A stretch of DNA of 42,867 nucleotides, taken from NCBI GenBank assembly GCA_964196305.1, contig CAXMSJ010000077.1:1-42867 (forward strand), read 5' to 3'. The translations under genes and the position numbers were made by a program. The first letter of the stretch is position 1. Every line of letters begins with the position of its first letter. This document shows, piece by piece, positions 1-42,867 of this stretch. The stretch is from an uncultured Acidimicrobiia bacterium. GTDB taxonomy: Bacteria; Actinomycetota; Aquicultoria; CAJVYJ01; JAUVQD01. Below the pieces are notes generated by a model. The model searched no databases, was not told where the DNA came from, and worked only from the letters and a program-made list of their open reading frames with translations.

Positions 1-1
1 G

Positions 2-1582
2 GTCATCAATAGCCTGGCCATCAATAATGAGGCGACCTATACGGTCTCGACCACAGTGACAGTTGAGAGCTCGGTGACCGGGGCTTCGGAGATGCGGTTT
101 GCAGAGAGCCTAGGTTCGCTTGGTGCTCAGACTTACCAGGCGTATGACACTACGCACACTTTTGTCTTTACTCTGGGCGACGGCACCAAGACAGTGTATT
201 CGCAATTTAAGGATTCTATTGGTAATGTCACCGTGGCCGGCAGCATCGGCTCGTTCGATGCCATCGTTCTCGACCCGCAAGCGCCGGTAGTGGCTTCGAC
301 TGACCCGCCGGACTTGGCCACCTTAGTTTCTACGACCAAGACCGTCACCGTTGATTTCACCGAGGCGAATGGGGTCGACCCGAACACCCTCGCCAACGAC
401 GACACCGAGCCCGGCTCCACCTTCTACCTGAAAGAGGGCGCAAACTGGACGACGGCGACTGTCTCCTATGATCCGGTTCTCAAGCGGGCCAGCCTCGATC
501 CCGTGAGCGCTCTTAGCCAAGGCACCACGTATACCGCCTATCTGACCACGGGCGTCACCGATCTGGCCGGCAATGCCCTGGGGTCCGGATATAGCTGGAG
601 CTTTTCCACGGCTGACAGCGCCCCGCCGGATACGGTTATTACAGATCCGCTGGGCGGGACTCTGACCGGGCCCGCCAAGCTCATCTTGGGAACAGCTGCC
701 GACAACTCTAGCGTTTCCACCGTTACCGTCTCGATCACTCGCGATAGCGATGGTTACTATTGGAACGAGACGACCTGGACGGCATCAGCGGCGTGGAACA
801 CCGCTGTCATCACGGCCGGGCAAGATACCACTGCGGCTTCTTGGCAATATTCATGGGTTCTGCCGAGTGATAACGGTGGTGGCTACAGTATCTCAGCTCG
901 TTCAGCCGACAGCGCGGCTAACACTGACCCGACCCCAGCCACGGTGGCGGTCAATGTGGATAATATTGCCCCGGCAATCACCAGTTTTCTGATATCTAAT
1001 GACGCTACTTATACGAACTCGACTACGGTGACCTTGAATAACTCGGCTTCCGGGGCGGTGGACATGAGGTTCGGCGAGACTACCGCCACCCTTTTAATTG
1101 CAGCTTATGGCTCATACAACACGACGGCAGCGTTTTCGCTCAGCGCCGCCGACGGCACCAGGACCGTCTACTCTCAGTTCAAGGATGTGGCCGGCAATGA
1201 GACGACGCCGGCAATCATCGGCTCGTTCGACGCCATCATTCTCGATACTTCTGCACCGGTAGTGGCTTCGACTGACCCGCCGGATTTGGCTGCCCTGGTT
1301 CCCACAACCAAGACTGTTACCGTTGATTTCACGGAAGCGAACGGGATCGACCCGAGCACCATTGCCAACGACGACACCGAGCTCGGCTCCACTTTCTACC
1401 TGAAAGAGGGCACCAATTGGACGACGGCGACCGTCTCCTATGATCCGGCCCTCAAGCGGGCCAGCCTTCTGCCAAGCGCTGTCTTAAGCGATGCGACCAC
1501 CTATACCGCCTATCTGACCACGGGCGTCACCGATCTGGCCGGCAATGCCCTGGGCACACCGTATAGCTGGAGCTTTTCCACT
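2..1582 (+). repeat. Intragenic tandem duplication with a 972-bp (324-aa) period
   Basis: About 245-609 aligns with about 1217-1581 at offset 972, and 530-582 is identical to 1502-1554 (53 nt). The protein repeat INSLAINNEATYT / ITSFLISNDATYT has the same offset. Confidence 0.92.
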
Positions 1583-3730
1583 TCGGGCATATTCACACAT
1601 GCGCCAGGCGATCCGACAAATCTCGCGGTGGAAGCAGCGGACATGGTCAACTTGCTGACGTGGACGGCCGTGACTCCGGCCAGTGACTCCGGTGGAGATT
1701 TCGATCCGCCGACTCAAGGTGGATATAATATTTACCGGAGCGCTACTGAGACCGGTCCGTGGACGCAGGCGAATGCCACCACTGTTACCACCACGACCTT
1801 TGCCGATCCATCCGATGGCTCACCACCGAGGGGTGTGTTCTTCTATGTGGTCAGAGCGATAGATGCTGCTGGAAGTGAGAGTGGCGACTCTAACAGCGAT
1901 GACAACGGCAATGTCGATATGAGCCGGAGCACTGATACATCCGCTACAGTTTTGATGCGGAGTGCGAATGACTTTATCGACCTGTCTGTGCCCGCTCAGG
2001 GCGCGGCTACGACCTTGACAATCTCGACACCGCTTAGCTATCCGGGCGGCATTAGTCCGTTGACGCTCGTTTATCAATTTGAGCCGACGGGCACAACTCT
2101 TTCCCCGTCGGCTACGGTTACGTTCAAGACGCTCGGGGACCCAACAGACTTGCTGATCGCCGCCAACCGGGGGAGCGGCTGGCAAATACTGAGTGCCGGC
2201 AACTACACTTACGACGTTGCTTCTCAGACAGTTTCCTATGATGGCATAGATCAGTTTAGCCACTACACAGTGGTTGATTCGTCACTGACTCCACCACACG
2301 GAGGGTATCTGCCGACGACGACATTGTGCGAGGTCTGTCATATTCTTCATGGCGACCCAACCGCCGGCTTGCAACGTGAGCGCCGGTTCCTCCGGGCCGA
2401 GGAGGATAGCGCTTTCGCTGTTTTCGCCGGATCGTGGTCCGATGTCGCCGGGGGCGGACGGAGCTCAAACACCGCCACTGTCTCGGCGACAGCAGGAGAT
2501 CAGGTCGACCTGTTTTTCCGAGGCAAAGAGGTTGGTCTGCGCGTCACGGAGACCTCTGGTTCCGGGCAGGCCCGAATATATATCGATGGGGTCGTGCAGG
2601 AGGATATCGATCTCTATCGCTCCGTCGACCGGTATCAAGCACTGTTGTTTTCCGAGGCGGCTCTGTTAAACGCGGATCACACCCTGACAGTCGAAGTGTT
2701 GGGGACAAAGAATGCCAGCTCGACCGGGTTTGCCGTTGAAGTGGATGCTTTTGATGTCATAAAGCTCAAGGACATGGGCCTAACGGCTGATGACGAGAAG
2801 GCTGTTTGTTATGTCTGCCACGATGGCACCGGCAGTGCTTTTGATATCTCGACACAATTTGCGGAAACCTCCGGGGTTCCGGTTCCGGTTTCAAGCCATC
2901 CGGTAGCGGTGGGCACAATCTTGTGCAGTGACTGTCATTCACCGCACGCTTCGGGCGAGGACTGGGATGCCGACCACGATGCCAATGAGGCCGTTCGTCT
3001 TCTCCGGTCCGACTTTCAGACGTATCTGGGGTTTGTGGTCGTTGAGCAGAACACCTGGCTAGACACGCCCGAGCCGGCCGACCTCATTTTTGGTGTGCCG
3101 GAGCAGCGCAAGGTTTTGGCACCTTACGAGGCCTGCGCCTCTTGCCACGGCGTCGGGTCGAGTTTGCCGGGCGGAAATATCACTGAATTTTATGACAATG
3201 GAGGGACGAAGCATGACAGCACAGCCACAGTCCCCGCCGGCACTAAGGCGAATATCGCTTGTACATCATGCCACGAGTGGCACGTCTCCGATCTTCCGGC
3301 TCTTTTGGAGTCGACTATCTCAGGAAGTGCCGTGACCGGTAATGATAATTCGGTTTGCTATGCCTGCCACGCAGAAAACAAGATAATTGCTTATGGTGAT
3401 GCGACGCCAACCGGCGATATTCACGGGGCCAATGAAAGCACGCAGACGACAGCCAGTCCCGGCCTGTTCGCGCCGTACAGCTATCGTGATCCACAGATCC
3501 AGTGCACGGTCTGCCATGACCCGCACGGCACAGGCAATCTCTTGTGGATCCCGGAGACGGTCAATTCGACCGGACCGATATCAGTCAATTCGACGGCGGC
3601 GCCCGATTGGGCGGAGATGGACAGTCTCTGCCAAGCTTGCCATACGACCACCCACAACCCGAACACTGTCTGCACAGATTGTCACTTCCATGGGGCCAAT
3701 GAAGATGCTACAACCACCACTCGTTTCTGA
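2..3730 (+). CDS. Giant extracellular multihaem c-type cytochrome (9 CxxCH) with Ig-like repeats, FN3, ZU5-like and galactose-binding-like domains; 5'-partial
   Basis: The frame is open from base 2 (VINSLAINNEATYT...), so the true start lies upstream of the window. It has Thr/Ser-rich Ig-like repeats (SbsA/Big_5-like 'P.V.ST.P......V.....V.V.F.E...TYTAYLTTGVTDLAGN.L..YSWSF') and an FN3 domain (GYNIYRS...YVVRAIDAAGSES). The C-terminus carries CEVCH, CYVCH, CSDCH, CASCH, CTSCH, CYACH, CTVCH, CQACH and CTDCH. Confidence 0.9.
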   Translation, partial: VINSLAINNEATYTVSTTVTVESSVTGASEMRFAESLGSLGAQTYQAYDTTHTFVFTLGDGTKTVYSQFKDSIGNVTVAGSIGSFDAIVLDPQAPVVASTDPPDLATLVSTTKTVTVDFTEANGVDPNTLANDDTEPGSTFYLKEGANWTTATVSYDPVLKRASLDPVSALSQGTTYTAYLTTGVTDLAGNALGSGYSWSFSTADSAPPDTVITDPLGGTLTGPAKLILGTAADNSSVSTVTVSITRDSDGYYWNETTWTASAAWNTAVITAGQDTTAASWQYSWVLPSDNGGGYSISARSADSAANTDPTPATVAVNVDNIAPAITSFLISNDATYTNSTTVTLNNSASGAVDMRFGETTATLLIAAYGSYNTTAAFSLSAADGTRTVYSQFKDVAGNETTPAIIGSFDAIILDTSAPVVASTDPPDLAALVPTTKTVTVDFTEANGIDPSTIANDDTELGSTFYLKEGTNWTTATVSYDPALKRASLLPSAVLSDATTYTAYLTTGVTDLAGNALGTPYSWSFSTSGIFTHAPGDPTNLAVEAADMVNLLTWTAVTPASDSGGDFDPPTQGGYNIYRSATETGPWTQANATTVTTTTFADPSDGSPPRGVFFYVVRAIDAAGSESGDSNSDDNGNVDMSRSTDTSATVLMRSANDFIDLSVPAQGAATTLTISTPLSYPGGISPLTLVYQFEPTGTTLSPSATVTFKTLGDPTDLLIAANRGSGWQILSAGNYTYDVASQTVSYDGIDQFSHYTVVDSSLTPPHGGYLPTTTLCEVCHILHGDPTAGLQRERRFLRAEEDSAFAVFAGSWSDVAGGGRSSNTATVSATAGDQVDLFFRGKEVGLRVTETSGSGQARIYIDGVVQEDIDLYRSVDRYQALLFSEAALLNADHTLTVEVLGTKNASSTGFAVEVDAFDVIKLKDMGLTADDEKAVCYVCHDGTGSAFDISTQFAETSGVPVPVSSHPVAVGTILCSDCHSPHASGEDWDADHDANEAVRLLRSDFQTYLGFVVVEQNTWLDTPEPADLIFGVPEQRKVLAPYEACASCHGVGSSLPGGNITEFYDNGGTKHDSTATVPAGTKANIACTSCHEWHVSDLPALLESTISGSAVTGNDNSVCYACHAENKIIAYGDATPTGDIHGANESTQTTASPGLFAPYSYRDPQIQCTVCHDPHGTGNLLWIPETVNSTGPISVNSTAAPDWAEMDSLCQACHTTTHNPNTVCTDCHFHGANEDATTTTRF

Positions 3731-4373
3731 TAGACGCGCACCCATCAATCGCTTCCTGGCGATTACTGTCATCATTCTACTGGTGGTGGCCGTGATGATG
3801 GCGGCCTTCGCGGTGGTCGAGGAGTTCAGCGGTCCAGTTGGCCCGGGAGAGATCGTTGAGCAGAGCATCGTTAGATATCGGTTGTTGCTGGCGGAGGATG
3901 CTGAAAATGTTGCTGCTCGTCTTGAGATCGCTCGAGCCTATGTTCGTGCCGGTCGACCAGAGCAGGCGGCAAGAGAATTCAAAATCGTCCTAGAGTCGGA
4001 CCCCAAGGAGGTGGCGAGCCTGACCGGCCTGGCTCGTCTTTATGAGGACGGCGGCTCAGCTTCGCAAGCGCGAGCATATTATCTGCGGGCGACCAAGGTG
4101 GCCCCGGCTGATGAGCTGTCTTGGTTGGGCTTGAGCCGGCTGGCGTTAGCTAAAGAAGACTTTGAAGCGGCAGCTGGACACCTGCGCCAAGCGCTAGCCA
4201 TCAAGCCCACTTTAGCTGATGCGCACTTCGAGTTGGCTCGCACGTACGAACAGCTTCATCGTTATCGAGAGTCTGAGCGCGAGTACGAGGAGGCCCTCCG
4301 GTATGTTCCCGACTACCCCGGAGCGGCAGCCGGCCTAGCCCGGATCGGACAGGCGGGCGGTATTGATGAGTAG
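3699..4373 (+). CDS. Membrane-anchored tetratricopeptide repeat (TPR) protein
   Basis: An N-terminal TM helix (FLAITVIILLVVAVMMAAFAVV) precedes TPR-like units (ARLEIARAY, SLTGLARLY, SWLGLSRLA, AHFELARTY). The start is more plausibly 3699 or 3705 than 3387, which lies deep inside the cytochrome gene. Confidence 0.85.
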   Translation: MKMLQPPLVSDRRAPINRFLAITVIILLVVAVMMAAFAVVEEFSGPVGPGEIVEQSIVRYRLLLAEDAENVAARLEIARAYVRAGRPEQAAREFKIVLESDPKEVASLTGLARLYEDGGSASQARAYYLRATKVAPADELSWLGLSRLALAKEDFEAAAGHLRQALAIKPTLADAHFELARTYEQLHRYRESEREYEEALRYVPDYPGAAAGLARIGQAGGIDE

Positions 4374-5325
4374 AAAACTCTTCGCAGCGGTGGCCGGGGT
4401 CATTATTTTCTTTGGGGTAGGCCTGGTCGCCTACCTATACGTTGATGGAAAAGCCGAGTATCTCCAGGCGTACCAGCCGACGGACCTTCTGGGCTCACCG
4501 CAGTGGCTGTACCCGCTGGAGGGAGACCAGGGGCATCGGATTCTTAAGCCGATGGGACTGGTTGTTCGTCGCGGCAACATCTATGCGACCAGCGCCGACG
4601 GTCGCGTGGTTGTTTCTGATCGTCAAGGCAGCAAATATCGCGATCTGGTGACGATGGAGGATTCGCCTCCGCCAACCGCGATTGTTATCGACGATGAAGG
4701 CCGGACATATATCAGCTCGGCCCAAGGGAAGGACATCCGGGTCTTTGATTCAGAGGGCGAGCCAACCGATGAGGGGCGCCCCCGTCAAAGCAAGCTGAAG
4801 GTCCCGGTGGGGCTGGGTTATCACCAGGGCCACCTATATGTGACCGATGTTGGCGACCATAAAGTTAAGATATTCAGCGCCGGCGGCGAGCTGGTTAAGG
4901 AGTTTGGCGGTTTCGGCAGCCGCGTCGGCAAATTCGCCTATCCGAACGGGGTGGCTGTGGCGCCGGACGGTCGTATTTATGTGGCCGATTCTAACAACGG
5001 TCGTGTGCAGGTCTTTGATCGAGACTGCCAATTCGTCGAGACGCTGCCTCAGCCGACGGCAGAGAAAGACAAGGTCCTCATGCCCAGAGCTATGGCTTTC
5101 GACAGACTGGGGCGAGTTCACGTGCTGGACACATTGCGGGGCTTGGTTCACGTCTACGGCCCGGGCCATAAGTACCTTTTCAACTATGGTCAAGGAGAGG
5201 TGGCTGGGGCGCGGCTCCGCTATCCAAACGCCATTTCTATTGATGCCGAAACAGGCCTAATTTTTATCGCCGACCGGCAGAATAATCGAGTGGCTGTCTG
5301 GGGTGCAGAGCCAAAGCCTCGCTAG
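4363..5325 (+). CDS. Membrane-anchored NHL-repeat six-bladed beta-propeller protein
   Basis: N-terminal TM helix and NHL blades (PVGLG..LYVTDVGDHKVKIF, FAYPNGVAVAPDGRIYVADSNNGRVQVF, YPNAISID..IFIADRQNNRVAVW). It overlaps the TPR stop codon. Confidence 0.9.
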   Translation: MMSRKLFAAVAGVIIFFGVGLVAYLYVDGKAEYLQAYQPTDLLGSPQWLYPLEGDQGHRILKPMGLVVRRGNIYATSADGRVVVSDRQGSKYRDLVTMEDSPPPTAIVIDDEGRTYISSAQGKDIRVFDSEGEPTDEGRPRQSKLKVPVGLGYHQGHLYVTDVGDHKVKIFSAGGELVKEFGGFGSRVGKFAYPNGVAVAPDGRIYVADSNNGRVQVFDRDCQFVETLPQPTAEKDKVLMPRAMAFDRLGRVHVLDTLRGLVHVYGPGHKYLFNYGQGEVAGARLRYPNAISIDAETGLIFIADRQNNRVAVWGAEPKPR

Positions 5326-6452
5326 TCTGTCGGTGAATCCGTTGCTGGGGGTCGCCATGATTCCCAGCCTGCCAACACGATCATCCCCATGCCGAGTGCC
5401 ATCAGCAGGAGCGTTACGACCGCGCCCAAGAATGGGATCAAGCGCACCAGCCCAAAGCCGATGATGCCAATAACGCCGGCGCCGATAGACCAATCTCGCC
5501 CGTTTGATCTGGAGAGTAGGGCGCTTCCTAAAGCCGCTGCGGCATAAACCTGCCCAAGGTAGAGAGCGATGGCATAGAACGCCACGATGATCAGGGCCAG
5601 CGGCGAGGCCAGTCCGAGTGAGAACACCACCAGGAGCAACGATGCTATCGGAGTTAGTAGCAGCACGGCGGCCCCAAGGCCAAGGGTGGCTCCGGGGCGC
5701 TCCCGAAGGACACGGCTGGTATTTTGGAGGGTCGCCGGGAAGAGCCAGTTAGCCGCCAAGACAGTTAGGAGCATCCCCAGCACTGACCAGAGCCATCCGA
5801 CGGCACGGAGCCAAGGCGGTGGTGCCGGCACTTCAATTGGCGCGAGACGCTCCAGGTCTCCGGTAAGTCGGGCCGCTGTGGCAATTTTCGCTTTTTTGTC
5901 ACTCCGATAGACGATATCGCCGTCGATCTTGGCGCTATCACTAAAGGTCAGGCTGTCAACAGTTAGTCTGAGGTCGCCGCCGATTTTTCCGTCAAAGTCG
6001 GCCGAACCTAGCCCAGCGAGGACATCGTCGTCGATCCGGCCATCGGCTTCGAGCACACCTGCTCCGGCGACCAGATCCCCGGCAATGATGGAATTCTCTT
6101 CCAGTATTAGCAGACCGGCGCCAGCCAGCACATCGCGGCCAATGCTTCCAGCGATCGTTACTTGCCCGCCGGCGGCGCGGACCGAACCGGTAACTGGCCC
6201 GCTAATCATGACCTGGCCGCCGGCCACCATGATGTTGCCATCGACCATCCCGGTGATTCTGACATTGCCGCCGGCGACGATCAGATCGCCAGAGATATGG
6301 CTGTCGATCTCGACCGTGCCGCCAAAGACATAGACATCGTCAGTGAGGCGCCGGTCAAGGCGAATCTCTTCGTCAGCATAAATCGTTGCAGCCAGGGCTG
6401 GCTGGGTGGCCCCGATGAGCAGCAACATGATTGTGATGAGAAACAGCTTCAT
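5322..6452 (-). CDS. Exported bactofilin-like (polymer-forming) beta-helix protein with a C-terminal multi-TM domain
   Basis: Signal peptide (..QPALA|A), 15-aa 'G.V.GD...AGG.V.I' repeats, then about 5 hydrophobic helices. Confidence 0.8.
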   Translation of the reverse strand: MKLFLITIMLLLIGATQPALAATIYADEEIRLDRRLTDDVYVFGGTVEIDSHISGDLIVAGGNVRITGMVDGNIMVAGGQVMISGPVTGSVRAAGGQVTIAGSIGRDVLAGAGLLILEENSIIAGDLVAGAGVLEADGRIDDDVLAGLGSADFDGKIGGDLRLTVDSLTFSDSAKIDGDIVYRSDKKAKIATAARLTGDLERLAPIEVPAPPPWLRAVGWLWSVLGMLLTVLAANWLFPATLQNTSRVLRERPGATLGLGAAVLLLTPIASLLLVVFSLGLASPLALIIVAFYAIALYLGQVYAAAALGSALLSRSNGRDWSIGAGVIGIIGFGLVRLIPFLGAVVTLLLMALGMGMIVLAGWESWRPPATDSPTD

Positions 6453-6508
6453 TGCCTACTCTTTACCCCAATCTGAGGCGCGGGACTCAGTTTCCCCGGA
6501 GGACAGGC

Positions 6509-7597
6509 TCAGCTTGGTTGAAAATGGCCGCCGCTTCGCCCGACCAGGTTCATGGCCGTCAGTTGAACGCGTTCCTGTGGATCGGCGATGACTTCGCCGA
6601 TCACTTTTGCCTGACGGTTCACTCCCAAGATCGAGACGGCAGCAGCGGCATCAGCGGCATCGACCACAGCGCAGAGGCCGACGCCCATGTTGAAGACCTG
6701 GAACATCTCCGCCGGCTCAACTGGCCCACCGGTGGCGATCAAATCGAAGATAGGCTGTGGCTCGAGCAGGTCAGTTAGAACGTACCCCACCTGGGCCTGG
6801 GCGCGTGTTAGATTAAGAAAACCGTCACTGGTGATATGGGCCAGGCTCTTGACCTTGACCGGGCTGGCCAGAAGATCCATTGCCTCATCTACATATATAG
6901 CGGTCGGCTCCAGCAGTTCTTCGCCCAGCTCCCGCCCCAACTCCGGAACATGAGAGTCGACATCTAGTTTCAGGTGGTCAAACAGGACTCGCCGGGCTAA
7001 AGTTAGGCCATTGCTGTGTATCCCGCTTGAAGCAACGCCGATGATGACATCTCCCGGCTGAACATCCGCCCCGATGAGCAGATCCTCAAGGTCGACTGTG
7101 CCGACGCAGGTGCCAACAAGGTCGAAGCCGTAGCCGGGCTTGATTCCGGTCACCATCTCTTTTAGTTGGGCTACTTCGCCGCCGGGAATATTGATGTGTG
7201 CCAGTTGTGCTCCGGCCAGCAAGCCCTGGGCCAGAGGCGTCAATAGATCCTCTCGGGCCTCCTGTACGGCAATATAGTCCACCATTGACAAGGGTCTGGC
7301 GCCGACACAGATGATGTCATTGACATTCATGGCGACGCAGTCGATGCCGATCGTATCGAAGCGGCCACAAGCTTCCGCCACCAATATCTTGGTGCCGACG
7401 CCATCAGTGGCGATAGCGATACCTTGCCCGTTGCCGATGTCGATGACACTGGCGTAAAAACCAAGGTCCACAGCGGCCGGTCGGATTTTCATGGTCTCCC
7501 GCACGGCAGCAATCAGCCCCTCCATGCCGGTGGTGACATTGGTCGTGGTGACCCCAACCTCGTTATATGTTAGTGATTTTTCGCTGTCAGCCGCCAT
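6509..7597 (-). CDS. purM: Phosphoribosylformylglycinamidine cyclo-ligase (AIR synthetase)
   Basis: Motifs ATDGVGTK, IGIDCVAMNVND, GGEVAQL, SSGIHSNG, AHITSDG and FNMGVG. Confidence 0.95.
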   Translation of the reverse strand: MAADSEKSLTYNEVGVTTTNVTTGMEGLIAAVRETMKIRPAAVDLGFYASVIDIGNGQGIAIATDGVGTKILVAEACGRFDTIGIDCVAMNVNDIICVGARPLSMVDYIAVQEAREDLLTPLAQGLLAGAQLAHINIPGGEVAQLKEMVTGIKPGYGFDLVGTCVGTVDLEDLLIGADVQPGDVIIGVASSGIHSNGLTLARRVLFDHLKLDVDSHVPELGRELGEELLEPTAIYVDEAMDLLASPVKVKSLAHITSDGFLNLTRAQAQVGYVLTDLLEPQPIFDLIATGGPVEPAEMFQVFNMGVGLCAVVDAADAAAAVSILGVNRQAKVIGEVIADPQERVQLTAMNLVGRSGGHFQPS

Positions 7598-7697
7598 TCG
7601 CCCATTCTATCAGAAAGGACCGCCACGTAAGAGCGGGCGGTAATGCGCTGCTCACCCTTTTTGTTGGTGTCTGTACTATACTTGGTCAACCACTAAC

Positions 7698-8315
7698 ATG
7701 GAGGCAAGCGTGAATATCAATCTTGAGGAAGACCAGCTCAGCGAAGCAGAGCTTATTGGCAACTCGAACCATCTCTGCTGGGTTTACGATAATGATGATG
7801 ACCAGCTGGCGATCATGAAGCCGTTCGTTCTCTCTCATCTGATGGAGCGCCACAAATGTTTGCTGGTGGTGCCCAAAGAGGTAGCCGCCGGCCTCTATGA
7901 TGCTCTCCGTAAGGACGACTTTAACGTTGAGCGCTATATCGATTCCGGTCAGTTGTCGGCGGTCGATCCAGCGGATCTTTTTTTCGCCGGCGGACCTTTT
8001 GATGTCGATGTCATTCTCCATCGTATGCAGGTGGCCTGGACTGAAGCTATCAGTGAAGGGTGGAGGCGCTTAGCGGTGGTTAGCGACCCTTCGACGGTAC
8101 TTGAGGGGGCGGACGACAGAGACTGGTTGGCTCTCGAATTTCGCACTGATTTTGAATGCCTGACTCAACCCTGCAGCATGCTTTGTCTTTACGATGCCCG
8201 CGAGGCATCAGGGGCGTTTATCACGCAGATCATCAAGGTCCACCCGGTTGTCGGCTTGGGGAGGGGCGTGGCGCGGAACCCGTTCTACGGCCCCCAGGCC
8301 AACGAAGCGATCTAG
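7698..8315 (+). CDS. Stand-alone MEDS (DcmR-type sensory) domain protein
   Basis: N-terminal HLCWVY motif, C-terminal LCLYD...HP..V...NPFY pattern and about 200-aa size match MEDS. Confidence 0.8.
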   Translation: MEASVNINLEEDQLSEAELIGNSNHLCWVYDNDDDQLAIMKPFVLSHLMERHKCLLVVPKEVAAGLYDALRKDDFNVERYIDSGQLSAVDPADLFFAGGPFDVDVILHRMQVAWTEAISEGWRRLAVVSDPSTVLEGADDRDWLALEFRTDFECLTQPCSMLCLYDAREASGAFITQIIKVHPVVGLGRGVARNPFYGPQANEAI

Positions 8316-8347
8316 GGGGTTACCCTAAGGCTCCGTTGCGTACGGGT

Positions 8348-8497
8348 TTAAGTGTTGGGGCGGAGCCAATCGGCGTTGATATTCTCAAAGAAGAGGAAGC
8401 CGAACATCAAGCCAAAGACAATCACCGCCGCGACTACCAGAACGACCGCCGGCGGCAAGCCGGGCTTTTTCTGATTTTTTGAGTCTTCATCTTGCAT
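8348..8497 (-). CDS. Small (49 aa) single-pass membrane protein, missing from the ORF track
   Basis: MQDEDSKNQKKPGLPPAVVLVVAAVIVFGLMFGFLFFENINADWLRPNT*. A GAGGGG RBS precedes the ATG, and the ORF fills the intergenic gap. Confidence 0.7.
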   Translation of the reverse strand: MQDEDSKNQKKPGLPPAVVLVVAAVIVFGLMFGFLFFENINADWLRPNT

Positions 8498-8572
8498 TGC
8501 TTGGCCCCTCGATTGGCAAATGGCGTTGATCGAATTTTACCATACGAGACGGAGTGGCAAGTGGTCGCCCGC

Positions 8573-8601
8573 TTGAAAAAAATACTCATTTAGTTTATAA
8601 A
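8573..8601 (+). promoter_or_regulatory. Putative sigma70-type promoter of the gldA-like operon
   Basis: TTGAAA-17 nt-TATAAA, 10 nt upstream of the ATG at 8612. Confidence 0.55.
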
Positions 8602-8611
8602 TTGGGCGTCA

Positions 8612-9568
8612 ATGATCGAACTGCAAAACGTCAAGAAAAGCTTTGGCGACACGCTAGCGGTAAGCGATTTGTCCTTGATGATCGGCGAGGGCCAAGTCGT
8701 TGGGTTTCTCGGCCCCAATGGGGCTGGAAAAAGCACGACAATGCGCATGATCACGGGCTTTCTCGCTCCCGATGCCGGTCAGATCTTAGTCAATGGCGAG
8801 AGTGTTTTGGAAAACCCCCGGGCGACCAAGTCGCTAATCGGCTATTTGCCGGAGAATAACCCGCTTTACGAAGAGATGCTTGTCCGGGACTACCTGCGCT
8901 TCACGGAGCAGCTGCGCCCCGGAGCCGGAACAGGAGCGATTGAGAGAGCAGTCGCCCAGACCGGCATTGAAACAGTTTATTATCGACCGATCAGCGAGCT
9001 ATCAAAGGGATTTCGCCAGCGGGTCGGGCTGGCGCAGGCGATCCTTCATCAACCAGACATATTGATCTTGGATGAACCGACAGAGGGGCTCGACCCCAAC
9101 CAGCGCGTCGAGATTCGCTCGCTGATTAAAGAGATTGGGCGTAAGCGGACCGTTGTTCTTAGCACCCACGTTCTGCAAGAAGTCCGTAGTACTTGCGATC
9201 GGGTGATCATTATCGACAAAGGTCGTCTGGTGGCGGATGCTGACATTGAGACCCTGATGAGCCAAGCCCAAGGAGCCAAGCACGTCGTTGTTGAGGTGCA
9301 AGGGTCCAAGCCGGATCGGGCCATCCAGGGCTTACCCGGAGTCCTTTCCGTCGAATCCCACTCCGGCGCAGCCCGCGGTCGCCATCGATTGACGGTGACG
9401 GCTGAGGGCGACGCGGAACTGCGACCCCTCCTCTTCGAGCTGGCCAAAGAGCATGATTGGACCATATGGGAGTTGTTTCAAGAAGAAGTTTCTTTGGAGG
9501 ACGTGTTCCGCCATCTAACCGTTGGGACGGAGCGCGATACTGAAGTCACGGGTGGGGCCGATGACTAG
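8612..9568 (+). CDS. ABC transporter ATP-binding protein, GldA-like
   Basis: Walker A GPNGAGKS, signature LSKGFRQR, Walker B ILILDEP and H-loop LSTH. Confidence 0.92.
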   Translation: MIELQNVKKSFGDTLAVSDLSLMIGEGQVVGFLGPNGAGKSTTMRMITGFLAPDAGQILVNGESVLENPRATKSLIGYLPENNPLYEEMLVRDYLRFTEQLRPGAGTGAIERAVAQTGIETVYYRPISELSKGFRQRVGLAQAILHQPDILILDEPTEGLDPNQRVEIRSLIKEIGRKRTVVLSTHVLQEVRSTCDRVIIIDKGRLVADADIETLMSQAQGAKHVVVEVQGSKPDRAIQGLPGVLSVESHSGAARGRHRLTVTAEGDAELRPLLFELAKEHDWTIWELFQEEVSLEDVFRHLTVGTERDTEVTGGADD

Positions 9569-11792
9569 ACGCGTTTGGGTGCTGGCCCGTAAAGAGCTGA
9601 AGGGCTTCTTCGATTCATCTATGGCCTATGTCCTACTGACGGTCTGGTCGGCCTTGAGCGCGTACTTCTTTTTTCGGGCGGCCTACTTGATAGGAGAGGC
9701 CTCGATCCGACCGTTATTTGAGATTCTCCCGTGGCTGCTGCTCTTCTTTGTTCCCGCAGTGACGATGCGTTCTGTGGCGGCGGAAAAGAAAGAAGGCACT
9801 CTCGAGCTGCTTCTTTCCCACCCAATCAGTGAAGCGGAGGTTGTTGCCGGGAAACTCGTGGCCAACGTGCTCTTTATGTTAAGCGCTCTGTTGTTAACCC
9901 TGACTATCCCGCTGGGGCTCTCCTTGGGCGGACAACTTGATCTGGGGATGGTTGTCGGGCAGTACGCTGGGGCTATCTTCCTAGTGTTGGGCTTGGGTTC
10001 GATCGGGCTGTTTGCCTCATCTACCGGTCGCAATCAGACAACCGCGTTTATCGTGTCTCTGGCGCTTTGCTTCGTGTTTATCGCTACCGGGCTGGACTTT
10101 GTGCTGACGGCGATCCCCTCGCGGCTGACCGACACAGTTCGACAATTAAGCGCCCTGACTCACTTCGAGTCGATGGCCCGGGGGGTGTTGGCGCTGGCCG
10201 ATGTGGCCTACTTTCTGGCACTGACGGTGGTGTTCTCTACTCTTAGCTATTTTCTCCTCCGTCGTGACCGAGAGGCTGTACAGACTGCCAGATATCGGAC
10301 TCTGCGACTGGGCACGGCTCTAATTTCGGCCGTCAGCATCTTGGCGGCCTTGATCGCCACCAGCATTGGCGGACGGCTGGACCTAACGGCAGATCGCGTT
10401 TATTCTCTCTCATCAGCCAGCGTAAAGCTGGTACGACAATTACCGGAACCAGTGGCGATCACTTTATACGCGTCTAGCGAGTTGCCTCCAGAAGCAGAGG
10501 TCGCCTACCGGGATGTCCGAGACAAGATTGTTGATTATCAGGCAGTCAGCCGCGGGCGCGTCAAGGCTATAGTGCGGCGTTCCGGCAACAGTCCCGAGGA
10601 CGCTCAAAAGATTGCGGAAGCCGGCATACAGGTCGTTCAATTCAATGTACTTCGTCAGGATGAACTCCAAGTCAAACAAGGACACCTGGGCTTGACGGTC
10701 GAATACCAGGACCAGCGTGAGTCGATGCCGTTTGTCGGCCAGACGACCGACCTCGAATATCAATTGACCAGTCTTATCCGAAAAGTCAGCAGCGATAAAA
10801 GGAAGAAAGTCGGGTTTATTCTCGGAGACAAGGCTCGCAGCCCAGTCGACCCGCTGAACATGGGGGCCGGACAGGACGATGGCTATTTAGCTTGGCAGTC
10901 AGGCTTACGAGAGCAGTACGAGGTGGAGGAGCTTGTCGTGGATGGCCGGGATAAGATACCGGCCGATACCGACGTCGTCATCATCGCCGGCTTTACGGAC
11001 AAGGTGAGCACAGACACAATTCCGGCTGTCGCCAAGTTCCTTAAGGGCGGCGGTTCGGTGTTGGCCCTGGTGGACGCGGTCGACGTAGACCAGCTGACAT
11101 TGCAGGTAGAGCCGGTTAAAAATGCCTTGACTGACTTTGTTGCTGATCAGGGCTTGGTGGTAGAGGAGAAGCTTGTTTTTGATATGGAGTCGAATCAATC
11201 TGTGGCCTTAGGCGCCCAGCAGAGCCAGTTTCTCGTACCGTATCCGTTCTGGCTCAGGGCGGGTCCGGCTTCGGAACACGCCGTTGTTCGGGGCCTTGGC
11301 TCAGTGACCCTCCCGTGGGCACAGCCGGTTCGCATCAAGAAGGACGCGGACAAGGTGGAGCCGCTGTTGACGACCACGCAGTTCGCCGGCGTCCAAGAAA
11401 AGATCTTCAACTTGGCTCCCCAGGCGGAGATGCAGGTCAACCCAGGTGATTTGCAGGAGTATACTCTGGCCGCCGCGCGCCAAGTGCCGGGAGGCGGTCG
11501 TCTGGTCGTGGTTGGTAATTCTGCCTTTCTGACAGATAAGTTTTTGGCCGGGGGTAGGAGTGAAAACGGTTTCTTCGGGCTGAATGCGGTTGATTGGTTG
11601 GCCCAAGATCTGTCTCTATCTCAAATCCGCTCTAAGGCTGCCCAGAGTCGACTCTTGGTTTTTAGCTCGGAAGCTGTCCGTGACCTGGTCCGATACTTCA
11701 ACCTGATCATGGTGCCCTTATTGGTGGCATTGGTGGGCGTGGCGAGGATGGCCGGACGGCGGCGGCTGACAACTAAGGAGTATGGCGCATGA
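9561..11792 (+). CDS. Fused ABC-2 permease (GldF-like) and GldG-family auxiliary component
   Basis: The N-half is a 6-TM permease (KELKGFFDS..AY, PAVTMRSVAAEKKEGTLELLLSHP). The C-half is GldG-like (RLDLTADRVYSLS, EYQLTSLI, GRLVVVGNS, NAVDWL) with a C-terminal TM. ATG 9561 overlaps the ATPase stop. Confidence 0.88.
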   Translation: MTRRVWVLARKELKGFFDSSMAYVLLTVWSALSAYFFFRAAYLIGEASIRPLFEILPWLLLFFVPAVTMRSVAAEKKEGTLELLLSHPISEAEVVAGKLVANVLFMLSALLLTLTIPLGLSLGGQLDLGMVVGQYAGAIFLVLGLGSIGLFASSTGRNQTTAFIVSLALCFVFIATGLDFVLTAIPSRLTDTVRQLSALTHFESMARGVLALADVAYFLALTVVFSTLSYFLLRRDREAVQTARYRTLRLGTALISAVSILAALIATSIGGRLDLTADRVYSLSSASVKLVRQLPEPVAITLYASSELPPEAEVAYRDVRDKIVDYQAVSRGRVKAIVRRSGNSPEDAQKIAEAGIQVVQFNVLRQDELQVKQGHLGLTVEYQDQRESMPFVGQTTDLEYQLTSLIRKVSSDKRKKVGFILGDKARSPVDPLNMGAGQDDGYLAWQSGLREQYEVEELVVDGRDKIPADTDVVIIAGFTDKVSTDTIPAVAKFLKGGGSVLALVDAVDVDQLTLQVEPVKNALTDFVADQGLVVEEKLVFDMESNQSVALGAQQSQFLVPYPFWLRAGPASEHAVVRGLGSVTLPWAQPVRIKKDADKVEPLLTTTQFAGVQEKIFNLAPQAEMQVNPGDLQEYTLAAARQVPGGGRLVVVGNSAFLTDKFLAGGRSENGFFGLNAVDWLAQDLSLSQIRSKAAQSRLLVFSSEAVRDLVRYFNLIMVPLLVALVGVARMAGRRRLTTKEYGA

Positions 11793-12322
11793 GCCAGACG
11801 ACCGTAAACAGATTGATGCAGGCGGTGGCCGTTTTGGTCGTTGTCTATGCCTTGATATTGTTCAATCAGGGGCGCCAGACATCCTCGGGTCTTGCCCGGC
11901 CGGCCGATCTTGCCGGACTAAACACCACAGCAGATAAGCTGGTGGTAAAGTCAGGGACGACGACGGTTGAGCTAAAACGTGAGGGCCCAGACTGGTTTAT
12001 TGACAAGGAGCCGGTCAAACAGGAAAAAGCAGAGGCCCTCCTTTCTTCCCTGGAGACGCTGGAATTCAGCCGGGTGGTATCCGAAGGCGGCGAGACCGCC
12101 ATCGACTATGGCCTAGAAGCGGGAAGCAAGAGCATCGCGATTTTTCAGGGACAGAATGAGCTACGGCGCATCGAGGTCGGTCGGTCCTCGGGAATAGACC
12201 GGTTTTTTGCCCGGCTTGGCGGCGAATCGCGGATTTATGAAGCTGAGGGTGGATTAGCCGTTCTCCTGGATGAACCGTTGTCGTCGTGGACATCCAAAGA
12301 TACGTCAGCCACCGGGCCCTAA
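11789..12322 (+). CDS. DUF4340-like membrane-anchored protein
   Basis: N-terminal TM, 'L.R.G..W' and 'YGL......I......L.VG' patterns, and the usual position after gldG. ATGA overlap with the upstream gene. Confidence 0.75.
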   Translation: MSQTTVNRLMQAVAVLVVVYALILFNQGRQTSSGLARPADLAGLNTTADKLVVKSGTTTVELKREGPDWFIDKEPVKQEKAEALLSSLETLEFSRVVSEGGETAIDYGLEAGSKSIAIFQGQNELRRIEVGRSSGIDRFFARLGGESRIYEAEGGLAVLLDEPLSSWTSKDTSATGP

Positions 12323-12330
12323 GAGAAGCC

Positions 12331-13395
12331 ATGCAGACCAGGATTGAGAGGCTAGAGCGACGGCGAAGACGGGCCGCTCGGCGCAGATGGACTGCCTGGT
12401 CGCTTGTCGGGTTGCTGGTCGCCCTGACCGTCGTCGAGTTGGTTCGCACCTCCCCTTCTTCTTTGCTGGAGACCGCGAAAGCTCGTGAGGTCAAGGTCAG
12501 CGAGACGACAGCTTCAGCGGAAAGCGAGCCCCAGCCCCCCGAGCCGAAGACCTTGCGACTGCAGGTCATCAGCGCTGCGACCAGCGAGATTATTCCCAGA
12601 GCGGTTGTGCGGGTAGCCCGGACATATCTGACGGCGGATGCGAGCGGGACCGTCGACATTCCCAGCGTATTTGCTGAGGTCGTTGAGGTAAGCATTCGGG
12701 CACCGGGGTATGATATTCTCCACCGACAGTTGGCTTTGTCTGCCGGCGACAACTTTGAGACTGTGGCTCTTGAGATCCAGGTATCGGATGAGTTGTCGGA
12801 GGCAGAGACGAGTGCGACCCCCGCCTACTTGACGATCGATGATGGTCCCCACCAAAGCTACACGTCGCAAGTACTGGATATATTGGCAAACGAGAAGGTT
12901 AGAGCCACCTTCTTTATTGTGGGACAGCGGGCGGAAGCAGCCCCCGACGTAGTTCGGCGTATCTATCTGGAGGGCCATGAACTTGGCAACCATACGTATT
13001 CACATGATTATGACGCTTTATATGCTGGGACCGCAGCGGCGTATATCGACTCGTTACACGATACGGGGGCAGTGATTGAGAAGATCGTTGGTTTTAAGCC
13101 CAGCTTGACCAGGCCACCCGGCGGTGAGGCTGGAAATTTTCGGCCCGGTTGGCGCGAGGCGATCCGGTCAGCTGGATATACGACCGTGCTTTGGAATGTG
13201 ACCAGTGGTGACGGGACGGAGACGACCGCCGGAAGGATGTCGGAGACCGTTGGAGAACACCTTGACCGTTTGGCCCCTAAAGCGTCGCCGGTAATCCTAA
13301 CTCACGATGTCCGTGCGACGATCATTGAGGCGCTCCCGGGCATACTCCGGGAGGTCAGTAGTCGTGGCTACCAGCTACAGGCTTGGCCCGACTAG
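12331..13395 (+). CDS. Membrane-anchored polysaccharide deacetylase (NodB/CE4) with an N-terminal beta-sandwich domain
   Basis: Motifs YLTIDDGP, ATFFIVG, GHELGNHTYSH, RPPGG and ILTHD. An Arg-rich N-terminus precedes the TM helix. Confidence 0.88.
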   Translation: MQTRIERLERRRRRAARRRWTAWSLVGLLVALTVVELVRTSPSSLLETAKAREVKVSETTASAESEPQPPEPKTLRLQVISAATSEIIPRAVVRVARTYLTADASGTVDIPSVFAEVVEVSIRAPGYDILHRQLALSAGDNFETVALEIQVSDELSEAETSATPAYLTIDDGPHQSYTSQVLDILANEKVRATFFIVGQRAEAAPDVVRRIYLEGHELGNHTYSHDYDALYAGTAAAYIDSLHDTGAVIEKIVGFKPSLTRPPGGEAGNFRPGWREAIRSAGYTTVLWNVTSGDGTETTAGRMSETVGEHLDRLAPKASPVILTHDVRATIIEALPGILREVSSRGYQLQAWPD

Positions 13396-13398
13396 CGA

Positions 13399-14727
13399 CT
13401 ATAGGCGCTCGGCGATCAGGGTGGCCAGTTCGGAGCGGACGCCTCGGGCCAAGGTGATGTGTCCGACGCTCGGTTCGCTCTTGAGGCTTTCAATGACATG
13501 AGTCAGGCCGTTGGTCACGGTGTCGAGCAACGGGTGGTCTATCTGGGACAAATCTCCGGTCAGGCAAGCACGGCTGTTGGCTCCGACCCGGGTAAGAACA
13601 CTTTTTATCTCAGAGCGCTCAAGGTTCTGACATTCGTCGATCAGGATAAACTGGTTGGGGATCGATCGGCCGCGAATATAGCTTAGAACACCAACTTCGA
13701 TGATCCCATCTTCAAACAAGTGATCGATACTGTCTGGGTTTCGGCCATCAAAATCAAGCAGGTGCTCGAGATTGTCCTTGAAAGGTTTCAACCACACCGA
13801 CATCTTCTCGTCGAGCGAGCCGGGGAGGAAGCCGATATCTTTGCCCATAGGGATGACGGGCCTAGATACGAGCAGGCGCGAAAAGAGGTCTTGCTGTACC
13901 ACTAGCTCCATCCCAGCCATTAGCGCCAGCAAGGTTTTGCCGGTCCCCGCTGACCCGGCCAGAGTAACCAGGTCAACTTTCTTGTCCATGAGCAGTTCCA
14001 AGGCGAATTCTTGCTCAATGTTCTTCGGCAGGACTGAATAGTTGAAGGTGTGTTTGGAAAAGGGCTTGAGGACTAGACGGTTTTGTTCGTGGTGGGCTCG
14101 GCCGACGGCACTCTGCTTGCCAGCCGTCAGGATGACGAGTTCGTTTGGATAGAGCGGGAGGTCGTCAAACCCCTCTCCGGATAGTTCGAGACTTTTCTTG
14201 CGGTAGTAATCATCGATTATTTCAGCGGCAACTTCTATCTTGATCTGCCCGGAGTAGAGCTCATCGATTTCGACGCGTTCCCGGCGGTACTCTTCTGCCT
14301 CAATGCCTAACGCGCCGGCCTTAATGCGCAGATTGGCGTCCTTGGTCACCAGAATCACCGCGCCCTGCCCACTTTGAGACAGGTGGTAGGCGGTGGCCAA
14401 TATCCGGTTATCGGCCGTCTCACTGTGGATGACAGCCGGCAGGGAGTCGATCGGCGTGTGGTTTAGTTCGATTCTCAGTCGCCCGCCATCAGGCAGGTCA
14501 ACGCCATCCTTGAAGTGCTCGGGATCCTTGGTTCTCAGGGTTTCCAGTTCGCGAATCGCTTGGCGGGCGCACTGGCCGCCCTGGTCCTGGCGACCCTTGA
14601 GGTGATCTAGCTCTTCGATGACCGTAATCGGCAGAACGACCTCATGCTCGTGAAACTTGTACATGGCCAGCGGGTCGCTGACCAGAACATTTGTGTCGAT
14701 AACGTAGCGCTTGCGTGGGCTGCTCAT
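13399..14727 (-). CDS. PIN-PhoH ATPase (PhoH2/YlaK-like)
   Basis: PIN motifs VIDTNVL, ADNRIL and LVTKDANLRIKA; Walker A GSAGTGKT; RGRSI; DECQN. The start is probably MSSPRK (14727) rather than 14787. Confidence 0.92.
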   Translation of the reverse strand: MSSPRKRYVIDTNVLVSDPLAMYKFHEHEVVLPITVIEELDHLKGRQDQGGQCARQAIRELETLRTKDPEHFKDGVDLPDGGRLRIELNHTPIDSLPAVIHSETADNRILATAYHLSQSGQGAVILVTKDANLRIKAGALGIEAEEYRRERVEIDELYSGQIKIEVAAEIIDDYYRKKSLELSGEGFDDLPLYPNELVILTAGKQSAVGRAHHEQNRLVLKPFSKHTFNYSVLPKNIEQEFALELLMDKKVDLVTLAGSAGTGKTLLALMAGMELVVQQDLFSRLLVSRPVIPMGKDIGFLPGSLDEKMSVWLKPFKDNLEHLLDFDGRNPDSIDHLFEDGIIEVGVLSYIRGRSIPNQFILIDECQNLERSEIKSVLTRVGANSRACLTGDLSQIDHPLLDTVTNGLTHVIESLKSEPSVGHITLARGVRSELATLIAERL

Positions 14728-14856
14728 CGTATGGTTATCATACTTGACGGTGGAGTGGTTTTCCAGCTCTGGCCTGATAGGCATCACGGGCAGCTCGTTT
14801 CCTGCGAGCCACCCGCGATACGATCAGTTTCCGGCGGGGAAATATGGGGTTTGGAG

Positions 14857-15507
14857 CTAGATCAAAAGGCCCTGGTATTCGAAGTTGACTATCTCCTGAG
14901 CCAACTGTTCAAGTGGAACACCGAGGTCGCGCCCACGCACGAAGCGTTCAAAGGACAGGTGGTAAACCATGCCGACCATTGATTGGGCGATGATCTTTGT
15001 ATCTAGCTGCCTAAAGTAGCCATCTTGAATGCCAACGCGCAGATGGAGCTCAACATGCTCCACGAGCGCTTCTTTGAGGCTGATCAACATCTTGTCGATG
15101 GCTGGGTCGATACTGGATGAATCGGTCAGGATCAACCGTAGAATAGCTTCTTCCGATTCGAGCAGGCGAAACAGCTCGATCATCAAGCGCAAGCTGTTCT
15201 CCCGGGCCTCGTTAGCCGTTTTCACTTGCTTGCGCACGGCTGAAGCCGCGGCTAAGTGGTCAAGGACTCTTTGGCAGCAGCCGCTTACTAAACGGAAATA
15301 GATGTCCTGTTTGTTCTTGAAATATAGATAAAAAGTGCCTTGGGCTACTTTAGCCTCGCCGACTATGTCTGAGACCTTGGTGTCATGGAATCCTTGGCGG
15401 GCAAAGACCCGTGCCGCGGCAGCAAGCAAGTCTGAAGCACGGTCGGGGGTTTTCTCGACCGTGGCTTCTTCAGAGCCGACTATAGCGATGCGCTTGCTGA
15501 CTGACAT
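14857..15507 (-). CDS. TetR/AcrR family transcriptional regulator
   Basis: HTH signature AAARVFARQGFHDTKVSDIVGEAKVAQGTFYLYFKNK. The start at ATG 15507 is chosen from the promoter position. Confidence 0.92.
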   Translation of the reverse strand: MSVSKRIAIVGSEEATVEKTPDRASDLLAAAARVFARQGFHDTKVSDIVGEAKVAQGTFYLYFKNKQDIYFRLVSGCCQRVLDHLAAASAVRKQVKTANEARENSLRLMIELFRLLESEEAILRLILTDSSSIDPAIDKMLISLKEALVEHVELHLRVGIQDGYFRQLDTKIIAQSMVGMVYHLSFERFVRGRDLGVPLEQLAQEIVNFEYQGLLI

Positions 15508-15543
15508 GTCAGTCATCTTATCACAGGATGCTCAGGCAATCAA
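15498..15543 (-). promoter_or_regulatory. tetR promoter and 18-bp perfect palindromic operator TGACTGACATGTCAGTCA
   Basis: The palindrome is at 15498-15515. On the minus strand TTGATT-17 nt-TAAGAT abuts it, a typical TetR autorepression layout. Confidence 0.8.
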
Positions 15544-15548
15544 GCGTT

Positions 15549-16361
15549 CTAGATGGACTTTCCGCTATCGACGGCGGCTTTAAGTTTTAGAAAGAGCTCG
15601 TGCGCTTCCTCGGGGTCGATGTTGTCGTGGACGACTGCCCGGACGGCGCGGATCATTGGAACCGGGTAGTCCGATTGCCAGATATTGCGGCCCATGTCGA
15701 CACCGGCCGCACCCTTGGCAATGGCGTCGTGAGCCAACCGGAGCGCATCCATCTCTGTCTCAAGTTTCGGGCCACCGGCAATGACCACCGGCACCGGACA
15801 GCCTTCGACCACTTTCTCAAAGTCGTCGCAGTAGTATGTCTTGACGAAATGCGCTCCCAGCTCCGCTGCGATCCGGCAACATAGGCCCAAATATCTAGCA
15901 TCTCGCTTCTCAAGCTCCTTGCCGACGGCAGTTACAGCCAGGACAGGGATGCCGCATGATTCGCCCTCGTCAACCAACTCAGACAAGCTTTGCAGGGTCT
16001 GTTGTTCGTACTCGGTGCCCACAAAGATTGATAGAGCCACGGCGGCTACGTTGAGACGGATGGCATCCTCGAACGAGACTGTTAGACACTCGTCGGCTAG
16101 TGTCGGGCCGACCACGCTGGTCCCGCCGGAGACTCGCAAGACTATTGGAGTATCTGTGCCCGGATCGACGGACGTTCGTAACACCCCGCGCGTCAGCATC
16201 AGAGCATCGGCGTCGGCCAAGAGCGGCTTTATCGTAGCCGCCGGGTTTTCCAGACATCTGGTTGGGCCAAGAAAATACCCATGATCAACGGCGAGCATGA
16301 CAGTTTTGCCGTCAACCGGATCAATAATCCGATTAAGGCGGTTTTTCATTCCCCAGTCCAT
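15549..16361 (-). CDS. lsrF: LsrF-family thiolase/class I aldolase
   Basis: The diagnostic N-terminus MDWGMKNRLNRI...TVMLAVDHGYFLGP, plus AAELGAHFVKTYY, VIAGGPK and GVDMGRNIWQ. Confidence 0.88.
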   Translation of the reverse strand: MDWGMKNRLNRIIDPVDGKTVMLAVDHGYFLGPTRCLENPAATIKPLLADADALMLTRGVLRTSVDPGTDTPIVLRVSGGTSVVGPTLADECLTVSFEDAIRLNVAAVALSIFVGTEYEQQTLQSLSELVDEGESCGIPVLAVTAVGKELEKRDARYLGLCCRIAAELGAHFVKTYYCDDFEKVVEGCPVPVVIAGGPKLETEMDALRLAHDAIAKGAAGVDMGRNIWQSDYPVPMIRAVRAVVHDNIDPEEAHELFLKLKAAVDSGKSI

Positions 16362-16430
16362 TTTTCCTCCAAAAATTTAAGGTCAGTTAATGATAGTCGT
16401 ACCTTAGCAAAATCGGACGTATGGCGCTAA

Positions 16431-17459
16431 TCAGCGATGTGGATAGACAATCACCTTGATAGATTCACGCCCCTCTTCGACCAGGTGGAACCCTTCTTCA
16501 ATTTCTGAAAACGGCAGGCGATGCGTTATCAGGTCAGCTACCTTTACGCGCCCGGCCGCGATTAACTTGAGCGCGGTAGCGTGGTCAGCGCGGTCTCCGG
16601 CATAGGAAGACGTCAGAGTTATTTCATTTCGCCAGAAAATATCGTTGATCGGTTTCTCGATCTTCACCTCGTTCTTGGTGGCCGCGAAAAAGAGTATGGT
16701 TCCGCCGCGCTCCACTGAGTCGAGCGCCTGCGCGACGGCAGTCGGGGCGCCGGCGCATAAGACGACCTGATCGGCCAGGCGACCCTCGTTGAGGTCTCGA
16801 ATCTTAGCGGGGACATCTTCTGTGGCATTGAAGGCGGTATCGGCGCCGACGCGCTTGGCGGCCTGGAGCTTGTATTCATTGATGTCGACTGCGAAGATGC
16901 GTCCGGCGCCGGACGCCGCAGCCAGCTGGATATGTAGCAGTCCGGCCATACCAGCGCCAATGACTAATACCGTCTGTCCGGCCTCGAATCGGGCGGCCTT
17001 CTGCCCCCGGATCACACAGGCCAGTGGCTCCACAAAAGTGGCTTCGTCAAACCCGATCTCCTCCGGGAGGCGGAAGAGACCCCGGTCGACATTGAGAGCC
17101 GGCAGCCTGAGATATTCCGCAAACCCCCCGGGGTCGAAGTTTGTGGTGCGCAGAGTGTCGCAGACCGTGGCATGGCCACTCAAACAGTAGTGACAGGTCT
17201 GGCAGGGCACATGGTGGGCGGCAGTCACTCGGTCGCCGACCGCGATGCCTTTAACCTCGTCGCCGATTTCTGAGACGGTCCCGGCAATTTCGTGCCCCAA
17301 GATCAGCGGAGCCCGGTGGATGCGATACCATTCCAACACATCTGTTCCGCAGATCCCACTGGCCTCGACCTTGATGACCACCTCGCCGGTTGCTGCTTTG
17401 GGGTGGGGGCGATCTTCTAACCGGATGTCGCTGTTGCTGTAGTAGACTGCAGTTCGCAA
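16431..17459 (-). CDS. Zn-dependent medium-chain dehydrogenase (sorbitol/threonine dehydrogenase-like)
   Basis: Catalytic Zn site CGTD and GHE, structural Zn site CQTCHYC..C, and Rossmann motif GAGMAG. TTG start. Confidence 0.9.
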   Translation of the reverse strand: MRTAVYYSNSDIRLEDRPHPKAATGEVVIKVEASGICGTDVLEWYRIHRAPLILGHEIAGTVSEIGDEVKGIAVGDRVTAAHHVPCQTCHYCLSGHATVCDTLRTTNFDPGGFAEYLRLPALNVDRGLFRLPEEIGFDEATFVEPLACVIRGQKAARFEAGQTVLVIGAGMAGLLHIQLAAASGAGRIFAVDINEYKLQAAKRVGADTAFNATEDVPAKIRDLNEGRLADQVVLCAGAPTAVAQALDSVERGGTILFFAATKNEVKIEKPINDIFWRNEITLTSSYAGDRADHATALKLIAAGRVKVADLITHRLPFSEIEEGFHLVEEGRESIKVIVYPHR

Positions 17460-17461
17460 AG

Positions 17462-18679
17462 CTAGCCTTCCTGTCCTTCCCTATAGGTGGCAACTTGGTT
17501 TCGTCCACCATTTTTTGCAGCATACAGCGCTTGGTCGGCTTGGTGTACTAGGTTTTCAGGCGTTTTTTCATCGTCGGGGATCAGCGAGGCGACCCCCAGG
17601 CTGATCGTTGCATATCGCCCGATAGCAGAAGATGGATGCTCTAGGCTGAGGCTCTCGACCGCCGCTCGCAGGATCTCGGCGACGTCGAGCGCCCCTGGCG
17701 CATCCGTGCCCGGCAGGACGACCACAAACTCTTCGCCACCGTAGCGGGCGACGATATCGCCGGGTCTCTTTAAGCCATCCGAGATAATGCCGGCCACGGC
17801 TTTCAGGCATTCATCACCTGCTTGATGTCCGAGGCTGTCATTGAACGCTTTGAAAAAATCTATGTCAGCCATGATCACAGACAACGGGGTTGATTCACGT
17901 AATGAGCGACGCCATTCATGGTGTAGAAACTCGTCAAAACTGCGCCTGTTGGCCACACCGGTCAGGCCGTCGATCGATGAGAGGCGGTAAAGCTGCTGAT
18001 TTGTCTGCTCCAGCGTCTTCGCCTCTGCTTCGACCAGATCGACAGTCGGTCGAAAGACGAGGTAGCAAATCAAGATCAAAGCAGTCAGGGTGACCAGCAT
18101 AATGGCCAACGCGAAGTACTGTAGCTGTTCGACATCTTGTCGACTCTCATTAGTATGTATTTGAACAACCTTATTGAGCGTGACCAGCAGCTCGGGGGCC
18201 AATTTTCGCAAGGCGATAGCATCGGGATTGTCGGGAGTCAGGCTGTTGGCATCGGCTGCGACCAGGGATTTAGCATGCCCGAGGTAGGCCGATGTCCGCT
18301 CTCGTAAGCGCTCTGGCTGTTCCAGGTATATGAGCCGGATTTTCTCGGATTTTAGCTGGGGAAGAACGGGGTTTTCCGGCGGATCATCAATTGGTCCGCC
18401 ATTAAGGAGGGCGTCGGCCGAATCTTCCATGAGTAACGTGGTTTGCTGGAGATTGGTCCAGACCGCCTGCCGCTGCTTTTGCGGAGCATGAACCAATTCC
18501 ACTCCCAGTAAAGCGATCCGCTGGGAGAGCATGCGCTGTCGACCGCTGAGGTTGACTAGATCGGCTGCAGCCAGCTGGGTTGTGATCAGCAGTTGCAGCG
18601 TTAAGAAAGAGATGATCGACAGCGCGGCAATGAGCGCGATCGCAAACTGGTATTGGCGCTTAAGTGTGGCGGCTCTCAT
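17462..18679 (-). CDS. Membrane diguanylate cyclase with a NarX/PilJ-type extracytoplasmic sensor
   Basis: TM1, P-box-like VNLSGRQRMLSQRI, TM2, DGLTGVANRR, I-site RPGD and active site GGEEF. Confidence 0.9.
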   Translation of the reverse strand: MRAATLKRQYQFAIALIAALSIISFLTLQLLITTQLAAADLVNLSGRQRMLSQRIALLGVELVHAPQKQRQAVWTNLQQTTLLMEDSADALLNGGPIDDPPENPVLPQLKSEKIRLIYLEQPERLRERTSAYLGHAKSLVAADANSLTPDNPDAIALRKLAPELLVTLNKVVQIHTNESRQDVEQLQYFALAIMLVTLTALILICYLVFRPTVDLVEAEAKTLEQTNQQLYRLSSIDGLTGVANRRSFDEFLHHEWRRSLRESTPLSVIMADIDFFKAFNDSLGHQAGDECLKAVAGIISDGLKRPGDIVARYGGEEFVVVLPGTDAPGALDVAEILRAAVESLSLEHPSSAIGRYATISLGVASLIPDDEKTPENLVHQADQALYAAKNGGRNQVATYREGQEG

Positions 18680-18740
18680 TGCAGAGTCATCTTATCATTT
18701 ATGGAGAGGGCCGTGTCTGCAGGTGCGGCGGTGGGTGGAG

Positions 18741-19601
18741 CTAGTCCGCCGCTGCCTTTATGAAAGTTCCTGCTTCATACTCTTCAAAAGCGGTCACTAG
18801 CTCAGCCTGGGTGTTCATGACGATCGGTCCGCGCCAGGCGACGGATTCGCCGAGCGGTCGACCGGAGATCAGAAGAAAGCGCACTCCGGTGTCGCCGGCT
18901 TTGATATTGAGACCATCGCCGTCACCGAAGATAACTAGCTCTTCAGGGCCGACGGCCGAAGTCTGTTCGGTGTCAAAAAAACCGGAGCCGGCGAAGACGT
19001 ACACAAAAACCTTGTGGCCGGGCCGGACATTAGGTTCAAATGCGCCTTGTGCTTCGATCGAGATATCCAGATAGGTAGGTTCGGCGATGATGTCGCCGAC
19101 CGGACCGCGGGCTCCAGCCAGTTCGCCGCAGATAATTCTGGCGGTCACACCGGGGGCTGGTTCGACCACCGGCACTTGGTCTTTCTTGATGTCCTGGTAG
19201 CGCGGGGCCATCATCTTGCGGTCGGCGGGGAGGTTGATCCAGAGCTGGAACCCCTGGAGAGAGCCTTCCTGACGCCGGGGCATTTCCTGATGGATGATAC
19301 CGCTGCCGGCGGTCATCCACTGGGTGTCCCCGCTGCCGATGACCCCCTGGTTTCCTAGGCTGTCGCCGTGCGCGACTTCGCCTTGAAGCATATAAGTGAC
19401 GGTTTCAATGCCGCGATGTGGGTGCCAAGGGAAGCCGGACATGTAGTCGCTGGGGTTGTCTGAATGGAAATCGTCGAGAAGCAGAAAGGGGTCAAGTAAG
19501 GGCACTTCATAGTATCCGAAAGCCCGCTTCAACCTGACCCCGGCACCCTCGACCGTTGGCTTGCTTTTCAGTATCTTGGCTATCCGGCGCTTGTTTTCCA
19601 T
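18741..19601 (-). CDS. Pirin family protein
   Basis: Motifs DPFLLLDDF, GFPWHPHRGIETVTY, WMTAGSGIIHQE, FQLWINLP and GPIVMN. Confidence 0.95.
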   Translation of the reverse strand: MENKRRIAKILKSKPTVEGAGVRLKRAFGYYEVPLLDPFLLLDDFHSDNPSDYMSGFPWHPHRGIETVTYMLQGEVAHGDSLGNQGVIGSGDTQWMTAGSGIIHQEMPRRQEGSLQGFQLWINLPADRKMMAPRYQDIKKDQVPVVEPAPGVTARIICGELAGARGPVGDIIAEPTYLDISIEAQGAFEPNVRPGHKVFVYVFAGSGFFDTEQTSAVGPEELVIFGDGDGLNIKAGDTGVRFLLISGRPLGESVAWRGPIVMNTQAELVTAFEEYEAGTFIKAAAD

Positions 19602-19645
19602 GCCTTATTATACCCAGAACGGGGTCGCGCCGGGGCTGATCTTGG

Positions 19646-20071
19646 CTAGGAGACTCCCACCAGGGTGATCTCAAAGGTCAGCTCTTTTCCGGCTAGTGGG
19701 TGGTTGGCGTCGAACTTGACCACGTCCTCGCCGACCTCACAGACTGTTGAGTTCAGTGGTTGTCCTTGAGGGTCTCTTAGTTGCACTTGATCTCCAAGAC
19801 TGGGCTTGAAGTCGGGCGGTAGTTCCTCCGCAGCGATCTCGATTATCTGGTCCCCCTGATGGGGTCCATATGCTTGCTCGGGCGGAATGGTTGTGGTGCG
19901 GGACTCGCCCGGCGCCAGCCCCATCACAGCGCTGTCGAAACCGGGAATGACTTCGCCAGAGCCGACGGTGAATTCCAGCGGCTCACGACCCTCAGAGCTG
20001 TCAAAGACCGTTCCGTCTTCGAGTGAACCTTTATAGTGAACCTTTACAGCGCTGCCGTTTTCAGCTTTCAT
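19646..20071 (-). CDS. slyD: FKBP-type peptidyl-prolyl isomerase, SlyD-like, without the His-rich tail
   Basis: Motifs VKVHYKGSLEDGTVFDSS, PEQAYG and DANHPLAGKELTF. Confidence 0.85.
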   Translation of the reverse strand: MKAENGSAVKVHYKGSLEDGTVFDSSEGREPLEFTVGSGEVIPGFDSAVMGLAPGESRTTTIPPEQAYGPHQGDQIIEIAAEELPPDFKPSLGDQVQLRDPQGQPLNSTVCEVGEDVVKFDANHPLAGKELTFEITLVGVS

Positions 20072-20165
20072 GCCTGTTCCTTCCTTCAGCTTATGAGTAT
20101 ATTTACCCTATCATATACCCGGCGGCCGTTCTCTTTTCGGCGGACCTCAGCGTCTCTGCAGTTGG

Positions 20166-21458
20166 CTAGCGTTTGGTGAGGGTGAACGGGCTCAGCACAA
20201 AATAGCGACCGTCGGGTAAGGCAGTGCTCAGCAACCCTCGGCCGCGTCCGCTCAGTGACTCCGGGGCATAGCTGCCGGTCAACTCGACTCGATAGCTAGT
20301 CTCAGCTTCAAAAAAGCCGTTCTCAAAGGTGCCAGTGATCGGCCAGAGCTTGGCCTGCATATCGACACACCCATTGACCGGAACGATCGGATAATTCCGG
20401 CGCGAGTAAAACCTCCCACTGACTAAGCCGTTATTTTGCAGCTGAATAACCACTCTGACTTGCTGAGGGCACCGGTAGATCTGCCCTGACTTGACGGGGA
20501 AAACATCGTCAAAGGTTGCGGTCCCTTCGTAAATCGGGCCATCCTTGGGGTTGTATTCGGGGGCACCGGTCGGGTCCTCCGGCGCTGGTTCGTCCGCTTC
20601 AGCCACTAGTTTATTGATGGCTCCGCCGAGCGCGACTTCCCAGTTTTCCTCGAGGAAATCGATGTCTTGATAAGCTCCGGATTTGATCTGGTCCCGAATT
20701 CGCTGCCGCAAGTCTTTGATGTCCGGGCGCTTCTCCAGTTCCTTCTGCTTGATCACGCGCTCGATATCTCCGTTGATGAAGCTATCGATAACATCATTCG
20801 TGTCTCGGCTGTCGCCCGCCATAAACGTGGAGATTAGGGCGGGGTCGATCGCCGCGTCGATCTCGACGGCGATTTCCTGAAAGACCCGGTTTTTGGTCTT
20901 GTTGAGCAGGTTTTTGGCCGCTCGATTGTCAAACAGGCTAATAATATCGGTGATTGGCAAGCTGTTGGCTTGATTGTCGAGTCGGGCCGCAGTATCGTTC
21001 AAGGCGTTGATCATTCCCTGGATCGCGACTACACGGCCTTTGTACTCGTCCCATTCGAGTTTTTTCTTGGCCAGCTCCTTGGCCAGGGCCGCTCTTTTTG
21101 TCTCAAGTGTCCGCGTTCTTCTGCGAAAGGCCTGGGCCTGACGGCGATATTCTTGACGGACCGCTGCTGCCTCTCTTTGTTTGCCGACATCGCTTGAGGC
21201 TTGCTTGAGCTCCGCGGTCCTCCGAACTATCCGCTCGAATTTTGATGCTTGGCGCAGGAGCCAGATTTGGGCGATCGGAGCTGACGGGCCAAGCGGACGG
21301 GTTAGCCTCTCGGGTGCTTTGACGACCAAGCCGCTCTCTGACTTCGGACCGCGAAAGATATTAAAGGCGACCGCAACCTGAGGCACCAAGAAGAGCAGGC
21401 AGAATGAAATGAGAATTAGCATCGAGGCCGTTTTGAGTAGCCGGGCTCTGGGGTTCAT
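20166..21458 (-). CDS. Hypothetical exported protein with a long coiled coil and a C-terminal beta domain
   Basis: Signal peptide (..QVAVA|F), charged heptad region, Pro-rich linker, and a beta-rich C-terminus with 2 Cys. Confidence 0.7.
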   Translation of the reverse strand: MNPRARLLKTASMLILISFCLLFLVPQVAVAFNIFRGPKSESGLVVKAPERLTRPLGPSAPIAQIWLLRQASKFERIVRRTAELKQASSDVGKQREAAAVRQEYRRQAQAFRRRTRTLETKRAALAKELAKKKLEWDEYKGRVVAIQGMINALNDTAARLDNQANSLPITDIISLFDNRAAKNLLNKTKNRVFQEIAVEIDAAIDPALISTFMAGDSRDTNDVIDSFINGDIERVIKQKELEKRPDIKDLRQRIRDQIKSGAYQDIDFLEENWEVALGGAINKLVAEADEPAPEDPTGAPEYNPKDGPIYEGTATFDDVFPVKSGQIYRCPQQVRVVIQLQNNGLVSGRFYSRRNYPIVPVNGCVDMQAKLWPITGTFENGFFEAETSYRVELTGSYAPESLSGRGRGLLSTALPDGRYFVLSPFTLTKR

Positions 21459-22031
21459 CTAGTCTTTCACCCCGAGAGTCTGCATGTACGTCAGGTGGCC
21501 CTGCTCAATAGTGAAGGTGACCGTATCGCCCAGGTATGATCTGACCTCGCCTTGCTCGAAGATGTTGTTGGCAAACTCGATAGGCGCCACCTTGTCGTCG
21601 CCCAAGGCTGCGATAGTGGCCTGGTAGTTCATGGAGAAGTCGAAGTTCTCAATTCTGGCTTCCGAGTAACGCACGTCCTTTCCCGGATCATTCAGTGCCG
21701 AGACCGAGAGGATGTCCCCAGCCACAAAGCGGATCTTTTTCCGGTGCTGTGGGTAGTACCAGATCTCAGTGCGGGAGAGCCCTTCTCCGTCCTCTCCGCC
21801 AATCGGCAGATAGGCCAGAATGAACTGTTGCGGTCGGCCAAAGGTGTCGATGATCTCTTGCTGATCGCTAGTCAGGAGCCGCTGCTGATCTCCCGGGCTT
21901 TCCTGACCAGAACGCTCGGCGGTCGGGTCTGGTGCGGCACTGTTCTCTGGTTGGGCGCAGCCGAACAAAGTTAGGGTCACGATCAGAAAAAAGGTAGCCA
22001 GTTTCCGGTACTCAGATTGTTTTTGTTTCAC
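21459..22031 (-). CDS. Hypothetical lipoprotein
   Basis: Lipobox LFGC after a hydrophobic stretch. Its stop codon directly abuts the next ATG. Confidence 0.75.
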   Translation of the reverse strand: MKQKQSEYRKLATFFLIVTLTLFGCAQPENSAAPDPTAERSGQESPGDQQRLLTSDQQEIIDTFGRPQQFILAYLPIGGEDGEGLSRTEIWYYPQHRKKIRFVAGDILSVSALNDPGKDVRYSEARIENFDFSMNYQATIAALGDDKVAPIEFANNIFEQGEVRSYLGDTVTFTIEQGHLTYMQTLGVKD

Positions 22032-22145
22032 GGGTCTATCTTAGCAAACGGCCCAGGCCTCGGGGACAGGGTAATGATTGTTGTTCTGCAGGCCCCCATG
22101 GTATATTCCTGCTAGTGCTGGGGTGCTATCGAGCAGGGGGGCTTT

Positions 22146-22655
22146 ATGGACAGTATGCTGATCATCACGACGACCATCGGTTGGATCCACATCATGGCGG
22201 TAGCCGTAGTTATCGGCGGGTCATACTTCATGAACTTTATCATCAAAAAAGTGGCCAAAGATATGCCGGTCCCTGAGGGTGGGCAACTGAAGAAGAAAGT
22301 CGGTCCTCTCTTTGGGCAGCTCGCCGGTATCATGACCCTGCTGATCATTGTCACCGGAGTGGTGCGTTCTGTCGGCATGGGGCTGTTTACGCGGTCGGTG
22401 CTGATCGAGACGGGGTACGGCAACCTGCTGATCGCTAAACTCATTATTACCACCATTATTGTGCTCAACAGCGTTCTTATGACGCGCAACGGGATCAAGC
22501 TGGCGGCGCTGACTAGTGCCGAGGGTCAGCCGGACAGGGATGCCATCGGGTCCATAAGCAAGCAGCAAGACGAACTATCAATGACTAGCCTGGCCTTAGC
22601 GGCGGTCGCGGTAGCTTGTGCGGTAGCCATGCGCATGATCGGCTCACCGGTCTAG
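22146..22655 (+). CDS. 4-TM membrane protein, CopD/DUF4149-like
   Basis: WIHIMAVAVVIGG and 'YG.LL..KL' patterns with four hydrophobic helices, close to copA. Confidence 0.65.
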   Translation: MDSMLIITTTIGWIHIMAVAVVIGGSYFMNFIIKKVAKDMPVPEGGQLKKKVGPLFGQLAGIMTLLIIVTGVVRSVGMGLFTRSVLIETGYGNLLIAKLIITTIIVLNSVLMTRNGIKLAALTSAEGQPDRDAIGSISKQQDELSMTSLALAAVAVACAVAMRMIGSPV

Positions 22656-22672
22656 GGGTAGGAGTGGCCTAG

Positions 22673-22978
22673 TTGATACGAAAACTGGCTCGCTACCGGG
22701 TTCGCGATGGGGCCCAGAGTGACGCGGTAGCGGCTATTGAGGACTTCGTTACGGCCATCGAGCGGGACGAGCCGGGAACAGTCTATTCAGTCTATAGGCA
22801 CAGTGATGGAGTGACGTTCACCCACTTCATATCGTTTCCCGGCACTGTAGCCGAGGCGGCACACAAAGGTGCTGTACACACCCGAAGATTTGTCGATACC
22901 CTTTACCCGCTCTGCGAAGAACCCCCGGTCTTCACTGACCTAGCGCTGGTCAAGTCCTCCCATATCACCTTTGATTGA
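22673..22978 (+). CDS. Antibiotic biosynthesis monooxygenase (ABM)-like dimeric alpha/beta barrel protein
   Basis: About 100 aa with EPGTVYSVY...F.H...AH...H...F...LYP pattern. RBS GGAG precedes a TTG start. Confidence 0.7.
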   Translation: MIRKLARYRVRDGAQSDAVAAIEDFVTAIERDEPGTVYSVYRHSDGVTFTHFISFPGTVAEAAHKGAVHTRRFVDTLYPLCEEPPVFTDLALVKSSHITFD

Positions 22979-25456
22979 CTAAGCTCGGCCCGCTGGGCCG
23001 GCGGATGGAAGATGCTCGATCCGTGCTCTTTTCAGACGTAAAGAGTTGAGCACCACGGTCAGTGAGCTGACAGCCATTGCTCCGCCGGCGAACATTGGGC
23101 TGAGCAAGGTGCCGGTGAACGGATACAGGACTCCGGCCGCTACCGGGATAAGGGCGGTGTTGTAGAAAAATGCCCAGAAGAGGTTCTGTTTGATCGTCTT
23201 GATCGTCCGCTTGCTCAAAGAAATGGCTTCGACAGCTAGTCGCAGGTCGTCCCGGATCAAGGTTATGTCTGAGGCCTCAATAGCGACATCTGTCCCGGTG
23301 CCGACGGCGATGCCGACATCCGCTTGAACCAAGGCCGGGGCATCGTTAATGCCGTCTCCGACCATGGCGACGATCGCCCCATCCCCTTGGAGTTTCTTGA
23401 TCTCGTCTGCCTTATCGCCCGGCAGAACCTCGGCCAGCACCGTGTCAATTCCGACTTCTTTTGCAATGGCGGTAGCGGTGCGAGCATTGTCGCCGGTCAG
23501 CATGGCGACTTTTATTCCCAGCATATGCAACTCTGCGACGGCTGCTCGTGAATGTTCCTTAATAGTGTCGGCGACGGCGATGGCCCCAGCCAAGCGACCA
23601 TCGACAGCGACGTAGACCGCTGTCTTGCCTTGATCGGAGAACTCATCGATGCGGTTCTTCAGTGGTTCGCTGTCGATGCCTAGCCCCTCAAGTAGGGTCG
23701 AATTGCCGATAGCCACGGCTGTTTCGCCGATCTGCGCCCGAATGCCGTGACCGGTCAGGGCTTCAAAGTCCGTCACCGGTGGCAATTCTAGGTCCTGTGC
23801 TTGGGCGGCCCGGACGATCGCTTCGCCAATTGGGTGCTCGGAGCCCTTCTCGGCGGCGGCCGTGAGGGCCAACAGAGTGCCATCTTCAAGCCCACCAGAA
23901 GAGACGATATCGGTGACTGCCGGCTCGCCTTTAGTGAGCGTGCCGGTTTTGTCAAAGACCACGGTAGTTATTTTATGGGCGGTTTCCAGGGCTTCGCCAC
24001 CCTTGATCAGGATGCCGTTTTCAGCTCCACGGCCGGTGCCGACCATGATGGCGGTCGGCGTTGCCAGACCCAGCGCACACGGGCAGGCGATGATCAGAAC
24101 CGCTACGAAATTAAGGAGAGCGAACGTCAACGCTGGCTCTGGGCCAAAGAAGTACCAGGTTAGAAAGGTACTCGAGGCGATGACCATTACTCCTGGCACA
24201 AAGTAGGAGGCAATGATATCGGCTAGTCTTTGAATGGGCGCTTTTGATCCTTGGGCTTCCTCGACCATCCGGACGATCTGGGCCAAAACGGTGTCGCCGC
24301 CGACCCTGGCAGCTCTAAACTTAAAGCTTCCGGAGCCATTGGTGGTGGCCCCGACGACTTCATCATCCAGTCTTTTTGTCACCGGCAGACTTTCGCCAGT
24401 TAGCATCGACTCATCAACGGTCGAAGATCCTTCGACGACGACCCCATCTACCGGGATCTTCTCGCCGGGGCGGACGACGACGATGTCATTGATGGCCACC
24501 TCTTCCAGCGGCAGGTCGAGCTCCTCGCCACCCCTTTCGACTCTGGCTGTCTTGGCCCGCAGCCCCAGTAGCTTGCGGATTGCATCGGATGCTCGGCCTT
24601 TAGCCCTGGCCTCCAAAGAGCGTCCCAGCAGAATTAGCGCGATGACCGCGGCCGATGTATCGAAATAGATGCCGCCTAAGTCACCGGGAAATAACTCTGG
24701 AGCGAACGTAAAAGTTAAGCTGTAAAAGTATGCGGCGGAGGTGCCAAGCGCGATCAACGTGTCCATTGTGGTCAGACCATGCTTGGCGGCACTCCAAGTG
24801 CCCGCATAGAACTGGCGTCCGGCCCAAAATTGTATCGGGGTCGCCAGGATAGCTAGGACATAATGATTTTGCAGCAGGGCCGGAGCCCACGGGAAGATCT
24901 CGGGCATGCTTCCGATCATAATGAGCAGGGCCCCCACGGCGCTTCCCGTTAGCTTCAAATTGAGCTCTCTCAGTTCGCTTGCCCTGATCGCTTGTTCTCT
25001 ATCGGCGGCCAGCTCAGAATCGGAAAGCGCGATCGGCCGGAAACCGGCGTCCTTGATCGCGTCCTTGATCCGACTTTCGCGGATCACCTCCGGATCGAAT
25101 TTAATGCGGGCCTTTTCGAAAGAAACATTGAGGTCGAAGGAGTCGACACCGTCTAGAGACTTAAGGATATTGTCCACGGCCCCACCGCTTTTTGGAGAGT
25201 CCATGCCCAGCACCGACAAATGCAACTCATTTCGAGCTCTTTTTTCCGGCAGAATGAGGTCGTAGCCGGCATCTTTGACGACAGCGCGGATGGCTTTCAA
25301 GTCGATCTTGCTCTGGTCGAACTCGATCTGCGTACTCTGCGCGGCCAAGTTGACGGTGGCGTTCTCAACCCCCTCGGTCTCCCGCAAGGCGGTCTCCGCC
25401 CGCCTGACGCAGGAGGCACAGGTGAGGCCGGTGATCGGAACGGTAGTTTTCTCCAT
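22979..25456 (-). CDS. copA: Copper-translocating P1B-1 ATPase
   Basis: MBD GLTCASC, TGES, CPC in the TM, DKTGT, SEHP, GDGIND, YN and MxxSS. The start is at MEKTT (25456), because the longer start would span the operator and promoter. Confidence 0.95.
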
Positions 25457-25476
25457 GACATACCCTCTTTCCAAGA

Positions 25477-25493
25477 ATACCCCTATGGGGTAT
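25477..25493. promoter_or_regulatory. CsoR operator ATACCCC-TAT-GGGGTAT
   Basis: Perfect inverted repeat with C/G tracts between divergent copA and csoR, matching the established CsoR operator pattern. A minus-strand TTGACA -35 lies at 25517-25522. Confidence 0.88.
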
Positions 25494-25582
25494 ATTGTTA
25501 CCCTAGAGTACAGGTCTGTCAAGATATTTTTTGTTGGCCTGGCGGGGAAACAGCTTGATTAAAGAACAGGAGGTGAGAGAGG

Positions 25583-25861
25583 ATGGCGCCGGCATATTCG
25601 GTTGATGAAACCAATATTATTAATCGGCTCAAGCGGATCGAAGGCCAAACCAGAGGCTTGCAGCGGATGGTGTCCGAAGGCAAGTACTGCGTGGACATCC
25701 TAACGCAGATATCTTCCGCCTCTAAAGCGCTGGAAAAAGTGGCCCTTATCATTTTGAAAGATCATATCAATGGATGTGTGCGCGATTCGATCGAGCGGAA
25801 CGATTCGGAAGAGAGCGTCGACGAGCTAGTGAATGTGGTCGAAAAGTTCTTGCGGACCTAA
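25583..25861 (+). CDS. csoR: Copper-sensing repressor CsoR
   Basis: RLKRIEGQ.RG, YCVDILTQ and HINGC give the Cys-His-Cys Cu(I) ligand set. RBS AGGAGG. Confidence 0.92.
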   Translation: MAPAYSVDETNIINRLKRIEGQTRGLQRMVSEGKYCVDILTQISSASKALEKVALIILKDHINGCVRDSIERNDSEESVDELVNVVEKFLRT

Positions 25862-25930
25862 GCTGGTTAGCAACCGTCTTGAGGGCGCGCAATAGGCGCC
25901 GTATAATAATATTGTGTTGAAGGGAGCCTG

Positions 25931-26134
25931 ATGGAGAAACTGGGGTATGCGATCTTGCTGGTCGCAACAGTGGCCTGGCTGGCCAGCATGATCTGGGAGA
26001 TGGTGCCGATCTGGCCGGAAGGGGCGATCGGGCTGGTCACCCTAGTGGGGCTCGGCCTACTTTTTACCAAGGCTCTTGCCGATCGCGTTAAAGCAGCGCG
26101 GACCGACAAATATTCGAAGGATGTTAAGAGGTAA
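25931..26134 (+). CDS. Small 2-TM membrane protein
   Basis: 67 aa with two hydrophobic helices, RBS GGGAG and an upstream TATAAT. It abuts the ybjQ-like gene. Confidence 0.7.
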   Translation: MEKLGYAILLVATVAWLASMIWEMVPIWPEGAIGLVTLVGLGLLFTKALADRVKAARTDKYSKDVKR

Positions 26135-26470
26135 ATGGAGCTGTTAGAAACGACCCAAGATGAATTCGCGGATTATGAAATAAAGGAAACCCTAGGGGTG
26201 GTGCGGGGCAATACTGTCCGTGCTCGTCACGCTGGGAAAGATATTATGGCTGGGCTGCGAAACATAGTCGGGGGCGAGATCGAAGAATATACAAAATTGC
26301 TGGCAGAGTCGCGGGAGCAGGCTACCGACCGGATGAGGGATGAAGCCAGGAAGCTCAATGCCGACGGGATTGTTTGCATTCGCTTTACGACCTCGTCGAT
26401 CATGGGGGGCGCTTCGGAACTTTTTATCTATGGAACCGCCGTTAAACTAGCCAAGAAAGCGACCGGCTGA
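26135..26470 (+). CDS. YbjQ/UPF0145 family putative heavy-metal-binding protein
   Basis: GLRNIVGGEIEEYTKLLAESREQA...ADGIV...YGTAVK signature. Confidence 0.9.
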   Translation: MELLETTQDEFADYEIKETLGVVRGNTVRARHAGKDIMAGLRNIVGGEIEEYTKLLAESREQATDRMRDEARKLNADGIVCIRFTTSSIMGGASELFIYGTAVKLAKKATG

Positions 26471-26495
26471 TTACTATGTCGCCAACTGGGTCGAC

Positions 26496-26855
26496 GTGAG
26501 CACTGAAGAGGAAATAAAAGCGGTGATCGAGGGCCACATTGCCAAGAACCGCGGCTCGTATGCGGCTTGGTATGTGGGGATATCCGCCGATCCCCAGAAA
26601 AGTCTTTTCAGCGACCACGGGGTTCGCCACAAGGGTGATGCATGGATATTTCGCCAGGCGCAAACCAGCAGCGCCGCCCAGAATATAGAGAAATACTTTT
26701 TAGACCATGGAGCTGACGGTAACCTCGATGCGGGCGATGACGATCCGAAATTTGTTTACGCTTACAAGAAGTACCGACATACAACACCAAGATCAGCCAA
26801 AAGAGCTATTTTTCTAAAGCTCCGGCGTCTTGTTGGCCGGGGCTCCACTGACTGA
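26496..26855 (+). CDS. Hypothetical protein with a YVG motif (GIY-YIG-like fold possible)
   Basis: WYVGISADP..LF..H..., 'A..IEKYF' and VYAYKK. Confidence 0.6.
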   Translation: MSTEEEIKAVIEGHIAKNRGSYAAWYVGISADPQKSLFSDHGVRHKGDAWIFRQAQTSSAAQNIEKYFLDHGADGNLDAGDDDPKFVYAYKKYRHTTPRSAKRAIFLKLRRLVGRGSTD

Positions 26856-26858
26856 GCT

Positions 26859-27152
26859 TTAGCCCGGCCTTGATCGGTAATCATCTCGGCCTTTCCAGTT
26901 CCACCATTTCAGCAGTTGATCGTCATGTTTGTCATGGGAAGCGAAGTAGATTGCGCCCCGAAAGACATATAAAACACAGCGATCAACAGGTCGTCGCTCT
27001 GCTACAGACAGGCGCTCATACAGTTCTTCGGCGTTGCCATCTTTTAGCTCCGCGATCGAAGAGATGCCGATGCTCAGCAATTTCTTGGCTAACTTGGGTC
27101 CGATGCCGGGTATCTGCCGGAGTTCTTGTAGGGCTTGAGCCTGCCCATTCAT
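26859..27152 (-). CDS. Helix-hairpin-helix protein, Cdd1 (pathogenicity locus)-like
   Basis: LRQIPGIGPKLA..L..IGI, ELYERL, DRCVLYVFR and C-terminal WWNW. Confidence 0.8.
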   Translation of the reverse strand: MNGQAQALQELRQIPGIGPKLAKKLLSIGISSIAELKDGNAEELYERLSVAERRPVDRCVLYVFRGAIYFASHDKHDDQLLKWWNWKGRDDYRSRPG

Positions 27153-27165
27153 ACTTTAGGACAAA

Positions 27166-27330
27166 CTAAGCGCAAGTACACTTCACTTGAGCTTCTCCGC
27201 AATTTTTACACTTTGGCATGCAGTGCTCGCCGCCGCAGCTGTGATCTTCGACGTGAACACTCGCTTCAGCGCCGCAGACATCGCATTTGAACCCTTCTGT
27301 CGCCCCGCCGCATGTTGAACAATTAGACAT
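27166..27330 (-). CDS. 54-aa Cys/His-rich metallothionein-like or zinc-ribbon protein
   Basis: MSNCSTCGGATEGFKCDVCGAEASVHVEDHSCGGEHCMPKCKNCGEAQVKCTCA has 10 Cys and 3 His. RBS GGGGGTGA lies upstream. The 106-aa track ORF is an over-extension. Confidence 0.8.
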   Translation of the reverse strand: MSNCSTCGGATEGFKCDVCGAEASVHVEDHSCGGEHCMPKCKNCGEAQVKCTCA

Positions 27331-27344
27331 AGTCATCACCCCCG

Positions 27345-27362
27345 ACTTTGAATATTCAAAGT
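27345..27362. promoter_or_regulatory. 18-bp perfect palindrome ACTTTGAATATTCAAAGT, putative repressor operator
   Basis: Perfect inverted repeat just upstream of the RBS of the Cys-rich gene, in the spacer shared with the divergent SQR-like gene. Confidence 0.7.
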
Positions 27363-27485
27363 AATCAGTTCCCAGCATAGCAGAGAGGATGATTTTTTGT
27401 CTTGCTTGAAAAGACGACCGGCAAGCCTGTAAAGTAGGAACGAGCCGGTGAGGCCGGAATGGCAAGCAATCTCTGGAGGGCCACA

Positions 27486-28658
27486 ATGTCCCAAAAAGTG
27501 ATCTGTGTTCTGGGCGGGGGTATCGGCGGCGTCGTCGCTGCCAACACGCTCAAAAAAACGCTTGGAGGTACTGGTCGGGTCATCCTGATCGACAAGAACC
27601 CGGACCATGTCTATGCCCCTTCGTTTCTATGGGTGTTGGCGGGTAGCCGCGAGCCTGAGCAGATAAAGCGTCCCCTGGCTCGGCTGGAACGCAAGGGCAT
27701 CGAGTTCATTAACGAAAGCGTTTCCAGTATCGATCCGGAAAAGAAGTCCTTAACGGCGGGCGCACAGACGATCGACTACGACTATCTGGTTCTGTCGCTC
27801 GGCGCTGAATCAAACATGTCGGCTATCCCCGGTCTGGATGAGGCGGCGATAAACTTGTATACCCTGGCGGGTATCGAAGGTCTCAAAAAGACCCTGGCCG
27901 AGTTTAAGCAAGGAGAAGTTATTCTCTTGATCCCATCAAACCCGTATAAGTGCCCCGCCGCGCCGTATGAGGCGGCCTTCTTGCTCGATACTCTCCTTCG
28001 TGGGGGCAAAGCGCGCGGCAAGATCAGTATCAACATTTTTACGGTAGAGCCGCTGCCAATGCCGGGGGCCGGACCGAAGATCGGGCAGACCATTAAGGAG
28101 CTGCTGGAAAGCCGTGATATTGGGTTTAATCCAAACATCGAGGTCGAGTCTATCGAGCCGGCAAGCAAGGAAATCACCTTTAAAGACGGCCAAAAGGCCC
28201 GGGCTGATTTACTGGTAACGATACCGCCACACCAGGCACCTGACGTTGTCAAAGAGGCCGGACTGACAAATGAAGCCGGCTGGGTGCCGGTGGATAAGAA
28301 CAGTCTGGAGACCCGGGTCAAGAACGTCTACGCTATCGGCGATGTGACCACGATCAAGCTAGACGGGAGATACAAGCCGGAAAAGCCGCTCATGTTGCCA
28401 AAAGCTGGAGTGTTTGCCCACGAAGAGGCGCTGGTCGTGGCAGCCAGAATTGCTGCTGATATAAAAGGAGAGTCGCCTAAGAGTGAATTTACGGGTCATG
28501 GCTCCTGCATGCTGGAGCTCGGCGATGGAACCGCCGGTTATGCCAATGGCGATTTCTATGCGGTTCCCCACCCCCTGGTTGAGATGAAAAAGCCCTCGCG
28601 CAAGTGGCACTATTACAAGATTATATTTGAAAAGTACTGGTTTTGGCGCTGGCTTTAA
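27486..28658 (+). CDS. Sulfide:quinone oxidoreductase-family FAD-dependent oxidoreductase
   Basis: GGGIGG FAD motif, YDYLVLSLG, YKCPAAPYE, VYAIGD, PKAGVFA, a second Cys in GSCMLELG, and an amphipathic C-terminus (KIIFEKYWFWRW). RBS GGAGGG precedes ATG 27486. Confidence 0.82.
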   Translation: MSQKVICVLGGGIGGVVAANTLKKTLGGTGRVILIDKNPDHVYAPSFLWVLAGSREPEQIKRPLARLERKGIEFINESVSSIDPEKKSLTAGAQTIDYDYLVLSLGAESNMSAIPGLDEAAINLYTLAGIEGLKKTLAEFKQGEVILLIPSNPYKCPAAPYEAAFLLDTLLRGGKARGKISINIFTVEPLPMPGAGPKIGQTIKELLESRDIGFNPNIEVESIEPASKEITFKDGQKARADLLVTIPPHQAPDVVKEAGLTNEAGWVPVDKNSLETRVKNVYAIGDVTTIKLDGRYKPEKPLMLPKAGVFAHEEALVVAARIAADIKGESPKSEFTGHGSCMLELGDGTAGYANGDFYAVPHPLVEMKKPSRKWHYYKIIFEKYWFWRWL

Positions 28659-29440
28659 TCAATATTCGCCGCAGACGATTGCTTCCGATCGTACCAACAC
28701 TTTGGCAGCGGTAAAGGCGGCTTGTCGGTGTTGTCGCAGTCTAATGGATTTGGAAAGATCGTCCGGTATGAGCGATTTGTGATGCGGTCATTTCTCATGA
28801 AGGTGAACTCCGATATGCGCGGGATATCAAGCTCACCTCGCTGCAAGGAGCCGCAGCAATTGTTCGGATGGATATGTACGCAAGTGTGAGTCTGCAAGAT
28901 CTTTTCAAATACGCGGATGGCTAAGCTGAAAAATGGCTTGCTCCAGAGCTGGTCTAGTTGATGAAACTCTACGACGATAATCCTCAGCCGGCGCATCAAA
29001 GCGTCGGACGTTGAGAGAAACACTTCATACTCATATCCTTCAATATCAATTTGCAGTAGAAGATCTGAGCCTGAACCCGGCAGGGATGAATCCACCCAAT
29101 GATCGAGAGTCATGAAGTCGACATTCGAGGTGGCCCCAATATATTTCTGGCTGAAATGGAACAGTTCGTGTTTTTCTGCCGGCTCCTCTACGGATTTGTC
29201 GGCCAGAAAGACCTGCATGCCTAGGTTGGCACAGTCTTTCTCGAATCCTGATATCAAACTCACTCCAGGGGAAAAACAAGCCTCTATTCCTGCCAGATCA
29301 TCCGGCACCAGATATCCGCCGTCACTGGGAGGGCCGAGTCGGACCAGCTCTTTGCCGCCGGATATGGGGTGGAGATTTTGGACCAACGATTGTAGTTTGC
29401 TCTCGTTTGTTGCCTCGGTCGGAAATGTGTCTGTCGGCAA
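28655..29440 (-). CDS. FkbM-like SAM-dependent methyltransferase
   Basis: Motifs RLGPPSDGGY, FSPGV, LLQIDIEGYE, VEFH and HIHPNN. GGAGG RBS precedes TTG 29440. Confidence 0.75.
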   Translation of the reverse strand: MPTDTFPTEATNESKLQSLVQNLHPISGGKELVRLGPPSDGGYLVPDDLAGIEACFSPGVSLISGFEKDCANLGMQVFLADKSVEEPAEKHELFHFSQKYIGATSNVDFMTLDHWVDSSLPGSGSDLLLQIDIEGYEYEVFLSTSDALMRRLRIIVVEFHQLDQLWSKPFFSLAIRVFEKILQTHTCVHIHPNNCCGSLQRGELDIPRISEFTFMRNDRITNRSYRTIFPNPLDCDNTDKPPLPLPKCWYDRKQSSAANID

Positions 29441-29489
29441 ATGCCTACCTCCCTCTCTGCTATGCACTGTTATTATAGAATAATCAACA

Positions 29490-30224
29490 ATGAAAATAGA
29501 TTATAAAAAAATAAGTGCCGGAGACCTGCATTATCTGGAAGCCAGTAGCAGGCATCCGGCAAATACGTATTTTCATTTTTCGTTCGCGAATTACTATGAC
29601 CCCAAGAACGTGAATTTCGGAGTCTTGCGAGTACTAAATGATGACGACGTGAAACCCGATAGCGGGTTTAGCACTCATCCTCACAATAATATGGAAATCT
29701 TTAGCTATGTTGTGGCCGGGAACCTTACTCATCGTGATAGTGCCGGGAATCATGAGGTGCTTGGGCGCGGACATGTGCAGTGTATTTCCGCCGGGACCGG
29801 CGTGACCCACTCTGAGCTCAATGAACAAGCAGACTGGTGCCGTTTTTTACAAATATGGATCAGCTCAGAGTCCATAGATTTACCGGTTAGATATGATATT
29901 CACAAGTACGCTTTTCCAGAAAGAGAAAACAAGTTACTACAGATCATGACCAGCTCAAAGCAGAAAGATCGAGCGCCACTCTATGTCCACCAAGACATAA
30001 ACGCCTATGTTGCCGAACTTTCCGAGAATGAGGCGTCCGTATCGTTTAGGTTGGATGAAGGTCGCCAGGCCTATGTTTATTGCTTTGAGGGAAGTATAAA
30101 CATTGATCGATACCCCTCTTTGGGAGAACGTGACTCATTGAAAGTATTTGGTGGCGCGATCATGGAGTTTTCGTTGGCTTCAGAGCGCGCTCATTTTATC
30201 ATCATTGAGATGCAGCAGCCGTAA
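29490..30224 (+). CDS. Pirin family protein (YhhW-like)
   Basis: Motifs HFSFANYYDP, FGVLRVLNDD, GFSTHPHNNMEI, SAGTGVTHSE and FLQIWI. Confidence 0.92.
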   Translation: MKIDYKKISAGDLHYLEASSRHPANTYFHFSFANYYDPKNVNFGVLRVLNDDDVKPDSGFSTHPHNNMEIFSYVVAGNLTHRDSAGNHEVLGRGHVQCISAGTGVTHSELNEQADWCRFLQIWISSESIDLPVRYDIHKYAFPERENKLLQIMTSSKQKDRAPLYVHQDINAYVAELSENEASVSFRLDEGRQAYVYCFEGSINIDRYPSLGERDSLKVFGGAIMEFSLASERAHFIIIEMQQP

Positions 30225-31851
30225 CTTTGTGAAGCTCGTAAAACGTGTGCACCAGCTGTGGATCAAATTGTGTTCCAGAGTTAGCTATTAGTTGACCCAG
30301 GGCCCCTGGTTTTGACATAGCCGGGCGGTATGGCCTAGTTGAGGTCATTCCGGAAAAGGCTTCGGCTATGGCCAATATCCGCGCTCCAAGGGGAATATCC
30401 TCCTGAGACAAGCCATCGCCATACCCCGTACCATCAAAATGCTCGTGGTGATGACGGATGATCGGGAGCGCTTCTTTCAGCTCCAAAACCCCATGCAAAA
30501 TGTCGGCCCCATGGCTCGGATGCTGGCGGATCATCAATTTTTCCGAGTTATTTAGTGAGCGCTCCCGACCCAGCAGATCCTCAGAGAGACTGGCGACCCC
30601 GATATCATGGAGTAGTCCGGCCAACTTGATTGTCTCCACTTGCGACTGAGGAAGATCCAACTTGGCTGCTAACGAGACAGCGTAGTCAGAAACCTGAGCA
30701 GCATGGCCCTGATTGAAAGCATTTCTAGACTCGACGGCCATAGCTAACGCCCGCACCGTGTTATAAAGGGCTTGGCGAGATCTATTTTTGTTCTCATCAT
30801 ACAGAGCGCGCAAGCCTAGCTGTCCAAGAATCTTGGTAGTTTGAGATAGATTCTCTTTCGACAGCTCGCGTCCCTTGACCGAAGTGCCGAGATTCATGAC
30901 GCCGATCAGCTTGTCGCCCAGCGTGACCGGGATGGAGAAGGCGGTTTCAACCTGGCTTGAGAGCAGGCCGTTTCCACTAACGTGTCGGGCGTCACTGTCT
31001 TTGATGCAGATCGCTTTCTGGTGGAGACCAACCCATCCGGTGATCCCATCCCCTAAGGCGATCCTTATTTCGGGAGTGTCTTCGCCTAAACCTGCGGTCG
31101 CCGCCAAGACCAAGCTGCTATTCTCCTCATCAAAAAGCAGAAATGAGCCGCTATCGGCCCCGCTTGTTTCGACTGCTGCTTCTAAGACTGATGTAATCCC
31201 ACCCGTGGTATCTACCTCGACGTTGGCACCGTTGGTAGAGTTAATTACTTGCTCCAGCCTGTCGGCGTGCGTCTTGCAGCTGCTAATTTCAGTGACGTTC
31301 TTCAGGATATATCCTAGCTCCAGAGCCACACTTGCAGTTCCGGCTTCATCAAGGCTCGTGAAAGACGCTAGGTCATGTTTCGCTAAGATCAGCAAGCCCA
31401 TCTCGTCGACCTTGACCATTAGGATCGAGGTGGCACCGATCTCGATCAACCCTTCGGTTAAGCCGTCATCCGGGCGGACGAGAAGGTCGGTTTTGACGTT
31501 GGGGATGTTGATCTTGGTCTGATCGGTAGCAAGAAGAGCTCCGACGGTCCCGGATATCTGGTATTTCGATCCACTCAGCCGTTCGGTTTCGGGGCCGATG
31601 GCGGCTAAAATCACCAGTTGGTCTGATTCTCGAAGACCGAAAAGAACTGTTTCCGCTCTAATGTATTGGTTCAAATACGAGATGGCTTCTTGCGAGATGC
31701 TGGGAATGTCGCCATTGTCCAGAATCGTGGGATCGATCGCCTCAACCAGTGATTTCTTGGCAACCAGAGTGCCTGAGCGACTGTGTCGCTCTTTTAGTTC
31801 TCCATGTTCCTCGACTGCCGCCTGTGGCTTTCGAGTGGCTTTTCCTCGCAC
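30202..31851 (-). CDS. GAF-GAF-HD-GYP protein with a degenerate catalytic motif
   Basis: Two GAF-like regions (e.g. LGDGITGWVG...SIPVTLGDKLIGVMNL), then LLHDIGV, HHHEHFDGTGYG, IPLGARILAIAEAF and RPYR. Confidence 0.88.
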   Translation of the reverse strand: MRGKATRKPQAAVEEHGELKERHSRSGTLVAKKSLVEAIDPTILDNGDIPSISQEAISYLNQYIRAETVLFGLRESDQLVILAAIGPETERLSGSKYQISGTVGALLATDQTKINIPNVKTDLLVRPDDGLTEGLIEIGATSILMVKVDEMGLLILAKHDLASFTSLDEAGTASVALELGYILKNVTEISSCKTHADRLEQVINSTNGANVEVDTTGGITSVLEAAVETSGADSGSFLLFDEENSSLVLAATAGLGEDTPEIRIALGDGITGWVGLHQKAICIKDSDARHVSGNGLLSSQVETAFSIPVTLGDKLIGVMNLGTSVKGRELSKENLSQTTKILGQLGLRALYDENKNRSRQALYNTVRALAMAVESRNAFNQGHAAQVSDYAVSLAAKLDLPQSQVETIKLAGLLHDIGVASLSEDLLGRERSLNNSEKLMIRQHPSHGADILHGVLELKEALPIIRHHHEHFDGTGYGDGLSQEDIPLGARILAIAEAFSGMTSTRPYRPAMSKPGALGQLIANSGTQFDPQLVHTFYELHKVTAAASQ

Positions 31852-31900
31852 CGCACACCACCTTTTGGAATCTTAAGAATAGTCGATATTCTGATACAGG

Positions 31901-32719
31901 TCACACTTTGGACTGGCGCCAAAAACGTAATGCCAGACCGAGCGCAATAGCCGCCGCGACAACTATACCTAGAATGAGGGCGACCGGAGATCCATCAGCC
32001 GATGGCGATTCCTCAGCTTCCTCCACTACTGCGGGCTCAGCTGGGGCGGCCAGAGTATCTGAATCAATCTGGCTCGACTCCTCCTCAGCAGGCTCATCCG
32101 CCGGCATTTCTTCACTGGCTATGGTTACGTCGACCGCCTCTTCGTCAGTTGCATCAAGTTCGTCCGTAACTGTTAAAGTGGCCGTATATCCGCCGGGCCT
32201 GGCGTAACTATGTGTTACTTGCCGCCCCTCGGCAGTGGTGCCATCTCCAAAATCCCAGGCATAATTGAAGATAGGGTAGCTGGCTGATGAGTTCGTGCCA
32301 TCAAAGTTGATATCCTCGCCGGTCATAGCGGAATTCATGTCTGTCACGATCTGGGCTTTTGGAGCGGTGTGGGCGATAACGACGGCCAGTTGGCCGATCT
32401 CGACCCAAGGACCGGACGGTTCGTTGCTCCCCATTCCCTCCGGGTCGATGTCGATCGGGCGCACCTTGATAACGTACAGGCCATCGGCAGCGTAGGTATG
32501 GGTGATCTCGCCCTGGTGTCCGCCCCGGATAACCTCGCTGCCATCCCCAAAGTCGATTTCAAAAATCTGGCTGTCAACCGAGTCTCTCCAAGAATTGCCA
32601 AAAGAGTTCGGAGTCAGCTTGAATTCTTCGCCGACCTCAACGGCGGGCTCGGCTAAAGCCAGCTGTGGGATCGTTAGCAGGAAAGTTAGGATTAGAAACA
32701 GGACAGATAATGCTCGCAT
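31901..32719 (-). CDS. PKD-domain surface protein with a C-terminal membrane anchor
   Basis: Signal peptide, two PKD motifs (IDFGDG...HTY; WDFGDG...HSY..PG.YTATLTVTD), an acidic Pro/Ala linker, a TM helix and a basic tail. Confidence 0.85.
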   Translation of the reverse strand: MRALSVLFLILTFLLTIPQLALAEPAVEVGEEFKLTPNSFGNSWRDSVDSQIFEIDFGDGSEVIRGGHQGEITHTYAADGLYVIKVRPIDIDPEGMGSNEPSGPWVEIGQLAVVIAHTAPKAQIVTDMNSAMTGEDINFDGTNSSASYPIFNYAWDFGDGTTAEGRQVTHSYARPGGYTATLTVTDELDATDEEAVDVTIASEEMPADEPAEEESSQIDSDTLAAPAEPAVVEEAEESPSADGSPVALILGIVVAAAIALGLALRFWRQSKV

Positions 32720-32810
32720 GTGGTACACCCCTTTAGACGGATTAGTTGATTTACCTACAACCCTACGCAAAATGCTTGCGATCAGTCAATCAACTACATA
32801 TTCTAAGCTC

Positions 32811-33245
32811 ATGAGCAAAACACTACCGGCACACCGGTCCGAATACGCCGCCCTCCTCAAGCGGTTTCCTGCCTACGCCAGATTGAGCAAGCATTTGGTG
32901 ACAGAGGCGCGCCTGACAAGAAAACAGAAAGTTATCCTGAGCACCGGACTAGTGTACCTGGCTTCGCCGATCGATCTGATACCCGGATTCATCCCGGTTC
33001 TTGGCCAACTCGACGACATCCTGGTGCTATTGTTATGTTTGCGCCAAGTTGTTCGCGAATATGATGAAGAAAAAGTTGACCAGATGCTCGCCGCTCAAGA
33101 CCTGAGCCGCGAGCAGATAGATGAAGACATTGTCTTGGTGAAAGAGACGATGAAAGCTATTGCTAAAAAGACCGCCTCGGTCGTTTGGGGCGGACTCAGC
33201 CGAGCGGGCCAAGCAGCGCTAGGCAAGATCAGGTCCAGGCCTTAA
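32811..33245 (+). CDS. YkvA/DUF1232 family protein
   Basis: YLASPIDLIPGFIPVLGQLDD signature. TTGCGA-17-TATTCT ends 6 nt before ATG 32811. Confidence 0.9.
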   Translation: MSKTLPAHRSEYAALLKRFPAYARLSKHLVTEARLTRKQKVILSTGLVYLASPIDLIPGFIPVLGQLDDILVLLLCLRQVVREYDEEKVDQMLAAQDLSREQIDEDIVLVKETMKAIAKKTASVVWGGLSRAGQAALGKIRSRP

Positions 33246-33281
33246 ATCGCAGTCGTGGTACTCCGATGATAAAATAAGGAT

Positions 33282-33430
33282 ATGACGCAGGTCTTGAGCA
33301 TTCTAATAACAGGCTTTGAGCTAGCGGGCTTGTTGGCCCCGACCACGTGCGCGAGCGTCTCATCCGGATCGAGTTTGGCCACGGGTCATCCTAGCGCTGG
33401 AGTTTTTCGTCGGCGCCGAAATATCACTTG
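33282..33430 (+). pseudogene. Frameshifted, internally deleted remnant of a DUF1622-like membrane protein gene
   Basis: Fragments MTQVLSILITGFELAG, ...RLIRIEFGH and VILALEFFVGAEI are separated by frameshifts. They resemble the family motif R..LG..L.L.LEF.V.ADI. Confidence 0.55.
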
Positions 33431-33449
33431 TTTTTGAAAATAAGGTTCG

Positions 33450-34187
33450 CTATTTGAGCATGACAAGATGGTCGTTGTCGAAGAGCGGAACGACCGCGAT
33501 CCCGAGTTTTTCATAAAGTACCGGCGGCACTCCAATATCGGCCAAGTACATCTCGCCGACGTATTCTTTCGCCCTTGGCGCCAGCAAGCCGATTTTAGGA
33601 AGCGCCAAGGTCATCGTGGCCTTGGCGTGAACACAAGGCCCGGGAGCTTCTCCTGTTGTAGTGTTGAGACCTGAAGGGGTGTCGAGGGCAAGGGTTGGTG
33701 CCTCAACGGTGTTGATGACTTCAATCATCTCACCCGGCCATCCCGTCGCCGGCCCGACGATACCATACCCGATAAGAGCATCGACTATTACGTCAGCCTG
33801 GCTCAACGAAGAGAGAGTTGAGCGTTTGAGGCCCAGCTCTATCGAGACTGGAAGTTTTTGCACGATGCGCCATTGTTTTTCCGGAATACCCGAGAATGTG
33901 TCTGACTCCGCCAACACTTGAACGCCGGCACCCCAATCGCTGAGATGTCGGGCAGCGACTAGCCCGCCGCCACCATTGTTCCCTCGCCCCACGGCCACGG
34001 CAATGTGTTTGCCGGCAACACTCCCACCGATGACATGCCGGACTAGTTCGGCCAGAGTGCGCCCGGCGTTTTCCATCATTTGTATAAGCTGGATTCCAAA
34101 CTCTTCAGCCATGAGCCGATCAACTTTGCGCATCGTCTCCGTGGAGATGGCCGGCGCCGCGACTTTAATTGGGAATCGACGGTTCAT
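33450..34187 (-). CDS. nnrE: NAD(P)H-hydrate epimerase (stand-alone YjeF N-terminal domain)
   Basis: Motifs MMENAG, GRGNNGGGG..AARHL, VDALIGYG, LDTPSG, TMTLALPK.GL and ADIGVP. Confidence 0.88.
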   Translation of the reverse strand: MNRRFPIKVAAPAISTETMRKVDRLMAEEFGIQLIQMMENAGRTLAELVRHVIGGSVAGKHIAVAVGRGNNGGGGLVAARHLSDWGAGVQVLAESDTFSGIPEKQWRIVQKLPVSIELGLKRSTLSSLSQADVIVDALIGYGIVGPATGWPGEMIEVINTVEAPTLALDTPSGLNTTTGEAPGPCVHAKATMTLALPKIGLLAPRAKEYVGEMYLADIGVPPVLYEKLGIAVVPLFDNDHLVMLK

Positions 34188-34220
34188 TTCAGTATTATCA
34201 CACGACTATTACGCATGGGC

Positions 34221-34943
34221 TTAGGAGGGCAACAGCAATAACTTAATACCCACAAGAAAAAGAAAGGCAGTTACAACAGTGCGAAACTGTTCTTGTGGAA
34301 TTTTATTGATTATCTTTTTTGCAAAATACGCTCCGATAAATGAAGCTGGGATGAACAGCAATAAACCACGAAGAAGCGCGTTATCCAGGCGAACCCCGCT
34401 GGCGATGTAGGTCGCAATTCTCGATGAGTCGACAGCAAAAGCTATTGCTCCTGCAGTTGCGATATAGATTGCTTTTGGTAAGTCAAACGCTGTCAAAAAA
34501 ATGCTCCGGATGGCGCCGCCAACGCCGAATATCCCTGCAAAAAAGCCAGAAAGAGCACCGCCAAAAACGGCCACGCGATTGCTTTGTTGCAGCTTGAATG
34601 AGGGCTTAATAAACAAGAAAGTGACGTAAACGATCAAGAATCCACCGAGAATTTGCGAAAGCAAAGTATCTGAAATTGAAAAGATAGCGCGTGCGCCGAT
34701 AAAGGTGGCGATAATTCCGGGAATCCCAAAACTCAAAATGAGCTTCCAATTTATCCCTTGTCGAAACAGAAGGATTTTCCAAATGTCGCCGAACCAGTGA
34801 ATAATGCCGACGAGCAGAAGTGTCTGAGGCAGTGGTAGATACAGCAACAAAACCGGGACCATGGTCGTTGAGGTGCCGAAGCCGGTAAGCGTGCCTATGC
34901 CGCTCGCGAGAATTGTTAACAGTCCGATGTAAATAATTTCCAT
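34221..34943 (-). CDS. Sulfite exporter TauE/SafE family protein
   Basis: About 8 TM helices with the repeated GTLTGFG / GFFAGIFGVGG motif. The DNA is AT-richer than the flanks. Confidence 0.85.
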   Translation of the reverse strand: MEIIYIGLLTILASGIGTLTGFGTSTTMVPVLLLYLPLPQTLLLVGIIHWFGDIWKILLFRQGINWKLILSFGIPGIIATFIGARAIFSISDTLLSQILGGFLIVYVTFLFIKPSFKLQQSNRVAVFGGALSGFFAGIFGVGGAIRSIFLTAFDLPKAIYIATAGAIAFAVDSSRIATYIASGVRLDNALLRGLLLFIPASFIGAYFAKKIINKIPQEQFRTVVTAFLFLVGIKLLLLPS

Positions 34944-35075
34944 AAATTAGACGGGTTGTTTTTCTCCAACTCCAACTTGCTATAATATTAAAGTAACACA
35001 ACAAGCAGCCCTGCCGGACGGCAAAGTGCTCCGTCGGCGCTCTCAAGCGCTATACACTTAACTGGAAAGGTAAAA

Positions 35076-36143
35076 ATGGAAAACAAAGCTCTTCAAAAAA
35101 GTCTTCAGGATGTCTTTGCCGCAAAAAATCCTGAATGGGAAGATATTAGAATTGAAAATCTTGAACTGCAATCATTCGAAAAAACGAATGTACTATCGGA
35201 TATTTACTTTTTTGATTTATCGATAAACGAGAATTCACAAAACAAACAATTCAACTTGGTTTTAAAGCTTGGTCTTGGGACTGATAAAAGCACTGATGCG
35301 GTTTGGGCAAGCGAACAACAAGTAATGAGCAAGTTGTATGAATGCGGATACTCTGTCCCGCGAATCTTTGGCTTCGGAGAAAGCTTAGTTCCCGATCGTG
35401 GTGCCTTTTTTGTGATGGAACGGATAAGAGGCAAGAATCTTAGTGAGTTGATAGATGGGAACATGGATAACGCCCAGGCATTAAACGGGCATTTGGATCG
35501 CTACGCTGAGTTGATGGTCGAATTGCACAATTTTAAATGCAATGAAGAGATGCTAAATATTGGTCGGAAAAATGAAATGTTTACATCGGGGCATGCTGAC
35601 CCAGTTGCTATTTTTGTAGAGGATTACCTTAAGTTCGCCGATCACATTAAGTACGATACTTTGAGCAGTATTCTTACTTCGCTATTGTCGGAATCAAGAA
35701 AGCTCGAGATACCCCTGGAGCTCGGAATTACACATGGGGATTTTCAAACAGATAACGTGCTAGTGCAAGAAAGTGGCGGTTTTTGCGTCATTGACTGGGG
35801 GTTTGCCAGAACAGCTGACATTAGACTGGATATTCATTGGTCCAATTTGCTGAATAGGTTCAGGCATAATGAGCAGGTTAGCGAAGAAATCTATGCTCTT
35901 TATTTAAAACGTCAAGAAAGAGTATTAACAGACAATCCCTTTTTCGAGGTTCTTTCCATGGCAAGACTACTGATAGGGCTGGCCCAATTAGCGTTTCGTT
36001 CAAAAAATTATCACGAAAATGTTAGCAAGTTTATTCAGCACGTGGACACGGGCTATATGAAAAGAAGAATTTCAGAAATCACTGAACTAACCCTACCCGA
36101 TCTTGAATCTGATTTTAGGCAAGCTACGGGAGTCAAAGTTTGA
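35076..36143 (+). CDS. Aminoglycoside phosphotransferase (APH)/kinase-like family protein
   Basis: Motifs LVLK, VPRI, FFVMERIRG, Brenner motif HGDFQTDN and IDWG. The DNA is markedly AT-rich. Confidence 0.85.
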   Translation: MENKALQKSLQDVFAAKNPEWEDIRIENLELQSFEKTNVLSDIYFFDLSINENSQNKQFNLVLKLGLGTDKSTDAVWASEQQVMSKLYECGYSVPRIFGFGESLVPDRGAFFVMERIRGKNLSELIDGNMDNAQALNGHLDRYAELMVELHNFKCNEEMLNIGRKNEMFTSGHADPVAIFVEDYLKFADHIKYDTLSSILTSLLSESRKLEIPLELGITHGDFQTDNVLVQESGGFCVIDWGFARTADIRLDIHWSNLLNRFRHNEQVSEEIYALYLKRQERVLTDNPFFEVLSMARLLIGLAQLAFRSKNYHENVSKFIQHVDTGYMKRRISEITELTLPDLESDFRQATGVKV

Positions 36144-36852
36144 TTTTATTCAACAGCGCCGTCGCTCCTGCCTGGGTCGAGGCCCCGTAGTCGCCCCCGC
36201 GACAGACGTGGCCAGAAGTTCCCTGATGGCCGACCAAGATGGGTGTTTCTTGAAATCCGGTAAAGTTGCTCGAGTCGAGCGCCGTTCTAAACAAGTGCTC
36301 AATGTAGATGCCCGCACGATCTCTAACAGCAAAGTGGCATTTTGCAAGAGTGCTCAGATAGAGTGACTTGCTGCATTTATAGAATTCAGTCCGCAGCCTG
36401 TCCGGATCATCGGCGTGAAGCTCAAAGACAACTTCATCTGCTTCATGCAAACGCTGAATAGCACTGTAGTTGTTGACGTATTGCCTGCCGGTCATTTTGA
36501 AAAATGTTGGTTCCTCACGGAGCAGAGCGCTGTGTTCTAACGCATGTACCAGGATCTCCCCCTCGCCATAACCTTTTCCACGGGCAGATACGGTGTTCGC
36601 ATCACCCTGGAACAGGAGCACTTCTAGTTCAACGCCGGCACTTTTCGCTACTCTTTTTATGGGCTCAAAAACATTTCCAGGATTTGAGTTATCGCACAGG
36701 ACTATCCGGCTTACATGCGGATTACGAAACCAAGACAGCAAGCTGCAATAGGTCTCGAACAACCTGCGCGCGGGGTCGACGATGCTTAAGCGAAAGACAT
36801 TCGCAGCCGGTCGGATTGCGGAGGTCAGTAAGATGATGTTTTGATCTGTCAC
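36133..36852 (-). CDS. Hypothetical protein, possibly glycosyltransferase-like (polysaccharide-locus type)
   Basis: ILLTSAI, IVLCDNS, GKGYGE..I and FFKMTGR motifs. RBS AAGGAG precedes a GTG start. Confidence 0.6.
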   Translation of the reverse strand: MTDQNIILLTSAIRPAANVFRLSIVDPARRLFETYCSLLSWFRNPHVSRIVLCDNSNPGNVFEPIKRVAKSAGVELEVLLFQGDANTVSARGKGYGEGEILVHALEHSALLREEPTFFKMTGRQYVNNYSAIQRLHEADEVVFELHADDPDRLRTEFYKCSKSLYLSTLAKCHFAVRDRAGIYIEHLFRTALDSSNFTGFQETPILVGHQGTSGHVCRGGDYGASTQAGATALLNKIKL

Positions 36853-36881
36853 CCGGCTCCTTCTCTATACAAGCGGCCCGA

Positions 36882-37418
36882 TCATACGCGCCAAAGCTCG
36901 GGCCGATCTAGCGCATCTGCACAGGTAACTTTTCCACTTACGCTGTCAATTACACCAGGCCGAAGTTCTTGCACCATCCACGCATTTGCATGTTCTTCTG
37001 GGATTGGGTAAGGGGCAGCAAAGCCAAGAGGGCTCGCCGGCCTGAATTTATGACGTGTATAGTATCTGGGATCACCGAAAACAAATACTAGCTTGACTCC
37101 TGATTTCGACAGAAGCCCCAGGCCCTCTTTAATAAGTTGGCCGCCGACACCTTTATCTTGCTCTTCAGGAATGACAGCCAGCGGAGCAAGAATCACGGCT
37201 GATATTGGACCATCCGTACCAGCCAATTTTGCCTGTGTAAACAGTAGGTGGCCAACTGCTCGTTCACCATTTAGCGCAATGAGTGACAATAAAGGCATTG
37301 CGCTTGAATCGCACAGCAAATCATTTACAAGTTCAGATTCTTCATCGCTACCAAAAGCTCGGCTTTCGACACGTAACACATCACGCAAGTCTGATTCTGA
37401 CGATTCTCTAATTTCCAG
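36882..37418 (-). CDS. GNAT N-acetyltransferase (YhbS-like)
   Basis: Motifs VGHLLFT, LAPLAV.PEEQDKGVGGQLI and VFVFGDPRYY. The probable start is a CTG at 37418 after GAGGTG. Confidence 0.85.
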   Translation of the reverse strand: MEIRESSESDLRDVLRVESRAFGSDEESELVNDLLCDSSAMPLLSLIALNGERAVGHLLFTQAKLAGTDGPISAVILAPLAVIPEEQDKGVGGQLIKEGLGLLSKSGVKLVFVFGDPRYYTRHKFRPASPLGFAAPYPIPEEHANAWMVQELRPGVIDSVSGKVTCADALDRPELWRV

Positions 37419-37551
37419 TTCAATTCACCTCATTCGTGATACAAGCGCCACCCTAGAGTTTTGTTTTTGAGCGTAGCAGAGTGGATGCGATCGTGCGGAT
37501 AGCAAGCGACGATTTGATATACTGAGTGAGGGCACTATCAAGGAGGAAGCT

Positions 37552-37971
37552 TTGACTGAAGAACGAACGCCGCCAACACCAATAGCGCTGATAGGAGTGA
37601 TTGTCGCAGTCTTGTTTTTAGCGCTTATTCTGGGCGCCGAGGATCCCCCGGAAGAGACGATTGGTAGTTTGATCGGTCTTAGTATTGCCGCCTTGATTTC
37701 TTGGTGGGTTCTCAAAGATGCTGGAACTCGGGGCCTATCCAATAAAGGCGCTCAGGGCTGGGCCATTTTCACGTTCATTATCGTTATCCTTGGCTTACCG
37801 GCTTATCTGATCGCGAGGCCGAAGCGTGAAGTCAATCAGCAAGAGACTGAGGTGTATAGCACCGCAATGATAGCTGACAAGATAAGAGAGGTTGCTGTTC
37901 TTCGGAGCGAGGGGCTGGTCACCGACGAGCAATTTGAATCCAAGAAAGCGGAGTTGCTAGAAAAGATATGA
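37552..37971 (+). CDS. Membrane protein with a C-terminal SHOCT domain
   Basis: Three TM helices, 'DA..RG....WA...GL..YL..RP', and SHOCT-like LRSEGLVTDEQFESKKAELL. RBS AAGGAGG. Confidence 0.8.
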   Translation: MTEERTPPTPIALIGVIVAVLFLALILGAEDPPEETIGSLIGLSIAALISWWVLKDAGTRGLSNKGAQGWAIFTFIIVILGLPAYLIARPKREVNQQETEVYSTAMIADKIREVAVLRSEGLVTDEQFESKKAELLEKI

Positions 37972-37975
37972 GTTC

Positions 37976-38110
37976 ATGAAAACGATGACATGCCGACAGC
38001 TAGCTGGAGCTTGTGATCAAGAATTTCACGCAGAAACCTTTGAAGAGATGACGGAAATCACCAGCGGTAACTACACAAAGTCATATATCGTTAAGTTCTC
38101 ACTGCGGTGA
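37976..38110 (+). pseudogene. Truncated DUF1059-like small-protein gene
   Basis: MKTMTCRQLAGACDQEFHAETFEEM matches the family N-terminus (MKT.TC..LGG.C..EF.A.T.EE). Similarity is lost afterwards and the frame stops at 44 aa. Confidence 0.55.
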
Positions 38111-38215
38111 TTTACGTGTTGCCGCAAGCCGTTGGCAAAATAGAGCTCGAAGAGCGGAAGGGTGTGGAGCTTTGGGTCACCATTCGAACGCTCTACCTTG
38201 GATGCTCAACAGTCA

Positions 38216-38776
38216 TTATTCAGTAGTCTTCTTGCCCAGATCTGATAAATACGAGTCGACCCACTCGATATCTCCTTTCAACAGGAATATGGGCCTGGTC
38301 GCCACTCCGAATCGATGGGGCGGACAGCCGCTGTCCCGTAGGAATTTCAGGAGAGCTTCGTAACCAGCGATCTTCTCTTGCAACGTCGACCGGTATTGCT
38401 CAAGTGCCGTTCGTGTCGCTTTGTGAGAGAGCAGGCTTGAGTTATAGGTAGCGATGTCGATTTGCCACTTCATATGTTCCGGCTCGCTTAAAAGAGCCTT
38501 TAGTTTGCCCCTAAGAACCTTCTTACCCTCAGGGCTTATCGTGTATAGCTTGCGAAGGCGGTTTTCAGAGCTGATCTCGTTTGTTCGTTCGACGAAACCG
38601 TCTTCTTCAAGATCTTTAAGCAATTTGTAAATTGAAGACATCGAGAGATCTGTCCAGGAGCGCATATCGCGATATTTCACTTCCTGCTCTATTTGATATG
38701 GATGCATCGGTCCCTCGGACAGCAGCCCCAAAAGGGCAGTTTTAGTGTTCGTTAACTCGCTCACAACTCTCTCCAA
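38216..38776 (-). CDS. PadR family transcriptional regulator
   Basis: LLGLLSEGPMHPYQI, SSIYKLL..LE.DG.V and RKLYTISPEG. Confidence 0.9.
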   Translation of the reverse strand: MERVVSELTNTKTALLGLLSEGPMHPYQIEQEVKYRDMRSWTDLSMSSIYKLLKDLEEDGFVERTNEISSENRLRKLYTISPEGKKVLRGKLKALLSEPEHMKWQIDIATYNSSLLSHKATRTALEQYRSTLQEKIAGYEALLKFLRDSGCPPHRFGVATRPIFLLKGDIEWVDSYLSDLGKKTTE

Positions 38777-38794
38777 TCCAAATCTTGATAATTA

Positions 38795-38818
38795 TACGTA
38801 TCTAATATTACTTACGTA
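38795..38818. promoter_or_regulatory. Imperfect palindrome TACGTA-tc-TAATATTA-ct-TACGTA, putative PadR operator
   Basis: It lies between a minus-strand TTGACG...TATAAT promoter and the padR start. Confidence 0.6.
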
Positions 38819-38880
38819 CAATATTATATACATATAGTATTCGCGTCAAGTCCTGTCAGTGAAGCTAGAGTGCTACAATT

Positions 38881-38906
38881 AGGGCGGCCCCCGAAGGGGC
38901 CGCCCT
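38881..38906 (-). terminator. GC-rich hairpin with an 11-bp stem and a cUUCGg loop on the minus strand
   Basis: AGGGCGGCCCC-TTCG-GGGGCCGCCCT lies 26 nt after the stop of the 38933-39721 gene. The U-tract is weak. Confidence 0.75.
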
Positions 38907-38932
38907 TGCGCCGAGTCAAAAGACCTAAACCA

Positions 38933-39721
38933 TCAACTTCCGGGGGAAGTGTGCGTGTACTCGATCAAGACTCTGCCGGCTAGTACGTTTTTGGAATTGC
39001 CATTGAATTTCACTTGAAGAAAGTAGCTGTAGTTGAGATTGTCTACAACGTCTTTGCCTGTTGCAATAGATGTGTCTACCAGGTTTTGCCATCCAGAGGC
39101 AACTGACCCAGCTGATGTTGCGTGGCTGGCTAGGGGCGACAAGTCCGCCGCGCTGCCTGAAACACTTCTTCTCAGCAGCATCCAAGCTATACCTAAAGAC
39201 GGGTCGTTGTCGTGCGTTTCAAAAGTTACCTTGGTCACTTTTGCGTTATCTGGAAGCTGGACAGGTGCAAAGAATTTTTGCGTGCCTACCCCCGTGGAAT
39301 AGAGGGAATAGCCGCTATTCTGTGAATACGTGTGGTTTTGTGTTTCAGGGGTAAAAGCGCTCGCGTGAACTGACACGTGGCCCGTTTTTGTCGTGTTGAA
39401 ATTAATCTTAGAGTCAGAGATGGCAGCTTTCGGGGAGATGTCCCTATTCTGAATGGTGCCGTCAAGGATCTTGTAGGTATTGACAGCACTGCTATGGATA
39501 TCTTCCTTCAAGATGGTGTAGTCCTTGATTCTAGAAGAGCTAATCTTGTTGGGACGGATATCACGGTTGAGGATCGTGCCATCCTTGATATGAGTGCTCG
39601 TCACCGAACCTTCGCTCACCGAGGCAATCACAGGGGCTACTACCATCGACAATAACAGCATTACGGAAAACAGGTAGGCAGTTCCATTTACAAGCATCTT
39701 ACTCGTTCTCTTTCTTTTCAT
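38933..39721 (-). CDS. Exported protein with short 'I.D.TI...DI' repeats and a C-terminal beta-sandwich
   Basis: RBS AAGGAG precedes ATG 39721. A signal peptide is followed by three 20-aa-period repeats (IKDGTILNRDI, IKDYTILKEDI, ILDGTIQNRDI). Confidence 0.75.
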   Translation of the reverse strand: MKRKRTSKMLVNGTAYLFSVMLLLSMVVAPVIASVSEGSVTSTHIKDGTILNRDIRPNKISSSRIKDYTILKEDIHSSAVNTYKILDGTIQNRDISPKAAISDSKINFNTTKTGHVSVHASAFTPETQNHTYSQNSGYSLYSTGVGTQKFFAPVQLPDNAKVTKVTFETHDNDPSLGIAWMLLRRSVSGSAADLSPLASHATSAGSVASGWQNLVDTSIATGKDVVDNLNYSYFLQVKFNGNSKNVLAGRVLIEYTHTSPGS

Positions 39722-39825
39722 TCCAGGCACTCCTTAGGGTGGGTGAACGTTGAATTCAGTATACCGAAAGAGGTCGGTTGACAGAGACGCTTGGGGGATG
39801 ATCCTCGAGCTTGGGCGTGGTCGTG

Positions 39826-40182
39826 TCAGTCGGCTTGGGGCGCTTCCGGCACTAGTGGGTCGAGTAGTTCCGCTAATTCTCGAATATGAACAGTCGCTAA
39901 AACCCAAATCAGCCCGGGTGCGATGTCGCGATACTCATGCGCAAGCACATTTCTCTGTCCAATAATCTTGCGCCATGGAATCTTTGGGTGGCCATTCTGA
40001 AACTCTATCGACACTCGATTAGCGGCTTCTCCGATTATTTCGACCTGACGCTCCGTAGCTGAGCTCAAAAGCAGGTCACCTTGATACTCCTCAAAGGTCT
40101 TGTTCGAAATGAAATCAGCTACATTTCGGGCTGCCTCACGCATGTCCCACAAGCACGCAGCATCTCGATCACTAGGCCGCAT
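39826..40182 (-). CDS. HEPN/DUF86 ribonuclease toxin (HepT-like)
   Basis: EIIGEAA, IPWRKI and RNVLAHEY (the Rx4HxY motif). Confidence 0.92.
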   Translation of the reverse strand: MRPSDRDAACLWDMREAARNVADFISNKTFEEYQGDLLLSSATERQVEIIGEAANRVSIEFQNGHPKIPWRKIIGQRNVLAHEYRDIAPGLIWVLATVHIRELAELLDPLVPEAPQAD

Positions 40183-40486
40183 ATATGATTTGGTTGTTCC
40201 CTAGAATGGCATGACGGCGAAAAGGATTTCGCAGACCTGTTTTTTCCACCACATCAATTTTGCGCCCAAAGATTGCCTCTAGCTCATCTTTGACTTCAAC
40301 AATATCAAATAATGACGCTTGGTAGTCCGGCAAGAACTCAATCAACACGTCGATGTCGCTTTCTGGAGTAAAATTTCCAGTTAAGACCGAGCCAAAAAGA
40401 GCCAACTCTTTGAGTGCGTGCCGCTTGGCCAGTGACACAAGCTTGTCGGTCGGTACGTCGATCCTGATGTTGATGTTGTCTGACAT
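40172..40486 (-). CDS. Minimal nucleotidyltransferase (MNT) antitoxin (MntA-like)
   Basis: LFGSVLTGNFTPESDIDVL (GSx10DxD) and FGRKIDVV. It overlaps the HEPN gene. TATAAT ends 6 nt before ATG 40486. Confidence 0.92.
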   Translation of the reverse strand: MSDNINIRIDVPTDKLVSLAKRHALKELALFGSVLTGNFTPESDIDVLIEFLPDYQASLFDIVEVKDELEAIFGRKIDVVEKTGLRNPFRRHAILGNNQIIYAA

Positions 40487-40640
40487 AGAAACATTATAAC
40501 CTTTGCTTGGCAACGTAACGATATCAAGGCGTAGATTCCGAAAATCTGCGGTGAACAAGCATGGTTCTGGATCGGAGTTGATGTGGGCCTTAGGGGGTGA
40601 TCTTCGAACCTGGCGCGCACGGCCTTTTCGTGAAGTCTGG

Positions 40641-41465
40641 CTAATCTAGTTGAAAAGGCTTCATTGACCTAGCGATAGCGACCAGCGTATCTAGCTGCGT
40701 GCCATCTTTGCTGTGTGATCCAGTAATTATGTACATTACGTTTCCTTGCTGCCACATAACGACCGGAAGTATCGGCGTCTTGTCGTAATCACTAAAAACA
40801 TTGAAGCCAGGCGGGCGAGCATACCCTTCAATTCCGTTGATATCTATGACTTTTGGATCTATCTCCGCCTTGGATATGCCTTCTTGTCTCTCTTTTTTGT
40901 AGCTCTCAATCATCTCGGTGGGATCCATTTTCTCATTGGCCACATTGATCCTTATGAGAACGGCCTCTCTACGATCAAAGCTCTTTGGGTCTAATTTTTT
41001 CGAGCCATCATTAAAGTACATATGAATCTCAGGTGGCAACTTGCCATAATTGGGATCGTCGTGATCGACAACTGGCATCAGATAGATGCCGGTTAAGCTC
41101 TTAATTTCAGCAGCAGCACTTGGATCAACTTGTTGCAACTGCGTAAAGTCTGGGTAGATAAACCCCTCTCTCAGGTCGCCGAAGAGATGGTCGAGCACCT
41201 TGAACGGGGTAGTAAATATGGGCGGGTCATCATGGGCAATCAACTCTTCAAACTTTCGGATCTCAGCCTCTGTCGATTGATCTCTTGCCTGCATGAGTCC
41301 GCTACGGTTTCTGGCGGGTGCTTCAAATTCAGAAGTTTGAGTTTCTAAGGTTATACCAGTCTGTTTTGTCCCAGATGCAATGTAGTACCCAGCAGCTCCA
41401 GTTGATAAGAGGAGAAACAGAGAGATGGCTGCCAATTTCTTTATATTACTAGCTTGCATCACCAT
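40641..41465 (-). CDS. Hypothetical membrane-anchored/exported protein; C-terminus DUF4367-like
   Basis: An N-terminal hydrophobic helix and a C-terminal 'IDINGIEGY...V.WQQGNVMYIITG....L..IA.SM' pattern. Confidence 0.65.
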   Translation of the reverse strand: MVMQASNIKKLAAISLFLLLSTGAAGYYIASGTKQTGITLETQTSEFEAPARNRSGLMQARDQSTEAEIRKFEELIAHDDPPIFTTPFKVLDHLFGDLREGFIYPDFTQLQQVDPSAAAEIKSLTGIYLMPVVDHDDPNYGKLPPEIHMYFNDGSKKLDPKSFDRREAVLIRINVANEKMDPTEMIESYKKERQEGISKAEIDPKVIDINGIEGYARPPGFNVFSDYDKTPILPVVMWQQGNVMYIITGSHSKDGTQLDTLVAIARSMKPFQLD

Positions 41466-41706
41466 TACAAGAGTTTAGCGGCTCAATGTTTGGTTTACGA
41501 ATGGATGGGCTGCGGATTTGAGAATTGAGAAGATGTGGCGCGGTTTGATGGCGACTCGTTGTTTTGAACCCAAGCTTCCTGAGTTCTTTCTTTATTCTCT
41601 GCGACCGGCAACCCCGAAAACACCTTGCGCACACAGGGCTTCCCTTACCAGCGATTTTACAGCCATTTGCGGATTCATCCCTGAGAAAGACGGGTATAAC
41701 ACGCTT

Positions 41707-42492
41707 ATGAACAGCCAACAACTTATCAAGCTTAACGGCAAGACAGCCATTGTCACCGGCGGTGCTATGGGTATCGGTTTTGGTATCGCTTATCGCTTGG
41801 CGGAAGCCGGAGCTAGCGTGGTCGTCGCTGATTTAAACGAGGAAGTCGGTCGTACCGCAGTCAAAGAATTGACCGATAAGGGTTTTAAGGCGGCGTTCAT
41901 AAAAACCGATGTTGCCAATGAAGAGGAAGTAAAGGCAGCGACCGACTTTGCTACAAAAACATATGGGGGCATTGATATTCTGGTCAATAATGCCGGCATC
42001 TTTCCGCAAATTCCAGTGATGCAGATGGAGACAGCCGATTTTGACAGAATCTTAGACGTTAACCTTAAAAGCGTTTTTCTTTTTACCAGAGCCGTGTCCA
42101 GCGTCATGATCGAGCAAGGTAGGGGCGGTAAAATTATCAACATCACCTCAATCGATGCCCTGCACCCTTCCGCCGTCGGACTTGCGGTGTATGATGCCTC
42201 CAAACATGGTCTTTGGGGGTTTACCAAAAATACTGCGTTGGAGCTTGCGCCGCATAATATCTACGTTAACGCTATCGCCCCTGGAGGCATTGCGACGCCA
42301 GGCACCGGAGCCGGCATGCCGGTGAGCCCCGATATGCAAGCGTTAGTGAAACTGTTCTTGGAAAAAATCCCGATGAAGCGCATGGGCGAGCCGGACGAGA
42401 TTGGGAAAGTTGCTCTGTTCCTTGCTTCAGACCTCGCCAGCTACATGACCGGATCCCAGGTCGTAGTCGATGGCGGCGTTCTACTTTCGTAG
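41707..42492 (+). CDS. Classical short-chain dehydrogenase/reductase (SDR)
   Basis: Motifs TGGAMGIG, DILVNNAG, catalytic S and YDASK, and VNAIAPG. The start is at MNSQQ (41707). Confidence 0.93.
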   Translation: MNSQQLIKLNGKTAIVTGGAMGIGFGIAYRLAEAGASVVVADLNEEVGRTAVKELTDKGFKAAFIKTDVANEEEVKAATDFATKTYGGIDILVNNAGIFPQIPVMQMETADFDRILDVNLKSVFLFTRAVSSVMIEQGRGGKIINITSIDALHPSAVGLAVYDASKHGLWGFTKNTALELAPHNIYVNAIAPGGIATPGTGAGMPVSPDMQALVKLFLEKIPMKRMGEPDEIGKVALFLASDLASYMTGSQVVVDGGVLLS

Positions 42493-42531
42493 CTATAGAT
42501 TTGGCCACCGTCAATGCGGGAGCAGCCCCCC

Positions 42532-42867
42532 TTACTCCTCTTCGGCGATGTAGCCGGGGCTTTGGCCATATGGCCAGAAGTCCTCTTTGTCGCCCGCTTC
42601 CCATTTCTCGCGCAGACCTGGAGCGCTTAGATCCCAATCAGAGCGGCATTTTCGGGTGATAGTTCGAAAGTCCTGGCGTAGCTCTTCAGTCGTGGGGCGC
42701 CCCCAGTACCAGTAGCCCATGTAGATACTGTGAACAACAAGATTTGGCTCCAGCATGATCGTGTGCGGGATCATCGGCTTGTGGAAGGCGTCCGTGTACT
42801 CCTCGATATCGAGATCGCCCTGGACAACTCTCTCCACATCGCTTAAGAAAGTCCAGGAAACCCCCAG
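42532..42867 (-). CDS. Redoxin/peroxiredoxin-like protein, C-terminal part (5'-partial)
   Basis: The frame is open to the window edge: LGVSWTFLSDVERVVQGDLDIEEYTD...IPHTIMLEP...YMGYWYWGRPT.EEL, which fits the C-terminal half of a thioredoxin-fold redoxin. Confidence 0.7.
   Translation of the reverse strand: MGVSWTFLSDVERVVQGDLDIEEYTDAFHKPMIPHTIMLEPNLVVHSIYMGYWYWGRPTTEELRQDFRTITRKCRSDWDLSAPGLREKWEAGDKEDFWPYGQSPGYIAEEE

Follow-up and report, generated by a model that had tools for sequence, protein, structure and literature searches.

The window, by which we mean the whole stretch of 42,867 nucleotides that was analysed, begins inside a 6.5-kb gene for a stalked nonahaem cytochrome of about 2,176 aa, in which a signal peptide is followed by about 15 beta-sandwich domains and then by a head with nine CxxCH motifs. 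We hold with moderate confidence that this multihaem cytochrome sits on the surface of a monoderm Actinomycetota bacterium and serves extracellular electron transfer (EET). The architecture, the signal, the Ccm genes of the host, the gene linkage and a fused paralogue are all observed and form the basis of this reading. A genome of about 1.5 Mb devotes 6.5 kb to a cytochrome with all its haems at one end of a haem-free rod, which raises the question of how a redox head works at the end of an insulating stalk.

Reconstruction of the full-length gene

The reading frame at the start of the window lies at the contig end, lacks its 5' part and covers the last 1,242 aa of the protein (Table 1), as the initial annotation had stated for an ORF of >1240 aa with nine CxxCH motifs at its C-terminal end. 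The upstream contig called for in that annotation was retrieved: the first 980 aa are encoded on contig C30 (L001 2942..3, minus strand). We place the missing N-terminus there because the reverse complement of C30 shares an exact 141-nt overlap with C77, an overlap that no other contig of the bin has with the window start, and because a metagenome homologue of 2,180 aa (P0001) is collinear with the join at 58-60% identity. One DNA run of a marine sediment metagenome contained 0.87 of the sampled words and may be the source sample; its reads gave short contigs only, which spanned 30 of 30 bins without indels or joints. The sequencing-run search turned up no RNA runs. The source genome is a bin of 114 contigs and might include a mis-binned one, although its contamination is given as 0.16.

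Table 1. Features of the cytochrome gene and its downstream neighbours (positions in the window)
Feature	Position	Strand	Evidence
Stalked nonahaem cytochrome, C-terminal 1,242 aa	2..3730	+	ORF, Pfam, C30 overlap, P0001 collinearity
Big_5 (SbsA-type Ig-like) domain, copy 2 of full protein	272..610	+	Pfam PF13205, best stretch residues 91-203
Three-domain stalk repeat, copy 3: Big_7-like, ~90-aa domain, Big_5	614..1582	+	Internal repeat, Pfam, AF2
FN3-like domain and last beta-sandwich domain of stalk	1595..2272	+	AF2 residues ~340-560, Foldseek
Nonahaem head, counterpart of stand-alone ~510-aa secreted cytochrome in sister genera	2234..3727	+	Motifs, homologues, alignment
CBM-like jelly roll between haem 1 and haem 2	2381..2773	+	AF2 pLDDT ~80-94, Foldseek
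Single-pass membrane TPR protein, ~222 aa	3705..4373	+	Alternative ATGs 3690, 3699; Pfam TPR_19 66.2 bits
Single-pass membrane NHL-repeat beta-propeller, 319 aa	4366..5325	+	Pfam NHL PF01436 85.9 bits, cut-off 20, 3 stretches

The presence of a secretion signal in the missing N-terminus had been set as a test of the surface reading, and a signal-peptide-like start was found on C30, with basic residues, a 12-residue hydrophobic core and APGASS. Judged from its sequence, the hydrophobic core is short and probably cleaved. In its mature form the protein is strongly acidic (D+E 251, K+R 87) and Thr-rich. At its C-terminal end (...HFHGANEDATTTTRF) we found neither a transmembrane (TM) helix nor a sorting signal, in agreement with the earlier observation: the 1,242 aa contain no hydrophobic 19-residue window and no LPXTG-like motif, and Pfam gives no SLH domain. 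Anchoring by sortase or by SLH domains was therefore rejected, as the LPXTG motif, the C-terminal TM helix and the SLH domain are all missing.

Domain architecture of the cytochrome

The haem-free N-terminal part comprises about 1,690 aa, and the long Ig/FN3 stalk described in the initial annotation is upheld by Pfam, AlphaFold2 and Foldseek. Pfam detects three Big_5 domains in the full protein, two stretches of which lie in the window ORF (104.9 bits, cut-off 23.6), while an FN3 domain was not called there at E<=0.01. The third copy of the stalk repeat shares 49% identity over 336 aa with residues 267-591 of the full-length protein and is modelled with pLDDT 80-95. Residues ~340-560 of the window ORF are all-beta (pLDDT mostly 75-90) and lead Foldseek to Ig/FN3 tandems. 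Over residues 200-760 the AlphaFold2 model consists of five successive beta-sandwich domains (mean pLDDT 84.1), with tandem Ig/FN3 chains, cadherins, the adhesin SiiE and the S-layer protein SbsC as best PDB matches. If extended, the stalk would be roughly 55-60 nm long, by our own estimate of about 4 nm per domain. Since the full-length stalk has neither a cysteine nor a haem site, electrons cannot pass along it, which bears out the earlier remark that another electron route would be needed. The haem-free stalk is a gap in any electron path. When the N-terminal stalk module was compared with a protein atlas, the best score was 0.86, with recognition under the usual level, and we treat this match as a lead only.

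Another function for such a stalk would be self-assembly into an S-layer-like lattice, with the heads forming a redox-active outer sheet. The three SbsA-type Big_5 domains, the Foldseek match to SbsC and the Thr-rich, acidic composition are all consistent with a lattice, and the S-layer-fused cytochromes MHC-A/B of ANME archaea provide a precedent in the available text of PMC9012536. However, Pfam identifies no SLH domain or other wall-binding S-layer anchor, SbsC appears among numerous generic matches to Ig chains, at TM-scores of 0.1-0.13, and the homologue survey confines the stalk-head fusion to one genus, although an S-layer protein would be expected to be general. We regard a lattice as improbable.

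The nine CxxCH motifs start at residues 776, 936, 975, 1045, 1087, 1119, 1168, 1210 and 1224 of the window ORF and contain all of its cysteines (18/18). Three Pfam families exceed their cut-offs on this ORF, namely Paired_CXXCH_1 (PF09699; 50.6 bits, cut-off 20.6), Cytochrom_c3_2 (PF14537; 44.7 bits, cut-off 25) and MtrC/MtrF domain II/IV (PF22113; 34.9 bits, cut-off 30). On these motifs and families the head is a multihaem c-type cytochrome, with haem attachment being predicted. The nine motifs and 10 extra histidines are invariant in 6/6 full-length sequences of the head alignment, and the ten histidines suggest bis-His ligation of all nine haems. Moreover, stand-alone and fused forms of the head share the same conserved C-terminal tail (HFHGA..D..TT.F).

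The insert between the first two haems resembles carbohydrate-binding modules (CBMs): Foldseek matches it to MiXBM 7ehg (TMt 0.72), BT_2959 3nqh and CBM6/35/36. It is missing from the homologue P0003, and in the giant cytochrome it is the sole recognisable ligand-binding module. AlphaFold2 modelled the head from a 13-row alignment with a mean pLDDT of 45.5, the jelly-roll insert alone being confident, and the Foldseek result on this model is valid for the insert only. A search of PDB sequences with the head profile gave 7 sequences at E<=1, among which OcwA, OmhA, MtrC and OmcZ do not occur. The MtrC/OmcA decahaem architecture is not seen either, as only one domain II/IV-like stretch is present, and the NCBIfam decahaem models score far under their cut-offs (37.5 vs 192.2 and 18.2 vs 325). 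NrfA matched the head profile weakly (E 4e-4 among PDB sequences); an NrfA-like catalytic role was rejected given this weak match and the second histidines kept for all nine haems. No catalytic domain was found in the giant cytochrome with Pfam/NCBIfam family models.

Conserved neighbours and probable membrane anchoring

Downstream of the cytochrome, the two overlapping genes for single-pass TPR and NHL proteins were confirmed. The TPR gene overlaps the cytochrome stop codon (3728-3730), the ATG of the NHL gene (4366) overlaps the TPR stop by 8 nt, and each protein begins with basic residues and then a single hydrophobic helix. Prediction places the TPR domain on the outside. The linkage of both genes to homologues of the head, which was proposed as a further test, is widely conserved. 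An NHL gene lies <=2 genes from the head homologue in 8/9 visible loci (missing in L060), and a TPR gene does so in 7/10 (missing in L059, G003 and L060). Orthologues of the TPR gene follow the head gene in G001, L058, L061, G004, G005, L062 and L064, while NHL orthologues stand beside it in G001, G003, G005, L058, L059, L062 and L064. Sister genera encode the head alone, as a secreted cytochrome of 510 aa, and in most cases the same two genes, TM-TPR and TM-NHL, come after it. Because the two genes also accompany this stand-alone form, we assign them to the head. The initial suggestion of an undescribed system was too strong, as sister genera have the head as an ordinary cytochrome on its own. 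The NHL/TPR link has already been published, according to the accessible part of PMC10376724.

In G004, G005 and L064 the stand-alone head ends a cluster with cytochrome b561, 7-haem, 18-haem and TM 7-haem proteins and a polyferredoxin, and TM-TPR and then TM-NHL genes come after it. This cluster bears on whether the protein is respiratory at all. It could instead be a secreted redox protein that binds polysaccharides or particles, for instance in metal or oxidant detoxification or in supplying electrons to extracellular enzymes. Carbohydrate-active surface proteins typically carry modules such as the CBM-like insert and Big_5/FN3, and the quinol-oxidase/multihaem cluster of the relatives is not adjacent to the giant gene in this genome. 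Nevertheless, the second histidines are conserved for all nine haems, so that no open catalytic haem is apparent, a catalytic domain was not found, and the head of sister genera is part of an operon with the redox partners listed above. A non-respiratory role is in our judgement very unlikely, slightly more so than the lattice.

A second TM-TPR gene is located directly upstream of the giant gene on C30. The family TPR_CcmH_CycH (PF23914, cut-off 42) scores 42.9 bits on the upstream TPR and 24.2 bits on the downstream one. A CcmI-like grip of the downstream TPR on the conserved C-terminal tail was the idea behind a complex prediction with the TPR ectodomain and the last 59 residues of the cytochrome; it gave 0.00 vs a mark of 0.32 and, run without controls, is evidence neither way. 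The upstream type of TPR is further found in a paralogue, where the stalk has a TM helix and a TPR domain fused to its N-terminus and a 13-haem head at its other end (complete in G002: TM-TPR-Big_5-13 haems, 1,319 aa). TM-TPR is either fused to the stalk gene (G000 C53, G001 and G002) or encoded immediately upstream of it (G000 C30, G003, G004 and G005), that is, in 7/7 loci with a visible stalk-gene start. Given the upstream TM-TPR gene and the fused N-terminal TPR of the paralogue, the membrane anchor probably lies N-terminally, with the haems at the opposite end. The initial placement of the haem head at the tip of a rod gains support by analogy with this paralogue, whose 13 haems are distal to the TM-TPR. 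The 13-haem head is a different domain from the nonahaem head, and the anchoring proposed for the giant cytochrome is drawn from that analogy. Both this genome and its relatives contain such a second stalked cytochrome, with another head and a fused TM-TPR, which suggests that uncultured sediment Actinomycetota reuse one design made up of an anchor, a spacer and a redox head.

The opposite orientation deserves consideration here. After cleavage of the signal the head might sit at the wall or membrane, held by the CBM-like module and the downstream TM-TPR and TM-NHL proteins, with the stalk projecting outward as an adhesin that keeps minerals or partners near the cytochromes. Several features agree with this: the signal peptide seems open to cleavage, no ligand-binding module other than the CBM-like insert is recognised, the mature protein is as acidic as stated above and resembles adhesins such as SiiE in its fold, and head, tail and TPR/NHL neighbours are the same in stand-alone and fused forms. 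In sister genera, where it stands alone, the head has to be located at the wall or membrane. The problem of the haem-free gap would also disappear. On the other hand, the paralogue has its TM helix and TPR at the N-terminal end of the stalk with the haems opposite, and the same type of TM-TPR gene is found just upstream of the giant gene. This orientation seems to us unlikely, though less so than the alternatives discussed so far.

Haem maturation and envelope of the host

The source genome, from marine sediment, measures 1.31 Mb at 87.65% completeness. It contains the cytochrome c maturation system that the surface reading requires, with genes of the CcmABC/E/F type (a CcmF/NrfE-type lyase at E 4e-100, two CcmE, CcmC and CcmB). 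ResB/CcsB was not found in the genome, so that System II was set aside and System I is preferred. At least 13 further ORFs contain two or more CxxCH motifs, with as many as 10 haems per ORF. We also weighed a diderm envelope and set it aside, since no Omp85 was found in the genome at 87.65% completeness. The assumed Gram-positive setting fits, as a genome of the same genus (G001) is labelled as Actinomycetes.

A model for electron transfer

Export, haem loading, orientation, partners, direction of electron flow and function of the giant cytochrome we infer along the following lines. The precursor of about 2,176 aa would be exported via Sec by its N-terminal signal peptide, and the nine haems would be attached by the System I (Ccm) machinery. 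The single-pass TPR protein encoded just upstream probably tethers the N-terminal end of the cytochrome to the membrane. Because of this N-terminal anchoring and a stalk of about 55-60 nm, the bis-His head and its CBM-like module would then lie beyond the cell wall. The downstream TPR and NHL proteins most likely mature, dock or assemble the head on the outer face of the membrane. Electrons would have to reach the head through contact with other cytochromes on the cell surface and leave it for a mineral, a humic substance or a partner cell, or flow in the opposite direction.

A more speculative extension, which we consider doubtful, is a cytochrome on a leash, i.e. a membrane-tethered captive shuttle made of a TM-TPR anchor and a flexible, non-conducting Ig chain. 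If this were true, the head would load up to nine electrons at cytochromes embedded in the wall and unload them on minerals or partner cells within reach; a lower tier may consist of the 13-haem paralogue, whose stalk is shorter. The thick Gram-positive wall would thus be crossed without a continuous haem wire, by a modular family (TM-TPR anchor, Ig stalk and swappable multihaem head) of marine-sediment Actinomycetota.

Relationship to known systems

Electron transfer across a thick wall without an outer membrane is poorly understood, and the few studied cases use cytochromes with 6-11 haems. OcwA of 'Thermincola potens' is a nine-haem terminal reductase at the cell surface of a Gram-positive. 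The giant cytochrome is like OcwA in its nine haems, its monoderm host and its secretion, and presumably in acting as the outermost member of an EET chain. However, the PDB profile search detected no sequence relationship at E<=1, OcwA is not known to have an Ig-like stalk, and its haems have other ligations. OcwA is named in the available text of PMC9686372, where the small-genome Gram-positive Anaerosomatales are described as having 17-18 multihaem cytochromes and one isolate as respiring ferrihydrite. In the literature searched we found no description of Ig-stalked multihaem cytochromes in Actinomycetota; the supplementary multihaem lists of PMC9686372 and PMC10376724 might hold similar proteins.

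Giant proteins that combine multihaem regions with large haem-free extracellular domains (S-layer, peptidase-M6-like and pectin-lyase-like) are reported for MHC-A/B/C of ANME archaea, in cells that likewise have no outer membrane and carry dedicated maturation genes near the MHC genes (PMC9012536, in part). According to the same portion of that source, these archaeal proteins contain 20-86 haems, with a haem located within the S-layer linker, and types A/B possess C-terminal TM helices. By contrast, the cytochrome described here belongs to a bacterium and has an Ig/Big_5/FN3 stalk, 9 (or, in the paralogue, 13) haems at the C-terminal end only and probably an N-terminal TM-TPR anchor.

The best solved-structure match to the head profile is OmcS of Geobacter sulfurreducens (6ef8; E 4.4e-6, 28.8 bits). 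It consists of three to four short collinear stretches at the CxxCH motifs of haems 4, 5, 7 and 8 and is a motif-level match; an unrelated enzyme reached E 1.4e-3 in the same search. Unlike the head, OmcS has six haems and neither jelly-roll insert nor stalk. The stalk domains share their fold, their tandem arrangement and the Big_5 family with giant Ig-repeat adhesins and S-layer proteins (SiiE 2yn5, SbsC 4uj6). None of these is known to carry a cytochrome domain, and the TM-scores are low because the angles between domains differ.

CcmI/CycH is the TPR apocytochrome chaperone of System I, and the TPR proteins found here resemble it in having a membrane-anchored TPR domain on the outer face. 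They differ from it by a single TM helix, by showing no other CcmI features and by genes that stand beside the substrate gene rather than in a ccm cluster. NHL and TPR genes next to multihaem genes, to which the initial annotation had pointed, are in print for Gram-positive iron reducers: in Dethiobacter alkaliphilus they lie beside secreted multihaem cytochromes in EET clusters, and its authors propose a role in secretion, orientation or complex assembly (PMC10376724, available text). Unlike in Dethiobacter, the TPR/NHL pair here is single-pass, translationally coupled to one nonahaem gene and conserved across genera, and there is a second TPR type, fused to stalked cytochromes. The nonahaem head offers a defined partner for the widespread and unexplained NHL/TPR neighbours of Gram-positive multihaem genes.

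A stalked nonahaem cytochrome spanning two contigs

The initial annotation had described nine CxxCH motifs at the C-terminal end of an ORF of more than 1240 aa, carried on a long Ig/FN3 stalk with neither a C-terminal transmembrane segment nor a sorting signal. Counting agrees with this, as the nine motifs lie between residues 776 and 1228 of the 1,242 aa, and the ORF has no cysteines beyond the 18 that they contain. Pfam matches above the cut-offs were two Big_5 domains, Paired_CXXCH_1, Cytochrom_c3_2 and MtrC/MtrF domain II/IV, while the NCBIfam decahaem and NrfB models matched the ORF only far below their cut-offs. In a tblastn search of the genome, residues 1-46 of the ORF were 100% identical to the start of contig C30, and the first 141 nt of the window are the exact end of the C30 reverse complement; C30 is the sole contig of the bin that overlaps the window start in this way (chain C43 > C30(-) > C77(+), C77 being the window). 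The frame on C30 runs 980 codons further upstream to a GTG, giving a full protein of 2,176 aa (980 + 1,242 - 46). P0001, an independent metagenome protein of 2,180 aa, is collinear with both halves (60% identity across residues 42-980, 58% across the 1,242 aa of the window ORF) and hence supports the join as well as the start codon.

The N-terminus on C30 has K/R residues, a 12-residue hydrophobic core and then APGASS, and reads as a predicted Sec signal, so that the secretion signal expected in the missing part is accounted for. No LPXTG-like motif occurs in the full protein, whose sole hydrophobic window besides the signal is a marginal one of 19 residues starting at residue 290 (1.78, threshold 1.6). 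The protein is also very acidic (D+E 251, K+R 87) and threonine-rich (295).

Internal repeats and Pfam matches give the order of the stalk. It opens with two successive copies of a block in which a ~230-aa module precedes a unit of three domains (Big_7-like, ~90 aa, Big_5). The three-domain unit then recurs a third time, and the stalk closes with an FN3-like domain and a further beta-sandwich. If the ~230-aa module is taken from its length as two domains, the stalk would comprise about 15 domains and, at ~4 nm per Ig-like domain, is estimated to reach about 55-60 nm when extended. The AlphaFold2 model of residues 200-760 of the window half (mean pLDDT 84.1) consists of five all-beta domains, with PDB matches to Ig/FN3 tandems, cadherins, SiiE, SbsC and the FN3-like modules of CbhA.

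Table. Coordinates of the stalked cytochrome loci and of surrounding features
Feature	Sequence	Coordinates	Strand	Remark
Giant-gene ORF, C-terminal part	Window	2..3730	+	1,242 aa; open at contig start
Conserved extreme C-terminus	Window	3683-3727		last ~15 residues
TPR gene	Window	ATG at 3690, 3699 or 3705	+	start within end of cytochrome gene
NHL gene	Window	start 4366	+	8 nt before TPR stop
376-aa gene	Window	5322-6452	-	convergent; overlaps NHL stop
ABC-2 transporter set	Window	8612-12322	+	3 kb from locus
PIN-PhoH gene	Window	13399-14787	-	upstream of low-G+C third
PilJ-GGDEF gene	Window	17462-18679	-	
Cu/heavy-metal P-type ATPase	Window	22979-25522	-	upstream of low-G+C third
Low-G+C third	Window	~26000-42867		
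Second GAF-HD-GYP gene	Window	30202-31851	-	
HAMP-GAF-HD-GYP gene	L001 (C30)	3772-5667	-	same strand as TPR and giant genes
Second stalked cytochrome locus	L002 (G000 contig C53)	1-3118		
Second stalked cytochrome locus	L136 (G002:C2)	722-6178		

The nine-haem head and its jelly-roll insert

The head (498-aa query) gave 4,909 matches at E <= 0.001 against 1.84 billion representative proteins. Among the best 150 of these, only P0001, P0002 (509 aa) and P0005 (502 aa) match it at near full length; P0003 (392 aa) and P0004 (208 aa) cover its C-terminal two-thirds or less, and most others hit only query residues ~52-176, often repeatedly within one protein. AlphaFold2 is confident solely in this same stretch, which folds as a CBM-like jelly roll (matches to MiXBM 7ehg, TMt 0.72, to BT_2959 3nqh and to CBM6/35/36). 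Because P0003 lacks it, the jelly roll is an insertion. At E <= 1e-20, a word-indexed search returned 16 proteins. Stand-alone heads matching 96% of the query are P0151-P0154 (508-520 aa); P0003 matches 66%, P0155 and P0164 50-58%, and the remaining nine cover less than one third, namely the insert.

Every stand-alone form opens with a signal peptide, directly followed by the PHGxY...CxxCH of haem 1, and closes with ...CHFHGA..D..TT.F. Ten further histidines are invariant together with the nine motif histidines in an alignment of six heads, a pattern that would fit nine bis-His electron-transfer haems. When PDB sequences were searched with the head profile, OmcS was best (E 4.4e-6) over short stretches around the haem motifs, followed by NrfA (E 4e-4) and an unrelated enzyme (E 1.4e-3); OcwA, OmhA, MtrC and OmcZ were not among the matches of this search, and the likeness to OmcS is taken as one of motifs. 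The HFHGA..D..TT.F tail, with its final Phe, is strongly kept in stand-alone, fused and 14-haem relatives and is a possible docking or chaperone-recognition signal; the 13-haem heads have another conserved tail, Y.H[AD]Y.

Distribution and gene neighbourhood

Some match to the head (E <= 0.001) occurs in 32 of 41 genomes (40 relatives plus G000, the bin holding the window). Full-length matches in this sample are specific for family f1 (G001 76% identity, G003 48%, G004 44%, G005 43%), with partial ones elsewhere in the order; outside f1, most listed matches cover the insert or single haem stretches only. The stalk is fused to a nonahaem head in the window, P0001, L058 (head 77% identical, 5'-open ORF of 1,065 aa) and L059 (62%, 5'-open, 761 aa), the G001 copy being cut at the contig start. 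In more distant loci of the same order (L065, L066, L067, L029/L016 and L017), the C-terminal eight-haem portion of the head recurs (32-44% identity) within 12-15-haem proteins of 718 to >1,128 aa, whose N-terminal regions are partly haem-free.

Linkage to the downstream TPR and NHL genes, proposed from the window, could be followed in ten loci where the head homologue reaches 40% identity or more and no less than 1 kb of flank is available. TPR and then NHL lie directly 3' of the head in six of them (window, G001, G005, L058, L062, L064). At G004 the contig ends after the TPR gene. L059 lacks TPR and has NHL directly 3' of the head, and G003, with no TPR nearby, has NHL two genes upstream; at L060 neither occurs within 2.4 kb upstream and 8 kb downstream of the head. 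Thus NHL is present at 8/9 judgeable loci and TPR at 7/10, which bears out a conserved linkage among loci that are related and not independent (e.g. the N-termini of L062 and G004 are identical). Two short fragments, L061 and L063, fall outside the count; L061 has a TPR gene after the head. Both proteins open with basic residues and one hydrophobic helix, and by the positive-inside rule their TPR and NHL domains should face outwards.

In G004, G005 and L064 the stand-alone head is preceded by a cytochrome b561-type protein, 7-, 18- and 7-haem cytochromes, a small lipoprotein-like protein and a polyferredoxin; from its predicted products, this gene set has the composition of an electron chain from membrane to surface. 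In a rival reading, the head would remain at the wall, attached via its insert and the TPR/NHL pair, and the stalk would be an outward adhesin; the constancy of head, tail and neighbours across stand-alone and fused forms would be accounted for as well.

Several other genes surround the locus. The 376-aa gene, also beside NHL in G001, L058 and L059, encodes a product with a signal peptide, Gly/Asp-rich repeats (GDLxVAGGxVxIxG-like) and, at the C-terminus, several TM helices. The sole match of this product is FapA (E 0.0086), and no family reaches its cut-off. The HAMP-GAF-HD-GYP, PilJ-GGDEF and second GAF-HD-GYP genes make up a cluster of c-di-GMP signalling genes around the locus, which may indicate c-di-GMP control of the surface structure. 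The ABC-2 set consists of an ATPase (syntenic in G001), a fused ABC2-membrane/ABC_transp_aux protein (756 aa) and a DUF4340 protein. G+C declines from ~0.55-0.59 to 0.44-0.52 over the final third of the window, which encodes a sulfide-dehydrogenase-like flavoprotein, pirins, a PKD-domain protein, a TauE exporter and an APH-type kinase.

A candidate membrane anchor

A candidate for holding the end of the stalk opposite the head is a single-pass TPR protein encoded on C30. Its gene (260-aa ORF) directly precedes the giant gene and is itself preceded by the HAMP-GAF-HD-GYP gene. A second stalked cytochrome is whole in G002, while contig ends cut its G000 and G001 copies. On C53 a Paired_CXXCH cytochrome gene, present as its 3' end coding for 261 aa with nine CxxCH, is followed by an ORF with a 20-residue TM helix, a TPR domain and then Big_7-like, Big_5 and FN3-like stalk domains up to the contig end. 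The complete G002 orthologue (1,319 aa), preceded by a 14-haem TM Paired_CXXCH cytochrome, has TM, TPR (48-98), Big_5 (393-499) and 13 CxxCH from ~865 to the end. This fused form shows that the predicted membrane anchor is N-terminal in this design and the haems are at the opposite end.

The G003, G004 and G005 forms of the stalk-plus-haem protein carry a signal peptide of their own. Directly upstream of each lies a separate TM-TPR gene (231-247 aa), whose product is most similar to the C30 TPR that precedes the giant gene (phmmer E 1e-35 to 4e-35). A TM-TPR is thus fused to the stalk gene or encoded just before it at 7/7 loci with a visible stalk-gene start. For the giant protein, the gene-fusion argument makes the separate TM-TPR the probable holder of its N-terminus. 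Moreover, in P0166 (metagenome, 2,783 aa) a signal peptide precedes ~2,200 haem-free residues, and 13 CxxCH lie at the end, indicating that long stalks also occur with a 13-haem head.

Haem maturation and proposed mechanism

The bin (1.31 Mb, 114 contigs; rated 87.65% complete, 0.16 contaminated) has 13 ORFs with at least two and up to ten CxxCH besides the window ORF. The anticipated cytochrome c maturation system is represented by a CcmF/NrfE-family gene, two CcmE, CcmC and CcmB; ResB and Omp85 were not found in this 87.65% complete genome. Across contigs C42, C4, C35, C68 and C72, Cytochrom_C_asm (CcmC/CcmF/CcsA type) has five matches above cut-off and the two CcmE genes are in tandem, in a genome of ~1.5 Mb.

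We propose that Sec would export the precursor, the Ccm system would attach the haems, and the TM-TPR would keep the N-terminus at the membrane, while the stalk would take the head through and past the wall. There the bis-His nine-haem head with its jelly-roll module could trade electrons, in either direction, with outside acceptors or donors. As the stalk would be an insulator, the head must meet other cytochromes, possibly by a flexible tether swinging back, through the shorter 13-haem stalked paralogue, or head-to-head.

Comparison with known systems

The suggestion of an undescribed system goes too far, as the head occurs as a stand-alone cytochrome in sister genera. Our literature search found no published stalk of the Ig/Big_5/FN3 kind that carries its haems exclusively at the C-terminal end, fused or adjacent TM-TPR anchor of stalked cytochromes, interchangeable 9- and 13-haem heads, or occurrence of such stalked cytochromes in small-genome sediment Actinomycetota. 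Surface multihaem cytochromes of monoderms are already known (OcwA and others). NHL/TPR genes adjoining multihaem cytochrome genes are likewise known (in passages of PMC10376724), as are giant cytochromes fused to haem-free extracellular domains in ANME archaea (in passages of PMC9012536). The Anaerosomatales, cultured small-genome Gram-positives, have 17-18 multihaems and include one obligate Fe(III) respirer (in passages of PMC9686372), and serve as a comparison from the wider phylum. The ANME giant cytochromes have an extra CcmF alongside, of which the duplicated maturation genes in G000 are reminiscent.
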